A stretch of DNA of 64,000 nt from Candidatus Eiseniibacteriota bacterium (GTDB lineage: Bacteria; Eisenbacteria; RBG-16-71-46), in NCBI GenBank assembly GCA_044222065.1, contig JBGAOA010000001.1, positions 32,001 to 96,000 of the forward strand, written 5' to 3'. How positions within the stretch are numbered: position 1 is the first letter of the stretch; each line of letters opens with the position of its first letter. Positions 1 through 64,000 of the stretch are shown piece after piece. The position numbers and the translations under genes were made by a program. The notes beneath the pieces are model-generated. The model had not been told where the DNA came from, ran no database searches, and saw only the letters and a list, made by a program, of their open reading frames with translations.

Positions 1-488
1 GCGCCGCGGCCGTAGCGCAGCACCGCGAGGCCGAGGAACGCGAAGAACAGCATCGGCGGGTCGCTGCGGATCAGGTCGTAGCCGCCGGCGATGAGCCCCT
101 GGCCCCACAGCCAGATCGCGCCCGCGGCGAATCCGAGCAGCTTGCTGCCCGTCTCGCGACGCACGATCCAGAGCATCAGCAGCGCGAGTCCCGTGGCCGC
201 GCCCATCGCGACGGCGCGGCCGACCCAGAACTCGAGCCCGAGCACGCGTGACAGCAGCCCGACGATCGTCGTGTAGAGCGGCATGTACGCGAACGGCGTG
301 AACCCGAGCGACGGCTCGACGTAGAGCGGCTGGCCGTGGGCGATGCGCGCCACGTGGTCCATCATGAGGCCTTCGAGATTGCCGTTCTCGACCGCGCACG
401 GCAGCCGCCGCAGCCCGACCCAGAAGAAGGCGGCCCACACGAACGCGCTCACGAGGAACAGCGCCGACTTGAAGAGGCGCGCGATCAC
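1..488 (-). CDS. GT-C fold (ArnT/PMT-like) membrane glycosyltransferase, N-terminal part (runs off window edge)
   Basis: Manually translated from GTG at 488, which overlaps the upstream stop (GTGA): MIARLFKSALFLVSAFVWAAFFWVGLRRLPCAVENGNLEGLMMDHVARIAHGQPLYVEPSLGFTPFAYMPLY..., followed by hydrophobic helices. Not in the ORF track because it is truncated. Confidence 0.65.
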   Translation of the reverse strand, partial: MIARLFKSALFLVSAFVWAAFFWVGLRRLPCAVENGNLEGLMMDHVARIAHGQPLYVEPSLGFTPFAYMPLYTTIVGLLSRVLGLEFWVGRAVAMGAATGLALLMLWIVRRETGSKLLGFAAGAIWLWGQGLIAGGYDLIRSDPPMLFFAFLGLAVLRYGRG

Positions 489-2092
489 GGAGCGGAGGTC
501 GCGGACGAATCGCCCGCCGCGGCGACGGCGCCGCGCGGCGCGTACCACGTGCCGAGCGGACCGCGGCGCACGGGCTCGAAGCGTTCGTCGAGCAGGCGTC
601 GGAACGACGCCGAGCGTTCGAACACGGGCGGATGGTCGAGCGTGAAGTCGCGGTGGATGAACACGTACGCGGGGCGCGAGTCCACGAGCGCGCGCGCGCA
701 CGCTTCCCATTCGGGCGGCTGCATGAAGTCCATGAGCATCGAAGGATTGCGCGGCCCCGCTTGATCGCGGCCCGCGAGGTAGGTGAAGAGCGGGTTTCCG
801 ATCTCGAAGATCGGCCCGGGGCGCGCGCCGGGCTCCGAGAGGAACTTCACCTCGTCGAGCACCTTGCCGTAGACGCCGTCGCGGCTGAAGCGCAGGTGCG
901 AGCGGTGCTGCGCGCTCGCCGTGCGCAGGAAGCCGTCGTGCACGAAGTAGAGCGCCTTCGTCGCGCCGGCGATCACGGCCCAGCCGCACACGAGCGCGAC
1001 GAGCACGCCGACGCGCAGGGAGGCGCGGCGGTCGCCCGAGCGCTCGAACGCATCGCGCAGCACGTCCACGCCGCGCGCGGCGAGCGCGCCGAGCGGCACG
1101 ACGAACATCATGAAGTGGTACTGCCAGTAGGAGAATCGCTGCACGAGCAGCACGCCGGCCGCCGCGACGAGCCACAGCGTGAAAGCGATCGTCCAGCGAT
1201 CGCGCCGCACTCCGCGCGCGAGGCCCAGGAACGCGAGGCCGAGGACCGGCGCCCAGCGCGGCGCGAACCACAGGAAGCCGTCGAAGAGCGTCTTGAAGCG
1301 CACGCCGCGCATCTGCGAGAACACCGAGCGCGGGTAGTCCACGTAGGTCCACTTCGCCTCGGCGAGCGTGCCGTCGCGCACGAAGGTGGCGACCACGAAC
1401 GCGAGCACGGCCGCGAGCCCGACCGCGACGGCCGCGGCGTTCGTGAACGCCGGCGGCCAGCCGCGCGCGCGTTCGTCGTCGCCGGCCTCGGCGCCGGGCC
1501 ACAGCGCGACGAGCCACAGCAGTCCGACGAGCGGCAGCAGCGCGAGCTTGAACACGAGCGCGACGCCGCCCGCCAGCCCCGAGAGCAGCGCCCACGGCAG
1601 CGAGGTGCGCGACGCGCCGCGCGCGCGCATCGCGGCCGCGAGCGCAACGAACAGCGGCAGCCCCGTGAGCCACTCGACCTGGCTCAGGTGGCTGCCCTCG
1701 GCGAAGGCGTAGCCGTAGCCGATCGACAGCAGCGCGGCGACGGAGGCGAGCCAGCCGCGTCCGAGCCAGCGCGCGAGCCCGGCCCGGAGCGCGATCGCGA
1801 GCGTTCCCATCCACACCACGTCGAGCGCGCGGATGCCGATCTCGCGGAACCCGAACAACCGGCCGCCGGCGAGGAAGAACCAGAACAGGCCCGGCTGCTT
1901 CACGTCCCAGACGTCGCGGTAGAGCTTCGCTCCGGCGGCGAGCTTCTTCGCGCACAGCGTGAAGAACGCGCCGTCCCAGATGAACGGTTGCCCGAGGTTG
2001 ACGACGGCGAGCCCGAGCACGGCCGCGAGCAGCAGCGCGTCCGGCCACGACGCGCGGGGGGCGGAGCGCGGGGCGTCGGTGCTCGCGGCCAT
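485..2092 (-). CDS. GT-C fold membrane glycosyltransferase (family 39-like)
   Basis: 3' part of ORF 485..3487 from MAASTDAP. First TM helix, then WDGAFF...LYRDVWDVKQPG loop motif, many TM helices and a C-terminal soluble domain. Confidence 0.75.
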   Translation of the reverse strand: MAASTDAPRSAPRASWPDALLLAAVLGLAVVNLGQPFIWDGAFFTLCAKKLAAGAKLYRDVWDVKQPGLFWFFLAGGRLFGFREIGIRALDVVWMGTLAIALRAGLARWLGRGWLASVAALLSIGYGYAFAEGSHLSQVEWLTGLPLFVALAAAMRARGASRTSLPWALLSGLAGGVALVFKLALLPLVGLLWLVALWPGAEAGDDERARGWPPAFTNAAAVAVGLAAVLAFVVATFVRDGTLAEAKWTYVDYPRSVFSQMRGVRFKTLFDGFLWFAPRWAPVLGLAFLGLARGVRRDRWTIAFTLWLVAAAGVLLVQRFSYWQYHFMMFVVPLGALAARGVDVLRDAFERSGDRRASLRVGVLVALVCGWAVIAGATKALYFVHDGFLRTASAQHRSHLRFSRDGVYGKVLDEVKFLSEPGARPGPIFEIGNPLFTYLAGRDQAGPRNPSMLMDFMQPPEWEACARALVDSRPAYVFIHRDFTLDHPPVFERSASFRRLLDERFEPVRRGPLGTWYAPRGAVAAAGDSSATSAP

Positions 2093-2202
2093 GGATCGGG
2101 GTCTCCGGGTCGTGCGAAGGGTGCTCGCGTGCGCGTGCGCGGGCGGTCGAGCGCGAAGAAATAGCACTCGCCGCCGTGTCTGTCGCCCCGAATTCGCGCG
2201 CC

Positions 2203-3678
2203 TCAGTGCGGCTCGCTCGCGCGTCCTTCCCACAGCGTGACGGGCGGAATGATCCAGCGCCGCCCGTGCGCGGCCGCGGCGATCGCGCGCGCCTGCGCAG
2301 CACCGGCTCGCGTCACCTGGTCGCGCGCGACGCGCGCGCGATCCACTCCGACGCCCCACCACGCGGCGCCGCCATCCACCTCGCGCGCGAACGCGGCGGT
2401 CGTGATCCGCGCCGACACCGGGATCTCGAGGCCGCCGTCGAAGTACTCGGTGCCGCCGTCGCCGAGCAGCAGCCGATGGCGGCCCGCGGGGTCGTAGTAG
2501 AGGGCGGTGAGGATCGAGTGCGACTCGGCGTGCACCACGAGGTCGCCGGGCGCGCGCATCGCGGCGAGCCGCGCGAGCGACGCGCGCAACGCGACGCCTT
2601 CCGGGAACGGCGGCGCCTGCCAGCTCCAACGCGCGGCGAGCGCGACGAGCACGGCGGCGAGCGCGAGGCGGAGCCCTCGGAGCGGGCGGCCGTCGACGCC
2701 GGCCGCGACGAGCGCGAACCAGATCGGCGCCGCGAACAGGAACTCGTTCGGGAACGACACCGGCAGCACGCGGATCGCGAGCGGCGGCAGCAGCACGAGC
2801 GTCCACGCGATCGCGGCCGCGCGGCGGCGCGCGCGGTCGAAGAGCGGCACGAGCGCGAGGATCGCGAACGCGGGCAGGAGCGGCGTGTGACTCAGGCACA
2901 GCTTGCGGATGTAGTCCGCGATCTCGTGGGGGCGGGGGAACTTCGCGAGCGACAGCGTGCCCTCGCGCGCGAGCTGCTCGAGGAACACGGGCAGCTGGGG
3001 CAGGAAGCCGGCGAGGATCGCGAGGTGCAGGAGCAGCAGCGAGCGGCGCCGGCGCGCGTCGCCGCGCAGCGCGACGAGGCCCCACGCGAGCAGCAGCGCC
3101 TGCACGGCGAGGAACGCGTAGTGCGTGTAGAGCGCGAGCAGCGACGCGGCCACGCCCGCGATCGCGGCGCCCGCGCGGTCGTTCTCGAGCCACGCGGTCC
3201 ACGCGTCCACGACGACGAGCGCGAGCAGCCACTGCACCGGGTACATGCCGACTTCCTGTCCGTAACGAACGAGCGCGAACGCGACGGCACTGAACGCGAC
3301 CGCGAGCAGCGCCGCGCGCGTGCCGAACCAGCGCCGGAACAGCCGGAACGCGAGCGGCAGGCACGCGAGCGTCAGCGCGATGGAGAAGCCCTTGTTCCAG
3401 GCGGCGCCGTCTCCGCCGAGCCGGATCCACGCGTGGCGCACGAGGAAGGCGAGCGGCGGGTGGATGTCGCGCGAAGCCGTCGTCCACACCTCGTGCGCGG
3501 GCCGGCGCGACAGCAGCACGAAGTAGATCTCCTCGAACCAGAGCGGCGAGCGCAGCGCGAGATGGACACGCAGCGCGCCGGCGACGAGCACGAGCAGCGC
3601 GAGCGCGGCGTACACCGCGCCGCCTTCGCGCGCGCGGGCGGCGGGGGCCGCCGTCGGGCCAGCCGAGTCGGGACTCAT
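2203..3678 (-). CDS. GT-C fold glycosyltransferase family 39 (mannosyltransferase-like)
   Basis: 491 aa; SPLWFEE...DIHPPL and YGQEVGMYP motifs typical of PMT-like GT39; polytopic. Confidence 0.8.
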   Translation of the reverse strand: MSPDSAGPTAAPAARAREGGAVYAALALLVLVAGALRVHLALRSPLWFEEIYFVLLSRRPAHEVWTTASRDIHPPLAFLVRHAWIRLGGDGAAWNKGFSIALTLACLPLAFRLFRRWFGTRAALLAVAFSAVAFALVRYGQEVGMYPVQWLLALVVVDAWTAWLENDRAGAAIAGVAASLLALYTHYAFLAVQALLLAWGLVALRGDARRRRSLLLLHLAILAGFLPQLPVFLEQLAREGTLSLAKFPRPHEIADYIRKLCLSHTPLLPAFAILALVPLFDRARRRAAAIAWTLVLLPPLAIRVLPVSFPNEFLFAAPIWFALVAAGVDGRPLRGLRLALAAVLVALAARWSWQAPPFPEGVALRASLARLAAMRAPGDLVVHAESHSILTALYYDPAGRHRLLLGDGGTEYFDGGLEIPVSARITTAAFAREVDGGAAWWGVGVDRARVARDQVTRAGAAQARAIAAAAHGRRWIIPPVTLWEGRASEPH

Positions 3679-3799
3679 GCGGGGCGGAACGCTACTCCCG
3701 GGGCGTCGCGGTGTCGAAACCGCCGCGCGTGCGCACCGCTCGACGCCCGCGCGGCCGCGCCGCTATCATCCGCCGCACTTCTCGCCGCATTTCGAGGCT

Positions 3800-3924
3800 T
3801 GGACTCCGTTGGAAGACCCGAGTGCAAGGCGGCGAGGGAAAGTGGAACGAGGTGTATCCGCAGGATACTCCGCAGTGACGAGTGACCGAGCCAACGCGGC
3901 AATCGGGTCTTCCAACGGAGTCCA
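3800..3924. repeat. Perfect 22-bp inverted repeat enclosing an 81-nt spacer (candidate structured RNA, invertible segment or MITE remnant)
   Basis: TGGACTCCGTTGGAAGACCCGA (3800-3821) is the exact reverse complement of TCGGGTCTTCCAACGGAGTCCA (3903-3924). An inner hairpin GTATCC-gca-GGATAC lies in the spacer. Confidence 0.85.
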
Positions 3925-3940
3925 GCCGAGGTACGTCCCC

Positions 3941-5161
3941 GTGTGGTCCCAGATCGAATCGAAAGTCGCGAACGGTGAGCGCCTCACGTCCGAGGAGGGC
4001 GTGTTCCTGCTGACCGACGCTCCGCTCACCGACCTCGGCGCGCTCGCGAACGAGATGCGCAACCGCAAGAACGACCCGAAGGTCGTGACGTACGTCATCG
4101 ACACGAATCCGAACTACACGAACGTCTGCACGGTGGACTGTCACTTCTGCGCGTTCTACCGCAAGCCGGGCGCGAACGCGTCCGACGCCTACACGCACGA
4201 CGTCGAAGGCGTCATGAAGATGATGGCGGACGCGGACCGCCTCGGCGCGACGACCGTGCTGCTGCAAGGGGGGCTCAATCCTGCGATCGCGTGGGAGTTC
4301 TATCCGGCGATCGTGCGCGAGGCGCGGCGCCGCTACCCGCACATCACCCCGCACTTCTTCTCCGCGCCCGAGATCCACCAGATGGCGGAGGTGTCGGGCC
4401 TGACGATCGAAGGTGTGCTGAAGGCGCTCTACGAGGCGGGCCAGACGACGCTGCCGGGCGGCGGCGCCGAGATCCTCGCGACCCGCGTGCGCAAGCGGAT
4501 CTCGGTGAAGAAGGGCGGACCCGACGCGTGGCTCGACGTGCACCGCGCGGCGCACCGCGTCGGCATGGTGTCCACGGCGACCATGATGTACGGCCACGTC
4601 GAGACGCCCGAGGAGATCGTCGAGCACCTCGGCTACGTGCGCGCGCTGCAGGACGAGACGCGCGGCTTCACGGCGTTCGTGCCGTGGAGCTACAAGCGCG
4701 GGAACACGCCGATGGAGTCGAAGGTGAAGCACATCGCGGGGGCCTCGATGTACCTGCGAGTGCTCGCCGCGAGCCGGCTGTTCCTCGACAACTTCGATCA
4801 CGTGCAGGCGTCGTGGTTCAGCGAGGGCAAGAAGACCGGCCAGATCGCGCTGCACTACGGCGCGGACGACTTCGGCGGCACGCTGTTCGAGGAGAACGTC
4901 CACCTCGCGACCGGGCACGTGAACAAGACCACGATCGCCGAGATCGAGACGCTGATCCGCGAGTCGGGCTACACGCCCGCGCAGCGCACGACGCGCTACG
5001 AGATCCTGCGCGTCGGCGAGGGTCCCGAGGCGCTCGCGAGCCTGAGCGCCGACGTGCCGCTGTTCGTCGAGAGCCTGCGCGAGCTGCCGGCCGAGTACCC
5101 GGACGTGATCGAAGGCGAAGAGTCCGCGCCGGCGAACGGCGGGCTCGTGATGCCGCGCTGA
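3941..5161 (+). CDS. mqnC: Cyclic dehypoxanthine futalosine synthase (radical SAM, futalosine menaquinone pathway)
   Basis: NYTNVCTVDCHFCAF (CxxxCxxC), LPGGGAEIL, ATMMYGHVE, QASW...GADDFGGTLFEENV. GTG 3941 has a GAGGT RBS 8 nt upstream; alternative start at 3875. Confidence 0.85.
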   Translation: MWSQIESKVANGERLTSEEGVFLLTDAPLTDLGALANEMRNRKNDPKVVTYVIDTNPNYTNVCTVDCHFCAFYRKPGANASDAYTHDVEGVMKMMADADRLGATTVLLQGGLNPAIAWEFYPAIVREARRRYPHITPHFFSAPEIHQMAEVSGLTIEGVLKALYEAGQTTLPGGGAEILATRVRKRISVKKGGPDAWLDVHRAAHRVGMVSTATMMYGHVETPEEIVEHLGYVRALQDETRGFTAFVPWSYKRGNTPMESKVKHIAGASMYLRVLAASRLFLDNFDHVQASWFSEGKKTGQIALHYGADDFGGTLFEENVHLATGHVNKTTIAEIETLIRESGYTPAQRTTRYEILRVGEGPEALASLSADVPLFVESLRELPAEYPDVIEGEESAPANGGLVMPR

Positions 5162-5167
5162 CGCGCG

Positions 5168-5218
5168 GGAAACGACACGGCGCCCCGGAGCTCGCCGCTC
5201 CGGGGCGCCGTCGTTTCC
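5168..5218. terminator. Likely bidirectional intrinsic terminator between convergent mqnC and ccmF
   Basis: GGAAACGAC..GGCGCCCCGGAGC-loop-GCTCCGGGGCGCC-GTCGTTTCC long stem. Confidence 0.7.
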
Positions 5219-5245
5219 GGTCCGCGACGCGTGCGCCGCGGCGAA

Positions 5246-7462
5246 CTAGGCCGTGTGCGTCGCCGCCTGCGCCGGGACTTCGGCGGGCGCTTCGACGCGC
5301 CGACGCACCGCGGTCGTCTGCTCCTGCGCGCGCCGCACTCCGGCGAGCGCCGTGCCCAACAACGTGAGCAGCGCGCCGACCCACACGAGGTTCACGAGCG
5401 GCTTCACGCTGAAGTCGATGATCGCCGTCGGGATCGCCGCGCCGACCGAGGGCAGGAGCACCGCGATGCGCGCGTTGTCCGCATCCATGCGCGACAGCAT
5501 CAGCTTGCCGCCGCCCGGGAAGTCGGCCGGGATCGCGTGCGAGCCGTGTTCGTCGGCCGTCACCGCGGGCGACACCGTGAAACGCTCGCCGTCGCGCTCG
5601 ACGTCGATGTCGGCGTAGGCCATGAACTGCTGCGCCTCGTGGTCCATGCGGAAGCCGCGGAACGTGTAGCGCGCGCCGCCGACGTCGGTGGACTGGTTCT
5701 TCGTGAGCCACACGGGCTCGGCGTGCCCCTGCGCTTCGGTCGTGCCGACGTCCACGGGCGACACGTAGAGATCGCGCACGAGGTCGAGCGCCGGCGTGTG
5801 CATCATGCCGTCGCCGCGCGGGGACGGCATCATCTTCGGGAGCGCCGTCATGCTCCACTTGCCCTTCTCGACCTTGATCTCGAGCGCGCGCGTGTCACGG
5901 GGCAGCATCTTCGCGCCGGCATAGGTGACGCGATAGCCGAGCACGTCCTTCACCTCGCCGGCGTCGAGCTGCAGCCGCTCGGTGCGGCCGAAGCCGGTCG
6001 AGACCGCGATGCCGACCGCCATGATGGCGACGCCCGCGTGGCCGAGGTAGCCGGCGCCGTACGTCCAGCCGCGGCGGAACAGCTTCGCCGCCATCCACAC
6101 GTTGACGCCGAGCATGAGCCCGGTCGCGAACAGCAGCGCGAGCCACAGCGGATCGCGCAAGCCCGCGAAGAACGACGTCGCGAGCAGCGCGACGCCGGCG
6201 ACGAGCGCGGCCGGGAGGAACGACGTCCACGACAGTCCCTGGCGCGACGTCCAGCGCAGCGCGGGCGCGACCGCCATGAGCAGCAGGATCGCGAGCGCGA
6301 GCGGCATCGTGACGCCGTGGTAGAACTCGGGGCGCACGCTCGCGGGCTTGCCCGCGAGGCCCGTGAGCAGCGGCATCGTCGTGCCGGCCGCGACGAGCAC
6401 CGCGAGCGCGACGACCGTCATGAGGCCGAGCCACAGCGCCGACTCGCGGCTCGCGCTCACCCACTCCACCTTCTTCGGCTCGATCGCCACCCAGCGGAAG
6501 GCGAGCAGCGCGCCGCCGATGAACGTGAAGCCGAGCAGGAACGTCGTCAGCGTTGGCCCGAGGCCCGTGTCCGCGAACGAGTGCACCGAGAAGTCCGACA
6601 GCACGCCGCTGCGCGTCAGGTACGTGCCGCCGACCACCGTCAGCCAGCCGAGTGTGGCGAGCAGCAGGTTCGTGCGCGTCATCGCGCCGAGCGTGCGCTG
6701 GATCAGCAGGCCGTGCAGCATCGCGACCGCCAGCAGCCACGGAACGAGCGACGCGTTCTCGACGGGATCCCAACCCCAGTAGCCACCCCACCCCAGCACC
6801 TTGTACGCCCAGATCCCGCCGAGGACGATCCCCGTCCCGAGGCTCACCACCGCGAACAGCGACCACGGCCAGACGCGCTTGTTCCACTCGTCGTACTCGC
6901 CACGCACGAGCGCCGCGGCACCGAGCGCGAACGGCACGAGCATCGCCGCGTAGCCCACGAACAGGACCGGCGGATGCGCGACCATCCACGGGTCCTCGAG
7001 CAGCGGATTGAGTCCCGCGCCGTCCGCCGGCACGACCGGCGTCGTGACGAACGGGGACTTCGCCATGAGCAGCGCCATCATGAAGAGCTGCGAGAGCCCG
7101 ACGAACGTCATCGCCGGAGCGCTGAGGCGTCCGGGCTGAAGGAACAGGAACACGCCGACGAGCGACCCGAGCGTCGCCCACAGCAGGATGCTGCCTTCCT
7201 GCCCGGCCCACAGCGCCGCGAGCGTGAGCGCCGGAGAGAGCGCGCGCGAACTGTTGTGCGCGACGTACTCGAATTCGAAGCGATGATTGAGGAAATAGCC
7301 TGCGAGCAGTCCGAGCGCGGCGAGGAGCGACATCGAATGGAGCGCGAAGACGATGTTGCCCGCCGAAGAGCGCTCGCGACCACGGAACGTCGTGGCGTAG
7401 ATCCCGGTCGCAGCGAGCGCGAGCAGGAATGCGAATTTGAGGAGCAGGTCCCCGGTGAACAT
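5246..7462 (-). CDS. ccmF: Cytochrome c heme lyase CcmF (System I maturation)
   Basis: WAGQEGS, HPP and WGGYWGWDPVENASLVPWL (WWD domain) motifs, LTRSGVL..SVHSF; ATG 7462 with GGAGG RBS. Confidence 0.92.
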   Translation of the reverse strand: MFTGDLLLKFAFLLALAATGIYATTFRGRERSSAGNIVFALHSMSLLAALGLLAGYFLNHRFEFEYVAHNSSRALSPALTLAALWAGQEGSILLWATLGSLVGVFLFLQPGRLSAPAMTFVGLSQLFMMALLMAKSPFVTTPVVPADGAGLNPLLEDPWMVAHPPVLFVGYAAMLVPFALGAAALVRGEYDEWNKRVWPWSLFAVVSLGTGIVLGGIWAYKVLGWGGYWGWDPVENASLVPWLLAVAMLHGLLIQRTLGAMTRTNLLLATLGWLTVVGGTYLTRSGVLSDFSVHSFADTGLGPTLTTFLLGFTFIGGALLAFRWVAIEPKKVEWVSASRESALWLGLMTVVALAVLVAAGTTMPLLTGLAGKPASVRPEFYHGVTMPLALAILLLMAVAPALRWTSRQGLSWTSFLPAALVAGVALLATSFFAGLRDPLWLALLFATGLMLGVNVWMAAKLFRRGWTYGAGYLGHAGVAIMAVGIAVSTGFGRTERLQLDAGEVKDVLGYRVTYAGAKMLPRDTRALEIKVEKGKWSMTALPKMMPSPRGDGMMHTPALDLVRDLYVSPVDVGTTEAQGHAEPVWLTKNQSTDVGGARYTFRGFRMDHEAQQFMAYADIDVERDGERFTVSPAVTADEHGSHAIPADFPGGGKLMLSRMDADNARIAVLLPSVGAAIPTAIIDFSVKPLVNLVWVGALLTLLGTALAGVRRAQEQTTAVRRRVEAPAEVPAQAATHTA

Positions 7463-7955
7463 GAGAGTGACCTCCGCGAGTGTCGGTGACAGTACGTCGC
7501 GGCCGTTCACTGCGAGATTCGTGCCCTCCAGCCGTGCACGACGCCTCGTCGCGGGCGTCGGGCGCGCGATGCCCTCGCGCCGGACGCCGTGACGCGGGGC
7601 GCACACGGACACGCCGGTCACGCGTTCGCGATCCACTAGCGCGGTGAAACGCGTGGGCTTGCGGCGCGGGCGCGCCCGGCCTCGACGCCCGCGCGCGGGC
7701 GAATGTTCGAGAGCGCAACCGCACGACGCGAGACCCGGATCTCGGATCGCAGACCGGCGAGACCCGATCACCGGCTGCACTCGACTGCGAGAGCGCCGCG
7801 CTCGGCGCGGCAGGAGCCGCTGTCAGGCTGGCAGGTCGGCCCGGGTCGGACCGTTCGCCGACCGACTGCCATTCAGGCAACTTCAAATTACGCTTCTCGT
7901 TGAGAGACAGCGGCTTCGGCCATCCCTGCGTAATCCTACGGATGTTTGTGAAGAA

Positions 7956-7970
7956 TGGCACAAGCGTTGC
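7956..7970 (+). promoter_or_regulatory. Sigma54 (RpoN) -24/-12 promoter upstream of the cytochrome operon
   Basis: TGGCAC-AAGCG-TTGC matches the TGGCAC-N5-TTGC consensus, lies in a locally AT-richer intergenic region and is 94 nt before the first gene. Confidence 0.75.
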
Positions 7971-8063
7971 CGTCTGCGTGCTCGGTGCGGTGGATGTCCG
8001 CATGCGCGCCATGGAAGGCGCGGGTTGCCACCCGATTGAGTCGACTTCCGAGGAGCACTGCAG

Positions 8064-9119
8064 GTGGTTGGTCACGAAGCTCAGATCCGCAGCGGACACA
8101 CGGTCCGCGACGCTCGAACGCCGGAAGCGGCCGCCGGGCGGGGTCGAGCGCACACCTCGAAGCTCCTCGCGCCCGCGACGCTCGTCTTCGCTCTCACGCT
8201 CGCCGCCTTCGCTCGCGAGGCTTCCGCGGCCGAGTACGGGGAGCCGGCGATCGACTCGTCGCACGTCATGGCGATGGCCCACCGCGGCCAGTCGTTCGTG
8301 CGGCCGCGGGCGATCGTCGTGGACGCCGCCCACCAGGAGATCGCGGTCGCGAACACGGGCCTCGGGCGCATCGAGTACTTCGACTTCCGCACCTGGCCGC
8401 GCGGCTACTTCACTCACGTCGTCCCCGACCCGAACGGTCGCGGGCGGGCGGGCGAGCCGTTCGCGCTCGCGCTCGATGGGCAGGACCGGCTCTTCATCTC
8501 CGACCTCTACGTGTCCTACGTGGACGTCGTGGACTTCCGCGGGCGCTCGCTCGCGCACCTGACGCTGCCCGCGCCGGACGACAGCGCCTCGGGCGAGACG
8601 GGACCGGGAGCGCTCGCGATCGCGCCCGATGGCCGGATCCTCGTCGCCTCGCGCGGCAAGCACGGGCGCATCCACGTCTTCGACTCCGAACTGCGGCACG
8701 TGAAGACGTTCGGAACCGCCGGCAAGGACCCGGGCGAGCTCTCGGTCATCACGTCGCTCGCCGTGGATGCGGGTGGACGGACGTACGTCGCGTGCGGCGC
8801 GACGCAATTCGCCGTGCAGATCTTCGACGCCGACGGCCGCTACCTCTCGGGCTTCGGCGTCCACGAAATCGGCCCGGGCAACTTCTCGTTCCCCTCGGCG
8901 GTGACGCTGACGGCAGACGGGAGGGTCTGGGTCGCTGATGCCATAAGACAGCTCGTTCAGGTCTTCGACCCGAATGGGAAGTACCTCGGGGCAGTGGGTG
9001 GAAGCGGGAACAAGCCTGGCGAGTTCACCGAGCCAAGCGCTCTGGCCGGCGATGGACACGGCATCCTGGCGCTGACCGAAAAATCGGGCGGTCGGTTCCA
9101 GGTGATGTGGACGCGCTAG
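8064..9119 (+). CDS. Exported NHL-repeat beta-propeller protein
   Basis: Repeats such as PGNFSFPSAVTLTADGRVWVAD and PGEFTEPSALA; hydrophobic signal-like segment; GAGGAG RBS before GTG 8064. Confidence 0.85.
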   Translation: MVGHEAQIRSGHTVRDARTPEAAAGRGRAHTSKLLAPATLVFALTLAAFAREASAAEYGEPAIDSSHVMAMAHRGQSFVRPRAIVVDAAHQEIAVANTGLGRIEYFDFRTWPRGYFTHVVPDPNGRGRAGEPFALALDGQDRLFISDLYVSYVDVVDFRGRSLAHLTLPAPDDSASGETGPGALAIAPDGRILVASRGKHGRIHVFDSELRHVKTFGTAGKDPGELSVITSLAVDAGGRTYVACGATQFAVQIFDADGRYLSGFGVHEIGPGNFSFPSAVTLTADGRVWVADAIRQLVQVFDPNGKYLGAVGGSGNKPGEFTEPSALAGDGHGILALTEKSGGRFQVMWTR

Positions 9120-9238
9120 CGGAGATCTCCGTCCGACGGGACGGCACCTGGGAGGTGATAAAGACCCCATCCGCAGTACCTGACTACATCGGGCCCGATT
9201 CACTCATACACGCTTCAATCTTCTAGAGGAGTTTCCCA

Positions 9239-10279
9239 ATGAGACGCCTGATCGTTCTCCTGACCGTCGTGCTGACGATGGGTGTGGGGGCGTCTGCTCT
9301 GGCGGGAGATTTCCACGTCGGTACGAACCTGGTCTGCAGTGACTGCCACATCGCGCACTACAGCCAGACTCACAGCTACTCCGGCAGTGGAACCGTGTTC
9401 CCGCCTCTCGGCGCCGGCGGTCCGTTCACCAACCTGCTCCGTGACGAAGAGGTGAAGATGTGCCTCGCCTGCCACGACGGGCAGTCGTGGGCGCCGGACG
9501 TCTTCGGTGCCAGCGCGACCAACAACCGTCGTCTCGCGGGTGGTCTGAACGCCGCCGCGGGGCACGGACTCACCAATGACGCCGGTTACGACGAGATCGA
9601 CGGCCACACGATGTTCTCGACGGCGATGCCTCCGGGCGGCACCGGAACCGCGTACGTTCCGGGCGGCGAGGGGCTCATCTGCACGAACTGCCACGCTCAG
9701 CACGGTTCGGCCTCGCAGTACCGCAACCTGCTCAACCGCGGGATCTTCGCGGGTGACACGCTGAACTACGCGATCGGCACGAACGACCTGACGAAGGCCG
9801 TGTTCGAGCGCAGCGCGGCTTCGTACGTCGAGACGGACGTCGACTTCAACGAGCCGAATCCGACGAACAGTCACTACGGCGCCTGGTGCCAGAACTGCCA
9901 CGTGGACTTCCACGGCTCCGGCGGCGCGGCGAACATGGGTGGCCAGTCGGGCGGCGTCACCGCGGCCAACACCAACCCGTGGAAGCGTCACCCCGTCGCG
10001 GACGTCAACATCGGCACGCCGGGCGCGACGTTCATCAGCAGTCTCGCGCGCTTCAATGGCCTCACGAATCGCGTGAAGGTGATGGACTCGCAGGGTCTGT
10101 GGAACGGCACGACCGCAGACAACACCGTCACTCCGTCCTGCATGAGCTGCCACAAGGCTCACGGCAACAAGAACACGTTCGGTCTGATCTTCATGATCGG
10201 TAGCGGAACGCCGACGGAAGACGGCGACGGTGGTGTGTACAAGGACCTGTGCCGTCAGTGCCACGTGCAGGGCGCGTAG
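9239..10279 (+). CDS. Hexaheme c-type cytochrome, OmcS-like (candidate nanowire subunit)
   Basis: Sec signal ending ALA; six CxxCH (CSDCH, CLACH, CTNCH, CQNCH, CMSCH, CRQCH). Motif order FH-x6-CxxCHxxH...LL..CLxCH...GH..PGG..LxCxxCHxxHG..YR.L...WCxNCHxDxH...RHP...CxSCHxAH...LCxxCH-end parallels Geobacter OmcS as I recall it. GAGGAG RBS. Confidence 0.85.
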   Translation: MRRLIVLLTVVLTMGVGASALAGDFHVGTNLVCSDCHIAHYSQTHSYSGSGTVFPPLGAGGPFTNLLRDEEVKMCLACHDGQSWAPDVFGASATNNRRLAGGLNAAAGHGLTNDAGYDEIDGHTMFSTAMPPGGTGTAYVPGGEGLICTNCHAQHGSASQYRNLLNRGIFAGDTLNYAIGTNDLTKAVFERSAASYVETDVDFNEPNPTNSHYGAWCQNCHVDFHGSGGAANMGGQSGGVTAANTNPWKRHPVADVNIGTPGATFISSLARFNGLTNRVKVMDSQGLWNGTTADNTVTPSCMSCHKAHGNKNTFGLIFMIGSGTPTEDGDGGVYKDLCRQCHVQGA

Positions 10280-10329
10280 CTCGCGCACCGGCTTCGTGAG
10301 CTGATCGGTTTCGAGAAGTCGAAGCACGT

Positions 10330-10369
10330 CACCGAAGGGTGCGGGTCATTCGATCCGCACCCGACGGTG
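10330..10369 (+). promoter_or_regulatory. Intercistronic stem-loop after the OmcS-like gene (mRNA stabiliser or partial terminator)
   Basis: GGGTGCGGGTC-attc-GATCCGCACCC (10337-10362) flanked by CACCG/CGGTG; no U-tract. Confidence 0.5.
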
Positions 10370-10389
10370 CCGAAGGGGCGGAGGGGAGC

Positions 10390-11835
10390 ATGAACGAGCG
10401 CAGACAGCCGGGCCGCGACCGGCCGGGTCCGAACGCGCCCGTGATGCGGCTCGCCGCCTTCGCGCTGCTCGGTGGCGCCGTGATCCTGCTGTGCGCCGCC
10501 GCCCCGAAGTTCCGCGCGCCGCGCTCGGCGAAGGCGATCCAGGAACTGATGGCCGACGGACCGCACGCCGCCGATTGCGACCCCTGCCACTCCGCGCACG
10601 GCGAGGGCGCGACGCCGCAGGAGAACCTGCTGCTCGGCCCGAACGACAACAACCTGTGCCTCGACTGCCACACGGACCCGTGGACGAACGGCAGTTTCGC
10701 GGGCGCGCCGCTCTACGCCGGTTCGGCGCACGGCGCGGGCACGAACAACACGTGGCCCGGCCCGGATCCGCCCGCGCGGCTCGAGCCCGGCGCCGGCGGC
10801 AAGTGCGTCAACTGCCACGACCCGCACGGCTGGACCGACACGAACGGCCGCATCCCGCTGCTCGCGCTCCAGCGCGAAGAGAAGCTGTGCCTCACCTGCC
10901 ACGACGGTGCGCCGGCGACGACGCAGGTGATGGCGGACTTGCTCAAGCCCTTCCGGCACCCGACCACGGACTTCACCGGACGCCACACGGGACCGGGCGA
11001 GATCGCGCCGACCGACTACGGTCGCTCGCCGCTGAACCGGCGCCACGCCGAGTGCGAGGACTGTCACAACCCGCACGTCTCGCGCGCCGACGCGCCGGGC
11101 GGCCCGTCCGGCAGCGACGCGTCGCTCACGACGCTCGGCACGAGCCGCGTGATTCCGCTCAACGGCATCTCGGGGAGCGTGCCGCTCTACACGTTCGTGC
11201 CGGCCTCCGACACGCTCACGGGACCGGTCACGGAGTACCAGTTGTGCTTCAAGTGCCACAGCTCGTGGACCACGCAGCCCTCGGGACAGACCGACTTCGG
11301 GCGCGTGCTCAATCCCGCGAATCCCTCGTTCCACCCGGTCGAAGACCTCGGCAGGAATCCCGGCATCGCACCCGGCGCGTTCACGAGCGGCTGGTCGGCG
11401 GCCTCGCTCACGCGCTGCGGCGACTGCCACGGCTCCGACTTCGGCCTCACGAGCGGCCCGCACGGTTCGATCTACCCGGGCCTGCTCAAGGCGCCCTACG
11501 ACCCGTCGCCGCTCGAGCGCTCGATGGGCTCGGACGAACTGTGCTTCCGCTGCCACAGTCACGAGGTGTACGCGGACCACAACGCGCCGTCGTCGGTCCT
11601 CGAGGCGTCGCGATTCAATCCGCCCCGCGGCGAGGAGGGCCACGCGGAACACGTCGGCAAGGAGCAGATCCCGTGCGGCGCGTGCCACGCGACGCACGGC
11701 TCGACCACGCTGCCGTTCCTGCTCGTGACCGGGCGCAACCCCGGCATCAACTCGTACACGCGCACCGCGTCGGGGGGCACCTGCGCTCCGACCTGCCACG
11801 ACTCCGAGTCGTACACGGTGAACTATGCGCGCTGA
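10390..11835 (+). CDS. Multiheme c-type cytochrome (9 CxxCH + 1 CxxxCH)
   Basis: CDPCH, CLDCH, CVNCH, CLTCH, CEDCH, CFKCH, CGDCH, CFRCH, CGACH and terminal CAPTCH; N-terminal hydrophobic segment; GAGGGGAG RBS. Confidence 0.9.
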   Translation: MNERRQPGRDRPGPNAPVMRLAAFALLGGAVILLCAAAPKFRAPRSAKAIQELMADGPHAADCDPCHSAHGEGATPQENLLLGPNDNNLCLDCHTDPWTNGSFAGAPLYAGSAHGAGTNNTWPGPDPPARLEPGAGGKCVNCHDPHGWTDTNGRIPLLALQREEKLCLTCHDGAPATTQVMADLLKPFRHPTTDFTGRHTGPGEIAPTDYGRSPLNRRHAECEDCHNPHVSRADAPGGPSGSDASLTTLGTSRVIPLNGISGSVPLYTFVPASDTLTGPVTEYQLCFKCHSSWTTQPSGQTDFGRVLNPANPSFHPVEDLGRNPGIAPGAFTSGWSAASLTRCGDCHGSDFGLTSGPHGSIYPGLLKAPYDPSPLERSMGSDELCFRCHSHEVYADHNAPSSVLEASRFNPPRGEEGHAEHVGKEQIPCGACHATHGSTTLPFLLVTGRNPGINSYTRTASGGTCAPTCHDSESYTVNYAR

Positions 11836-13537
11836 GGTCCGCGCCCGCGCGCTGCGGATCGCGGCGCTCGCGTTCACGGCGCTCGCCGCGTTCGCTCACG
11901 ACGTCCGCGCGCAGTACGTGACGGGCTACCTCAAGGGCCAGTTCCAGGTGTTCGAGGACCAGGCGCTCGTTCCGAACGGCGACGGCACGTTCCGCACCGA
12001 CTGGAAGCGCACGGAGCGCTGGACGCAGACGATCGAACTGCAGCACGTCGCGCAGCCCCGTTCCGACCTGCGCGTGATGTCGAACTTCCGCTACACCGAT
12101 CTCTCGTACTCGAAGCTGCCCGACGCGAGCCGCTCGCCGCAGGGGAGCGTCCAGGTGACGCACCCGTGGGCGAGCCTGTTCGCCGCGTATCGGCCGTCCA
12201 CGGTGACGGGCGGCCTCGGCGCCACGGGCGTGAGCGCGGGCGACTCCGCGCGCGCCGGCGCGATCACGGCGCGATCGCAGGAGACGATGCTGCTCGGGCA
12301 GATCGCGCCTCCGAACCTGCCGCGGCTCGACGTCTCGTGGAACCGCCGCCATCGGAACGCCGACGTGCTCTCGCCCGAGGAGGCGGGCGTCAACCGCAAC
12401 GCGCGCCTGTCGTGGACGCGCGGCGCGCTGTCGAGCTACGCCTCGCTCGGCGACCAGTCGATCGACCACCCGGCCCAGAACACGCGCGGGACGACGCAGC
12501 GCACGGGCGGCGCGGGTGCGGCGCTCCACCTCACGCCGACGCGGCAGACCGCGATGGACCTGCAGTACGACTTCGCCGACGCTCGCAGCGGGAACGCGAC
12601 GCTCACCGCCGGCTCGTCGCGCTCCCACAACGCTTCGTTCAACGGCACGCTGCAGCAGCGCGCCGACATGGCCTGGAACGCGAACTGGATGTTCCGCCGC
12701 TCGCAGGCGCGCGGTCCGCGCACCACGACGCTCGACGACCACGAGGCCGCGCTCAACTGGTCGTTCGATCCGCGCGGCCCGCTGCGCCTGCTCGCCGCCG
12801 GCGGCACCCGCACCGCGCGCACCGTCGCGGGCAGCGGGCTCTCGGAGTACGCCTCGGCCGTCGCGTCGCTCGACGGCGACGTGCGCCCGGGCTGGCGCGG
12901 CACCGCGACCGCCTCGCACGTCACGAACTGGGATCCCGGTCACGGCACCTACTCCGTGGACGCGGGCCGCATCGGCTCGCGTCTGCGGCTCGCGCGCGGC
13001 CTCGAAGCGAACGTGGACGCGTCGGTGACCGCGAACGGCGACACCGGCGTGCGCGACTCGCGCGTCGTGAGCGACGCCTCCGGGCGGCTGCGCGCGACGC
13101 CGCTGCGCAGCCTCAACGTCGGGCTGTCGGCCCGCATCTATCGTTCGGGCCCGACGCTCGCCGACGGAAACTCGCGCGCGCGCTCGATCCTGTGGGACGT
13201 GCGGTGGCGGGTCGTGCCGACGCTCGAGCTGACCGGTTCGAGCTCGATCACCGGCGTGCTGCCGAACGACCGGCCGCGCAACACGACGCGGCTCGCCGGC
13301 GCGCGCTGGAATCCGTTCGCGCGCGTGCAGCTCGCGGCCGACTGGTCGAAGAGCGACCAGTCGCGCACCGACAGCAGCGCGCAGCCGGTGAGCGGGCGCG
13401 AGATCGCATCCGCGCACCTGCTCGCGTTACTCTCCCGCTCGCTCCAACTCGATGCGTCGGGGAGCATCGCGGATCGCGGCACCGCGCGCGAAAATCGTCA
13501 GATGAACGTTTCGTTGACCTGGGCCCTCGGGAGATGA
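11825..13537 (+). CDS. Putative outer-membrane beta-barrel protein
   Basis: Signal peptide (..AHDVRA-Q), many amphipathic strands with alternating aromatic residues (e.g. MDLQYDF, WNANWMF, LNWSF), C-terminal MNVSLTWALGR; no heme motifs. Confidence 0.7.
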   Translation: MRAEVRARALRIAALAFTALAAFAHDVRAQYVTGYLKGQFQVFEDQALVPNGDGTFRTDWKRTERWTQTIELQHVAQPRSDLRVMSNFRYTDLSYSKLPDASRSPQGSVQVTHPWASLFAAYRPSTVTGGLGATGVSAGDSARAGAITARSQETMLLGQIAPPNLPRLDVSWNRRHRNADVLSPEEAGVNRNARLSWTRGALSSYASLGDQSIDHPAQNTRGTTQRTGGAGAALHLTPTRQTAMDLQYDFADARSGNATLTAGSSRSHNASFNGTLQQRADMAWNANWMFRRSQARGPRTTTLDDHEAALNWSFDPRGPLRLLAAGGTRTARTVAGSGLSEYASAVASLDGDVRPGWRGTATASHVTNWDPGHGTYSVDAGRIGSRLRLARGLEANVDASVTANGDTGVRDSRVVSDASGRLRATPLRSLNVGLSARIYRSGPTLADGNSRARSILWDVRWRVVPTLELTGSSSITGVLPNDRPRNTTRLAGARWNPFARVQLAADWSKSDQSRTDSSAQPVSGREIASAHLLALLSRSLQLDASGSIADRGTARENRQMNVSLTWALGR

Positions 13538-14136
13538 CCATGTCCGCAGCGCTGCTCCGACTCGCGCGACTCGGCGGCGCGACGCTCGCGCTCGCGACGC
13601 TTGCCTCGTGCGGGGCGTCCCCGCGGCTGTTCGTGAACAAGCAGGCCGATCTCGGTTACTACAAGAAGATCGCGGTAGTCCCGTTCGCGAACCTCGCGCA
13701 GGAGCCGAACGCGGGCGAGCGAGTGACGCGGGCGTTCATGACCGAACTCGTGATCGCCGAGCGCTTCCAGGTCGTGGAGCCCGGGGAGTTCTACGAGCGG
13801 CTCGACCGCATCGGCGGCGTGCCCGACGCGCAGGGGCACGCCGATCCGCAGAAGCTCGTCGACGCCGCGACGGCCGCGCAGGCGAATGCGATCATCCGCG
13901 GCGCCGTGACCGAGTACTCGCTCCAGCGCAACGGCTCCGACGAGTTCCCGCTCGTGACGTTCGAAGCCGAGATGCTCGACGTCGCCACGAAGCAGACGGT
14001 CTGGCGCATCACCGTGACCGAGAAGGGCAAGGGCCGCGTGCCGCTCGTCGGCGGCATGGGCGAGCGCAGCTTCGGCGCCGTCACGCAGCAGGCGTGCAAG
14101 CGCGCGGTCGCGGTCCTGAGGCGGGAGGCGTTTTGA
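13534..14136 (+). CDS. Lipoprotein, CsgG/PelC/TolB-N-like fold
   Basis: Lipobox LASC; KIAVVPFANL...F.VVE...AIIRGAVTEY...MLDVATKQTVW pattern; ATGA overlap with the barrel gene stop. Confidence 0.75.
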   Translation: MTMSAALLRLARLGGATLALATLASCGASPRLFVNKQADLGYYKKIAVVPFANLAQEPNAGERVTRAFMTELVIAERFQVVEPGEFYERLDRIGGVPDAQGHADPQKLVDAATAAQANAIIRGAVTEYSLQRNGSDEFPLVTFEAEMLDVATKQTVWRITVTEKGKGRVPLVGGMGERSFGAVTQQACKRAVAVLRREAF

Positions 14137-14759
14137 GTCCCCGCGCCCCGATCCGGCCCGTGCGCGGCGCCGCGCTCGCGCTCGGCGCCGCGCTCCTGCT
14201 CGGCGGCTGCGCCGCGAGCGTCCCGCCGCCGATGCCCGTCGGCGCGCTCGCGAACCTGCCGCGCGTCGCGATGATGCCGCTCGAGAACCTGTCGGGACGC
14301 CCCGAGGCGACCGAGCCCGTGACGCGGATCTTCCTCGGCGCCCTCGGCGAGACGCGGCAGTGCCAGACGATCGAGCCCGGCGACGTCGAGGGCGTGTTCA
14401 CCGTGCTGCGCATCCGCGACGCGACCGGACTGACCTCGGACCGGGTGCCCGAGGTTGCATCCCGGCTCGGGGCGCGCTATCTCCTCGCCGGCACGCTGCT
14501 CGAGTACGGGTCGGTGCGCTCGCCGGACGGGGACGTGCCGACCGTCGGCGTGTCGCTGCGGCTCATCGACGGGAAGAACGCGCGCGTCGTGTGGAGCGCG
14601 ATGCGCGTGCGTTCGGGAGAGGATCGCGAAACGATGTTCGGGTGGGGCCGCGTGAGGAGCGTGGATCAGCTCGCCGATCGCATCGCGCGCGAGCTGCTCC
14701 GGGATTTCCGGTTGCCGGCGGAAGGGGATTCCGCGGCAGTGGGAGGGGGAGGACGATGA
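14133..14759 (+). CDS. Lipoprotein, CsgG/PelC/TolB-N-like fold (paralog of upstream gene)
   Basis: Lipobox LGGC; RVAMMPLENL...YLLAGTLLEYG...VGVSLRLIDGKNARVVW; TTG start overlaps the upstream TGA. Confidence 0.75.
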   Translation: MSPRAPIRPVRGAALALGAALLLGGCAASVPPPMPVGALANLPRVAMMPLENLSGRPEATEPVTRIFLGALGETRQCQTIEPGDVEGVFTVLRIRDATGLTSDRVPEVASRLGARYLLAGTLLEYGSVRSPDGDVPTVGVSLRLIDGKNARVVWSAMRVRSGEDRETMFGWGRVRSVDQLADRIARELLRDFRLPAEGDSAAVGGGGR

Positions 14760-15286
14760 AGGGACGAACGGGAAGCGCGATGGGTTTGGCGGTGGCGTTC
14801 GCGATCGCGACGGCCGCGTGGGCGCACGGCGCCGCGCCGGCCGCGCCGCCGAAGGGCGCGCCCTCCGCGGCGAACTCGCCCGCGGGCGCGCCGCTCAAGT
14901 TGAAGACGGTGTCGCTGATGATCGGTCATCGCGCGTTCACCGACTTCCGCGACGACGTGTCGGTGCGCCCGCACACGCTGTTCCGCGTCGGCGACACCGA
15001 GTACTCCGCGAAGGTGGTCGAGTTCCAGCCCGACTTCGCCATGGACGTGAAGAAGCACAAGATCACCTCGCGCTCGAACGAGCCGAAGAACCCGGCGGTG
15101 AAGATCGTCGTGTGGAAGAACGGCGCGGCGGACGACACGTCGTGGGCGTTCCTCAACATGCCGCCGCACTTCATGCGCAAGTCCATGCTCGCGTTCCGGC
15201 TCGTGAAGCTCGAGTTCGAGAACGGCCGCGTGATCGAGGCTCCGAAGGACACGACGGCGGTCCGGACCGGGAGCGCCCATAAATGA
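14756..15286 (+). CDS. Small exported protein, possibly DUF2155/ResB-like beta domain
   Basis: Signal peptide ending AWA; FQPDFAMD...ITSRSNEPKNPAVKIVV...WAF motif; translationally coupled at both ends. Confidence 0.6.
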   Translation: MKGRTGSAMGLAVAFAIATAAWAHGAAPAAPPKGAPSAANSPAGAPLKLKTVSLMIGHRAFTDFRDDVSVRPHTLFRVGDTEYSAKVVEFQPDFAMDVKKHKITSRSNEPKNPAVKIVVWKNGAADDTSWAFLNMPPHFMRKSMLAFRLVKLEFENGRVIEAPKDTTAVRTGSAHK

Positions 15287-18200
15287 ACCGCGCTCCGCGC
15301 CGCGTCCTCCGCTTCGCCGCCCTCGCGCTGCTCGCGCTCGCGGCGTTCACGCTCGTGCCCTCGGCCACGGCGTTCGCGAAGCCGAAGGGACAGGCGCGCA
15401 GCTGTTACGACTGCCACACCGAATCGAAGAAGGCGTACGCGAAGAAGTTCGTGCACGCGCCCGTCGCGAAGGTGAAGTGCGAAGCGTGCCACCTGAGCCA
15501 CGGGTTCCAGCAGAAGCTCGTTCTCGTGAAGCCGGCCGAGCAGCTGTGCTTCGACTGCCACGCGGACCTGCAGAAGCGTCCGGCGCCGAAGTTCCCGCAC
15601 GCGGCGTACGCGAAGGGCGAGTGCTACGGCTGTCACGATTCCCACGCGAGCGACACGCCGCACCTCGTGCGCGACGGCGGCCCGGCCGCGTCGTGCTTCA
15701 AGTGCCACGAGGCGACGGCGAAAGAGACGAAGCTGGCCGTCCAGCACGCGCCGTTCCTCAAGGGCGCGTGCGGCGATTGCCACGCGCCGCACGGCGGCGC
15801 CGAGGCGAAGCTGCTCACGGCGGCGCCCGACGCGCTGTGCGCGAAGTGCCACCCGGCCGCAGCCGTGGACGCGAAGCACACGAAGGTGCAGCGCGGCGGA
15901 CTCGCGTGCCTCGACTGCCACGCGGCGCACGCCTCGAGCGCTCCGAAGCTCGCGCGCGCCGGAGCGCACGCGCCGGTCGCCGAGGGCGACTGCGCCTCGT
16001 GTCACGTGATGGAAGCGGGCAAGGCGGGCAAGAAGCTCGTCGACAAGGTCCCGGCGCTCTGCCTCTCGTGCCACGACGACTTCGCGAACCTCGCGCAGCG
16101 CAAGTTCCCGCACGATCCGGCGGCCGAGGGCGACTGCCTCTCGTGCCACGACCCGCATCGCGGCGGCCCCGACGGCAAGCTGCTCAAGGCGTCGCAGAAC
16201 AAGCTGTGCGCCGAGTGCCACTCGGACACGATGGACGAGACGAAGCGCCCCGCGGTCCACAAGGCGTTCGCGCAGGGCGAGTGCTCCTCGTGCCACAACG
16301 TGCACGGCTCCTCGAACGAGCACCTCGCGAAGACGCCCGACGGCGCGATGTGCGCGACGTGCCACACGAAGGTCGCCGAGAAGATCGCGGCGCCGAAGGG
16401 CGTGCATTCGCCGGCCGGCAAGAAGGACTGCCTGCGCTGCCACACGCCGCACGCCGGCAAGCAGAACGCGCTGCTCGTCCAGGACGAGCGCACGCTGTGC
16501 CTGACCTGCCATGCGAGCACCGCGCGCAAGGTCGCCGGCAAGGGCGCGCATCCGCCCTTCAACGGCGGCAACTGCACCGCGTGCCACGATCCGCACCAGT
16601 CGAACCAGGCGAAGCTGCAGCGCGTGCCGACCGCCGAGCTGTGCGGCCGCTGCCATCCGGGCGTCGAGCGCCAGCTCAAGGCCGAGCACACGCACGACCC
16701 GGCGAAGCAGGGCGACTGCCTGTCGTGCCACGGCGCGCACGGCGGCGAGGGCAAGGGATTGCTGATTTCGAAGACGGCGACGCTGTGCGCCGACTGCCAC
16801 GACGACATCGCGAAGAAGGCGGCGGGGCCGGGCGGACACACGGCGGCGGCGACCGGAAAGTGCATCGCCTGCCACGAACCGCACGGCGGCGCGAAGCCGA
16901 AGCTGCTCAAGGCGAGCGGCGGCGCGCTGTGCAAGAGCTGTCACGCCGGCGTCGGCCAGGAAGGCGACGCGAAGCACGCGCCGGTGGAAGAGGGCGACTG
17001 CCTCACGTGCCACGATCCGCACGGCGGAGTCGCCGCGCCCGCGCTCAAGAAGCCGCCCGCGACGCTGTGCCTCGAGTGCCACGACACGGCCGATGCCGAC
17101 ATGAAGACGAAGCACCAGAACGGCGACCTCTCGGGCGGCCGCTGTCTGTCGTGCCACACGCCGCACGCGTCCAAGTCGCCCGGGCTGATCGGCGCGAACG
17201 CGCATCCGGGGTTCGCCGACAAGAACTGCACGAAGTGCCACGGCCCCGGCGCGCCGGCGGCGAAGAACCTGATCGCGGCGCCCGAGGCGCTGTGCGTGCG
17301 CTGCCACGACCAGGCGAAGCCGAAGGCCGAGGGCGCGCGCGTGCACGACCCCGTCACGAAGGGCCGCTGCGTGGTGTGCCACACGCCGCACGCGTCCGAC
17401 CGCAAGGGCCTCGTCACCGCGCCGCAGGAGCGGCTGTGCGCGACGTGCCACGCGACGGTCGCGAAGGACGCGGCGATGTCCCACGGGCACGCGCCGGTCG
17501 CCGACGGCCAGTGCGCGTCGTGCCACGATCCGCACCAGTCGCCGTGGCGCGGCCTCGTGAAGAAGAAGCCGTCGGACCTGTGCGCCGACTGCCACAAGGA
17601 CCTCGCGAAGCGCATCGCCGAAGGCGTGCCGCACGCGCCCGTCGGCCGCGGCATGTGCCTGAGCTGCCACGCGCCGCACGGCTCGGACAAGCCGGGCATG
17701 GTGCGCAAGGAAGGCGCTGCGCTGTGCTCGGGCTGCCACGATCCCAAGGGCGCGAAGCTGATCGCGAAGCACCCCGGGATGGCGATGGAGACGACGAAGT
17801 GCACGAGCTGCCACGATCCGCACGTGCAGGGCAAGAACCGGACGGGGCTCATCCGCCCGTTCCCGCACCTGCCGTTCGCGCGCGGCGAGTGCACGTCGTG
17901 TCACACGGCGAAGGGCGCGAAGACGCTCGTGCTCGACGAGAAGGACCTGTGCGTGAAGTGCCACGAGGCCTCGAAGAACTTCGCCTCGAAGCCGTTCCCG
18001 CACGCGGCCGTCACGTCGGGCGAGCGCTGCATGAGCTGCCACGAGCCGCACGCGGGTGGTGCGAAGGGGGTCCTCAAGCGCTCACCCGAGAAGCTGTGCT
18101 TCGACTGCCACGACCGTTCGGCCTTCAAGGGCTCGAAGCGCCACGAGGCGCTCGACGACGGCTGCAACGAGTGTCACGCGCCGCACGGCGGCGAAGGCCC

Positions 18201-18444
18201 CGGGCTGCTGAAGACGAAGACCGAGCGCGAGACCTGCGCGACGTGTCACACCGACCTGTCGAAGCACTACCACCCGACGCAGAGCGACAAGCCCGATCCG
18301 CGCACGGGACGTCCGATGACGTGCTCGAGCTGCCACCGCTCGCACGCCGCGGACTTCGACGGCCTGCTGCAGTTCGATCCGAAGCGCGAGCTGTGCGTGC
18401 AGTGCCACGATCCGTCCATGGCGCCGCCGCCGAAGAAGAAGTAG
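15283..18444 (+). CDS. Giant 42-heme c-type cytochrome built from paired CXXCH repeats
   Basis: Manual count of 42 CxxCH in 1053 aa; repeating unit H-x-P-x4-5-CxxCHxxH-x~14-LCxxCH; Sec signal ending AFA; Lys-rich. Confidence 0.92.
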   Translation: MNRAPRRVLRFAALALLALAAFTLVPSATAFAKPKGQARSCYDCHTESKKAYAKKFVHAPVAKVKCEACHLSHGFQQKLVLVKPAEQLCFDCHADLQKRPAPKFPHAAYAKGECYGCHDSHASDTPHLVRDGGPAASCFKCHEATAKETKLAVQHAPFLKGACGDCHAPHGGAEAKLLTAAPDALCAKCHPAAAVDAKHTKVQRGGLACLDCHAAHASSAPKLARAGAHAPVAEGDCASCHVMEAGKAGKKLVDKVPALCLSCHDDFANLAQRKFPHDPAAEGDCLSCHDPHRGGPDGKLLKASQNKLCAECHSDTMDETKRPAVHKAFAQGECSSCHNVHGSSNEHLAKTPDGAMCATCHTKVAEKIAAPKGVHSPAGKKDCLRCHTPHAGKQNALLVQDERTLCLTCHASTARKVAGKGAHPPFNGGNCTACHDPHQSNQAKLQRVPTAELCGRCHPGVERQLKAEHTHDPAKQGDCLSCHGAHGGEGKGLLISKTATLCADCHDDIAKKAAGPGGHTAAATGKCIACHEPHGGAKPKLLKASGGALCKSCHAGVGQEGDAKHAPVEEGDCLTCHDPHGGVAAPALKKPPATLCLECHDTADADMKTKHQNGDLSGGRCLSCHTPHASKSPGLIGANAHPGFADKNCTKCHGPGAPAAKNLIAAPEALCVRCHDQAKPKAEGARVHDPVTKGRCVVCHTPHASDRKGLVTAPQERLCATCHATVAKDAAMSHGHAPVADGQCASCHDPHQSPWRGLVKKKPSDLCADCHKDLAKRIAEGVPHAPVGRGMCLSCHAPHGSDKPGMVRKEGAALCSGCHDPKGAKLIAKHPGMAMETTKCTSCHDPHVQGKNRTGLIRPFPHLPFARGECTSCHTAKGAKTLVLDEKDLCVKCHEASKNFASKPFPHAAVTSGERCMSCHEPHAGGAKGVLKRSPEKLCFDCHDRSAFKGSKRHEALDDGCNECHAPHGGEGPGLLKTKTERETCATCHTDLSKHYHPTQSDKPDPRTGRPMTCSSCHRSHAADFDGLLQFDPKRELCVQCHDPSMAPPPKKK

Positions 18445-18464
18445 TTCGCCGTCGCTCTCGCCGT

Positions 18465-18498
18465 CGCGCCGCGCGGACCTTCGGGACCGCGCGGCGCG
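18465..18498 (+). terminator. GC-rich hairpin after the cytochrome operon (possible terminator)
   Basis: CGCGCCGCGCGG...cTTCGg...CCGCGCGGCGCG; weak U-tract. Confidence 0.4.
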
Positions 18499-18710
18499 CC
18501 CGTTCGAGGCGCGCGGCGCGGTCCCGCGACCGGTCCGGCGCTCGGACCGGGCCGGAGCGGCCGTTCACCGCCCTGCGACACCCCGACTGAATTCTCGATC
18601 CGTGGCGCTAAACCCGCGACTTTCCGCTGGGATCGGCCGGCGGCGGGGCCTAAACTCGTTCGCACTTTCCGGACAGAGACCGGAACTTCACGAACCGCAG
18701 GAGGGTCCCC

Positions 18711-19202
18711 ATGCGCCTCGTTTCTCCCCGCTCACTGCTTCTCGCCTCCGCCTGCCTTCTCGTGACGGCCTCCGTCGCGAGCGCGTGCCCGAATTCGAAG
18801 GCCGCCGCCACGAAGTCCGCGGCGTGCGCCGCGAAGGCCACGCAGACCGCCGCCGTCGCTCCGGTGCCGAACGTGATCGTGCCCGGGCTCTGGGCCTACC
18901 TCGATCCCGAGACCGGAACCCTGACGGGTTCCGTGACGGACCTCGTGGCGCCGAGCGACCTCGTGACCCCGCCGACGACGCTCGCGCTTCCCGAAGTGCG
19001 GCTTCCCGACGGGTCGTACATGGTCGACCTGCAGGGTCAGTTCATGGAGAACGTCGTGATGCACGTCGATCCGTTCGGCATTCGCAGCTTCGTGTGCGGC
19101 CGCGGCGTCAACGTGAACACGCCGGTCGCCGCGCCGAAGGCCCAGGCCCTCGTGCGCATGCCGTCCACCCTGGAGCCGGTGCCCGCGCCGGTGGAGGAGT
19201 AA
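18711..19202 (+). CDS. Small secreted protein upstream of PA-domain protease
   Basis: Signal peptide; YLDPETG.L...PDGSYMVDLQGQFM...VDPFG motif, resembling proteins I recall annotated as post-PEP-CTERM-1 domain; GGAGGG RBS. Confidence 0.65.
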   Translation: MRLVSPRSLLLASACLLVTASVASACPNSKAAATKSAACAAKATQTAAVAPVPNVIVPGLWAYLDPETGTLTGSVTDLVAPSDLVTPPTTLALPEVRLPDGSYMVDLQGQFMENVVMHVDPFGIRSFVCGRGVNVNTPVAAPKAQALVRMPSTLEPVPAPVEE

Positions 19203-19205
19203 CCC

Positions 19206-21161
19206 GTGCGACTCCACGACACGCTGCGCGGTCTCGCCGCGCTCGTCCTCGCGGGCGGGCTCGCGCTCTCTGCCGCCGTCGCCGACGCGGCGACGATCAT
19301 CATCGTGAACAACGACGGCGCGGGCGAAGGCTTCAACGATGCCACGGCCGTCGCCCCGGTCGGCGGGAATCCCGGCGTCACCCGCGGCCAGCAGCGCCTG
19401 AACGTCTTCACGACCGCGGCCAACATGTGGGGCGCGATGCTCCCGAGCGCGGTCACGATCTCGGTCGCTTCGACCTTCGATCCGCTCACCTGCACGGCCA
19501 CGAGCGCGACGCTCGGCAGCACGGGTCCGCAGACCGCGCACCGCGACTTCGCGGGCGCGATCTTCCCGGGCACGTGGTACCACCAGTCGCTCGCGAACAA
19601 GCTCGCCGGCGTGGACCTGTCGGCGAACCCCGACATGACCTCGCGCTTCAACTCGACGCTCGACGGCGGAACGTGCCTCGGCGGCCTCGTCTGGTACTAC
19701 GGCTACGACGGCCTCGAAGGGGCGAACGTCGAGCTGCTGCCGGTCGTGCTCCACGAGCTCGGCCACGGCCTCAACTTCAGCACCCTCACGAACGGCTCGA
19801 CGGGCGCGTACTTCAACCTGTTCCCGTCGGTGTTCGATCAGTTCCTGTACGACAACACCACGGGTCTGGTGTGGTCCGCCGAAACCGCGGCGCAGCGCGC
19901 GGCGTCGGCCATCGCGCTCGACAAGCTGGCGTGGAACGGCAACGGCGGCCGCTACGTCGCCGCGCACTTCCTCGCGAAGCGCAAGCGCATGGTCGTGAAC
20001 AGCCCCGGCGGCATCGCGGGCATCTACGGCGCGAACGTCGCGGCGTTCGGCCCGCAGAACTACTCGGTGACGGGCAACGTCGTGCTGGTGGACGACGGCG
20101 TCGCGCCGAACAGCGACGGCTGCACGCCGCTCGTGAACGCGGCAGCGGTGGCCGGCAACATCGCGCTGATCGACCGCGGCACCTGCACGTTCGTGTTGAA
20201 GGCGCAGGCGGCGCAGGCCGCGGGCGCGATCGCGGTCATCATCGCGAACAACGCGGCCGGCGCGCTCGCGCCCGGCGGCACGGATCCCTCGATCACGATC
20301 CCGGTCGTGGGCATCACGCTCGCCGACGGCAACACGCTCAAGGCGAACCTGCCGGGCGTGAACGTCACGCTCGACGCCGACCCGGCGCTGCTGACCGGCG
20401 CCGACAACTCGGGCCGTCCGCTCATGTACACGCCGAATCCGTTCACGAGCGGCTCGTCGGTCTCGCACTTCGACGTCACCGCGACGCCGAACGCGCTCAT
20501 GGAGCCGGCGATCAACTCGGACCTCCACACGAACGTCGACATGACGCTCGGCGTGTTCTCGGACGTCGGCTGGCTGGACTACACGGTCTCCACGACGCTC
20601 GCGACGTTCGACGCGACGAGCGACGCCGAGGGCATCCGCATCCACTGGGTGTTCTCGGATCCGAGCGACGTCCGCGTCGTGACCGTCGAGCGTGCGACGA
20701 GCGACGCCGGCCCGTGGGCGCCGGTGGCGGTCGAGATCCTCGACAACTCCTTCGGCACGGTCGCGCTCGACGCGAGCGCCGCGGAAGGCAAGACCTACTA
20801 CTACCGCCTGCAGGTCACGGACCGCGCCGGCAACACGCAGGTGCAGGGTCTCGCGACGGCGCGTCGCGAGGCGACGTTCCGCGGCGCGGCGGTGCTCATG
20901 GCGCCGCGTCCGAACCCGGCCGATCGCGGCACGGCGGTGACGTTCCGCCTCGGACAGCCCGAGTACGTGCGCCTGTCGGTGCTCGACGCGAGCGGCCGCC
21001 TGATCCGCACGGTCCACGACGGCATGCTGTCGCCCGGCGAGCACACGAAGCAGTGGGACGGCATGAGCGACGGCTCGAAGCAGGTGCCCGCCGGCCTCTA
21101 CTTCTTCGCGCTCAAGACGTCGAAGGGCACGGTGACGCAGCGCATCGCCGTCGTGCACTGA
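19206..21161 (+). CDS. Secreted PA-domain zinc metalloprotease with C-terminal FlgD-Ig/T9SS-like domain
   Basis: VLHELGHGL (HExxH); PA domain IALIDRGTCTFVLKAQAAQAAGA; GSSVSHFD..NALMEP; CTD PNP...LSVLDASGRLIRT...WDG...AGLYF...RIAVVH. Confidence 0.85.
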   Translation: MRLHDTLRGLAALVLAGGLALSAAVADAATIIIVNNDGAGEGFNDATAVAPVGGNPGVTRGQQRLNVFTTAANMWGAMLPSAVTISVASTFDPLTCTATSATLGSTGPQTAHRDFAGAIFPGTWYHQSLANKLAGVDLSANPDMTSRFNSTLDGGTCLGGLVWYYGYDGLEGANVELLPVVLHELGHGLNFSTLTNGSTGAYFNLFPSVFDQFLYDNTTGLVWSAETAAQRAASAIALDKLAWNGNGGRYVAAHFLAKRKRMVVNSPGGIAGIYGANVAAFGPQNYSVTGNVVLVDDGVAPNSDGCTPLVNAAAVAGNIALIDRGTCTFVLKAQAAQAAGAIAVIIANNAAGALAPGGTDPSITIPVVGITLADGNTLKANLPGVNVTLDADPALLTGADNSGRPLMYTPNPFTSGSSVSHFDVTATPNALMEPAINSDLHTNVDMTLGVFSDVGWLDYTVSTTLATFDATSDAEGIRIHWVFSDPSDVRVVTVERATSDAGPWAPVAVEILDNSFGTVALDASAAEGKTYYYRLQVTDRAGNTQVQGLATARREATFRGAAVLMAPRPNPADRGTAVTFRLGQPEYVRLSVLDASGRLIRTVHDGMLSPGEHTKQWDGMSDGSKQVPAGLYFFALKTSKGTVTQRIAVVH

Positions 21162-21187
21162 GTCGACAGCCTCACCGCTGAAAGATG

Positions 21188-21225
21188 CGGCCGCCTTCGC
21201 GAGAGCGAAGGCGGCCGTTTCGTTT
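21188..21225 (+). terminator. Intrinsic terminator
   Basis: CGGCCGCCTTCGC-gaga-GCGAAGGCGGCCG followed by TTTCGTTT. Confidence 0.8.
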
Positions 21226-21248
21226 CCGGCGCGCGGGCGCGGTCCGCG

Positions 21249-22958
21249 TCAGGCGCGTCCGGGCTCGAGCGGTCCCAGTTCGAGCCACACGAACGTGAAG
21301 CCGTCGGCGGACTCGAACACCCGCACGTGCGACACGTTCCACTCGGGCCGGCTCGGCGCCTCGCCGGGGGCGCGCATCAGTTCGTCCCAGCCGGGCCACG
21401 CCTTCGACGGTTCGCGGAACGCGAGCAGCACGTGGCGGAAGGGACGAAGCCTGCGGCACGCATCCACGTCCTCGGGCGTGAGCGCGAGGTGGACGACCGG
21501 GTGGCGTGCGAACCACGCGAGGTTCGGCCCGAGGTTGCTCATGACGGGCTCGTCCGCCGGGATCTCGCGATCGAGCTGGATCGAGATCTGGAACAGCGTG
21601 AGCGTGGACGGCATGCCGCGCGTCGCGGCCGCCGACTCGGCCTCGGCGAGCCCGCGGTTCGTGAGCCACGCGCCCCAGCCGAGGAACAGCGCGAGCGCGA
21701 TGCCGGCGAGCGCGCGCACGTTGCGCTCCGGCGAGCCGTAGCGGCCGAGCCGCCACACGAGCGCGAGCGTCGCGATCGTGCCGCCGACGTCGGCGAGGAT
21801 GCGCGCCGGGTACAGGTAGCGGAGCTGCGGCACGCCGAACGCCGCGACCACCAGGTTGAGCGCGAACGCGGCGAGCAGCGCGAGCGCGGCGACGCGAAGC
21901 ACGCGCGGCACGTCGCGCAGTGAGGCCGTGAGCGCGAGGCTCGCGAGCGCGAGAACGCGAACGCCGCTGAACGCGTCGAGCAGCAGCCGGGGCGCGTTGT
22001 GCGCGAACTTCGCGAGCAGCAGCCGCGCAGCCTCGGCCCCGTGCGGAACCGCGGGCGGAGCGGTGCCGTGGACGAGCGAGAACCACGTGCGGCCCTCGAC
22101 GCCGTCCCACAGCGCGAGCGCCGAGAGGTCCCAGCCCGGGTTTCCGAACGCGGACCACTTGTAGAGCCACCACGGCGAGAGCACGAGCGCGTATCCCGCG
22201 AGCGTGAGCAGCGCGACGCGCACGCGCCGGCCGCGCGGCGCGCCGCTCGCCGCGGCGGTCGCGAACATCGGGGCGAGCCACAGCATGTTGCCGCGGAAGA
22301 GCCCGGCGACGCCGAGCGCGAGCCCGAACACGAACGGCCGGAGCGGCGCGACGCCGGAGGCGAGCAGCAGGAACGCTCCCGCGAGTCCGAGCGTGAACGG
22401 CATCTCGGTGAATCCGCCGGTCGCGAAGTGCTGGGATTCGGGGTCGAGCAGCAGCACGGCGGCGGCCGCGCCGCACGCGAGCGAGCGCATCCACGACGGC
22501 AGTTCGGGCGCGTGGATGAGGAGCAGCTTCACGAGCCCGAGCGCGAGCAGGCACGCGGCCATGAGGTACGACGTGAAGGACAGCGTCAGCACGAGCCATT
22601 CGCGCTGGTCGGCGCGGCGGAACTGCGCGACGTCGTGCGAGCCGATCCGCACCCGCTGCGGCGCGAGCTTGAACAGCGCGGCCTCGGCGAGCACGAGCCC
22701 GGGCTGCACGACCGAGAGCGGCCAGGGCGGCGACGGTTGGCGCGCGAGGTCGATCGGCAGCGCGAACGTGGTGCCGAGGCGCCCGGACTGCGCCAGCTCG
22801 CGGGCGGCGAGCGCGTACTGCGCGGCGTCGAAGTTGAGCGCCGGCGAGCGCCGGCCGACGTCCCACGCTTCGGCGTGCAGCATCCAGAGGCCGGTGCCGA
22901 GCACGCCGAGCACGAGCAGCATCACGAGCGCGCTGACCGACTTCCGTGTCGCGTCCAT
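21249..22958 (-). CDS. Polytopic membrane protein, probable GT-C fold glycosyltransferase
   Basis: 569 aa; FDAAQYALAARELA loop after TM1, TEMPF, LSPWW, RYLYP motifs; C-terminal soluble domain. Confidence 0.6.
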   Translation of the reverse strand: MDATRKSVSALVMLLVLGVLGTGLWMLHAEAWDVGRRSPALNFDAAQYALAARELAQSGRLGTTFALPIDLARQPSPPWPLSVVQPGLVLAEAALFKLAPQRVRIGSHDVAQFRRADQREWLVLTLSFTSYLMAACLLALGLVKLLLIHAPELPSWMRSLACGAAAAVLLLDPESQHFATGGFTEMPFTLGLAGAFLLLASGVAPLRPFVFGLALGVAGLFRGNMLWLAPMFATAAASGAPRGRRVRVALLTLAGYALVLSPWWLYKWSAFGNPGWDLSALALWDGVEGRTWFSLVHGTAPPAVPHGAEAARLLLAKFAHNAPRLLLDAFSGVRVLALASLALTASLRDVPRVLRVAALALLAAFALNLVVAAFGVPQLRYLYPARILADVGGTIATLALVWRLGRYGSPERNVRALAGIALALFLGWGAWLTNRGLAEAESAAATRGMPSTLTLFQISIQLDREIPADEPVMSNLGPNLAWFARHPVVHLALTPEDVDACRRLRPFRHVLLAFREPSKAWPGWDELMRAPGEAPSRPEWNVSHVRVFESADGFTFVWLELGPLEPGRA

Positions 22959-23024
22959 GGCCGCACCCTAGCCCGGACGTTCGTCCGACGCCACTGCGGA
23001 ACGGACGCCGCCGCGCGGCGGAGC

Positions 23025-23873
23025 CTAGACGACGTCGAAGCGGGGGGCGCTCGGAATCGCGCCGGCCGCCACCGCGCGTTCGTACAGGCGCGCGATCGCG
23101 CGGCGTCCGGTCTCGCCCATCTCGAGCGTGAGTTCGTTCACGTACATGTGCACGAACGTCTTGCCCTTCTCGACGTCGAGCCCGCGGCCGAAGCGCAACG
23201 CGTAGCGGATCGCGTCCTCTTCGTGGTCGAGCGCCGCCTGAATGCTCGCGCGGAATCCCGTCGAGACCGCCCGCATGAGTTCGGAGCCGAGGTCGCGGCG
23301 CACGACGTCGAGTCCGAGCGGCACCGGCAGGCCGTCGCGCTCCTTCCAGATCTCGCCGAAGTCGAGCACTTTGACGAGCCCTTCCTCGCGGTAGGTGAGC
23401 TGGCTCTCGTGGATGATCACGCCGGCATCGAATTCGCCCGCGGCGACGCGCGCCGGAATCTGGTCGAACATCACTTCGACCGGCGTGCACTCGGGGCACT
23501 CGGTGCGCAGCAGCAGCGCCGCGGTCGTCATGGCCCCCGGGATCGCGACCCGCGCTCCGCGCAGCGATTCGACGCTGCGCGCGCTGCGCGCCACGACGAC
23601 GGGGCCGTACCCGAGCCCCATCGAGGCGCCGCACGCGAGCACCGCGTAGCGGTCGGCGAGGAACGCGTACGCGTGCGCCGAGACGGCGGTGATCTCGAGG
23701 TCGGCGCGCTCGAGCGCGCGACGGTTCAGGCTCTGGATGTCCTCGAGCACGTGCTCGACGTGACAGCCCGGAATGGACGCGAGCCCCTCGTGGAAGCCGT
23801 AGAACATGTAGGCGTCGTCCGCGTCGGGACTGTGGCCGAAGCGCAGCGTGCGAAGGGCGGAGGCGGTGTCCAT
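23025..23873 (-). CDS. mqnD: 1,4-dihydroxy-6-naphthoate synthase (futalosine pathway)
   Basis: GHSPDADDAYMFY, GASMGLGYGP, AIPGAMTTA, DAGVIIHESQLTY, MYVNE motifs. Confidence 0.85.
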   Translation of the reverse strand: MDTASALRTLRFGHSPDADDAYMFYGFHEGLASIPGCHVEHVLEDIQSLNRRALERADLEITAVSAHAYAFLADRYAVLACGASMGLGYGPVVVARSARSVESLRGARVAIPGAMTTAALLLRTECPECTPVEVMFDQIPARVAAGEFDAGVIIHESQLTYREEGLVKVLDFGEIWKERDGLPVPLGLDVVRRDLGSELMRAVSTGFRASIQAALDHEEDAIRYALRFGRGLDVEKGKTFVHMYVNELTLEMGETGRRAIARLYERAVAAGAIPSAPRFDVV

Positions 23874-23973
23874 CGGAACTCCCCGGCTGAGGTCGAAAGC
23901 GGACGCGGAGAGTAGCGCAGCGGCCCGCCGAGCCGAAACCCGGCGGGCCGCGCGTCGCGAGCCGAACGCGCCG

Positions 23974-24297
23974 CTACATGCGGGCGTCGAAGCGCGCCTC
24001 GCCGAGCACGACGTCGGCGAACGCGCAGTAGATGCGGACCGCCGTGATGCCCTTCGCGTACGACGGCAGCGCGATCGAACGGTTCACGCGGTCGCCCGCG
24101 ACCTTGAGGCGCTGGAGCAGGTACGCGTTGCCCATGCCGTCCACGACCTGCCAGTGCGGATCGGGCGCGTCGGGAATCGTGACGTCGTTGCTGAGCGTGA
24201 GCACCTGGGTCGAGCCGTCCATCGACAGCGTGACGTTGCCCGTGCGGACTTCGGGACCCATGAAGGTCGAGCTCATCTTGCTGGCCATCGTCTGCAT
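23974..24297 (-). CDS. DM13-like small protein
   Basis: 3' end of ORF 23974..25722 from MQTMASK with GGAG RBS; G.VT...LTLS.D....APD...L.RLK...IALP...AVRIYCAFADVVLGEA resembles the DM13 pattern. Confidence 0.55.
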   Translation of the reverse strand: MQTMASKMSSTFMGPEVRTGNVTLSMDGSTQVLTLSNDVTIPDAPDPHWQVVDGMGNAYLLQRLKVAGDRVNRSIALPSYAKGITAVRIYCAFADVVLGEARFDARM

Positions 24298-24377
24298 GTG
24301 CGTTCTCCGGGTTCGTGGTGGTGGTGTTCGCGGGACGCCCGATCGAATGCGCCGGCGCGCCCGAGGGTTCCCTGGAT

Positions 24378-26012
24378 TCAGCGCTTCGCCATCGCGTCGA
24401 ACGTCGCGCCCGGGACGAGCATCCGGAGGCGGTAGAGTCCGGTGCGCGCGGTGAAGTACAGCGAGCGTCCGTCGGCGCCGCCCCACGCCATGTTCGCGGG
24501 CAGTTCCGGTCCGCCGATCTTCCCGAGCGCCTTGCCGGACGGGGACACGACCCACACGCCGCCGGGTCCCGAGCAATAGACGTTGCCGCGCGCGTCCACC
24601 TTCAGGCCGTCGAGCGCCTCGTCGCCCGCCGCGGACGTGAGGTCGAAGAACACGCGGCCGTTCGCGAGCGAGCCGTCGCGCTGCACGTCGTAGCGGCGGA
24701 TCACCTTCGCGCGCTCGTCCCAGTTCGCGACGTAGAGCGTCTTCTCGTCGGGCGAGAACGCGAGACCGTTCGGACCGCGGAAGTCCTTCGACACGACGCG
24801 CAGCACGCCGTCCTTCAGGCAGAACACGCCGCTGAAGTCGAGTTCGCGCGCCGGGTCGTCGTGCGCCTTCGGCAGGCCGAACGGCGGATCGGTGAAGTAC
24901 AGCGCGCCGTCCGAGCGGTAGACGAGGTCGTTCGGGCTGTTGAGCCGCTTCCCCTCGTAACGGTCGGCCAGCACGGTCACGCTGCCGTCCCTCTCGATCC
25001 GGGTCACGCGGCGGTTGCCGTGCTCGCACAGCGTGAGGCGGCCCTGCGAATCGAACGCGAGGCCGTTCGAGCCCGGCTGGTGCAGCCGCCCGACGTCGGC
25101 GCCGTCGTACCCGCTCTTCGAGCGGAACACGTCCACGGCGCCGTCCGCACCGTAGCGGTAGACGACGTTCGTGTTCGGGTCGCTGAAGAGCAGCGCGCCG
25201 TCGGGCGACCACACGGGACCTTCGGCGAACTGGAAACCGTCGGCGAGCTTCTCGAGCCGGGCGTCCCGCGCGAGCAGCGCGTCGAACGCCGGGTCGAGGC
25301 GTTCGATCACCGGCGACGTGCCCGCGAGCGCGAGCGCCTGCGGACGCGGCCGGTAGACGTCGAGCGTTGCGCCGCGAATCCAGATGTAATTGGACGGCGA
25401 AGCCGAGATCGGACCGTTGATGCCGAAGATCGCGATCGTGATGCGCTGGCCGGGTCGCACGCCGCGTCCGACGACCACGCGGTTCGGCGCGTTCCAGCCC
25501 GCGACGACGCTGCCGCCCGTCTGGCCGAGCGCGCGCGCGAGCGCGCCGTCCACCCACACCTCGGCGTAGTCGTCCACCGTGGTCTCGAGCACGAGCGTCG
25601 CGCCCGTGGGATCGAGGCCGCCCACGCGGTCGGGCACGGTGAGCGTGAAGCGATACCAGTTGAAGCACAGCTTCCCGGTCGAACGGCGTGCGGCGAGAGT
25701 CGTGGGGTCGAGCACCGGCCACGACGAATCGTCGAAGCCGGCGTCCCCGGCGTGCGGCGCGAAGTCGTACGTGCGGTTCGGCGGGCCGGACGGCTTGAGG
25801 TCGTGCCCCACGGCGCGGAAGTCCACTTCGGCGATCCGCGTGTCGCTGTAGCGCCAGGCGCCCTGGACGGCGGCGACGCCCTCGCGCGTCGCGAGGTCGA
25901 GCCGGGCGTCGGGCGTGCCCGACGGCACGGGCTCGGCGCCGGCGTTCGCGGCGAAGGCGAGCAGGGCGGCCGCGGCGAGCGCGGCCTGCGGAAGACGGAA
26001 CGCGCGCGTCAC
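24378..26012 (-). CDS. Exported SMP-30/gluconolactonase with N-terminal galactose-binding-like domain
   Basis: FAEGPVW, GSNGL, LNSPNDL, YFTDPPFG, PNGLAFSPDE, DGLKVDARGN motifs; signal peptide; VDDYAEVWVDG in the N-domain; GTG overlaps the upstream stop. Confidence 0.85.
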   Translation of the reverse strand: MTRAFRLPQAALAAAALLAFAANAGAEPVPSGTPDARLDLATREGVAAVQGAWRYSDTRIAEVDFRAVGHDLKPSGPPNRTYDFAPHAGDAGFDDSSWPVLDPTTLAARRSTGKLCFNWYRFTLTVPDRVGGLDPTGATLVLETTVDDYAEVWVDGALARALGQTGGSVVAGWNAPNRVVVGRGVRPGQRITIAIFGINGPISASPSNYIWIRGATLDVYRPRPQALALAGTSPVIERLDPAFDALLARDARLEKLADGFQFAEGPVWSPDGALLFSDPNTNVVYRYGADGAVDVFRSKSGYDGADVGRLHQPGSNGLAFDSQGRLTLCEHGNRRVTRIERDGSVTVLADRYEGKRLNSPNDLVYRSDGALYFTDPPFGLPKAHDDPARELDFSGVFCLKDGVLRVVSKDFRGPNGLAFSPDEKTLYVANWDERAKVIRRYDVQRDGSLANGRVFFDLTSAAGDEALDGLKVDARGNVYCSGPGGVWVVSPSGKALGKIGGPELPANMAWGGADGRSLYFTARTGLYRLRMLVPGATFDAMAKR

Positions 26013-26524
26013 GGCTTCACCTCCGATCGCACTTTGATCGTGTAGTAGAGCACCGGCGGCGCGACGTCCTTGAACCAGTGCGGCGTGCCGGCGGGGACGA
26101 CGATCACGTCGCCCTTCGCGAGCACGCGCGTCTCGCCGCCCTCGATCGCTTCGCCGCGGATCTCGTCCGCCGCCGTGTTCTTCGGCGCGCGCACGACGCC
26201 GCCCGTGACGAACGTCGCCGAGCCCTCGAGCACGTAGATGAGATCGGTGTCGCGCGTGTGCACCTCGGCGAGTCCCGGAGCGGTGCGGCGGCTCGTGTGG
26301 ATCATGTACGGGGCGTCGGACTCGGCGTAGAGCACGGCGCCCTCGGCGAACGACTTCGCCACGTTCTCGGCGCGCCAGTAGCGCACCGGCCTCGTCGCCG
26401 GCGGATCGTCGGCGCCGTAGGTCCCGGCGAGCGCGAGCGGGGCGGCGAGACCGAACGCGAGAGCGAACGGCAGGGCGCGCACGACGGCGCGCCGGGCGGA
26501 GACGATTGCGGTGAATGCGTTCAT
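26009..26524 (-). CDS. Exported cupin-domain protein
   Basis: AEVHTRDTDLIYVLEG and GDVIVVPAGTPHWF cupin motifs; signal-like N-terminus; GGAGG RBS. Confidence 0.8.
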   Translation of the reverse strand: MNAFTAIVSARRAVVRALPFALAFGLAAPLALAGTYGADDPPATRPVRYWRAENVAKSFAEGAVLYAESDAPYMIHTSRRTAPGLAEVHTRDTDLIYVLEGSATFVTGGVVRAPKNTAADEIRGEAIEGGETRVLAKGDVIVVPAGTPHWFKDVAPPVLYYTIKVRSEVKP

Positions 26525-26547
26525 GGATCCTCCCTCGCTCGCGGCGC

Positions 26548-27048
26548 TCAGCGCGCGGCCGCGAGACGCTCCCAGTTGGCGACCGCACCGCGCGCGATCT
26601 CTTCGTCCTGCTGCGCGCTCGCGGCGCCGCTCACGCCGATCGCGCCGACCACGACGCCGCCGACGGTCACGGGCACGCCGCCCTGGAGCGGCGTCATCAC
26701 GTCCACGCCGAGCAGCGCGAGACGGCCGCCCTTGATCGCGTCTTCGAACGCCATCGTCGGGCGGCGGAACGTCGCGGCCGTGCGCGCCTTCTCGATCGCG
26801 ACGGTGGCCGCCGCGGGGAACGTGTGGTCGAGGCGCTCGAGGTAGAGCAGGTGGCCGCCGTCGTCCACGATCGCGAGCGCGCCGCCCGGGGCGCCGAGGC
26901 GCCGTGCTTCGTCGGCCGCCGCGCTCGCGACGCGCTTCGCGCCCTCGAGCGTGAGCGCGGGACGCGACTCGGTGGCGTCGGCCGCGTGGGCCGACCGCAG
27001 GGGCGCGGCGAGCAACGCCGCGGCGAACGCGATGCGAAGGAGCGTCAT
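26548..27048 (-). CDS. GlcG/HbpS family heme-binding protein (exported)
   Basis: AIVDDGGHL...AIEKARTA...GGVPV...GAIGVSGA..AQQDEEIA; signal peptide ending AHA. Confidence 0.85.
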   Translation of the reverse strand: MTLLRIAFAAALLAAPLRSAHAADATESRPALTLEGAKRVASAAADEARRLGAPGGALAIVDDGGHLLYLERLDHTFPAAATVAIEKARTAATFRRPTMAFEDAIKGGRLALLGVDVMTPLQGGVPVTVGGVVVGAIGVSGAASAQQDEEIARGAVANWERLAAAR

Positions 27049-27181
27049 GATGGAGCCTCCGGTGGAGCGGCGCGACGCGCGGTCGGGCCGGATCGTCAGC
27101 GTGCGGCGCGGGCGGGTCCCGCGCGTCCGCCCGCTTCAATCGCGCGCGCGGCGCGGAAGTTCCCGCGCACCGCGCGACGGC

Positions 27182-28525
27182 TCACAGCTCGTTGCGCCGG
27201 ATGATCTCCGCGAGCTTCTTCGCGCTCTCGCGCGGCGTGCGTCCCTGCGTCGCGTAGTCCACTTCGATCAGCCCGAAGCGACCGCCGAACCCGTCCGCCC
27301 ACTCGTAGTTGTCGAGCAGCGACCAGTGCAGGTAGCCCGCGATCGGAACGCCCTCGTCGAGCGCGCGCGCGACCTGCCACAGGTGCAGGAACAGGAACGT
27401 CCAGCGGTCGTCGTCGCGCGAGGTCGGCAGGCCGTTCTCGGTGATGAGGATCGGCCGCCCGTAGCGCGCGTAGGCTTTGAGGAAGTGCGCGAGGCCCTCG
27501 GGGTAGATCTCCCAGCCGAGTTCGTTGCGCTTGCCGATCCGGCCGTGGTGCTCGCGGGTACAGAGGTTGCCGACGAGCCCCGGCAGCGAGAAGCCCGTGT
27601 TCTGCACGAAGTCGCGCGTGTAGTAGTTGAGCCCGATGAAGTCGAGCGTGTGCGCCTGCGGCAGCCGTTCCCACAGCAGGCCCGGCACGCGCAGCGCGCC
27701 GGTGTGGAGCGCGTCCAGGAACAGGTGGTTGAAGAGGTACTGGCGCACGCGCACCGACAGCCGGTCGAGCACGCTCTTCGGATTGCACGGCGAGAGCGCG
27801 AGCGCGTGCTTCGCCACGCTCACGAGCGCATCCGGGCGGCGCGCGTGGATCGCGTGGTAGGCGCGCACGTGCGAACGCAGCAGCGTGCGCACGACGCGGA
27901 TCGCGCCGGCGAAGTCCTGCGTGCGGCCGGGCGGCCACTGGCCGAGCACCCAGCCCTTGAACGCCTGCACGACGGGCTCGTTCAGCGTGAGCCACCAGCG
28001 CACGCGGTCGCCGTACTCGGCGACGACGCGCGCGGCGAAACGCTCGAAGCGGTCCTCGAACTCGGGCGCCTCGAGGCCGCCGCGAGCCGCGAGCCACTGC
28101 GGGATCGTGTAGTGGAAGATCGTGACGACCGGCTCGATGCCGCGCGCACGCAGCGCGTCGATCACGTCGCCGTAGTGCCGCAGGCCCTCGGCGCTGAAGG
28201 TGCCGTCCTCGGGCTCGATGCGGCTCCACTCGAGCGAGAAGCGATGGGCGTTGTGGCCGAGCGAGCGCGCGAGGTCGAAGTCCTCGCGGAAGCGGCGGAA
28301 GTGGTCGGCCGCGAGGCCCGACGGCTCCTTCACGCGGCCCGACTGCTCCCACGCCCACCAGTCGTTGTTCGTGTTCCGCCCCTCGACCTGGTGCGCGGAC
28401 GTCGCCGCGCCCCACAGGAATCCGTCGGGGAAGCGGAAGTTCGCCGAGTGGATGCCCGGACCTTCCGCGGCGTCGTGGGCGTCGTCGCCGTGCGGAGTCA
28501 CGCCGGGCATCGCGGGGGCGCTCAC
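27182..28525 (-). CDS. Glycoside hydrolase family 1 (beta-glucosidase-like)
   Basis: FLWGAATSAHQVEG, RFSLEWSRIEP, TLNEP (acid/base), ITENG (nucleophile), WSLLDNYEW. Confidence 0.92.
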   Translation of the reverse strand: MSAPAMPGVTPHGDDAHDAAEGPGIHSANFRFPDGFLWGAATSAHQVEGRNTNNDWWAWEQSGRVKEPSGLAADHFRRFREDFDLARSLGHNAHRFSLEWSRIEPEDGTFSAEGLRHYGDVIDALRARGIEPVVTIFHYTIPQWLAARGGLEAPEFEDRFERFAARVVAEYGDRVRWWLTLNEPVVQAFKGWVLGQWPPGRTQDFAGAIRVVRTLLRSHVRAYHAIHARRPDALVSVAKHALALSPCNPKSVLDRLSVRVRQYLFNHLFLDALHTGALRVPGLLWERLPQAHTLDFIGLNYYTRDFVQNTGFSLPGLVGNLCTREHHGRIGKRNELGWEIYPEGLAHFLKAYARYGRPILITENGLPTSRDDDRWTFLFLHLWQVARALDEGVPIAGYLHWSLLDNYEWADGFGGRFGLIEVDYATQGRTPRESAKKLAEIIRRNEL

Positions 28526-29814
28526 GACGCGACCTCGAGCGCGGGCTCGGCGTCCGCGTGGAACTGGACGATGTCCTTCGTGAACGCGAGGTCGAGCGTC
28601 CAGTCGAGCATCACGCGCAGCTTCTTCTCGAGACGCGGCAGCTTCGCGAGGTACACCGTGCGCCACAGCCACCACGCGAAGAAGCCCGACACGTTGCGGC
28701 CGAGGATGCGCGCGACGCCCGTGCGGCGGCCGAGTGCGGCGAGCTGGCCGAGGCCGCCGAAGCGGAACGGCCGTGGCGACTCCCCGCGCAGCACCGCGAC
28801 GAGGTTGCGGCCGAGCCGCGCGCCCTCGCGCAGCGCGTGCTGCGCCGTCGGCGGATGGAGCCCGCCCGTTCGCACGTCGGGCACCTCGGCCGTATCCCCG
28901 AGCGCCCAGACGCCGGGCCAGCCGGGAACGGCGAGCGTCGGTTCGACCGGGATGCGCCCGCGCGCCGACACGAACGGCAGCCCGCGCACGATCGGGTGCG
29001 GCTCGGTGCCGGCCGTCCACACGAGCGTGCCGGCCTCGATCCGTGTGCCGTCCGACAGCGCGACGACGCCGTCGAGGAACGATGCGACGCGCACGCCCGT
29101 GCGGATCTCGACGCCGCGCGAGGCGAGCTTCGCGCCGGCGTAGCCGCCGAGCTCGGGGCCGAGTTCCGGGAGCACGCGCTCGCCCGAGTGCACGAGCACG
29201 ACGCGCAGTTCGGACTCGGCGAGGCCCGGGTAGTAGCGCAGCGATTCGCGCAGGAAGTCGTTCACGCCGGCGATCGTCTCGACGCCCGCGAATCCGCCGC
29301 CCGCGACGACGCAGGTGAGCAGCCGCGCGCGCAGCGCCGGATCGTCCTCGGCGTCGGCCTGCTCGAGGCGGCCGATGAGGCGGTTGCGCAGGTGGATCGC
29401 GTCCGGGAGCGTCTTCATGCCGAGCGCGTGCTCGGCGAGTCCCGGGACGCCCGCGAAGCGCGTCGTCGAACCGAGCGCGATCACGAGATGGTCGTAGGGC
29501 AGTTCGTGGGTGTGGAGGTTCTCGCCGTGCGCGATGCGGACGACGCGGCGCTCGAGGTCGACGCGCTCGACGTCGCCCTTGAAGAAGCGCACGCGGCGGA
29601 GCAGCTTGCGGATCGGATTCACGATGTGCGTCACGTCCAGCTCGCCGGCCGCGACCTCGTGCAGCATCGGGGTGAAGAGGAAGAAGTTCTCGCGGTCCAC
29701 GAGCGTGACCTCGGCGAGCGGCTCGCGGGCGAGCGCGCGCTCGAGTTCGAGCGCGCAGTAGAGGCCGCCGAATCCGGCGCCGAGGACGACGATGCGCGGC
29801 TTCGTGCCGGCCAT
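28522..29814 (-). CDS. ndh: Type II NADH:quinone oxidoreductase
   Basis: VVLGAGFGG, FTPMLHEVAAG, VAGGGFAGVE, WALGD, PPTAQHALREG, GFFAWWLWR. Confidence 0.85.
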   Translation of the reverse strand: MAGTKPRIVVLGAGFGGLYCALELERALAREPLAEVTLVDRENFFLFTPMLHEVAAGELDVTHIVNPIRKLLRRVRFFKGDVERVDLERRVVRIAHGENLHTHELPYDHLVIALGSTTRFAGVPGLAEHALGMKTLPDAIHLRNRLIGRLEQADAEDDPALRARLLTCVVAGGGFAGVETIAGVNDFLRESLRYYPGLAESELRVVLVHSGERVLPELGPELGGYAGAKLASRGVEIRTGVRVASFLDGVVALSDGTRIEAGTLVWTAGTEPHPIVRGLPFVSARGRIPVEPTLAVPGWPGVWALGDTAEVPDVRTGGLHPPTAQHALREGARLGRNLVAVLRGESPRPFRFGGLGQLAALGRRTGVARILGRNVSGFFAWWLWRTVYLAKLPRLEKKLRVMLDWTLDLAFTKDIVQFHADAEPALEVAS

Positions 29815-29930
29815 TCGAGCTCCCGCGAACGGTGGGGCGCGCGCCTCGCGCCCGGACGGCGCGGGTCCGCCCCGCGCGACCCTCCGAATGCACGCGCGCG
29901 CCGGCGGGTTCCCGGGCGGCGGGAAGGAGG

Positions 29931-31064
29931 TCAGCCGCGCGCGGCGGCGGCCGTGCGCTCGCCCGCGCGCGACCACAGCGACTCGCGCAGTTCGGCGAGT
30001 CCGAGCCCGCGGCGGGCCGAGACCGTGAAGCAGCCGGGGTAGCGCACCCGCAGCCCCGCGAGCGTCTCGTCGTCCAGCAGGTCGCACTTGTTGAAGACGA
30101 GCACGGTCGGGCGCGGCGTCTCGAGCAGGTCCTCGAGCACGCCGTCCACCGCCTCGATCTGGCGGTTGCGGTCGGGATCGGCGGCGTCCACGACGTGCAA
30201 CAGCAGGTCGGCTTCGATCGCCTCGACGAGCGTGCTGTGGAAGGACGCGACGAGGTGGTGGGGGAGCTTGCGGATGAACCCGACCGTGTCGGTCAGCAGC
30301 GCGACGCGCCGTTCGGGGCTCACCATCTGGCGCGTCGTGGCGTCGAGCGTCGCGAACAGCCGGTCCTCGACGAACACCTGCGCGCGCGTGAGCGCGTTGA
30401 ACAACGTGCTCTTGCCGGCGTTCGTGTAGCCGACGAGCGCGGCGCGGAACTCGCGGCGGCGCCGGCGGCGCTGCGTCTCGCGCTCGCGCTCGACCGCGCG
30501 CAGGTCGTCCTTCAGGCGCGCGATCCGCTCGCGCACGAGGCGGCGGTCGGTCTCGAGCTGGGTCTCGCCCGGTCCGCGCGTGCCGATGCCGCCCGCCTGC
30601 CGTTCGAGGTGCTTCCACATGCCGGTGAGGCGCGGCAGCGTGTACTCGAGCTGCGCGAGCTCGACCTGGAGCCGCGACTCCCGCGTGCGGGCGCGGCGCG
30701 CGAAGATGTCGAGGATCAGCTCGGAGCGGTCCACGACCTTCCGGGCGAGCGCCTTCTCGAGGTTGCGGACCTGCGGCGGCGACAGGTCGTCGTTGAAGAT
30801 CACGACCTCGGCGTCGTGCGATTCGGCCGCGTCCTTCACTTCGCCGATCTTGCCCTTGCCGATGAAGTGCGCGGGATGGATGTCGCCCCGCCGCTGCACG
30901 ACGGTCGCCGCGACGCGCGCCCCGGCCGTGTCGGCGAGGCGTGCGAGCTCCTCGAGCGAACGCTCGAGGTCGTCGCCGTCGCGCTCGGCGTGGCCGACGA
31001 GCACGCAGCGCTCGGTGCGCGGAGGCGGGACGACGTCGTGCAGGGGGCGGTGACGGGCGCTCAT
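29931..31064 (-). CDS. hflX: Ribosome-splitting GTPase HflX
   Basis: LILDIFARRART, GTRGPGETQLETDRR, GYTNAGKST, LFATLD, DTVGFI, NKCD. Confidence 0.95.
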   Translation of the reverse strand: MSARHRPLHDVVPPPRTERCVLVGHAERDGDDLERSLEELARLADTAGARVAATVVQRRGDIHPAHFIGKGKIGEVKDAAESHDAEVVIFNDDLSPPQVRNLEKALARKVVDRSELILDIFARRARTRESRLQVELAQLEYTLPRLTGMWKHLERQAGGIGTRGPGETQLETDRRLVRERIARLKDDLRAVERERETQRRRRRREFRAALVGYTNAGKSTLFNALTRAQVFVEDRLFATLDATTRQMVSPERRVALLTDTVGFIRKLPHHLVASFHSTLVEAIEADLLLHVVDAADPDRNRQIEAVDGVLEDLLETPRPTVLVFNKCDLLDDETLAGLRVRYPGCFTVSARRGLGLAELRESLWSRAGERTAAAARG

Positions 31065-32281
31065 CCGCGCGGAACGACCTCCATTTCGACGGGGAACTCG
31101 GTCAGGTTCTCGAACGTGCCGTCGGCGCGCGCGACCACGAGATCCTCGATGCGCACGCCGATGCCGCGCTCGGGATAGTACAGCCCGGGCTCGATCGTGA
31201 TCGCGTGACCGGGCGCGATCGTGGCGGTGTTCGAGGGCGGGCCGCCGAGGCTCGGCGCCTCGTGCACCGCGAGCCCGACGCCGTGACCGAGGCCGTGCAC
31301 GTAGCCCTCCTCGGTGCCCGGGTGCGAGAGCGGCGTCCGGTGCCCGCGCGACTCGAACAGCGCACAGGTCTTCTCCTGGTACGAGCGGCAGCGCTCGCCG
31401 AGCGCGAGCGTGTCCATCGCCTGCCGGAAGGCATCGTGCACGTCGGCGTACGTGCGGCGCAGCTCGTCGCTCGCGGGGCCGACGCAGAACGTGCGCGTCA
31501 TGTCGCTGAAGTAGCCGCCGCCCGCCTCGCCGGGGAACAGATCCACGATGATCGGCGCGCCCGGGCGCACGACGTCGTCGTCGTTGCCGCGGTTGTGCGG
31601 CACGCCGGCGTCGCGGCCCTGCGCGATGATGCCGTCGCCCGACTCGGCGAGCCCGTGCGCGAGGAACGTCTCGCGCACGATCTGGCGCAGCCGTCCGAGC
31701 GTCACGAGGCCGCCGCCGTGGACGACCTTGTCGCCCGAGATGCGCGAGTGTTCGAGGTACTCCTTCACGTGGCGCATCGCGTCCACGGTGCCGAGCGACG
31801 CCTTGCGCATGCGTGCGATCTCGTCGGCGTCCTTCGTCGCGCGCGCCTGCTGCAGCAGGTCGGGCGTGGCGTCGTCGATCTCGAGCTCGGGCAGCTCGCG
31901 GCGCGCGCGCGCGATCATCTCCCACGCGCGGCCCGCGTCCATCTCGCCGTGGAGCGCGATGCGCCCGCGCATTCCGAGCAGCGCGCAGGTCTCGCCGATC
32001 CACCGGCCGTAGACGCGCGTCATCGAGCCTTCCTCGGCGAGCGCGACGCTCACGCGGTGCTGGCCGAACGAGGACATCTCGCATCCGGCGCGCGCGGCCT
32101 GATCGCGTTCCATCGGGTCGTGGATCAGGTGAGCGCGGCCGTCCGCGGCTCGGAAGTACAACGCGTGGTGCAGGTGCTGGCCCGTCGAATAGAGCAGGGC
32201 CGGTGCGTAGCGGTCGGCGGCGACGATGACGAGGCCGGCGAGGCCGCGCTCGCGCATGAGGCGGTCGAGATCCTGTCGCAC
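31061..32281 (-). CDS. M24 family (Xaa-Pro) aminopeptidase
   Basis: IIVDLFP..GYFSDMTRT, HGLGHGVGLAVHEAP, TIEPGLY, GVRIED. Confidence 0.9.
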   Translation of the reverse strand: MRQDLDRLMRERGLAGLVIVAADRYAPALLYSTGQHLHHALYFRAADGRAHLIHDPMERDQAARAGCEMSSFGQHRVSVALAEEGSMTRVYGRWIGETCALLGMRGRIALHGEMDAGRAWEMIARARRELPELEIDDATPDLLQQARATKDADEIARMRKASLGTVDAMRHVKEYLEHSRISGDKVVHGGGLVTLGRLRQIVRETFLAHGLAESGDGIIAQGRDAGVPHNRGNDDDVVRPGAPIIVDLFPGEAGGGYFSDMTRTFCVGPASDELRRTYADVHDAFRQAMDTLALGERCRSYQEKTCALFESRGHRTPLSHPGTEEGYVHGLGHGVGLAVHEAPSLGGPPSNTATIAPGHAITIEPGLYYPERGIGVRIEDLVVARADGTFENLTEFPVEMEVVPRG

Positions 32282-32416
32282 GGGGAAACCTCCGGGGGAT
32301 GAAGGTTGCGAGGGGCCTCAACGTAACGCACTCGCGCGTCCCGGCGGGAGTGCGTCGCGACGGGCGCGGCGGCGGCGGCGGCGAGCGTCACGCGCCGCGG
32401 CGCGCGGGGGTGCGTC

Positions 32417-33118
32417 CTACGGCTCGACCCAGGCGTGCGATTCGCGCTCGCGGCCGCGGCCGCGGCCGAAGACCGCCATCGCCGCGAGCCCGAACGCGAA
32501 GCCCCCGACGTGCGCCCACCACGCGACCCCGCCGCCCGCGCCCATGCCGAGCGCGAGCGAGCCGCTCACGAACTGGAAGACGAACCACAGCCCGAGCACG
32601 ACGACCGCGGGCAGGGCCCACACCTGGATGAACACGAACAGCGGGACGAGCGTGAGCACGCGCGCACGCGGGAACGCGACGAGGTAGCCGCCGAGCACGC
32701 CCGCGATCGCGCCGCTCGCGCCCACGGTCGGCACGGGGGAGGCGGTGTTGGCGAGCCAGTGGGCCGCCGTCGCGCACGCGCCCGCGGCGACGTAGAAGGC
32801 GAGGAAGCCCACGTGCCCGAGACGGTCCTCGACGTTGTCCCCGAAGATCCACAGGTACCAGAGGTTGCCGACGAGGTGCGCCCAGCCGCCGTGCAGGAAC
32901 ATCGAACTCAGCACGCTGCCGAGCACGGGCGCCGCCGCGCCGTCGCCGCCGAGCGCGAGCGACAGGCGCGCGGGCACGAAGCCGAACTGGAACACGAACG
33001 TGCGCAGCCCGGGGCCGATCGCGAGCTCGTACAGGAACAACAGCACGTTGAGCGCGATCAGGCCGCGGGTCACCCACGGCGTCGTGGCGGATGGATTCTC
33101 GTCGCGAAGAGGGATCAT
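32417..33118 (-). CDS. Rhomboid family intramembrane serine protease
   Basis: MIPLRDENP, SMFLHGGWAHLVGN, GASGAIAG, VAWWAHVGGF. Confidence 0.92.
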   Translation of the reverse strand: MIPLRDENPSATTPWVTRGLIALNVLLFLYELAIGPGLRTFVFQFGFVPARLSLALGGDGAAAPVLGSVLSSMFLHGGWAHLVGNLWYLWIFGDNVEDRLGHVGFLAFYVAAGACATAAHWLANTASPVPTVGASGAIAGVLGGYLVAFPRARVLTLVPLFVFIQVWALPAVVVLGLWFVFQFVSGSLALGMGAGGGVAWWAHVGGFAFGLAAMAVFGRGRGRERESHAWVEP

Positions 33119-33298
33119 GAAACGGTCGGAACCTGCCGATGCTGTTGCGGAACCTCGCGGGTGCTCCCGAGCATTGACGCTTCGAAACGCGGTTCCTATG
33201 CTGCGCGGGCTCTTGGGTCGGTCGTGAATCGGTCGAACTCGCCCGGCATCGAAGGGGCGTTCGAGCGAAGAATACTAGGGTCTGAAGGGGGTTTCGAA

Positions 33299-33622
33299 AT
33301 GGGCAATGCGATCGCGGTGACCGAGCAGAACTTCACGAACGAAGTGCTCCAGTCACCGACTCCGGTTCTCGTGGACTTCTGGGCGGCGTGGTGCGGACCG
33401 TGCCGGCACATCGCGCCGGTCGTCGAGGAGCTCGCCGCGGAGTACGCGGGCCGGCTCAAGGTCGTGAAGGTCGACGTGGACGAGAACCAGGACGTCGCCA
33501 TGCGCTACGGCGTGCAGAGTATCCCGACGCTCATGCTCTTCAAGGGCGGCCAGGAAGTCGTGAAGATGATCGGCGCGTTCCCGAAGCCGCACATCGTGTC
33601 GAAGGTGACGCCGCACCTGTGA
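33299..33622 (+). CDS. trxA: Thioredoxin
   Basis: VLVDFWAAWCGPC, YGVQSIPTL; 107 aa from ATG 33299. Confidence 0.95.
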   Translation: MGNAIAVTEQNFTNEVLQSPTPVLVDFWAAWCGPCRHIAPVVEELAAEYAGRLKVVKVDVDENQDVAMRYGVQSIPTLMLFKGGQEVVKMIGAFPKPHIVSKVTPHL

Positions 33623-33638
33623 GCGGCCCGAAGTGACG

Positions 33639-33672
33639 ACGGCCCGCGCGATCCGCGCGGGCCGTTTCGTTT
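33639..33672 (+). terminator. Intrinsic terminator after trxA
   Basis: ACGGCCCGCGCG-atc-CGCGCGGGCCGT followed by TTCGTTT. Confidence 0.8.
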
Positions 33673-34284
33673 CGCGGGGCGATCAGCGGGCCGTCCGTCC
33701 GGCGGGCGTGTCGCGCCGCCGCTCGAGCGCCTCGAGCGACTCGGGCAGCGCTTCGAGCACGTCGCGCGCCGCGAGCCCGAGCGTGCCTCGCGCCGCGCGC
33801 GCGCGATCGCCCGCGAGGCCGTGCACGAACGCGCCGAGACGCGCGGCGTCGTAGGCGTCGAGTCCCTGCGACAGCAGCGCGCCGATCGCACCCGCGAGCA
33901 CGTCGCCGGTGCCCGCGGTCGCGAGCCCCGGGTTCCCGGTCGGGTTCACGGTCGCCCGTCCGTCCGGCGAGGCCGTCACGGTCGGCGCGCCCTTCAGCAC
34001 GACCACTGCGTTCCAGCGCCGCGCCCACTCGATCGCCGCGTCGATGCGGCGGCCTTCGAGCGCAACCGACGTCTCGCCCGTGAGCCGCTCCATCTCGCCG
34101 AGGTGCGGCGTGAGCACGAGCGGCTCGCCGGCGCCGGCCTCGAACGGCTGGCCCGCGAGCGCCGAGAGTCCGTCGGCGTCGAGCACGGTCGGCCGCGTGC
34201 GCGCGGAGACGAGCGCGCGCACGAGCGATGCCGACTCGTGATGGCGGCCGAGCCCCGAGCCGAGCACGAACGCGTCGGCGCGTT

Positions 34285-35006
34285 CGAGCAGCGCCTCGAT
34301 CGTGCCGCGCGCCGAGAGCGCGAGCGCGCGAGGACCCGCCTCGGGGCACGGCACGGTCATTTCCTCGGTGAGCTTCACGGCGAGGATGTCGTGCAGGCTG
34401 CGCGGCACGGCGCAGCGCACGTAGCCCGCGCCCGTGCGCGTCGCCGCGTGCGCCGCGAGCGCGACGGCGCCCGTGAGCCCTTCGGAGCCGCCCGCGACGA
34501 CGACGCGTCCCACGGACGTCTTGTGCGCGCGCGGGCCGCGGCGCGGAACGAGCACCGCCATGTCGTCCTCGGTCGCGAGCGACACCGGGCAGTCGCGGGC
34601 GGCGGCGGGTGCGACGAGCCCGATGTCCACGACCTCGACGCGGCCCGCGAACGCGCGGCCCGGCCACAGCCAGTGGCCGCGCTTCGGGTGCCCGAACGTC
34701 ACGGTGAGGTCGGCACGCACCGCGCGGCGCGCGATCGCGCCCGTGTCCGCGTCCACGCCGGTCGGCAGGTCCACGGCGACGATGCGCGTGCCCGATTCGT
34801 CCAGCTCGCGCGTCACCTGCACGCACGCCGCGACGAGGCCCTCGGGCTCGCCGCGCGCGCCGGTGCCGAGCAGCGCCTCGATCGTGCCGCGCGCCGAGAG
34901 CGCGAGCGCGCGAGGACCCGCCTCGGGGCACGGCACGGTCATTTCCTCGGTGAGCTTCACGGCGAGGATGTCGTGCAGGCTGCGCGGCACGGCGCAGCGC
35001 ACGTAG
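34285..35006. repeat. Exact 140-bp direct repeat (34285-34424 and 34867-35006)
   Basis: Base-by-base identical; both copies encode YVRCAVPRSLHDILAVKLTEEMTVPCPEAGPRALALSARGTIEALL; offset 582 bp. Confidence 0.95.
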
Positions 35007-35074
35007 GTGCGAAGTCCCACGGCGCGCCGTCCTCGATCTGACCCCGCAGCGCGGCCTCGTCGGCCGCGACGCCC

Positions 35075-35102
35075 GGAACGCCGGCGGCGGAACGCCGGCG
35101 GC
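35075..35102. repeat. 14-bp tandem duplication causing a frameshift in nnr
   Basis: GGAACGCCGGCGGC x2; removing one copy restores EAAGVPGVAADEAALRGQIEDGAPWDFA. Confidence 0.85.
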
Positions 35103-35407
35103 CTCCGCGCGCTCGAGGTGCGCGAGCGCCTCGCCCGCGACCCGCTCGCGCGGCGCGACGAGCACGAGGCGCGGCAGCGCGCCGCGCTGGAGCAGGTGGC
35201 GCGCGGCGACGAAGCCGTCGCCGCCGTTGTTGCCGGGGCCGCACAGCACGAGCACGCGCAGCGCGAGCGGCGGACCGAACGCGCGCTCCATCGCCGCGAC
35301 GACGCCGGCGCCGGCGCGCTCCATGAGCGTCTCGCCGGACGCGTGCCCGCCCTCGATCGTGAGCCGGTCGAGCGCGCGCATCTCGGAGGCGGTCAGGAGG
35401 AGCATGG

Positions 35408-36352
35408 TCAGTGCACCGTGAAGCGGAACGGCATCTCGACGCGGAAGCGGTACGTGACGCCGTCCTTCACGTACGGCTCGAAGCGCGACGCACGCGCCGC
35501 CGCGAGCGCGGCGTCGTTCAGTTCGGGAATGCCGCGGAACACGGCGGCCTCGATCACGCGGCCGTTCGTGTCCACGAGCGCGCGCACCCACACGTTGCCC
35601 TGCACGCCCGCCTCGCGCGCGGCGTCGGGGAACTGCGGCTGAACGCGCTCGACGAACGGCGGCGCGAGGCGCGAGGCCGGAGCGTCGGGCCGGGCGAGCA
35701 CGAGCGTGTCCGGCAGCACGAGCGGCTCGCGACGCTGCGAGGCCGCGACCGCCGGCGCGACGGCGCGCGCGGGCGACGCGGTCTCGACGTGCGGAACGAT
35801 CGTGGCGTTCATCGCGGACGCGCTGCACGTCAGCCGCACGTCCGTGTCGCGCTTCCACGAGCAGTCGCTGCGCACGCGCGAGCGCTCGGCGCAGCCGCGG
35901 TGGAAGCCGCGGCGCGTCAGCTCGTCGTTCACGTAGTCGAGGTGGCGGCTCGACGGCTTCGGGACCTCGATCACGACGCGCACGAGCCGGCCGCGCTTGA
36001 GCGCGAGCTTCGCCTTCGCATCGATGCCGAACCACCGCAGCGCGCCTTCGCGCGCGGCCTCTCCGCGCACGGTGGACTTGATCGCGGTGAAGCTCCCGAA
36101 CTGCGACAGGCGGTCGAGGCCCCAGCCGAAGCGCAGCGGCGTTCCCGTGACGCGCACGGAGGTGTCCGCGCCCGCGGCGCCCGCGGGCACGACCGCCTCG
36201 ACGTCCTCGGTCGTGTCGGCGTCGGCCGCGGAGCTGTCCGCCGCAGGGCTCGCGTCGTCGTCGTGGCCGGGGGCGTCGCCGGCGAACGGCGTCGCGAGCG
36301 ACGGCAGCGCCGCGAGCGCGACGAGCGCGACGAGGCCTGCGAATCCGCGCAC
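35408..36352 (-). CDS. Exported protein with TonB C-terminal domain
   Basis: PQFPDAAREAGVQGNVWVRALVDTNGRV...LNDAALAAARASRFEP...MPFRF; N-terminal signal or anchor. Confidence 0.8.
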   Translation of the reverse strand: MRGFAGLVALVALAALPSLATPFAGDAPGHDDDASPAADSSAADADTTEDVEAVVPAGAAGADTSVRVTGTPLRFGWGLDRLSQFGSFTAIKSTVRGEAAREGALRWFGIDAKAKLALKRGRLVRVVIEVPKPSSRHLDYVNDELTRRGFHRGCAERSRVRSDCSWKRDTDVRLTCSASAMNATIVPHVETASPARAVAPAVAASQRREPLVLPDTLVLARPDAPASRLAPPFVERVQPQFPDAAREAGVQGNVWVRALVDTNGRVIEAAVFRGIPELNDAALAAARASRFEPYVKDGVTYRFRVEMPFRFTVH

Positions 36353-36357
36353 GAGGC

Positions 36358-36699
36358 TCAGCGCCTCCGTACGCGCTGGCGCGCGTCCGCGCTCAGCTCC
36401 TTCGCGAGCCGCTCGCGGTACTCGGCGTCGCGCGCCGCGCGCGCGACGAGGTCGGGATCGGTCGAGACGAACGGCAGGTCGAACAGCTCGGGCTCGGCTT
36501 CCTGCACGGTGTAGATGCGCTCCTGTTCGCTGCGCTGGTACTGCACGGCGCGCTCGATCGTGTCGTGCGCGCGGTGCGCGTCGAGGAACGTCTGGTGGAA
36601 GACGTCGAACGTGTAGACGTGGAATTTCCCGTCGAGCCCGCCCGTGCCCGCGGGCGGCGAGTACACCTTGTACTTCGCGGCTTTGACCTTCCCTTCCAA
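36358..36699 (-). CDS. Hypothetical protein (113 aa)
   Basis: Protein-like composition, GGAGGG RBS before TTG, co-oriented within a gene run. Confidence 0.6.
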   Translation of the reverse strand: MEGKVKAAKYKVYSPPAGTGGLDGKFHVYTFDVFHQTFLDAHRAHDTIERAVQYQRSEQERIYTVQEAEPELFDLPFVSTDPDLVARAARDAEYRERLAKELSADARQRVRRR

Positions 36700-36727
36700 G
36701 GGTTCCCTCCCGTGCGCGTGCGCGGCC

Positions 36728-37426
36728 TCAGCGGCCGGCCGCGGAGTCGGCGTTCAGCCGGTCCACGATGCCGACCAGCTCCCAGATGTCGTGGATGTCG
36801 TGGTCGGCGCCCGACTCCTGCGTGCCGAACGTGTCGCCGTAGCGCGCGAACACCGTCTTCATGCCGAGGCTCTTTCCCCCGACGACGTCGCGTTCGGCCC
36901 AGTCGCCGACCATGAGCGAGTTCGCCGGCGCGACCTCGAGACGCTTCAGCACCTCGCGGAACGGCGCCGGGCTGGGCTTGCGCTCCTGCGTGTCGTCGAA
37001 CGTGACGACGGCGTCGAACACGTGCTGCAGCGAGAGCGAACAGAGCCGCAGCCACACCTGCATGCGCGGCGCGTCCGAGACGACGCCGAGCCGGATGCCG
37101 CGCTTCGAGAGCTCGAGCAGCGTCATCTGCACGTGCGGGTAGAGCACGAGCGTGGACTCGCGCGCGCGGCGGTAGGCGACGATGCCGGAGGCGAGGATCT
37201 TCGGATCCACCTGCCCGAACTCGCGCACGAGCAGTTCGTCGAAGACCTTCTGGAACTCGAGCCCGAGCTCCAGGTAGATCGCGTCGATGCGGCGGCGCAG
37301 TTCGTCGCGCGGGATCTTGAGGCCGGCGTCGATCATGCCGTCCATCGCCGCCACGATCGCCGCGTCCTTCATGCGCATGAAGTCGGTGAGCGTGTTGTCG
37401 AGATCGAAGACGATGGCGCGGATCAC
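36728..37426 (-). CDS. HAD-IA family hydrolase
   Basis: IVFDLDNTL (motif I), VVSD, RKPSP, MVGDWAERDV; GTG start 37426. Confidence 0.9.
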   Translation of the reverse strand: MIRAIVFDLDNTLTDFMRMKDAAIVAAMDGMIDAGLKIPRDELRRRIDAIYLELGLEFQKVFDELLVREFGQVDPKILASGIVAYRRARESTLVLYPHVQMTLLELSKRGIRLGVVSDAPRMQVWLRLCSLSLQHVFDAVVTFDDTQERKPSPAPFREVLKRLEVAPANSLMVGDWAERDVVGGKSLGMKTVFARYGDTFGTQESGADHDIHDIWELVGIVDRLNADSAAGR

Positions 37427-37493
37427 GCGCGCTCCCCGGTCGTGCGGTGAGCGGCGCGCGTGAGGCGCCGGCCCGCGAGCGAGACGAACCGAT

Positions 37494-37685
37494 TCACTTC
37501 GTGGACTGGCCGATCGTGCGACCGATGCTGATTTCGCCGTTGTCGATGCGAATGTTGAAGCCGCACGCGGGGTTGTTGCAGACCCAGGCCTTGTAGGTGA
37601 TGGGCGCGCCGTCGCGACCGTAGTCGGACAGCGGAAGGAGGACTCCGTCCTCGCACTTGCAGCAGTCCGGAAAGCGCATTTCCAT
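37494..37685 (-). CDS. Small zinc-ribbon-like protein (63 aa)
   Basis: MEMRFPDCCKCEDGVLLPLSDYG...KAWVCNNPACGF: CxxC...Cx4C; purine-rich RBS. Confidence 0.7.
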   Translation of the reverse strand: MEMRFPDCCKCEDGVLLPLSDYGRDGAPITYKAWVCNNPACGFNIRIDNGEISIGRTIGQSTK

Positions 37686-37819
37686 CCCAAACCCCTCCCC
37701 TCGAGATTCCAGACGAGCCTCGGGGGCGGAGTGTACGCGAGGGGAAGGGAGGGCGAAAAGGGCGCCGCGCGCGGCTCGGGCGCCCGGACGCCGCGGCCCG
37801 AGCGGGCGAAAACGCCCGC

Positions 37820-38545
37820 CTACCGCATCCCGATCCCCGCCGTGATCGGCCACACCGTCACGTTCCCGACCGCGACGTGCTCGGGCGCGGTGCAGATCCA
37901 CGCGACGAGCGACGCGATCTCGCGGGGCTCGAGGTTCTGGTCGCGATCCTTCGACCCGGGCTGGATCGCGCGCCCGGCGGAGTTGATGTTGTGGGGATAG
38001 ACGAGACTCACGCGCACGCGGTTGGGTTTGAGTTCGAGCGCCGCCGACTCGAGCAGTCCGCGCAGGCCCCACTTGCTCGCGGCGTACGCCGCGGAGCCGG
38101 GCTGGCCCGTGAGCGCGCCGAGCGACGCGATGCCGACGACGGTGCCCTTGCGTTGCGCGGTCAGCCACGGGATCGCGGCCTTGAGCGCGAGGAACGCGCC
38201 CTTCAAGTTCAGGTTCAGCAGAGAGTCCCACTGCTGCTCGCTCGTCTCGGCGATGGATGCGCCTGCCCACGTGCCGGCGTTGAGCACGAGGATGTCGAGT
38301 CGTCCCCAGTGCTCGACCGTGGCCTTCACCGCGGCTTCGACCTCGGCCGCCTTCGTCACGTCGGCCGGCGCTGCCATCGCGCGCCCGCCGCCGGCCGAGA
38401 GCTTCGCGACCGCGGCGTCGAGTTCGGCGCCCGGCCGCGCCATGACCGACACCGCGCAGCCCTCGGCGCCGAGCGCGGTGCCGATCGCGAGTCCGAGTCC
38501 GCGGCTGCCGCCCGTGACGAGCGCCACCTGTCCGTCGAGCTTCAT
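37820..38545 (-). CDS. SDR family oxidoreductase
   Basis: VTGGSRGLG, LNAG, YAASK. Confidence 0.9.
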   Translation of the reverse strand: MKLDGQVALVTGGSRGLGLAIGTALGAEGCAVSVMARPGAELDAAVAKLSAGGGRAMAAPADVTKAAEVEAAVKATVEHWGRLDILVLNAGTWAGASIAETSEQQWDSLLNLNLKGAFLALKAAIPWLTAQRKGTVVGIASLGALTGQPGSAAYAASKWGLRGLLESAALELKPNRVRVSLVYPHNINSAGRAIQPGSKDRDQNLEPREIASLVAWICTAPEHVAVGNVTVWPITAGIGMR

Positions 38546-39324
38546 GCGTCCTCCTTCGCGGACGGCTCCGCGAGCAACGGGGTGTGATCCGTCCACGCGC
38601 CTTCGCACGGACGGCCGTCGAGATGCCAGTAGCGCGCGTCGCCGTCGGCGAGATACACGGCCGACGCCGACACGGTCGCCATTCGTCCGTCGTGAATGCA
38701 AACCTCCGGGACGCGGTTCCCGTCGCCGTGCGTGCGCAGCAGCGCGAGCAGTTCGTCCGCGGTCGCGCGCGGATCGCGCGAACCGACGCCGCGCAGCCGC
38801 TCGATCAGCCACGCCGTGCGCGGTTCGCGCGCGTCGTCGAGATCGGCGTGCGTTACGACGTGCCAGCCACGGCCGATCGCGTGGGGCCCGCGCGTGGCGC
38901 CGGGCCCGCCGTAGGCGATCCACGAACCCTCCGGCGCGGCCCACAGCAGCGAGAACGGCGCGTAGCTCGATTCGGTGACGAGCGAGCGCAGCCGCGATGC
39001 CGCGTGACGCGACAGCGTGCCTCCGTCGCCGGGAACGAGCGAGGCGGCGTCGAGCGCGAGCAGTCCGCGCGAGCGCGCGAGCAGCGGCGCGGGGGCGGCG
39101 AGCGCCTCGGCCGGCCGGCGATTCAGCAGCGCGACCGCCGCGCGGCGCTCGCGGATCGCGAGCCAGGTGCCGCCCGCGACCGCGTCGCGGCCGCCGGCCA
39201 CGCGCGGGGACGCGCGCAGCACCTGCGGACCCTCGCTCTTCCGGAGCGGACTCTCGTCGCGGTTCCCCGCGAGGATCACCGACCCCGGACGCACGACGTC
39301 CACGCCGAGCAGGACCGTGCACAT
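38542..39324 (-). CDS. NRDE/TANGO2 family protein
   Basis: N-terminal MCT, AGNRDE, GRDAVAGGTWL, SRGLL. Confidence 0.88.
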   Translation of the reverse strand: MCTVLLGVDVVRPGSVILAGNRDESPLRKSEGPQVLRASPRVAGGRDAVAGGTWLAIRERRAAVALLNRRPAEALAAPAPLLARSRGLLALDAASLVPGDGGTLSRHAASRLRSLVTESSYAPFSLLWAAPEGSWIAYGGPGATRGPHAIGRGWHVVTHADLDDAREPRTAWLIERLRGVGSRDPRATADELLALLRTHGDGNRVPEVCIHDGRMATVSASAVYLADGDARYWHLDGRPCEGAWTDHTPLLAEPSAKEDA

Positions 39325-39512
39325 GCGCGGCACTCTAGTGGCGGGCACGGGCCGGGTCCACGGCGCCGTTCGACACGCTCCGCCGGGCGTTCGTCCCGAC
39401 CCCGGTTCGGCGCGCGAGTCCGTCGTTGTGCCCGACGCGGCCGCACTCCTATTCTTTCCGCTCGCCGGCCGTCCCCCACGGCCGCCTCGAACGTCCGACT
39501 CGCTCTCCCGAC

Positions 39513-41873
39513 ATGAAGAAGACCCTGCTCGCCCTCGCGACACTCGCGTCCCTCGTTTCCCGCCCGGCCTTCGCGGTGCTGGACGTGAACGATCGCGGGC
39601 CCGTGCTCAATCGCGGCAACTTCAACCTGCGCGTCACGAACGCGGGCATCCTCGGGAATCCGTTCCTCGACAAGGGACTCTCGAACGATCCGTCGTTCGA
39701 GTCGCCGCCGGGCTCGGGCTTCGAGCTGCTGAACTACGCCGCGCTGTGGGTCGGCGGCGTTCCCGACGGCGGTTCCGCGCGCGTCTCGGGCGGGCCGCTG
39801 CTCGAGTTCCGGCCCACGCTCGACAGCGCCGACCACGTGTGGCTCGGCGAGTTCGGCCGCCTCGGCTCGAAGCGTTTCTACGACGACGACAACGACGGTC
39901 GAACGGACGAGGAGATCCTCAACAACAAGGACGACGACGGCGACTTCGAGGTGGACGAGGACCTCGGACTCTTCTGCCAGCAGACCGCGACGGCGGACTA
40001 CGTGGACGACCGCCCGGAGGCGGTGCAGTTCGTCTATCCCGGCGGTGAACAGCACCGGCCGCTCGGACTGTCCGTGCACCAGGAGGTCTACGCGTGGGCG
40101 GTGCCGGGCTTCGATCGCGCGGCGGGCGTCACCTACACGATCACGAACCACGGCGACCACGCGGTTCGCGACGTGTACCTCGGCGTGCTCGTGGACGGGG
40201 ACTCGAAGCTGCGCAACGACCGCGCCGGGCACTTGAACGACGTGATGCAGCGTTCGCGTTACTCGCGCACGTACTACGCGGGCTGGGACAGCATCACGCT
40301 CGGCGGCGTGATCCCGTGCCAGCGAAGGCCGTGCCCCCCCGGGTTCCCGTGCTACACGACGCTCGCTCAGTCCTTCCCCGTGATCGGCGACGGCCTGCCG
40401 GGAGCCGAGCTGCCTTACGTCGCGGCGGTCGGCCTGCATCACAAGACCGATCCGATCGCCGGGATCTTCGGCGCGGGGCACCCGTTCGCGCGCGCGCCGC
40501 GCAACGTGAACTTCCGCTACTTCACGTTCGCGAACGGACGCGTGCCGGGCCAGGGCGGGCTCCCCGTCACCGACGTCGATCGCTACGTCGCGATGCAGGG
40601 CGGCTTTCCGCAGGCGAACACGAGCACGCCCGACGACTACGTCGTGCTGGTCTCGTGCGGCCCGTTCCCGCTGATCGAACCCGGCGGCAGCGTGGACTTC
40701 AGCATCGCGCTCATCGCCGGCGCGACGCTCGACAGCATCGCGGTCGAGGCCGGGAACATGGCGATCCTCGAGGACGGCGTGCGCTTCAACCGGCAGCCGG
40801 ACAACTACCGTCAGCCCTGGCCGCGCGACTACGACCGGCGCGAAACCGGGATCAACGGCCACGAGGCGTGCGTCGAGCCGCCGCCCGGGGTCGAGTTCGA
40901 CCTCGATCCCGACTGTCCTCAGAAGTTCGCGAACGAGTTCGACAGCGGCCCCACGCCCGTCCCGCAGCACTACGAACACGGACGCTGCATCTGGACCGAC
41001 GCCGACTGCGACCGCTGCACGGGGAACGACGGCTGGGACACGTTCTTCCGCTGGGCGGATCCCGGCATGCAGCCGCCGCCGCCGTCGTTCCGGCTCGCGC
41101 CGAAGGACCACGCGGTCGAGATCGCGTGGGACAACCGCCCCGAGATCCTGCTGCAGGCGAACCTCGCGGGCGGCAGCGAGACGAAGTTCGTCGGCTACTA
41201 CATCTGGAAGCTGCAGGACTGGCGTGAGCGCGAATCCCTCGTGCCGCCGCGTCCGCGCTGGGCGCTCGTCGCCGCGTTCGCGCTCGACACGCTGCTCGGC
41301 GCGAACCTGCTCTCGGACTACACCGACCCGTCGCTCGACTACGAGCGCATCCTGTACGAGCAGCCGCTCTACCCGGTGGGGCGTTACCGCTACCTGGACC
41401 CGGACGTCCTGAACGGCTTCGATTACCTGTACGTCGTGACCACGGTGTTCGACGTCGCGGTGCGAGACTCGAACGGCTACATCTCGCACCGCATCGCGTA
41501 CGCGCCGATCGCGACCGAGTTCGCGCAGCGTGTCGTACCGCGCACCGAAGCGCGCGCGAGCGGCAACGAGGTGTGGGTCGTGCCGAACCCATTTCGCGCG
41601 AACGCCGATTGGGACCGGCCGAGGACGCTCGGCGACGAACTGACGCGACACATCGACTTCATGGGACTGCCGCGCGCGCGTGTGACGATCAAGATCTGGA
41701 CGGTCGCGGGGGACCTCGTCGCGCAGCTCGACCACGACGGCAGCGGCGGCGACGGCCAGGCCGCGTGGGATCTCGTGTCCCGCAATGGGCAGGACGTGGC
41801 CTCGGGCGTCTACCTGTTCACGGTGGAATCGGCGCTCGGGCACCAGACCGGCCGATTCGTGGTGGTGCGGTGA
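39513..41873 (+). CDS. Large secreted protein with acidic Ca-binding-like motifs and T9SS-like C-terminal domain
   Basis: Signal MKKTLL..AFA; DDDNDGRTDEE..DDDGDFEVDED; CTD VVPNPF...IKIWTVAGDLV...WDLVSRNGQDVASGVYLF...GRFVVVR. Confidence 0.8.
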   Translation: MKKTLLALATLASLVSRPAFAVLDVNDRGPVLNRGNFNLRVTNAGILGNPFLDKGLSNDPSFESPPGSGFELLNYAALWVGGVPDGGSARVSGGPLLEFRPTLDSADHVWLGEFGRLGSKRFYDDDNDGRTDEEILNNKDDDGDFEVDEDLGLFCQQTATADYVDDRPEAVQFVYPGGEQHRPLGLSVHQEVYAWAVPGFDRAAGVTYTITNHGDHAVRDVYLGVLVDGDSKLRNDRAGHLNDVMQRSRYSRTYYAGWDSITLGGVIPCQRRPCPPGFPCYTTLAQSFPVIGDGLPGAELPYVAAVGLHHKTDPIAGIFGAGHPFARAPRNVNFRYFTFANGRVPGQGGLPVTDVDRYVAMQGGFPQANTSTPDDYVVLVSCGPFPLIEPGGSVDFSIALIAGATLDSIAVEAGNMAILEDGVRFNRQPDNYRQPWPRDYDRRETGINGHEACVEPPPGVEFDLDPDCPQKFANEFDSGPTPVPQHYEHGRCIWTDADCDRCTGNDGWDTFFRWADPGMQPPPPSFRLAPKDHAVEIAWDNRPEILLQANLAGGSETKFVGYYIWKLQDWRERESLVPPRPRWALVAAFALDTLLGANLLSDYTDPSLDYERILYEQPLYPVGRYRYLDPDVLNGFDYLYVVTTVFDVAVRDSNGYISHRIAYAPIATEFAQRVVPRTEARASGNEVWVVPNPFRANADWDRPRTLGDELTRHIDFMGLPRARVTIKIWTVAGDLVAQLDHDGSGGDGQAAWDLVSRNGQDVASGVYLFTVESALGHQTGRFVVVR

Positions 41874-43243
41874 GGCTTCGCGCCGTGCGCCGCGTGCCGC
41901 TCGCCGCGCTGCTCGCGATCCTCGCGCTCGCGGGCTGCGGGAAGAAGGCCGAGCAGCTCGTCGCGCCGCCGCCGCCGCCGCCCAGCGTCACGGGAGTGTT
42001 CCCGGTGGCGCGCTCGACGCGCGTGCCCTACGACACCGAGATCTACGTCGAGTTCGGCGAGGCGCTCGACACGACGACCGTGAACACGGACAACATCTTC
42101 CTGAAGCTCGACACGCAACGCTATGCGTTCGAGCCGCGCTACGACGCGGCGCGCAGGCGCCTCACGGTCGTGCCGCTCGCGCCGCTCCGGCTGAGGCGCA
42201 CCTACACGATCGAGATCACGAAGCGCGTGCGCACCGCGAGCGGCCGTGCCCTCGGCGACCCGTTCTTCTGGCAGTTCACGACGACGAGCCTGCGACGGCT
42301 CGAGCATCCGTCGCCCGGGGACGCCGCGACGCACGAGTCGCCGTTCGCGGCGCTCGTGTGGGACAGCACCGAGGCGGAAGCCGGCCTCGTTCAGTACACG
42401 GTCTGGGAGGGGCTCGACTCGGCGACGGTCGCCGCGCGCGGCGCCGACGGTCGGTCGCTCTACGAGTGGTGGTACCTCTCGCGCTCGCGAACGCCGCTCT
42501 CGGCGCGCCGCTTCTGGGCCGTGCGCGCACTCAACCGAGACACCGGCGAGACGGCGGACAGCCCCGTGTGGCGCTACGACGTCGTGCCGCCGGGACTGCC
42601 CGTGGACACGGTGTGGGTGCCTTGCCTGGACTTCGGCTATTTCACTCCGAGCAGCACGGGCGGGCGCAGCGTCTGCCGGGGCGGACCCTGGTCCGGGCCC
42701 GGCTACAACAACGGGCTGTGGTGGCGTATTCCCCAGCGCACGGGCGGCTGGCGGCTCGCGGGACAGGACCTGCTGCTCGCCTACTCGTTCTTCGGCGGCA
42801 CGCAGCTGCCGGGCGTGTCGCTATTCCCGACGAGCGGCGCGTTCGACCCGTGCCGCGTGACGCTACAGTCGCCTGCGCCGACCGCCGCGGAGGCGGCGAG
42901 CGGGCTGAGGGTCGGAACGCGCGACGTGCTGCGCTACCGCTCCGACTACTTCGCCGCGCATCTCGAGGCGTCCGCGCGCTACCACCGCGTGACGGGCTAC
43001 ACGATCGTGTCCACGAACTGGCTCGTGAGCAGCGCGACGACCGGCGTGGACACGACGCGCGGCACGCTGCAGCTCTTCGCCTACCGCCTGCCGCCGGCGG
43101 TGATCGAGGCGAACGAACGGCTCGAGGCCGAATCGTCGGCGCGCCGCGAGGCGGACCGCCTGCGCGGCACCGCGCTCGCGCGCCCCGCGCCCGAGCCCCG
43201 CGCGCGCATCGGCGAACGCCGCGCAGGATTCACCGCGCATTGA
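41870..43243 (+). CDS. Lipoprotein with N-terminal bacterial Ig-like (SbsA/Big_5-type) domain
   Basis: Lipobox LAGC; P.V.GVFP...IYVEFGEALD.TTV...P.APL....YTI...FWQFTT; GTGA overlap. Confidence 0.72.
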   Translation: MRLRAVRRVPLAALLAILALAGCGKKAEQLVAPPPPPPSVTGVFPVARSTRVPYDTEIYVEFGEALDTTTVNTDNIFLKLDTQRYAFEPRYDAARRRLTVVPLAPLRLRRTYTIEITKRVRTASGRALGDPFFWQFTTTSLRRLEHPSPGDAATHESPFAALVWDSTEAEAGLVQYTVWEGLDSATVAARGADGRSLYEWWYLSRSRTPLSARRFWAVRALNRDTGETADSPVWRYDVVPPGLPVDTVWVPCLDFGYFTPSSTGGRSVCRGGPWSGPGYNNGLWWRIPQRTGGWRLAGQDLLLAYSFFGGTQLPGVSLFPTSGAFDPCRVTLQSPAPTAAEAASGLRVGTRDVLRYRSDYFAAHLEASARYHRVTGYTIVSTNWLVSSATTGVDTTRGTLQLFAYRLPPAVIEANERLEAESSARREADRLRGTALARPAPEPRARIGERRAGFTAH

Positions 43244-43300
43244 CGCTCGCCGGGCACAAGCGGCTTGACCCGCGCGCGCCGATGCCTTTCAACTGAGCCG

Positions 43301-44452
43301 ATGCGCCTCTCACTCCCGTCCGTTGCGATCGTCTTCGCGTCCTGCGCGCTCGCCGCGCTCGCCGCCGTCCCCGCCGCGCGCGCGCAGGAGGTGCGCCCGT
43401 GGATCCCACCGTTCGCCGACTCGCTGTCCGCGTGGGGCGCGGAAGCGCGCGCCGCGTTCCAGACCAACAGCGGCGACTCCGTCGGAGGCTCGAACGGCCG
43501 CGCGTACGAACTCGTCGGCCGGATGTCGCGCCGGCTGCTGCGTTCGCTCGGCCGCGCGAACTTCACGCAGGCGGCGGCCGTCGAGGCGATGCTCGACTCG
43601 CTCGGGCTCGACACCGACGTCGTGATGGACCCCGCGCAGAACGCGTTCGCGCTCGTGATGGTCCACAACCCCTACCGGCCGGGAGCGAACGGCATCGGCT
43701 TCCTGCAGTGGTGGAAGGGCAACGACCTCCGCCTGCAGGGCATTCGTTTCGAGGGCGGGCGCGACGCCCGCATGCGCGTGTGGTGGAACGGCACGACGGA
43801 CGCGCCCTACCAGGCGGCGATCGTCGAGGGCCGCCGCGGCGATCCGACGAAGCGCGTGCTCACGGTGCTCGCGCTCCAGCCGAACGGCTCGGCGTGGAAC
43901 GTCGTGCAGCACGAAGGCACGATCGCGCTGCCGCCCGCGACGGCCACCGAGTTCACCGATCTGAACCGCGACGGCAAGCCGGAACTCGTCGTGTGGGGGC
44001 CGACGACGGTGGATTCGACGGTCGTCGGGTGCCGCGAGTGTCCGGGGCTGCTCGGCGAGACGACGTTCACGCTGCGCGACGGCCTGTTCGAGGTGTACGA
44101 CACGCGGCTCATGCCGTCGCCGCTCGCGACGTTCTCGCTGTTCGTGCGGCTGCTCGGCGAGTCGAACCGCGTGGCCGCCTCGCGCCTGTTGCGCGAGCCG
44201 TCGAAGCTCGACGAGGCGATCCGGCTCGGCTTCGGCGCCGCGCGCTCCGGGAGCGCGTGGAAGGTCGAATACGCCGAGGAGCGCCAGAGCTGGCCGCGCT
44301 GGCTCGCGCTGCGCCACCTGGCCGGCAAGGGGCAGCCGCTCTACATCGTGCACTTCACGCAGCGCGACGGGCGCTGGGTCATCCTCGACTGGGCGGTGCC
44401 CGTGAAGGCCGCGCCGCCGCTCGCGCCGCCCGGCGCCAAAGGCAAATCGTGA
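43301..44452 (+). CDS. Hypothetical exported protein (paralog of downstream lipoprotein)
   Basis: Signal peptide ending ARA-Q; DLNRDGKPEL; CRECP; blocks shared with 44449..45585. Confidence 0.7.
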   Translation: MRLSLPSVAIVFASCALAALAAVPAARAQEVRPWIPPFADSLSAWGAEARAAFQTNSGDSVGGSNGRAYELVGRMSRRLLRSLGRANFTQAAAVEAMLDSLGLDTDVVMDPAQNAFALVMVHNPYRPGANGIGFLQWWKGNDLRLQGIRFEGGRDARMRVWWNGTTDAPYQAAIVEGRRGDPTKRVLTVLALQPNGSAWNVVQHEGTIALPPATATEFTDLNRDGKPELVVWGPTTVDSTVVGCRECPGLLGETTFTLRDGLFEVYDTRLMPSPLATFSLFVRLLGESNRVAASRLLREPSKLDEAIRLGFGAARSGSAWKVEYAEERQSWPRWLALRHLAGKGQPLYIVHFTQRDGRWVILDWAVPVKAAPPLAPPGAKGKS

Positions 44453-45585
44453 CGCGGGCCGGCCGCACCGCGCTCGCGGCGTTCGCGCTCGCGGCATTCG
44501 CGCTCGCCGGCTGCTCGCGGCAGCGCTACGAGCCGATCTCGGCGGACTCGACTTCGACCGCGCCGGCCGACTCGTTCGGGCTCGCGATCCGTGCGGCGAC
44601 CGAGGCGTGGGACTCGGGCGTCGCCGAGCGCGCCGCGGAACTCACCGCCGGCCTCGTCGCGCGCGATCTCGAGACGCGCGGCCTCGACGCCACTCCCCAG
44701 TCGTGGGGCGACCGCGCCGAGGCGCTGCTCGACTCGCTCGGCTTCGGCCTCGAGCAGGCGTCGAGCGGAGGCGCCACGGTGGTCAACCTGTTCGCGCGCT
44801 CGAACCCGCAGTCGGGCTCGTGGCCCTACCTCTACTGGAGCGACGGCGAGCACGTGCGATTCCAACGCGTCGAGGGCTCGGGACTGCGGCTCTCGACCGT
44901 GGCCGCGCGCGGGCTCGAATCGCTGCGCGCGGCTCCGCCCGCGAAGCCCGCGGGGAAGGGCGCTGCGAAGGCGTCCGCCCGGGCGGCGCCGGCGCGGCCG
45001 GCGGCGGGCGTGGCGGCGCTGTTCTCGCGCCGCGCCGCGCTCGGCGCGCAGCCGACGCTGCTCGTGTGGCGCGCCGGCGCGAAGGGCGAGTGGACGCTCG
45101 CCCAGTCCCTCGGTCCCGATTCGCTCGGCCGGTTCGGCACCGCCGAGTTCGCGCTCGTCGACAGCGCGACCGAACTCGTCGTGCGCGCCTACGGTCCGAC
45201 GCCGCGCTTCGACGAGTGCGCGACGTGTCCGCACGTCTACTGGACGCGGCACTTCCGCTGGGGGGATGCGGGCTTCACGCGCCTCGACGAGGTGCTCGTG
45301 CCGTCGCCGTACGCGACGTTCGTGAGCTTCGTCACGGCGCTCGCGGTGCGCGACGACGATCTCGCGCGCGCCCGCGTGAGCGATCCGAAGCTCGTCGAGG
45401 AAGCGCTGCGGCTCGGGTTCGCCGAGGCGCGCGGACTGTGGCGCGCGGCGCCCTCCACCGACGAGAGCGCGCGCGACATGGTGTTCCTGCGCGGCAAGCA
45501 GGAGGCCTATCACGTGACGTTCGCGGCCGCCGGCGACGAGTGGGTGATCGACGGCATCGCCGCCACCACGAGCGTGATCGAGTAG
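44449..45585 (+). CDS. Hypothetical lipoprotein (paralog of upstream gene)
   Basis: Lipobox LAGC; CATCP; GTGA overlap. Confidence 0.7.
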   Translation: MTRAGRTALAAFALAAFALAGCSRQRYEPISADSTSTAPADSFGLAIRAATEAWDSGVAERAAELTAGLVARDLETRGLDATPQSWGDRAEALLDSLGFGLEQASSGGATVVNLFARSNPQSGSWPYLYWSDGEHVRFQRVEGSGLRLSTVAARGLESLRAAPPAKPAGKGAAKASARAAPARPAAGVAALFSRRAALGAQPTLLVWRAGAKGEWTLAQSLGPDSLGRFGTAEFALVDSATELVVRAYGPTPRFDECATCPHVYWTRHFRWGDAGFTRLDEVLVPSPYATFVSFVTALAVRDDDLARARVSDPKLVEEALRLGFAEARGLWRAAPSTDESARDMVFLRGKQEAYHVTFAAAGDEWVIDGIAATTSVIE

Positions 45586-45703
45586 CTCCGTCCGCCCTCG
45601 CGGCCCCGAAATCCGCGATTGCCGGCCCACTGCACAGGTGTATACTGCGCGCCCCGCGCCCGACGGAGGCGCCCGCCCGACGCTTCGCTCGAGGCTCGCA
45701 CCG

Positions 45704-48079
45704 ATGCAGCCACGCCCCTCCCGTTTCCTCGACCTGCCCGATCCGCTCCGCGACCACGACGCGCCGTTCGTCGCCTGGCTCGCCGAGCACGCCCGCCGAC
45801 CCGAGAACCGCGGCGCCCTCGTCCACTGGGAGACGCTGCCCGCCCGTCCGGCCCGCCACGGCGAACTCGGACTGCCGCTGCCGCCCGTGATCGCGGACGC
45901 GCTCGGTCACCGCGGCATCGAGCGCCTCTACACGCACCAGGTGCAGGCCATCGACGCGCTGCGCGGCGGACTCGACACCGTGATCGTGACGGGCACGGCG
46001 AGCGGCAAGAGCCTCTGCTACCACCTGCCCGTGCTCGAGCGGCTGCTCGCCGAGCCGGACGCGACCGCGCTCTACCTGTTCCCGACGAAGGCGCTCGCCC
46101 AGGACCAGTTGAAGGGGCTCACGCGCCTCGCCGCCGGTCACGCCGACCTCACGCGCGCGCTGCGCGCCGGCGTGTACGACGGCGACACGCAGGCAACGAC
46201 GCGGCGCCGGCTGCGCGACGAGGGCAACGTGATCCTGTCGAACCCGGACATGCTCCACCAGGGCATCCTGCCGTCGCACGCGAAGTGGGCGCGGTTCTTC
46301 CGGGCACTTCGTTTCGTCGTCGTGGACGAGTTGCACGCCTACCGCGGCATCTTCGGATCGCACGTCGCGAACGTGCTGCGGCGGCTCGAACGCGTCGCGC
46401 GCCACCACGGCGCCGAGTTCCGCTACGTGCTCTGCAGCGCGACGATCCGCAACCCGGGCGAACTGGCCGGGCGGCTCACCGGCCGCGACGTGACGGTCGT
46501 GGACGACGACGGCTCGCCGCGCGGCGCGAAGCACTTCGTGTTCTGGAACCCGCCGTTCCGCGACGAGACGCGCGTCGAGCGCCGCTCGTCGAACGGCGAG
46601 GGCTGCGCGTTGTTCGCGGGACTGCTCGAGCGCGGCGCGCAGACGCTCGCGTTCACGAAGTCGCGCGTGGCGGCCGAGCTCGTGTACCGCTACGCGCGCG
46701 AGCGGCTCGAGCGCGCGAAGCCCGGGCTCGAGCGGGCGATCCGTCCGTACCGCGGCGGATACCTGCCCGAGGACCGCCGCGAGATCGAGCGCCAGCTCTT
46801 CAGCGGCGAGCTGCGCGGCGTCGTGAGCACGAACGCGCTCGAACTCGGCGTGGACATCGGCGGGCTCGACGCCGTGGTCATGGTCGGCTCGCCGCCGACG
46901 CTCGCGAGCGCCTGGCAGCAGGCCGGGCGCGCGGGCCGGCAGGGCGGCACGTCGCTCGCGGTGCTCGTCGCCTACAACGAGATGGTGGATCAGTACCTCA
47001 TGAAGCGGCCCGAGTGGTTCTTCGGCCGCTCGCCCGAGGCGGCGTGCGTGGATCCGCACAACCCGTACATCCTCGCGCAGCAGCTCGCGTGCGCGGCGTA
47101 CGAGCTGCCGCTCGAGCCCGCCGACGAAGAGGCGTTCGGCGCGCAGATGGCGCCGATCCTCGAGGCGCTCGAAGAGTCGGGCGAGACGCGCACGATCGAC
47201 CGGCGCTCGTACTGGGCGAAGACCGAGTTCCCGTCGGCGAAGGTGAACCTGCGCTCGATCGGCGACGACACCTACACGATCCTGAACGCGAAGGACGCGA
47301 ACGCCGTGATCGGTACGGTGGACGCGATCAGCGCGATGGAGCTGCTCTACCCCGAGGCGATCTACCTGCACGAAGGCGAGACGCACTACGTGCGCGAGCT
47401 GGACCTCGAGCAGAAGGTCGCGTTCGTCGAGCCGCGCGAGGTGGACTACTACACGCAGCCGGTGCTCGACACGCAGGTGCGCATCCGCGGCGAGTTGCAG
47501 CGCCGCGACTGGCGCGGCGAGAGCCTGCGCTTCGGCGAGCTCACGTACGCGTGGCAGACGATCGCGATGAAGAAGATCCGCTTCCACTCGCTCGATGCGA
47601 TCGGCTACCACCCGCTCGCGCTGCCGCGACTCACGCTCGAGACCGCCGGGCTGTGGTTCGCGCCGTCCGAAGCGGCGTGGCGCGAGGTCGCCGGCCGCGG
47701 CCTCCAGCCCGTGAACGGGCTGTCGGGCGTGCGCAACCTGTTCGTGACGCTGCTCTCGATGATCACGATGTGCGATCCCTCCGACCTGCAGGGCACGATC
47801 GACTCGTCGAACCTCGGGCGCCCCGCGCTGTTCCTGTTCGACCGCTACCCGGGCGGGCTCGGCTTCGCCGAGCAGGGCTGGGCGCGGACGGACGAACTCG
47901 CGGCCGCAGCCCTCGAGCACCTCGAGGCGTGCGAGTGCGACGACGGTTGTCCGTCGTGCGTCGGGCTCGCGATCCTGCACCCCGCCCAGCAACAGGATCC
48001 CGATCTGGGTCACGCGCGTGCGATCCCGAACAAGGAAGCGGCGCGCGTGCTGCTCCGTCACTGGGTGAGCCGCGGGTGA
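45704..48079 (+). CDS. DEAD/DEAH helicase with DUF1998 (MrfA/YprA/Hrq1-like)
   Basis: LYTHQ, TGTASGKS, DELH, SAT, TNALELGVDIG, QQAGRAGR; C-terminal CECDDGCPSC. Confidence 0.9.
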   Translation: MQPRPSRFLDLPDPLRDHDAPFVAWLAEHARRPENRGALVHWETLPARPARHGELGLPLPPVIADALGHRGIERLYTHQVQAIDALRGGLDTVIVTGTASGKSLCYHLPVLERLLAEPDATALYLFPTKALAQDQLKGLTRLAAGHADLTRALRAGVYDGDTQATTRRRLRDEGNVILSNPDMLHQGILPSHAKWARFFRALRFVVVDELHAYRGIFGSHVANVLRRLERVARHHGAEFRYVLCSATIRNPGELAGRLTGRDVTVVDDDGSPRGAKHFVFWNPPFRDETRVERRSSNGEGCALFAGLLERGAQTLAFTKSRVAAELVYRYARERLERAKPGLERAIRPYRGGYLPEDRREIERQLFSGELRGVVSTNALELGVDIGGLDAVVMVGSPPTLASAWQQAGRAGRQGGTSLAVLVAYNEMVDQYLMKRPEWFFGRSPEAACVDPHNPYILAQQLACAAYELPLEPADEEAFGAQMAPILEALEESGETRTIDRRSYWAKTEFPSAKVNLRSIGDDTYTILNAKDANAVIGTVDAISAMELLYPEAIYLHEGETHYVRELDLEQKVAFVEPREVDYYTQPVLDTQVRIRGELQRRDWRGESLRFGELTYAWQTIAMKKIRFHSLDAIGYHPLALPRLTLETAGLWFAPSEAAWREVAGRGLQPVNGLSGVRNLFVTLLSMITMCDPSDLQGTIDSSNLGRPALFLFDRYPGGLGFAEQGWARTDELAAAALEHLEACECDDGCPSCVGLAILHPAQQQDPDLGHARAIPNKEAARVLLRHWVSRG

Positions 48080-48110
48080 TGCACGCGGACCTCGTGCAGG
48101 GGCGTGCCGC

Positions 48111-49022
48111 GTGCTGAACGACCGTCTGCGCGCGCGGCTCGGCGACCTCGTCCGCGAGCGCCGCTCGAACGGCGCCGGCGGGGAAGGCGCGGGCGGCGGC
48201 GCGAGCGAACGCGACGCCGCGACACCGGCCGGGCCCGCGAGCGCGCTCAAGCGACGGCGCCGTCGGCGCGTCGAGGACGGCGCCGCGGTTGCCGGCGTCG
48301 AGGCGTTCCTGCCGGGGGGCGAATGGCGGGACGGCGAGCACGTCGTGTTCGTGCACGAGCGACTGCGCTCCGAGATGGAGAAGCCGCGCCCCCACTGGGG
48401 GCGGCTCGCGCCCGAAGACGGCGCTCCGGACGAACTCAAGGCGCTCGCCGCGGACGGGCTCGAGCGCGTGCTGTTCCTCGACCTCGAGACGGGCGGACTC
48501 GCCTCGAGCCCCGTGTTCCTCGCCGGAACGATGCACTGGAACGGCGAGGACTTCGTGCTGCGCCAGTTCTTCGCTCGTCACTACGGCGAGGAGGCGGCGC
48601 TCATTCGCGCGCTCGTCCGTTCGGCGCGGGGCTTCGAGTGGCTCGTCACGTTCAACGGCCGCTCGTACGACGTGCCGTTCCTGAGGACGCGGTCGGTGCT
48701 CCACCGCGAGGCGTTCAGCCTTCCCGAACGCCACCTCGACCTGCTCCACCATTCCCGTCGTCGTTGGAAGGAGGAGTTGCCGGACTGCCGCCTGCAGACG
48801 CTCGAACTGCACGTGTGTCGCCGTCGGCGCACCGGGGACGTCCCGGGAGAGGAGGTGCCGGGGCTCTATCACGATTTCGTTCGAAGCGGCGACCCGTGGC
48901 GCCTCGTGCCGGTCTTCCACCACAACCTGCTCGACGTCGTCACGATGGGTGAGATTCTCCACGCGCTCGCTGCGGGGCGCCCGGCACGTCGCGGAGCCGC
49001 TGTTTTCGCGGGTAATCGTTGA
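48111..49022 (+). CDS. RNase H-like DEDD exonuclease (MrfB/YprB-like)
   Basis: FLDLETGGL, VTFNGRSYDVPFL, HLDLLH, HNLLDV; adjacent to an MrfA-like helicase. Confidence 0.85.
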   Translation: MLNDRLRARLGDLVRERRSNGAGGEGAGGGASERDAATPAGPASALKRRRRRRVEDGAAVAGVEAFLPGGEWRDGEHVVFVHERLRSEMEKPRPHWGRLAPEDGAPDELKALAADGLERVLFLDLETGGLASSPVFLAGTMHWNGEDFVLRQFFARHYGEEAALIRALVRSARGFEWLVTFNGRSYDVPFLRTRSVLHREAFSLPERHLDLLHHSRRRWKEELPDCRLQTLELHVCRRRRTGDVPGEEVPGLYHDFVRSGDPWRLVPVFHHNLLDVVTMGEILHALAAGRPARRGAAVFAGNR

Positions 49023-49251
49023 CTCGCTCTTTCGGCGGCTCCTATACTTCGCGCGCACATCGAGTCGTTCTTCCGTGATCCTCCGTGGTGTTCCGTGATT
49101 CGTCGCCCGGGTTCTTCCATCATCCGCCGTTCGAGAGTCTTCACCGTCATGTGAGTCGCCCCGACAGCCTGCCGCTGTGCGGGGCTGTCGTGTTTTTGGT
49201 GTCCAGAGAGCAGGTCCACGTCAGTTCCCATCGAGGAGGCTCGCGGCGAGC

Positions 49252-49889
49252 ATGGCTAACGGTGAAGACCAACGGATCCAGTGCGTGGACTGCGGGACGG
49301 AGTTCCTGTTCACGGCGGGAGAGCAGGCGTTCTACAAGGAGCACGGGCTGACCCACGCGCCGACGCGCTGCAAGGGCTGTCGCGAAGCTCGCAAGGGCGG
49401 CGGCGGTGGCGGCGGCGGCCGGGGCGAGCCTCGGACCGCGGACCGCGCGGCAGTGGCGGGGGCGGTGGTGGGGGCCGCGACCGCGATCGCGACCGCGACA
49501 TGCACGAGGCGGTCTGTTCGAACTGCGGGTCGACGACCACGGTGCCCTTCATGCCGACGCCCGGACGGCCGATATTCTGCCGTAACTGCTACCAGGCTCA
49601 GCGCGGAGGCGGTCCGCCCGCGGCGCGTCCCTCCGCGCCCCGGCACCGTGATCCGGCGCCGCCCGCGGGCGGCGTGAGTTCCGGGCGCTTCCAGGGCTCG
49701 GTCAAGTGGTTCAACGAATCGAAGGGATTCGGGTTCATTCAGGACGACAACGGTGAGGACGTGTTCGTGCACTTCTCGGCGATCAGCGCCGACGGCTTCC
49801 GGACGCTCAACGAGGGCGATCGCGTCGAGTTCGACGTCGTCCCCGGAGCGAAGGGCAAGCAGGCCTCGAACGTCGTCCGCATCTCCTAG
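49252..49889 (+). CDS. Zinc-ribbon + CxxC-x17-CxxC + cold-shock domain protein, split by an apparent 1-nt frameshift near 49420-49430
   Basis: Frame A from ATG 49252 (GAGGAGG RBS): CVDC...FTAGEQAFY...RCKGCR. Frame B: Gly/RD linker, [17 protein letters not shown], then [15 protein letters not shown]...DVFVHFS (RNP1/RNP2). Confidence 0.8.
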
Positions 49890-49959
49890 CCGCACGAACT
49901 GACGGCGTCCGGGCCCTCGCGCCTCGCGCGGGGGCCTCGCCGTCGGATGCAGGGACGCC

Positions 49960-51606
49960 ATGCAGGAAACCATCCGCACCTTCAACGCGCTGGCCGAGGA
50001 ATACGTCGAGCGCTCGCTGCAGTTCGATCCCGTCGCGGCGACGCGCGCCGGAATCCACGACTATGACGCGCTCTTCCCGAACGACACGCGCGAGGGCTTC
50101 CGCGAGCGCGGCCGCTGGCTGAGCGATCTCGACCAGCGCCTCGTCGCGTCGGTGCCGTGGGAGGAGCTGCCGCTCGAACAGCGCGTGGACTACGCGCTGC
50201 TGCGCTCGCGCGTCGCGGTTCAGCGCGCCCGCATCGAGGACCAGCGCGTGCAGGCGAGGACGCCGTCGCTCTATCCGGAGACGGCGCTGCAGGGCATCTA
50301 CCTGCTGCTCGCGCGTCCGTTCGCGCCGATCGAAGAGCGCAAGGAACTCGTGCTCGCGCGGCTCATGGCCGTTCCGGCGTACCTCGACGCCGCGCGCGAG
50401 AACCTCGTGCAGGTTCCGGCGCTGCTGCGGGAGGTCGCGAGCGAGATCAACTCGAGCGGCCTCGCCTACGTGGACGACGTCGTGCGCACGCTGCTGCGCG
50501 CGTTCCCGGCCGAGGCCGAACGCATCGAGCACGCGGGCGGCACCGCGCGCGTGGGCTTCCTGCGCTTCCAGGAGTTCCTCGACCAGGACCTGCCGGGAAT
50601 GGAGGGCGGCACGTTCGCGATCGGCGAGCGCTGGCTGAACTACGAACTCGAGCGCGGGCACCTGCTGTCCATGGACTGCGCGTACCTCGCCGACTTCGGC
50701 CGCCGCGAGGTCGAGCGACTGAAGCTCGAACTCGAGGCCGAGGCACGCCGGCTCGACCCGTCCAAGGACTGGCGCACGCTGCTCGCCGAGTCGCGCCGCC
50801 GCCACCCGGAGCCGCTGCGCGTGCGCGAGGCGTACGTCGCCGAGATGGAGCGCGCCCGGCGGTTCGTCGAGGAGCGCGGGCTCGCGCCGATGCCGGACTG
50901 CCGGCTCGAGATCGTGGACACGCCGCACTTCGAGCGCGCCGTGACGCCCTACGCCGAGTACCTCGGCCCCGCGCCGTTCGACGTCGAGCGCACGGGCTAC
51001 TTCTTCGTGACGCCGGTGGACCTGTCGCGCGGACGCGAACGCGTCGAGGCGCAGATCGGCGGGCACAGTTACGCCTCGATCTCGCTCATCGCCGCGCACG
51101 AAGCGTACCCGGGACAGCACCTGCAGCTCTCGCACGCCTCGCGCGAGGGCTCGCGCATCCGGCGGCTGCACGAGAGCGCGCTGCTCACCGGGGGCTGGGC
51201 GCTGTACTCGGAGCAGCTCATGCGCGACCAGGGCTTCTTCCTCGACCCGGCGACGCCGCTCGTCCAGACTCGGAACCTGCTGTGGCGCGCGTGCCGCGTC
51301 GTCGTGGACGTCGGACTCCACTGCGGAACGCTCACGTTCGCGGAGGCCGTGGACTACCTCGTCTCGAACGTGATGCTCGACCGCGAGAGCGCCGAGATGG
51401 AAGTGAAGCGCTACGCGCTGCGGCCGGGGGAGGCGCTGTGCTACCTCGTCGGCCACTCGCTGCTGAGCGAGTTGCGCGCCGAGGCGCAGACGCAGCTCGG
51501 CGGCCGCTTCGACCTGCGCTCGTTCCACGGCGCGATCCTTCAGAGCGGCAGCGTGCCGCCGTTCCTCGTCCGCGAGGAGCTGCGCGACCGCCTCGGAGTG
51601 GCGTAG
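49960..51606 (+). CDS. DUF885 family protein (putative metallopeptidase)
   Basis: PVAATRAGIHDYD, AHEAYPGQHLQ, GWALYSE, RVVVDVGLH, FDLRSFH. Confidence 0.85.
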   Translation: MQETIRTFNALAEEYVERSLQFDPVAATRAGIHDYDALFPNDTREGFRERGRWLSDLDQRLVASVPWEELPLEQRVDYALLRSRVAVQRARIEDQRVQARTPSLYPETALQGIYLLLARPFAPIEERKELVLARLMAVPAYLDAARENLVQVPALLREVASEINSSGLAYVDDVVRTLLRAFPAEAERIEHAGGTARVGFLRFQEFLDQDLPGMEGGTFAIGERWLNYELERGHLLSMDCAYLADFGRREVERLKLELEAEARRLDPSKDWRTLLAESRRRHPEPLRVREAYVAEMERARRFVEERGLAPMPDCRLEIVDTPHFERAVTPYAEYLGPAPFDVERTGYFFVTPVDLSRGRERVEAQIGGHSYASISLIAAHEAYPGQHLQLSHASREGSRIRRLHESALLTGGWALYSEQLMRDQGFFLDPATPLVQTRNLLWRACRVVVDVGLHCGTLTFAEAVDYLVSNVMLDRESAEMEVKRYALRPGEALCYLVGHSLLSELRAEAQTQLGGRFDLRSFHGAILQSGSVPPFLVREELRDRLGVA

Positions 51607-51622
51607 TCGCGCGAATCGGGCT

Positions 51623-52108
51623 CTAGCGCCGCGACGACTTCGCGTGCGCGCCCGCGTGCGCGATCCGCGCGAACACCTCGCTGCCGCGCTCGAGCGCCGC
51701 GAGTTCGTCGCGGGTGAGCGTCGCGAGCCGCGCCTCGAGCGCCTCGAGCCGGCGCCGCCGTCCCTGTTCGAGCAGCCGTCGCCCCGCGGCCGTGGGCTCG
51801 ATCCAGACGCGCCGCGCGTCGTCCGCATCCGCGCGGCGCCGGGCGAGGCCGTCGCGCTCGAGCGCCTGGACGATGCGCGTCATCGTCGCCGGCCGGACCT
51901 GCTCGGCGTGCGCGAGGGCGCCGAGCGTCGAGGGTCCGCCGAACACGAGCACCGACAACGCCGACAGCCTCGCCGGGCCGAGCGACAGCTCGCGATCGAC
52001 GCTCCGGAGCTGCCGCAGCAGCTGGATCGCCGAGCGGTGAATGCGTTCGGCGAGCGCCGAGTTCGGACCGGCGGGGGCCGTATTTCGCGGTGGACGGGGC
52101 GGGCTCAC
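51623..52108 (-). CDS. MarR family transcriptional regulator
   Basis: LGALAHAEQVRPATMTRIVQALERDGL.RR..DADDARR winged helix. Confidence 0.88.
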   Translation of the reverse strand: MSPPRPPRNTAPAGPNSALAERIHRSAIQLLRQLRSVDRELSLGPARLSALSVLVFGGPSTLGALAHAEQVRPATMTRIVQALERDGLARRRADADDARRVWIEPTAAGRRLLEQGRRRRLEALEARLATLTRDELAALERGSEVFARIAHAGAHAKSSRR

Positions 52109-52115
52109 GTCCCTA

Positions 52116-52134
52116 TAGTTAGCACAGCTAACTA
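52116..52134. promoter_or_regulatory. Palindromic operator, probably bound by the adjacent MarR
   Basis: TAGTTAGC-aca-GCTAACTA, a perfect AT-rich palindrome in the 56-bp gap between divergent marR and VOC genes. Confidence 0.75.
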
Positions 52135-52164
52135 ATCGCTCGCCACTCGAACCCGAGGGGAACC

Positions 52165-52551
52165 ATGGTCCCGACCCACGCGCTCGCGCTCTCGAGGCTG
52201 TCGCAGGTCTCGATGACCGCCCACGATCTCGAACGCGCCACGACGTTCTATCGCGACACGCTCGGCATGCGGCACCTCTTCAGCGTGCCGAACATGGCGT
52301 TCTTCGACTGCAGCGGCGTCCGGCTGATGCTCGGCGTTCCGGAAGCCGGCGAGCACGACCATCCCGGCTCGGTGCTGTACTTCGACGTGCCGGACATCCA
52401 CGCGGCGCACGCGGCGCTCGTCGAGCGCGGAGTGCGCACGATCGGCGAGCCGCACTTCGTGGCGAAGCTCGCCGACGGCGACTACTGGATGGGCTTCTTC
52501 AAGGACAGCGAGGGCAACACGCTCGCGATCACCTCGATGCGGCGCGCGTAG
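52165..52551 (+). CDS. VOC/glyoxalase family protein
   Basis: DLERATTFYRDTLG, LYFDVPDI, FFKDSEGNTL. Confidence 0.88.
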   Translation: MVPTHALALSRLSQVSMTAHDLERATTFYRDTLGMRHLFSVPNMAFFDCSGVRLMLGVPEAGEHDHPGSVLYFDVPDIHAAHAALVERGVRTIGEPHFVAKLADGDYWMGFFKDSEGNTLAITSMRRA

Positions 52552-52569
52552 TCCGGCGCTCCAAACGCG

Positions 52570-52608
52570 CGCGGGGCGGGAGTGCGACTCCCGCCCCGCG
52601 TTCGTTTC
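52570..52608 (+). terminator. Intrinsic terminator
   Basis: CGCGGGGCGGGAGT-gcg-ACTCCCGCCCCGCG followed by TTCGTTTC. Confidence 0.78.
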
Positions 52609-52623
52609 GGCGTCGGCCCGGAC

Positions 52624-54003
52624 TCAGGGCGTCGGCGCGCCGTGCCAGGGGAAGTAGGAGGCGAGCCCCGGCTCGGACTGGAACACCGCCGGATAGAGCG
52701 GCGACTCCGGCATCGCGAGCCGCGCGCGATCGGCGCGCAGCGTCATCGAGCCCGAGAGGTCGATCGGGTGGATGGACGCCCCGAACTTGCTGTTCACCGA
52801 GGCGATCAGCGCGTTGCAGAGGATGCCGTGCGCGAGGTCGCTCGGGTGCACGCCGTCGAGGCTGAAGAGCCCGCCCGTGATGAACGCGCTCGTGTAGACG
52901 TTGCCCGCCACGTTGAAGCCGGTCGAGCGCGCGGTCTCGAGCAGTCCCTTCAGGTCCACGACCGCGAACCCGCGCGCGGTCGCCTCGCCGACGATCGCGG
53001 CGTTGTAGCCGTTCGTCGCCGCGCGGATCGAAGCGATCTCCGCGCCCGACAGCACGACCGAGTCCGGAAGCCCGACGCCCGTGCCGGGCACCGGTCCGCC
53101 GCTCATGTAGGAGGTCGTGCCGACCGGATAGCCCATGCCCGCCGCGAGCAGCGGGCCGGCCGTGAGCAGCAGCAGGTCCGTGGCGGGATTGACCGGCGTG
53201 TTGCCCGGGCCGAGGACCGGAGTCAGCGGCGCGATCGGGAGGCTGTTCGCTCCGAGCACGACCGGCGGCAGCGTGCGGACGAGCGGGATCGTCGTCACGT
53301 CCGGCACCGTGAAGATCGCGACCTTCGCGTTCGGCAGCGCGCCCTGCAGCGCGTTCAGCGTCTGACCGAGCAGCACCGCGAACGTGGCCGCGTCCGGAAC
53401 GACCGTTCCGGCGCCGCGCGAGGCGGGACCGAGCACCTCGTTCGAGCCGTACTCGAACGTGAGGAACGTCGGCTTCGGGTTCATCTGCGTCGCGATCTGG
53501 GCGAGCAGCGAACCGCGGCCGCGCTGGATGTTCGTGAACATCACGGGCCGGTACGGCGGGAACGTCGGCGGCGGGATCTGGTAACGCGTCGTGTCGCCCA
53601 CGTCCACGAGCAGCGAGTACGGCACCGCGAGGTTGTCGAACGGTTCCGAGTTCGTGGAGTTCGTCCACGTGCCGTTCACGCGCCCCGCGTTCGTGATGAC
53701 GAGCGGGGACAGCGAGACGAGCCGCGTGAGCGCGGGCACGCCGTCGCCGTTCACGGACGGAATCTGGAAGCTCCCGTCGCCGATCGCCTGCGCGAACAGC
53801 ACCGGGAACGCCTGACGCTGGTGCCGGTCCACGAGGCCGCCCGACTCCCAGCCGGCCGAGATGCTCGTGCCGAGTGCCACGTAGCGCGAGAAGTCCGCGC
53901 TGCCCGCGCCGGCCGTCGGCGCCGTCGTCGCCTTGATCTTGCTGCAGCCCGCGAGGCTCGCGAGTGCCGCGAGCAGCAGGCCGATGCGCATCATCGTCTT
54001 CAT
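52624..54003 (-). CDS. SGNH/GDSL hydrolase lipoprotein
   Basis: Lipobox LAGC; YVALGTSISAG (block I), NLAVP, GSNE, FSLDGVHP (block V). Confidence 0.85.
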   Translation of the reverse strand: MKTMMRIGLLLAALASLAGCSKIKATTAPTAGAGSADFSRYVALGTSISAGWESGGLVDRHQRQAFPVLFAQAIGDGSFQIPSVNGDGVPALTRLVSLSPLVITNAGRVNGTWTNSTNSEPFDNLAVPYSLLVDVGDTTRYQIPPPTFPPYRPVMFTNIQRGRGSLLAQIATQMNPKPTFLTFEYGSNEVLGPASRGAGTVVPDAATFAVLLGQTLNALQGALPNAKVAIFTVPDVTTIPLVRTLPPVVLGANSLPIAPLTPVLGPGNTPVNPATDLLLLTAGPLLAAGMGYPVGTTSYMSGGPVPGTGVGLPDSVVLSGAEIASIRAATNGYNAAIVGEATARGFAVVDLKGLLETARSTGFNVAGNVYTSAFITGGLFSLDGVHPSDLAHGILCNALIASVNSKFGASIHPIDLSGSMTLRADRARLAMPESPLYPAVFQSEPGLASYFPWHGAPTP

Positions 54004-54023
54004 CGCTCGCTCCTTTCGCCCGC

Positions 54024-55328
54024 TCACCAGCGGTAGTTGAGGCCGAGTCCGGCCGCGTTGACGTAGGACTTGTACTCGCCGTTGAAGCCGTCGCGATTGA
54101 CGCCTTCGGTGCCGCGGTGCTGAACGAACACGGCGAGCTCGTAGAGGTCGAGCGACCAGCGACCGTCCTTGCCGAACGGGAAGCCGAGGCCGAGCGTGAC
54201 GCCGTTGCGTCCCGAGTCGGGGAGCAGCGGGCTCATGGACTCGTCCGGCGCCGCGGCCTCGTCGTAGTAGTAGCCGACGCGGTACGTGTAGCGGTCGAGC
54301 CGGTGCTCGGCGCCGACGCGCACCTGGAAGGCGTCGTCGTAGTTCTCGGCGATCGCGCTGCTCGCGCTCGAGGTCGTCTGGAAGTGCAGCGGCAGGTCCT
54401 TGAACACGGACCACTCGAAGAAGTTGAGATCGGCCTCGACCGTCCAGCGGTCGGTCGGCGTCCACGCGAAGCCCGTGGACCACATCGCCGGGAAGCGGAT
54501 CACCGTCTTCACCTTCTGGTTCGGCGGCAGCTGCGCCGCGACGCCGGCGTCGAACGTCGAGTTGCCCGTCAGCACCTGCTGGAAGGTCGCGTCACCCTCC
54601 ATGTGCGTCACGATCTTGCTGCGGTACGTGGCCGCCCACGTCCACTTCGGATCGAGCTTCCACGTCGCGGCCGCGTTCCAGCCGAAACCGGGCGTGAAGT
54701 CGGACTCGAGCCCGACCTTCGCCACGTCCACCTGCGCGCCGCCGCCGCCGGGCGCCGTCGCGAGGCGCCGGCGCTGCAGCTCGACCTTGCTCATCGCCAT
54801 CGCGCCGCCCGCGGCGAGGCTCAGGTTCGGGCGCGGCGCGTACGCGACCACGCCGAGCACCTGCGCGCTCTGCAGCTCGGCCTTCGTCACGATGTAGCGG
54901 CCGCTGAACTGGTCGGGATCGTCCCATTCGACGCCGAGCCCGAACGGGAACGCGACGCCGATGCCGCCCGCGCAACGCTCGGCGAAGCGATAGCCGACGT
55001 AGGCGGGCAACGTCGGAAAGTTCTGCTTCTTCATCGCCTCGACCGTGCCGAAGCCGGGGTACGGATTGTGACCGGCGAAGCTCGTCACGGGCGAGAGCAG
55101 GGTCGGATTCAGGCTGAAGGCGCCGCGGTCGAGCCACACGAGATTCGCGGGATTGAAGAACACCGCTTCGGCGTTGTTCGCGGACGCCGTGACGGCGCCA
55201 CCGCGCCCGAGCGCCTGCGCACCCTGTTCGAAGATCGAGTAGCCCGACGCGCGTGCGTGCGCGGGAACGAGGATCGTCAGACCGGCCGCGAGCAGCCACG
55301 CCGGCCGACACCGAGACATCCGAATCAT
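54024..55328 (-). CDS. fadL: OmpP1/FadL long-chain fatty acid outer-membrane transporter
   Basis: Mature N-terminus SGYSIFEQGAQALGRGGA, FFNPA hatch motif, PFGL; C-terminal LNYRW. Confidence 0.88.
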   Translation of the reverse strand: MIRMSRCRPAWLLAAGLTILVPAHARASGYSIFEQGAQALGRGGAVTASANNAEAVFFNPANLVWLDRGAFSLNPTLLSPVTSFAGHNPYPGFGTVEAMKKQNFPTLPAYVGYRFAERCAGGIGVAFPFGLGVEWDDPDQFSGRYIVTKAELQSAQVLGVVAYAPRPNLSLAAGGAMAMSKVELQRRRLATAPGGGGAQVDVAKVGLESDFTPGFGWNAAATWKLDPKWTWAATYRSKIVTHMEGDATFQQVLTGNSTFDAGVAAQLPPNQKVKTVIRFPAMWSTGFAWTPTDRWTVEADLNFFEWSVFKDLPLHFQTTSSASSAIAENYDDAFQVRVGAEHRLDRYTYRVGYYYDEAAAPDESMSPLLPDSGRNGVTLGLGFPFGKDGRWSLDLYELAVFVQHRGTEGVNRDGFNGEYKSYVNAAGLGLNYRW

Positions 55329-55364
55329 GCGACTCTCCGCTGGTGGGGGTGGGTGACGCCGTGA

Positions 55365-57173
55365 CTACGCGGCCGGCGGCGTCTCGACTCCGGCATAGAG
55401 CTCGTCGATGCGAGCGGCGAACTTCTGGACGATGATCTTGCGGCGAACCTTGAGCGTCGGCGTGATCTCGCCGGCTTCCTGCGTGAGTTCGCGGTTCAGC
55501 AGCGCGAACTTCTTCACCTTCTCGAACGGCGCGAGATCGGCATTGAGCCGGTCGATCTCGGCCTGGTAGATCGCCGCGACCTCGCCGCGCTCGAGCAGCG
55601 CGTCGCGGTCGGAGACGTCCCAGCCGTGGGCCTTCGCGTGCGCTTCGAGCGTCGCGAAGTTCGGCACGAGCAGCGCGATCACGTAGGGGCGACGGTCGCC
55701 GAGCAGCACGGCCTCGGCGATCCACTTGCTCGTCTTGAGCCGTCCTTCGAGCGGCTGCGGCGCGACCTTCTTGCCGCCCGCCGTGACGAGCAGGTCCTTG
55801 AGCCGGTCGGTGATGAACAGCGCTCCGTCCGCGTCGAGGTGGCCGATGTCGCCGGTGTGGAACCAGCCGTCGCGGATCGCGGCGCGCGTGGCCTCGTCGT
55901 TCTGGAAGTAGCCGCGCATCACGTGGCGGCCGCGCGTGAGGATCTCGCCCTCGTCGCCGATCTTCACCTCGACGTCCGCGATCGCCGGGCCGACGGAACC
56001 CGGCTTCTCGCGACCGGGCAGGTTGAGGCAGATGACGGGCGAGGTCTCGGTGAGGCCGTAGCCTTCGACGACCGGGATGCCGACCGCGAAGAAGAACTCC
56101 ATGACCTTCGGCCCCAGCGGCGCGCCGCCCGAGATGCAGAAGCGCAGTCGTCCGCCGACGCGCTCGCGGATCTTCGCGCCGACGAGACGGTCGGCGACAC
56201 GGTGCTGCAGCGCGAGCCAGCCCGCGGGCTTGCGGCCTTCGAAGTGGAGGCGCGCGGCCTGCCGGCCCACGCCGAGCCCCCAGTGGAAGATCGCGCGCCG
56301 CAGCGGCGGGAACTTGGAGGCGTTCTCGTAGACGCGCGCGTACACCTTCTCGTAGAAGCGCGGCACGCCGGTCAGCACGGTGGGCTTCACTTCCTGCGCG
56401 TCGGTCGCGACCGTGTCCATGTTCTGCGCGTACGCGATCGTGACGCCGCACGCGAGCATGGCGTAGAGCCCGGCCATGCGCTCGAAGATGTGGCACAGCG
56501 GCAAGAACGACAGCGACGTGTCTCCACCCGTGAACGCGATGCGCTTCAGGCACGAGGCGACGTCGAACGCGATGTTGTCGTGCGTCAGCATCGCGCCCTT
56601 CGGCTCGCCCGTCGTGCCCGACGTGTAGATGATGGTCGCGAGGTCCTCGGGCTTCACGGCCTGGGCGCGGCGGCGGAACGCCTCGGGATCCGCGGCGAGC
56701 CGCTTCGCGCCGTCCTTGAGCACGGCTTCGAAGTCGTGGTCCATGGGACCGTTCGGCGGCGAAGGATCCATCACCACGACCGCCTGCACGCTCGGAAGCT
56801 CGGGCAGCACCGAGTGCACCTTGTCGAGCTGCGCGGGCGTCGAGACGACGAGCACCTTCGCCCCGGCGTTCGCGAGGATGTACTGCACCTGGGGTCCCGT
56901 CAGCGTCGGGTAGACGGGCACCGTCACCGCGCCGAGCCCGAGCGTCGCGAGGTCCGTCACGGGCCACTCGTAGCGGTTCTCGGACAGCAGTCCGACGCGG
57001 TCGCCGCGACCGATGCCGAGCGCTTCGAGCCCGAGCGCGAGAGAGGCGACGTCGTGGAGCGCGCGTTCGGCCGAGATCGCTTCCCAGGTCTTTCCGCGCC
57101 GGCGCAGGAACTGCGCGCTCTTGCGCTCGCGGTCGACGGTGTCGAGGAAAATGCCGATCAGCGTGCCGGCCAT
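55365..57173 (-). CDS. fadD: Long-chain fatty acid-CoA ligase
   Basis: IYTSGTTGEPKG, EGYGLTETSP, GWFHTGDIG, ITDRLKDL, ITPTLKVRR. Confidence 0.88.
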   Translation of the reverse strand: MAGTLIGIFLDTVDRERKSAQFLRRRGKTWEAISAERALHDVASLALGLEALGIGRGDRVGLLSENRYEWPVTDLATLGLGAVTVPVYPTLTGPQVQYILANAGAKVLVVSTPAQLDKVHSVLPELPSVQAVVVMDPSPPNGPMDHDFEAVLKDGAKRLAADPEAFRRRAQAVKPEDLATIIYTSGTTGEPKGAMLTHDNIAFDVASCLKRIAFTGGDTSLSFLPLCHIFERMAGLYAMLACGVTIAYAQNMDTVATDAQEVKPTVLTGVPRFYEKVYARVYENASKFPPLRRAIFHWGLGVGRQAARLHFEGRKPAGWLALQHRVADRLVGAKIRERVGGRLRFCISGGAPLGPKVMEFFFAVGIPVVEGYGLTETSPVICLNLPGREKPGSVGPAIADVEVKIGDEGEILTRGRHVMRGYFQNDEATRAAIRDGWFHTGDIGHLDADGALFITDRLKDLLVTAGGKKVAPQPLEGRLKTSKWIAEAVLLGDRRPYVIALLVPNFATLEAHAKAHGWDVSDRDALLERGEVAAIYQAEIDRLNADLAPFEKVKKFALLNRELTQEAGEITPTLKVRRKIIVQKFAARIDELYAGVETPPAA

Positions 57174-57331
57174 GGGGGCTCCTTGAGCGAAGTGGGCCGC
57201 CCTCCTGGCGGCCGGTGGGGCGTAGGGGTAACACCCGCACCCGCGCCGCTCAAGAACAATCGGCCACGCGCGCGGCGCCGGGCCGATGCGTTGACAATGG
57301 TCGGGACCGTGGGACAGAGTCCGGCCCTCGC

Positions 57332-58156
57332 ATGACCGAACCCTTCGAGTCGCCTCGCGCCCCGCGTCTCGGGCCCCGCCGTCCGCTCCCGTCGATCGTC
57401 CTCCACCTCTCGCTCGTCCTCGTTGCGATCGCGGCCGCCGCCGTCCGTCCCGCGCGCGCCGACGTCGCGGCCGAGATCGCCGCCGGCGACGTCGCCTACG
57501 CGCAAGGCCAGCTGCCGCGCGCGCTCGCCGCGTTCCAGGCCGCGCTCAAGGAGGATCCGAAGCACTTCTCCGCGCTGTGGCGGCTGTCGCGCGCGGAGTC
57601 CGAAGCGGGCGAGGACGCGAAGGGCGAGGAGCGCAAGCAGCTCATCGCCTCGGCGGTCGAGCACGCGCGCCTCGCGACTCAGGTCGCGCCGGACAGCGCG
57701 CGCGGCCACCTCGCGCTCGCGATCGCGCTCGGGCGGCAGGCCCTCAAGGAAGGTCCCAAGACGAAGCTCGCGCTCGCGCGCGAGATCAAGTCCGAGGTGG
57801 ACCGGGCGCTGCAGGCCGATGCCGCCCTCGGGCGCGCCTACCACGTGCGCGCGATGTGGAACCGCGAGGTCGCGAGCCTGAACGCCCTCGAACGGATGGC
57901 AGCGAACACGGTGCTCGGCGGCGTTCCGAAGGGCGCCTCGATGGACAACGCCGTGAACGACCTCGAACGCGCCGTCTCGCTCGAGCCCGACTACGTGAAC
58001 CACCGCCTCGAACTCGGCCGCACGTACCTCATGCTGAAGCGCCGCGACGACGCGCGCCGCGAGCTCGAGAAGGCGGTCGCGCTCGCTCCGACGAGCAACC
58101 CGCGCGATGCCCACTACCAGACGGAAGCGCGGGAGCTGCTGAAGAAGCTGAAGTAG
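57332..58156 (+). CDS. Exported TPR-like helical repeat protein
   Basis: Signal segment ending ARA-D; ALWRLSRA, GHLALAIALG, LELGRTY...ELEKAV TPR-like helices. Confidence 0.7.
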   Translation: MTEPFESPRAPRLGPRRPLPSIVLHLSLVLVAIAAAAVRPARADVAAEIAAGDVAYAQGQLPRALAAFQAALKEDPKHFSALWRLSRAESEAGEDAKGEERKQLIASAVEHARLATQVAPDSARGHLALAIALGRQALKEGPKTKLALAREIKSEVDRALQADAALGRAYHVRAMWNREVASLNALERMAANTVLGGVPKGASMDNAVNDLERAVSLEPDYVNHRLELGRTYLMLKRRDDARRELEKAVALAPTSNPRDAHYQTEARELLKKLK

Positions 58157-58174
58157 TTCGGAAGGGGGCAGGGG

Positions 58175-59458
58175 ATGGCGGTGGGAGGATGGATCCTCGC
58201 AGGCACACGGACGCCGTTCGTGAAGGCCGGAGCCGCGTTCCGCAAGGTGCCCGTGTACGAGCTGGGCCGGCTCGCGCTCGCGGAGCTGTTCGCCCGCACG
58301 AACCTCGATCCCGCCCGCCTCGACCACGTGTCGCTCGGCAACTGCGCGATGCCGGCCGAGGCCGCGAACTCCGCCCGAATCACCGCACTGCTCGCGGGCG
58401 TGCCGCAGTCCGTGCCGGCCGCGACCGTGCACCGCAACTGCGCCTCGGGCATGGAATCGGTCGCGGACGGGCTCTATCGCATCGCGGCGGGCGACGCCTC
58501 GATCGTGGCCGTCGGCGGCATGGAATCCATGAGCCGCATCCCGCTCCTCTACTCGTTCGAGTACGGCGACTGGCTCGAGGGCCTGATGCGCGCGAAGACG
58601 CCGGCGCAGAAGCTCGGCCAGTTCGCGAAGTTCCGGCCCGCGCTGCTCGCGCCGCGCATCGCGATCGCCGAAGGCCTCACCGACCTCGTGTGCGGGCTCA
58701 ACATGGGACAGACGGCCGAGGTGCTCGCGCGCGAGTTCCGCATCCCGCGCGAGCGCCAGGACGAATTCGCGCTCCGGAGCCACCAGCGCGCGATCGCCTC
58801 GCGTGACAAGCTGCGCGAGGAGATCCTGCCCGTGTTTCCGCCGCCGTCGTACGAGGCCGTGCTCGACGACATCGGTCCGCGCGAGGGCCAGACGATCGAG
58901 GCGCTCGGGAAGCTCAAGCCGTACTTCGACCGCAAGAACGGCACGGTCACGGTCGGCAACGCCTGCCAGGTCACCGACGGCGCCGTCGCGCTGCTGATCG
59001 GCGGCGAGGCGGCCGCGGCCTCGTGGCCGACGCCGCCGCTCGCGCGCATCCGCGCGTTCGCGTTCGCGGGGCTCGACCCGTCGCGCATGGGCCTCGGGCC
59101 CGTGTTCGCGGCGAAGCTCGCGCTCGAGCGCGCCGGGCTCGCGCTGGCCGACATGGAGCTGTTCGAGATCAACGAGGCGTTCGCGGCCCAGGTGCTCGCG
59201 TGTGTCGACGCCGCGCGCTCCCCCGAGTTCGGGCGCCGCGAGCTCGGGCTGCCGGGGGCGCTCGGCGAGATCCCGCTCGACCGGCTCAACGTGAACGGCG
59301 GCGCGATCGCGCTCGGCCATCCCGTCGGCGCGAGCGGCGCCCGGCTGCTGCTCACGCTCGCGCACGAGCTGCGCCGCCAGAACCTCAAGCGCGGCCTCGC
59401 GGCGCTGTGCGTCGGCGGGGGACAGGGCGCGGCGTTCGTCGTGGAGCGCGAGTCGTGA
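58175..59458 (+). CDS. fadI: Acetyl-CoA C-acyltransferase (thiolase, FadI-like)
   Basis: RTPF, NCASG (catalytic Cys), EINEAFA, NGGAIALGHP, CVGGGQG. Confidence 0.85.
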   Translation: MAVGGWILAGTRTPFVKAGAAFRKVPVYELGRLALAELFARTNLDPARLDHVSLGNCAMPAEAANSARITALLAGVPQSVPAATVHRNCASGMESVADGLYRIAAGDASIVAVGGMESMSRIPLLYSFEYGDWLEGLMRAKTPAQKLGQFAKFRPALLAPRIAIAEGLTDLVCGLNMGQTAEVLAREFRIPRERQDEFALRSHQRAIASRDKLREEILPVFPPPSYEAVLDDIGPREGQTIEALGKLKPYFDRKNGTVTVGNACQVTDGAVALLIGGEAAAASWPTPPLARIRAFAFAGLDPSRMGLGPVFAAKLALERAGLALADMELFEINEAFAAQVLACVDAARSPEFGRRELGLPGALGEIPLDRLNVNGGAIALGHPVGASGARLLLTLAHELRRQNLKRGLAALCVGGGQGAAFVVERES

Positions 59459-61605
59459 GCGCGTTCCGGATCGAGCGCGGCGCACAGGGCGTCGTCCACC
59501 TCGTGATGGACGATCCCGCCCGCAAGGTGAACGTGCTCGACGAGGGCGCGCTCGCGGGACTCGAACAGGCGCTCGCGGAACTCGGACGGCTCACCGACGT
59601 GACGGGCCTCGTGCTGCGGAGCGGCAAGTCCGGCTCGTTCATCGCCGGCGCCGACGTGCAGGTGATCGGCGCGATCACCGACCGCGAGCGGCTCGTCGAG
59701 ATCGTGCGCCGCGCGCACGCCGCGTTCTCGAAACTCGCCTCGCTGCCGTACCCGACGGTCGCCGCGATCGACGGCGCGTGCCTCGGCGGCGGACTCGAGA
59801 TCGCGCTCGCCTGCGACTCGCGCGTCGCGAGCGAGGAGAAGCGCACGCAGATCGGCCTGCCCGAGACGCTGCTCGGGCTGTTCCCGGCCTTCGGCGGCAC
59901 GACGCGGCTGCCGCGGGTCGTGGGGCTCTCGGCGGCGCTCGACCTGATCCTGACGGGGCGCGCGCTCGACGCGAAGCGCGCCGAGAAGCTCGGCCTCGTC
60001 GCGCGCGCGGTTCCGGCGGCGTGGCTCGTCGAGGCGGCGGAGCGCCGCGTCGGCGAACTGCGCCAGCGCCCCGCCGCCTCGCGCCGCGACCGCTATCGCG
60101 CGAAGGGCTTCGTGCCGTGGTTCCTCGACGAGACCGCGCCCGGGCGCGCGCTCGCGATCGGGCAGGCGAACAAGCTGACGATGGCGCGCACCGGCGGCCG
60201 CTACCCGGCGCCGATCGCGGCGCTGAGCGTGCTGCGCCACGGCATCGCGGGCAGCGTCGAGGAATCGCTGAAGCTCGAGGCGAACTGGGTCGGCGACCTC
60301 GTCGTGGGCCCCGTGTGCAAGAACCTCGTGCGCATCTTCCTGCTCTCGGAGCGCGCGAAGAAGGACGCCGTCGTCGCCGACGCGTCGCTCGAGCCCGCGC
60401 CCGTGCGCGCGCTCGCGCTCGCGGGCGCGGGCGTGATGGGCGCGGGCATCGCGGAGCTCGCGTCGCGCAACGGGATCGTGGTGCGGCTGCGCGACGTGCA
60501 GCCCGCCGCCGTGACGCGCGGACTCCAGACGATCCGGGGCATCGTGGACGAGCGCTCGAAGAAGCGCCGCGGCGCGGGCCGCGAGCGCGACGCTCAGATG
60601 GCGCGCCTGCTGCCCGCGCTCGACCTGGACGGCGCCGGCCGCGCGGACGCGGCGATCGAGGCCGTCGTCGAAGACCTCGACGTGAAGCGCCGCGTGTTCG
60701 CCGAACTCGAGGTGCGGCTGCGGCCGGATGCGCTGCTCGCGACGAACACGTCGTCGCTGTCGGTGGACGAGATCGCGCAGGGGCTCGCGCATCCCGAGCG
60801 CTTCTGCGGCTTCCACTTCTTCAATCCCGTGCACCGCATGCCGCTCGTCGAGGTCGTGCGCGGCGAGAAGACGTCGGACCGCGCGCTCGTCACGGCGGTC
60901 GCGCTGGCGCGCCGGCTCGGCAAGACGCCCGTCGTCGTGAAGGACTCGGCCGGCTTCGTCGTGAACCGCATCCTCATGCCCTACATGCGAGAGGGCCTGC
61001 ACCTGCTCGAAGAGGGCTACGCGCTCGTCGAGATCGATCGCGCGATGCGCGACTTCGGCATGCCGATGGGGCCGTTCGAGGTGGTGGACGAGGTCGGCAT
61101 CGACGTCGCGAACAAGGTCGCGGGCGTGCTGTCGAAGGCGTTCCCGGGGCGCATGTCGCCGTCTCCGGTGCTCGAGCGCATGGTCGCGGCGGGGCGGCTC
61201 GGCAAGAAGAACGGCCGCGGCTTCTACCTGCATCGCGGCAAGAAGCGCGAAGCCGATCCTCAGCTGCGCGGAGTCCTCGGGCTCGAGCGCGAGCGGCGCA
61301 GCACGCGGATCGACCTGCTCGCCGAGCGCATGGTGCTCGCGATGCTGAACGAGAGCGCCCGCTGCCTCGAGGAAGGCGTCGTGTCCGACGCCGGCATGCT
61401 CGACCTCGCGATGATCTTCGGCACCGGCTTCCCGCCGTTCCGCGGCGGCCCGCTGCGACACGCCGACACGCTCGGACTCCCGCACGTCGTCTCGCGCCTC
61501 AAGGCGCTCGCGGCCGAGCGCGGGGAGCGGTTCACGCCGTCCGCGCTGCTCGCGAAACTCGCCGCCGAAGGCGGCACGTTCACGCAGCCGGTCGTTTCCG
61601 GCTAG
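59455..61605 (+). CDS. fadJ: Fatty-acid oxidation multifunctional enzyme alpha subunit (enoyl-CoA hydratase/3-hydroxyacyl-CoA dehydrogenase)
   Basis: FIAGAD, CLGGGLE, GLPE, GAGVMGAGIA, ATNTSSL, HFFNP, GFVVNRIL, GFPPFRGG; GTGA overlap with the thiolase. Confidence 0.88.
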   Translation: MSAFRIERGAQGVVHLVMDDPARKVNVLDEGALAGLEQALAELGRLTDVTGLVLRSGKSGSFIAGADVQVIGAITDRERLVEIVRRAHAAFSKLASLPYPTVAAIDGACLGGGLEIALACDSRVASEEKRTQIGLPETLLGLFPAFGGTTRLPRVVGLSAALDLILTGRALDAKRAEKLGLVARAVPAAWLVEAAERRVGELRQRPAASRRDRYRAKGFVPWFLDETAPGRALAIGQANKLTMARTGGRYPAPIAALSVLRHGIAGSVEESLKLEANWVGDLVVGPVCKNLVRIFLLSERAKKDAVVADASLEPAPVRALALAGAGVMGAGIAELASRNGIVVRLRDVQPAAVTRGLQTIRGIVDERSKKRRGAGRERDAQMARLLPALDLDGAGRADAAIEAVVEDLDVKRRVFAELEVRLRPDALLATNTSSLSVDEIAQGLAHPERFCGFHFFNPVHRMPLVEVVRGEKTSDRALVTAVALARRLGKTPVVVKDSAGFVVNRILMPYMREGLHLLEEGYALVEIDRAMRDFGMPMGPFEVVDEVGIDVANKVAGVLSKAFPGRMSPSPVLERMVAAGRLGKKNGRGFYLHRGKKREADPQLRGVLGLERERRSTRIDLLAERMVLAMLNESARCLEEGVVSDAGMLDLAMIFGTGFPPFRGGPLRHADTLGLPHVVSRLKALAAERGERFTPSALLAKLAAEGGTFTQPVVSG

Positions 61606-61639
61606 CCGGAGCGTCGCCGGCGGGAGTAGTCTTTCCGCC

Positions 61640-63172
61640 GTGGTTCCGCGTCCCTCGAATCCGCGCCACCGCACCGGTCCTTCGCCGGTCGGCCGGCTCC
61701 TCGCGATCCTCGCGCTCGCGCTCCTGACGGTTCCGTTCGCGCACGCGCCGGCGTCCGCGGCGTGGCAGACGTTCCACGTCGACAGCACGAACCTCACGCT
61801 TCCCGCTCCCTGCCTCGCGCTCGAACCGCTCACGGGCATCGCGCACGTCGGCTATCGCGACAACACGTCGCTGCTCCACGCGTGGGGATCGCCCGGGAGC
61901 TGGAGCATCGAGACGATCACGACGGACGGCTCGAGTCTCGACTGGGTGATCGACGGTGCGGGAGTGCCGGCCGCGGCGTACGTGAAATCGGGCGGCGTGA
62001 TCGCGCTCGCGCGTCCCGGCGCGGGCGGCTGGAGCGAGGACACCGTCGCGGTGCTGCCGGGCTGGGTCCTCTCGTCCGCGCTTGCGCTCGCGCCGGGAAC
62101 GGAGGAGCCCGTCGTCGCGTGGATGGGGCAGGTGCCTGCCACGTCACCCGTCCGCATGGACGTGATGATCGCCCGACGCGTCGCGGGAACGTGGACGTTC
62201 GCGACCGTGGACTCGTTCACGAACGGAATCCGCATGCCGCCCGCCCTCGAGATCGCTCCCGACGGTACGCCACGGCTCTCCTATCTCGCGGGCGTTGCGT
62301 CCACGACCGAGCTTCGGTACGCCTCGGCCGCGGGTCCGCTCGGACCGTTCGCGTACGAGACGATCGACCCGCTCGGATTCACTCGCGTCGCGATGGCGCT
62401 GGATCCCGCGAGCGCCGAGCCACGCGTCGCCTACTTCAGCTGGGACGACACGCTCGCGACGTTTCTCGTGCGCTACGGCTGGCGCGAGGGCGGCGCCTGG
62501 CAGCGGCTGAACGCGGGCGACACGGGCGGCGGCCTGCTGGGCTACCCGGTCTCGCTCGCGCTGGACGCCTTCGGGAGTCCGGCGATCGCGTTCGCGCGCC
62601 TGGACCCGATCCTCGAGCAGCCGAAGCGCGGCGACGCGCCGGCTTCGGTGCTTGCCTGCGCGGGTTCCGTCGAATCGGCGACGACCGTGATCGCGCGGCG
62701 TGCGGAGGCGACGGGATTCGCTCCGTTCCCGCCCGAATACACCCCCGGCTACAACCAGATCCCGAGCCGGCGTTCGCTCGCGCGCCTGCCGTTCGGCCCG
62801 CTGCGCCTGGTCGCGAGCAGCCCGCCGCAGAACGGCTGCACGTATCAGGTCTCCTACCTCGCGGAGACCGGCACGCTCGGCGTGAGCGATTCCGCCGAAC
62901 CGCCGCTGACGCTCGCCGCGCCGTCGCCCAATCCGTGGCGGCCCGGATCTCCGCTCGCGCTCGAACTCGCACTCGCGACCGCCGGAACCGTGCGCGTCGA
63001 ACTCGTGGACGTCGCGGGCCGCGTGCTCGCGCGGGCCGAGTTCGGTCGCCGGGGGGCGGGCGCGCATCGCCTGAGTTGGGATCCGGGCGAACTGCCGCCC
63101 GGCTGCTACTGGATCCGCGCGCACGCGGACGACCGCAGCGTGCGCACGCGGGCGCTGGTCGTCCTGCGCTAG
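61640..63172 (+). CDS. Secreted propeller-like protein with FlgD-Ig/T9SS-like C-terminal domain
   Basis: Signal ending ASA; repeated W..ETI / LALD..G.P.VAY units; CTD PSPNP...VELVDVAGRVL...W....PGCYW...ALVVLR. Confidence 0.7.
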   Translation: MVPRPSNPRHRTGPSPVGRLLAILALALLTVPFAHAPASAAWQTFHVDSTNLTLPAPCLALEPLTGIAHVGYRDNTSLLHAWGSPGSWSIETITTDGSSLDWVIDGAGVPAAAYVKSGGVIALARPGAGGWSEDTVAVLPGWVLSSALALAPGTEEPVVAWMGQVPATSPVRMDVMIARRVAGTWTFATVDSFTNGIRMPPALEIAPDGTPRLSYLAGVASTTELRYASAAGPLGPFAYETIDPLGFTRVAMALDPASAEPRVAYFSWDDTLATFLVRYGWREGGAWQRLNAGDTGGGLLGYPVSLALDAFGSPAIAFARLDPILEQPKRGDAPASVLACAGSVESATTVIARRAEATGFAPFPPEYTPGYNQIPSRRSLARLPFGPLRLVASSPPQNGCTYQVSYLAETGTLGVSDSAEPPLTLAAPSPNPWRPGSPLALELALATAGTVRVELVDVAGRVLARAEFGRRGAGAHRLSWDPGELPPGCYWIRAHADDRSVRTRALVVLR

Positions 63173-63319
63173 CGGTTCCGGGCGGCTCTCCTCGCTGTCA
63201 CGGCGGCGACAAATCACCGCGCCGCGCCGTCGCGTCCGCCTCCGGGGCCAACCTTTCGGACGGCGCTCCTGTCGAAGCTGCACACGATGCACGCGACGCC
63301 GAACGACGGGAGGCCCGAC

Positions 63320-63700
63320 GTGAACGCACGACTGAATCCGATCGCCCGCACCGCGATCCTCACCGCCGCGGCGCTCGCGCTCGCGATCTCGACGGCGGCC
63401 GAGCTGTCGTCCGACGCGCGGAGCTGGTGGCGCACGGTCGAGCGCGAGCCGCTGCCGGGCGCGGCGCGCTCGACGGCGCTCGTGCTCGCGAACGCGACGG
63501 CGGTCCGCCTGAGCGAGTACCTGGCGTGGGGCCGGTTCGGCGCGGCGCGCAACGTGGAAGCGCCGGTGCTCGTGATCGGCGTCGATGCGAAGGCGCCGCT
63601 CGCACCGATGCGCGTGCTGCGCAAGGTCGAGTGCGCGGGCTGCGGGATCGCGCCGGCGATCGAGGTGCGGCGAAGGACGATTTCGACGAACGCTTCGTGA
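63320..63700 (+). CDS. Hypothetical protein with N-terminal hydrophobic segment
   Basis: GGGAGG RBS before GTG 63320; no recognisable family. Confidence 0.4.
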   Translation: MNARLNPIARTAILTAAALALAISTAAELSSDARSWWRTVEREPLPGAARSTALVLANATAVRLSEYLAWGRFGAARNVEAPVLVIGVDAKAPLAPMRVLRKVECAGCGIAPAIEVRRRTISTNAS

Positions 63701-64000
63701 CGGGGCGTTGACCGGGCGAGAGGACCGAGCTCGACCGGTGGATGCGGGGCGCGGGAGCGACCGGACTGAGCGGCGGCCAACCGGATCGCGAACGCGCCTC
63801 GCTATTTTTTCGTCGCGCCGCGTGCCGGGCTCGTGACGAGCGCTCGCGCGAGCGGGGCCTGGCTCGGAGCGGTCCCGCCCGGCGGCCCCCGGACACTCGA
63901 TCGAGCGCCCTGCGGGGCTCCGCCCGGCCCCGTCGCCGCCGTGGCGGCCGCTCGCGGGGCGCGTGTCCCCCGCTCCTTCGGGGCCCAAAACAAAAGGCCC

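Follow-up and report, generated by a model that had tools for sequence, protein, structure and literature searches.

A compact, diverged homologue of the omcS/osc gene cluster in Eisenbacteria, likely encoding a cytochrome filament

The gene run and its host

In the window, by which we mean the whole 64-kb stretch of DNA that was analysed, nine genes were confirmed at positions 5246..18444, ccmF running divergently from eight co-oriented genes. They are listed here with two further features.

5246..7462, minus strand: CcmF heme lyase of 738 aa (Pfam PF01578 and PF16327; WWD-domain motif WGGYWGWDPVEN), the second in the genome, linked to the locus
7956..7970, plus strand: predicted sigma-54 −24/−12 promoter, TGGCAC-N5-TTGC, the only strict match within the 64-kb window
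8064..9119, plus strand: exported NHL beta-propeller (PF01436)
9239..10279, plus strand: short OmcS-family hexaheme cytochrome of 346 aa, about 324 of them in the mature protein; predicted to be the filament subunit
10331..10368, plus strand: stable RNA hairpin (z = −4.1) lacking a U-tract, directly 3′ of the hexaheme gene, predicted to step down or stabilise the transcript
10390..11835, plus strand: decaheme cytochrome, 9 CxxCH and 1 CxxxCH, predicted adaptor or base at the barrel
11825..13537, plus strand: plug-less outer-membrane beta-barrel of about 28 strands in an OscE-like slot (model pLDDT 93.3, 29 strand elements)
13534..14136, plus strand: lipoprotein 1, PelC/GNA1162/CsgG fold, OscF-like slot (lipobox LASC)
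14133..14759, plus strand: lipoprotein 2, PelC/GNA1162/CsgG fold, single-domain, OscG-like (TTG start; lipobox LGGC)
14756..15286, plus strand: small exported protein, predicted to aid maturation, consisting of a free-standing periplasmic domain of the ResB/CcsB type
15283..18444, plus strand: 42-heme exported cytochrome, in which the 26-heme (OscI) and 16-heme (OscJ) cytochromes of osc are fused colinearly

A recount gave 58 heme-binding motifs, 6 in the gene at 9239-10279, 9 CxxCH and 1 CxxxCH in that at 10390-11835 and 42 in that at 15283-18444. All five junctions from 10390 onward, as read off the sequence, overlap: 11825/11835 by 11 nt and the other four by 4 nt (ATG 13534/TGA 13537; TTG 14133/14136; ATG 14756/14759; ATG 15283/15286). 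The divergent ccmF with its co-oriented run, the motif total and the overlapping junctions had all been described in the initial annotation, and they stand. The frames of the operon genes have a high GC3, and 16 of 20 loci sampled across the phylum show the identical gene order and have exactly 42 motifs within a single frame (of the remaining four, contig ends truncate two, and frames are broken in the other two); the operon is therefore not a product of chance. The gene order is conserved in other phyla also. The hexaheme profile matches 65 of the 206 genomes of the phylum, a few of them via weak paralogues only.

The GC content of the host is 71.8%. The closest hexaheme homologues, with 79-83% identity, include Ca. 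Eisenbacteria, and together with the tree (see below) they bear out the initial guess that the host belongs there. The proposed T9SS-like C-terminal domains are plausible, since the gene at 19206 encodes one that scores above the TIGR04183 cut-off (30.2 versus 23 bits) and the genome has one match to SprA_N.

The hexaheme cytochrome and its expression

With the single hexaheme sequence, a phmmer search of the PDB gave no match, OmcS being reached by profiles only: the first profile led to PDB 6EF8 with E = 2.2e-7, OmcS being its sole cytochrome match, and the broad profile with E = 2.2e-23. For the structure model (pLDDT 77.7) 6EF8 was the top fold match, end to end, in both searches, with VIA at Z 8.6 (rmsd 4.2, 239 residues aligned; next match Z 2.7) and with Foldseek weakly (E = 0.015). 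In 29 aligned rows, close OmcS homologues included, 12 Cys and 12 His are invariant, the invariant His comprising just the six proximal ones and six others; the identity to a close OmcS homologue is 22%. In a FastTree tree of 110 rows, built after thinning of close relatives and having no true root, the hexaheme lies in a clade separate from the OmcS-like group. Judged from sequence and model, the hexaheme is a distant, shortened relative of OmcS that has kept all 12 heme His, and the link to OmcS drawn in the initial annotation is to this extent supported.

His40 of the hexaheme, which we take to be the equivalent of OmcS His16, the inter-subunit heme ligand, is retained also in the second-slot paralogues; it therefore appears to be needed but not sufficient. 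In OmcS, 11 of the 12 heme His are its own and one comes from the neighbouring subunit (PMC6584659; this and the following sources are cited from their accessible parts). Of the four paralogues in G. sulfurreducens OmcS alone is known as a wire former, and the authors caution that profiles are unable to tell which proteins of other genera form authentic OmcS wires (PMC12977616, accessible part). What OmcS filaments do physiologically is itself disputed (PMC11077965, accessible part).

The genome has one sigma-54 gene and 15 matches to the strict sigma-54 promoter pattern, one of them in the window. In related loci, which are not independent of one another, the site was found with the strict pattern in 11 of 50 and with a relaxed pattern, picked after the strict result was known, in 23 of 50 versus 2.0 expected. 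A hairpin with z < −2 is present in 27 of 35 related loci and in 0 of 35 control stretches. The T3-over-A3 codon bias, a score that may be inflated by amino-acid composition, is strongest within the operon for the hexaheme gene in 31 of 37 loci and places it at rank 6 of 1711 ORFs in the host genome; an earlier codon score, by which it had been at rank 1 of 1589, was discarded as weak because EF-G reached only rank 407 and high ranks went to low-GC frames. RNA contigs matching the hexaheme gene exactly were found in all four runs compared (4 of 18 runs, from four studies), which are sludge and bioreactor metatranscriptomes. In run X1 the contig depth on this gene was 84 and 36 versus 2-7 on six other listed pieces, depths not used for ranking, since contig depth cannot rank genes. 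The sigma-54 site, the hairpin, the codon bias and the RNA contigs from sludge point to the hexaheme as a high-copy product.

Companion genes and cytochrome maturation

In Geobacter sulfurreducens the osc (omcS-companion) cluster consists of GSU2501 and GSU2500-GSU2493, of which GSU2495 has 26 hemes (PMC13194489 and PMC12977616 for the cluster, PMC12977616 for the hemes; accessible parts). It was represented in our comparisons by a surrogate, locus L105 (genome G454; OmcS homologue E = 2.7e-147), the Osc letters being assigned by order, and by a second osc-type locus, L103. The family profile of lipoprotein 1 matches the L105 lipoprotein with E = 3e-35 (5T11, E = 5.5e-12; PelC 9H80_C, E = 6.2e-8), and that of lipoprotein 2 the two-domain lipoproteins of L103 and L105 with E = 4e-48 and E = 1e-34. 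Positions 5-629 of the 42-heme profile align to the 26-heme protein and positions 641-1017 to the 16-heme protein of L105 and L103; there is a motif every 20-30 residues. The NHL profile matches the NHL genes of both loci with E = 3e-18 to 4e-18, orthology not being proven thereby because NHL is a repeat family. The barrel profile matches weakly (L105, E = 7.6e-7; L103, E = 0.34; profile-profile 95.4%). The initial comparison with omcS companions is thus supported by homology of the lipoproteins, the NHL protein and the 42-heme cytochrome and, weakly, of the barrel.

The single decaheme sequence has no match in the PDB. Its motifs and about 10 further His are conserved across 56 rows, and it is homologous to the hexaheme found at this position in other lineages (hhalign 99.8%) and, over a local stretch, to the N-terminus of the OmcS family. 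Directly 3′ of the 42-heme gene, 8 locus rows (duplicates counted) have a gene for a 13-heme c plus cytochrome b protein with 56-60% identity to a gene on contig C35 of the host. In all 33 loci with a fused 42-heme cytochrome the PPIase of the OscH slot is absent and the YVTN propeller (OscD) gave no match.

CcmF matches TIGR00353 with E = 5e-76, under the cut-off. Its true start is probably ATG 7462 rather than GTG 7780, because the alignments of its relatives begin at that Met. The genome's only CcmE is encoded together with CcmB, CcmC and another CcmF on contig C58, away from the locus, and many related loci are without an intact adjacent ccmF; the initial description of the module as self-contained was therefore rejected.

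Nor does the module contain a PPIase chaperone of the osc type. The small protein alone has no match in Pfam or NCBIfam and no sequence match in the PDB, and its profile shows no likeness to the osc PPIase (2.5%) or to CcmF (0.5%); homology to the PPIase of the chaperone slot was rejected. The profile instead matches within 6 of 6 long ORFs examined, all of them Pfam ResB, and the profile-profile comparison with the ResB domain gave 99.4%. Structural look-alikes are DUF2155 and ResB (TM 0.50-0.57). The protein is thus homologous to a domain within ResB (System II) proteins from other genomes of the phylum; unlike these it is free-standing, exported and without a membrane part, and its host is of the System I (Ccm) type and has no further match to ResB.

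Interpretation and comparison with known systems

By homology, conserved gene order, heme ligands and, in the model, barrel fold, the operon is a compact, diverged omcS/osc homologue, which probably assembles its short OmcS-type hexaheme into a conductive filament and exports it. Since a compact, rearranged relative of the Geobacter OmcS-wire cluster is present, the Eisenbacteria bacterium likely makes such wires. We envisage a single transcript driven by sigma-54, in which the hairpin would leave the hexaheme exceeding the coupled downstream genes. The apo-cytochromes would be exported via Sec and receive their heme from the linked CcmF with the CcmB, CcmC and CcmE encoded elsewhere, the free ResB-type domain probably assisting maturation as a substitute for the PPIase. 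Beneath the plug-less barrel the two lipoproteins may form a PelC-like ring, and the decaheme would serve at the barrel as adaptor or base. Contacts between subunits would be head to tail, with His40 of one ligating a heme of the following one. Electrons would cross the periplasm along the 42-heme chain, starting from a quinol dehydrogenase of the inner membrane that consists of a multiheme c protein and cytochrome b.

A rather unlikely alternative is a porin-cytochrome conduit that forms no long filaments. In it the decaheme, or else the tip of the 42-heme chain, would thread the barrel in the manner of MtrA in MtrB, and the hexaheme would be a surface cytochrome present in abundance as monomers or short oligomers. 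The large plug-less barrel adjoined by a decaheme would suit this reading, and so would the fold comparisons, in which the Mtr porin ranks first in Foldseek (6R2Q_B, TM 0.51) and shares first place in VIA (Z 14.9 versus 15.8), although VIA gives all large barrels similar scores. It has also been raised that the eight-gene block may be older than wire formation (PMC12977616, accessible part). However, the barrel has no NCBIfam match, that to the MtrB/PioB model TIGR03509 included, the decaheme reaches 48 bits with the DmsE/MtrA model TIGR03508 (cut-off 192), and a separate MtrAB-like pair with 237 and 239 bits is encoded elsewhere in the genome, so that membership in MtrAB was rejected. The signs of subunit excess, hairpin and codon bias, are more in keeping with a polymer than with a 1:1 conduit.

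It is decidedly unlikely that the same machine works inward, with partner cells, humics or reduced minerals supplying electrons for O2 or N2O respiration, or serves as a periplasmic buffer in redox swings. The host has two matches to heme-copper oxidase subunit I, a clade II-type NosZ over the cut-off and 34 frames with at least two heme motifs (275 motifs altogether), and the RNA runs stem from sludge and bioreactors, all of which would fit; but the nearest characterised system exports electrons, and the link with a multiheme c/b protein on the quinol side suits export, even if direction is not readable from sequence. A chance cluster, or a Pel-like polysaccharide exporter beside unrelated cytochromes, is highly improbable despite the PelC match of the lipoprotein family and the PelB barrel at Z 12.4 in VIA, given translational coupling, the absence of a glycosyltransferase among the operon genes and, above all, the fixed order with cytochromes across phyla, by which this reading is largely refuted.

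Returning to the filament, we offer more tentatively that Eisenbacteria and allied uncultured phyla possess a second, streamlined OmcS-wire architecture, with a thinner subunit, a smaller pore, a single periplasm-spanning 42-heme chain, and a hybrid maturation aid, a free System II ResB domain working together with a dedicated System I CcmF and replacing the PPIase, and that it forms real filaments in an O2- and N2O-respiring sludge bacterium.

The osc cluster has reportedly been described by Shen et al. in 2025 (doi 10.1016/j.chembiol.2024.12.013) under a title calling it 'widespread and ancient', and the high novelty implied at first was overstated: the system itself is published, and the locus represents a variant of it rather than a new kind. 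The gain therefore lies in range and minimal design, not in a new principle. In the openly accessible literature, covered in part and including PMC11495043, PMC9769843 and PMC12133095, no description of the operon in Eisenbacteria was found. Secretion and anchoring of cytochrome filaments are still called unresolved (PMC12307469; bioRxiv 10.1101/2025.10.22.684050; accessible parts). Here the machine is pared down to subunit, second cytochrome, barrel, lipoprotein pair, NHL protein and a single long periplasmic chain, a smaller core that indicates which parts are likely essential, and the 13-kb unit is suited to expression in a laboratory host. The locus suggests that a common uncultured lineage of sludge, soil and sediment trades electrons with its surroundings.

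With MtrAB conduits (PDB 6R2Q) the operon shares a large barrel without a plug and, adjacent to it, a decaheme, but both proteins lie outside the MtrB/PioB and DmsE models. With the PelBC exporter (PDB 9H80) it shares the lipoprotein fold and the barrel-plus-lipoprotein arrangement; unlike PelBC it has two lipoprotein paralogues, a larger barrel, all-beta in the model with no TPR region as in PelB, and cytochrome cargo, and the domain scans of the operon genes revealed no pel synthesis genes. With OmcS (GSU2504; PDB 6EF8/6NEF) the hexaheme shares six CxxCH in register, the 12 heme His and, as the best match of its model, the overall fold, whereas it is shorter when mature (about 324 versus 407 residues in OmcS) and belongs to a separate clade.

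Compared on the surrogate L105, the Eisenbacteria locus and the osc cluster have in common an OmcS-family hexaheme and a second cytochrome ahead of the block, a large barrel, two PelC-fold lipoproteins, an NHL protein and a content of 26 plus 16 hemes, in a nearly identical gene order. The Eisenbacteria locus differs in that it lacks the YVTN propeller and the SurA/PPIase, whose slot is filled by the free ResB-type domain, the 26- and 16-heme proteins are fused, the barrel has 541 rather than about 700-760 aa, the second lipoprotein is single-domain, the second slot holds a decaheme instead of a hexaheme, the NHL gene comes first and ccmF (System I) is linked.

Locus, host and expression

We hold it very likely that the operon works like the osc system, the omcS-companion cluster of Geobacter sulfurreducens (GSU2501 and GSU2500-GSU2493) (Shen et al., 2025), and we predict, with rather less assurance, that it makes filaments. 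Our literature search, which excluded the text and supplements of this defining osc paper, found no publication on the operon in Eisenbacteria; the title of the osc paper describes the machinery as widespread.

The nine genes of the initial annotation were all confirmed in the window sequence, as were its 58 heme motifs (6, 9 + 1 and 42 in the three cytochromes) and the overlapping junctions from 10390 onward. Upon inspection by eye, both lipoproteins have lipoboxes and the remaining products signal-peptide-like N-termini; ccmF probably starts at 7462. The contig that holds the window is 169.5 kb long; the genome measures 4.2 Mb, is 94% complete and has a GC content of 71.8%. The suspected Ca. 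Eisenbacteria host was borne out, the window hexaheme being nested among Eisenbacteria rows in the tree; Atlas clusters of the barrel and the small protein are most frequent in Eisenbacteria.

Among the 79 loci recovered by scanning genome contigs with a broad hexaheme alignment, those nearest in sequence (79-83% identity) include Ca. Eisenbacteria records; the more distant ones are labelled Zixibacteria, Krumholzibacteriia, Latescibacterota, Gemmatimonadota, Ignavibacteria, Planctomycetota, Acidobacteriota, Armatimonadota, Nitrospinota and a delta proteobacterium. The hexaheme profile matches 65 of 206 genomes of the phylum (43 of 121 good genomes), a few via weak paralogues only. Synteny holds across related genomes: the order NHL, hexaheme, second cytochrome, barrel, two lipoproteins, small protein and large cytochrome recurs in 20 fetched own-phylum loci, with the NHL gene not at its usual place in 2 and exactly 42 motifs in one frame of the large cytochrome in 16.

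A strict sigma-54 site lies at 7956-7970; the window has no other, and the genome, in which a sigma-54 gene was found, has 15 in all. Among 50 related loci 11 have a strict site and 23 a loose one (2.0 expected). The hairpin 3' of the hexaheme stop (z = -4.1) is present in 27/35 loci versus 0/35 controls, and in 31 of 37 loci expression-type codon bias is strongest in the hexaheme among the operon genes. Parts of the operon were found in 18 RNA runs, which belong to 8 studies on sludge, wastewater and bioreactors; exact-match contigs span the hexaheme gene wholly or partly in all four runs examined, and two contigs bridge the NHL-hexaheme gap, which is a hint only, because the RNA contigs come without a DNA control.

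Futalosine-pathway menaquinone genes lie on either side of the locus (window 3677-5161 and 23025-23873; MqnC above cut-off, the other evidence being a PF02621 match), and mqnC adjoins the operon in 2 of the 20 related loci too. At 18711-21161 follow a small post-PEP-CTERM-like protein and an M36-like metalloprotease with a PA domain and a T9SS-type C-terminal domain (a SprA-like gene is in the genome); in relatives this pair is not a conserved neighbour of the operon.

The hexaheme and OmcS

As a single query the window hexaheme found no match in the PDB. A profile of 86 close homologues matched OmcS (6EF8) as sole cytochrome (E = 2.2e-7), and one of 105 diverse homologues ranked 6EF8 (E = 2.2e-23) above 9YUQ and OmcE (7TFS). 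The structure model (pLDDT 77.7) has 6EF8 as best match both in Foldseek, weakly (E = 0.015), and in VIA (Z 8.6 over 239 residues, hexaheme 21-345 on 6EF8 1-407; next match Z 2.7). In a 29-row alignment with close OmcS homologues 12 Cys and exactly 12 His (26, 37, 40, 79, 123, 152, 155, 221, 251, 305, 308 and 342) are invariant. His40 aligns with His16 of OmcS, which we take to be the ligand donated by the neighbouring subunit. OmcS has 12 His ligands, one of which is supplied by the neighbour to heme 5 (PMC6584659).

Against an OmcS reading count the 22% identity to a close OmcS homologue and the separation of the window hexaheme clade from the OmcS group in the tree. A further point against it is that, of the four paralogues in G. 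sulfurreducens, a single one is known to form wires (PMC12977616). The genome also harbors two solitary cytochromes with 7 hemes, distantly related to the hexaheme and lacking companion genes (L002 and L003, on contigs C45 and C78).

Heme maturation and other redox genes

The operon-linked CcmF keeps the WWD motif. The sole CcmE of the genome is encoded on contig C58, alongside CcmB, a second CcmF and a CcmC-type protein, and in relatives the linked ccmF is intact, reduced to a C-terminal remnant without the WWD motif, or absent; therefore the locus is not self-contained, contrary to what had been proposed. The remnant, which in one group of relatives is a conserved protein of 408-485 aa in the divergent-ccmF slot (L004:4173-5564, similarly in L005, L006, L024, L029, L032, L034-L037, L045, L047 and L096), aligns only with the C-terminal half of CcmF, and the single one scanned had no Pfam match; possibly it is a non-catalytic CcmF partner.

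The small exported protein as single query had no family match. With its profile, matches were obtained in 77 of the 206 genomes of the phylum; in 17 of these they are weak only and lie in long frames, and the six weak matches checked were all ResB proteins. Profile-profile comparison with ResB gave 99.4% (control 0.3%), and its structural look-alikes in the Atlas are DUF2155 and ResB. These matches identify the small protein as a detached domain of the System II cytochrome c synthase within a System I host, predicted to hold the apo-cytochrome for CcmF.

The genome also encodes an MtrAB-like pair, a 13-heme c plus cytochrome b protein (presumably CbcL-like), a Rieske-linked multiheme cluster, an OmcE-like tetraheme, two heme-copper oxidases and a NosZ. 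A homologue of the c/b protein lies directly 3' of the 42-heme gene in eight locus rows, duplicates counted, which suggests that it is the electron source for the 42-heme chain. In MtrA 10 hemes extend over 80 Å (PMC12806980); at such spacing a straight 42-heme chain would measure about 36 nm.

The MtrAB-like pair on contig C35 (L124:6510-9713; the decaheme exceeds its cut-off with 239 bits, the barrel falls slightly short with 237 bits) has near it the 13-heme c/b protein, 19-heme and 18-heme proteins and a Rieske protein. On C85 two neighbouring frames, containing 34 and 20 heme motifs, lie 3' of a ferredoxin/flavin reductase-like gene (L125:13942-18517). The OmcE-like tetraheme on C72 (L126:3201-4205; 7TFS, E = 7.5e-17; 9YUQ, E = 9.1e-17) is surrounded by other cytochromes and an NHL-like frame, and its region may be a second locus of the nanowire type.

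Comparison with the osc cluster

In G. sulfurreducens oscC is GSU2501, oscI GSU2495 and oscJ GSU2494, with proposed roles of OscH in folding, OscE/F/G in secretion and OscD in morphology (PMC13194489). The osc block is described as eight genes, GSU2495 having 26 hemes (PMC12977616), and the region as including a YVTN propeller and a lipoprotein (PMC3495685). OmcS filaments were reported in Shewanella from omcS alone (10.1101/2023.10.26.564108), which suggests that the accessory genes are not always required.

As stand-in for the osc cluster we used locus L105 (genome G454). Its hexahemes match 6EF8 (E = 2.7e-147 and 1.7e-132), and its genes run hexaheme, YVTN propeller, barrel, lipoprotein, two-domain lipoprotein, SurA/PPIase, 26-heme, 16-heme and NHL. 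The proposed homology to omcS companions held for the lipoproteins (E = 3e-35 and 1e-34) and NHL (E = 4e-18); the barrel matched that of L105 (E = 7.6e-7) but not that of L103, another osc-type locus (E = 0.34), with a profile-profile probability of 95.4% against an osc-type barrel. The barrel model (pLDDT 93.3) is all beta and plug-less, its 29 strand elements amounting to about 28 strands, with chain B of the Mtr complex on top in Foldseek (TM 0.51) and many large barrels scoring alike in VIA. The profile of lipoprotein 1 matches PelC (9H80_C, E = 6e-8) and 5T11/5T10/5T0Z, which we assume to be PelC homologues; this suggests that the lipoproteins may form a ring beneath the barrel.

The 42-heme profile maps with positions of about 8-629 to the 26-heme and with 641-1017 to the 16-heme protein of L105. 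Among loci L024-L122, 53 were typeable by cytochrome form, the counts being descriptive because the loci are 20 kb or less and include duplicates and kin. The cytochrome is fused in 33, of which 30 show exactly 42 motifs and the other 3 are truncated at the edge of the locus; 31 of the 33 have the small protein, and none has a PPIase or YVTN gene. It is a split pair in 20, with the PPIase in 11, the YVTN gene in 13 and the small protein in none. Loci L111-L114, L119, L121 and L122 are further machine variants, osc-type blocks (26 + 16 hemes, PPIase, lipoproteins) in which OmcS-family paralogues with 5 and 7 hemes replace the hexahemes. Since the window operon lacks two of the accessory features found in the canonical cluster, we class it as a variant of the osc system.
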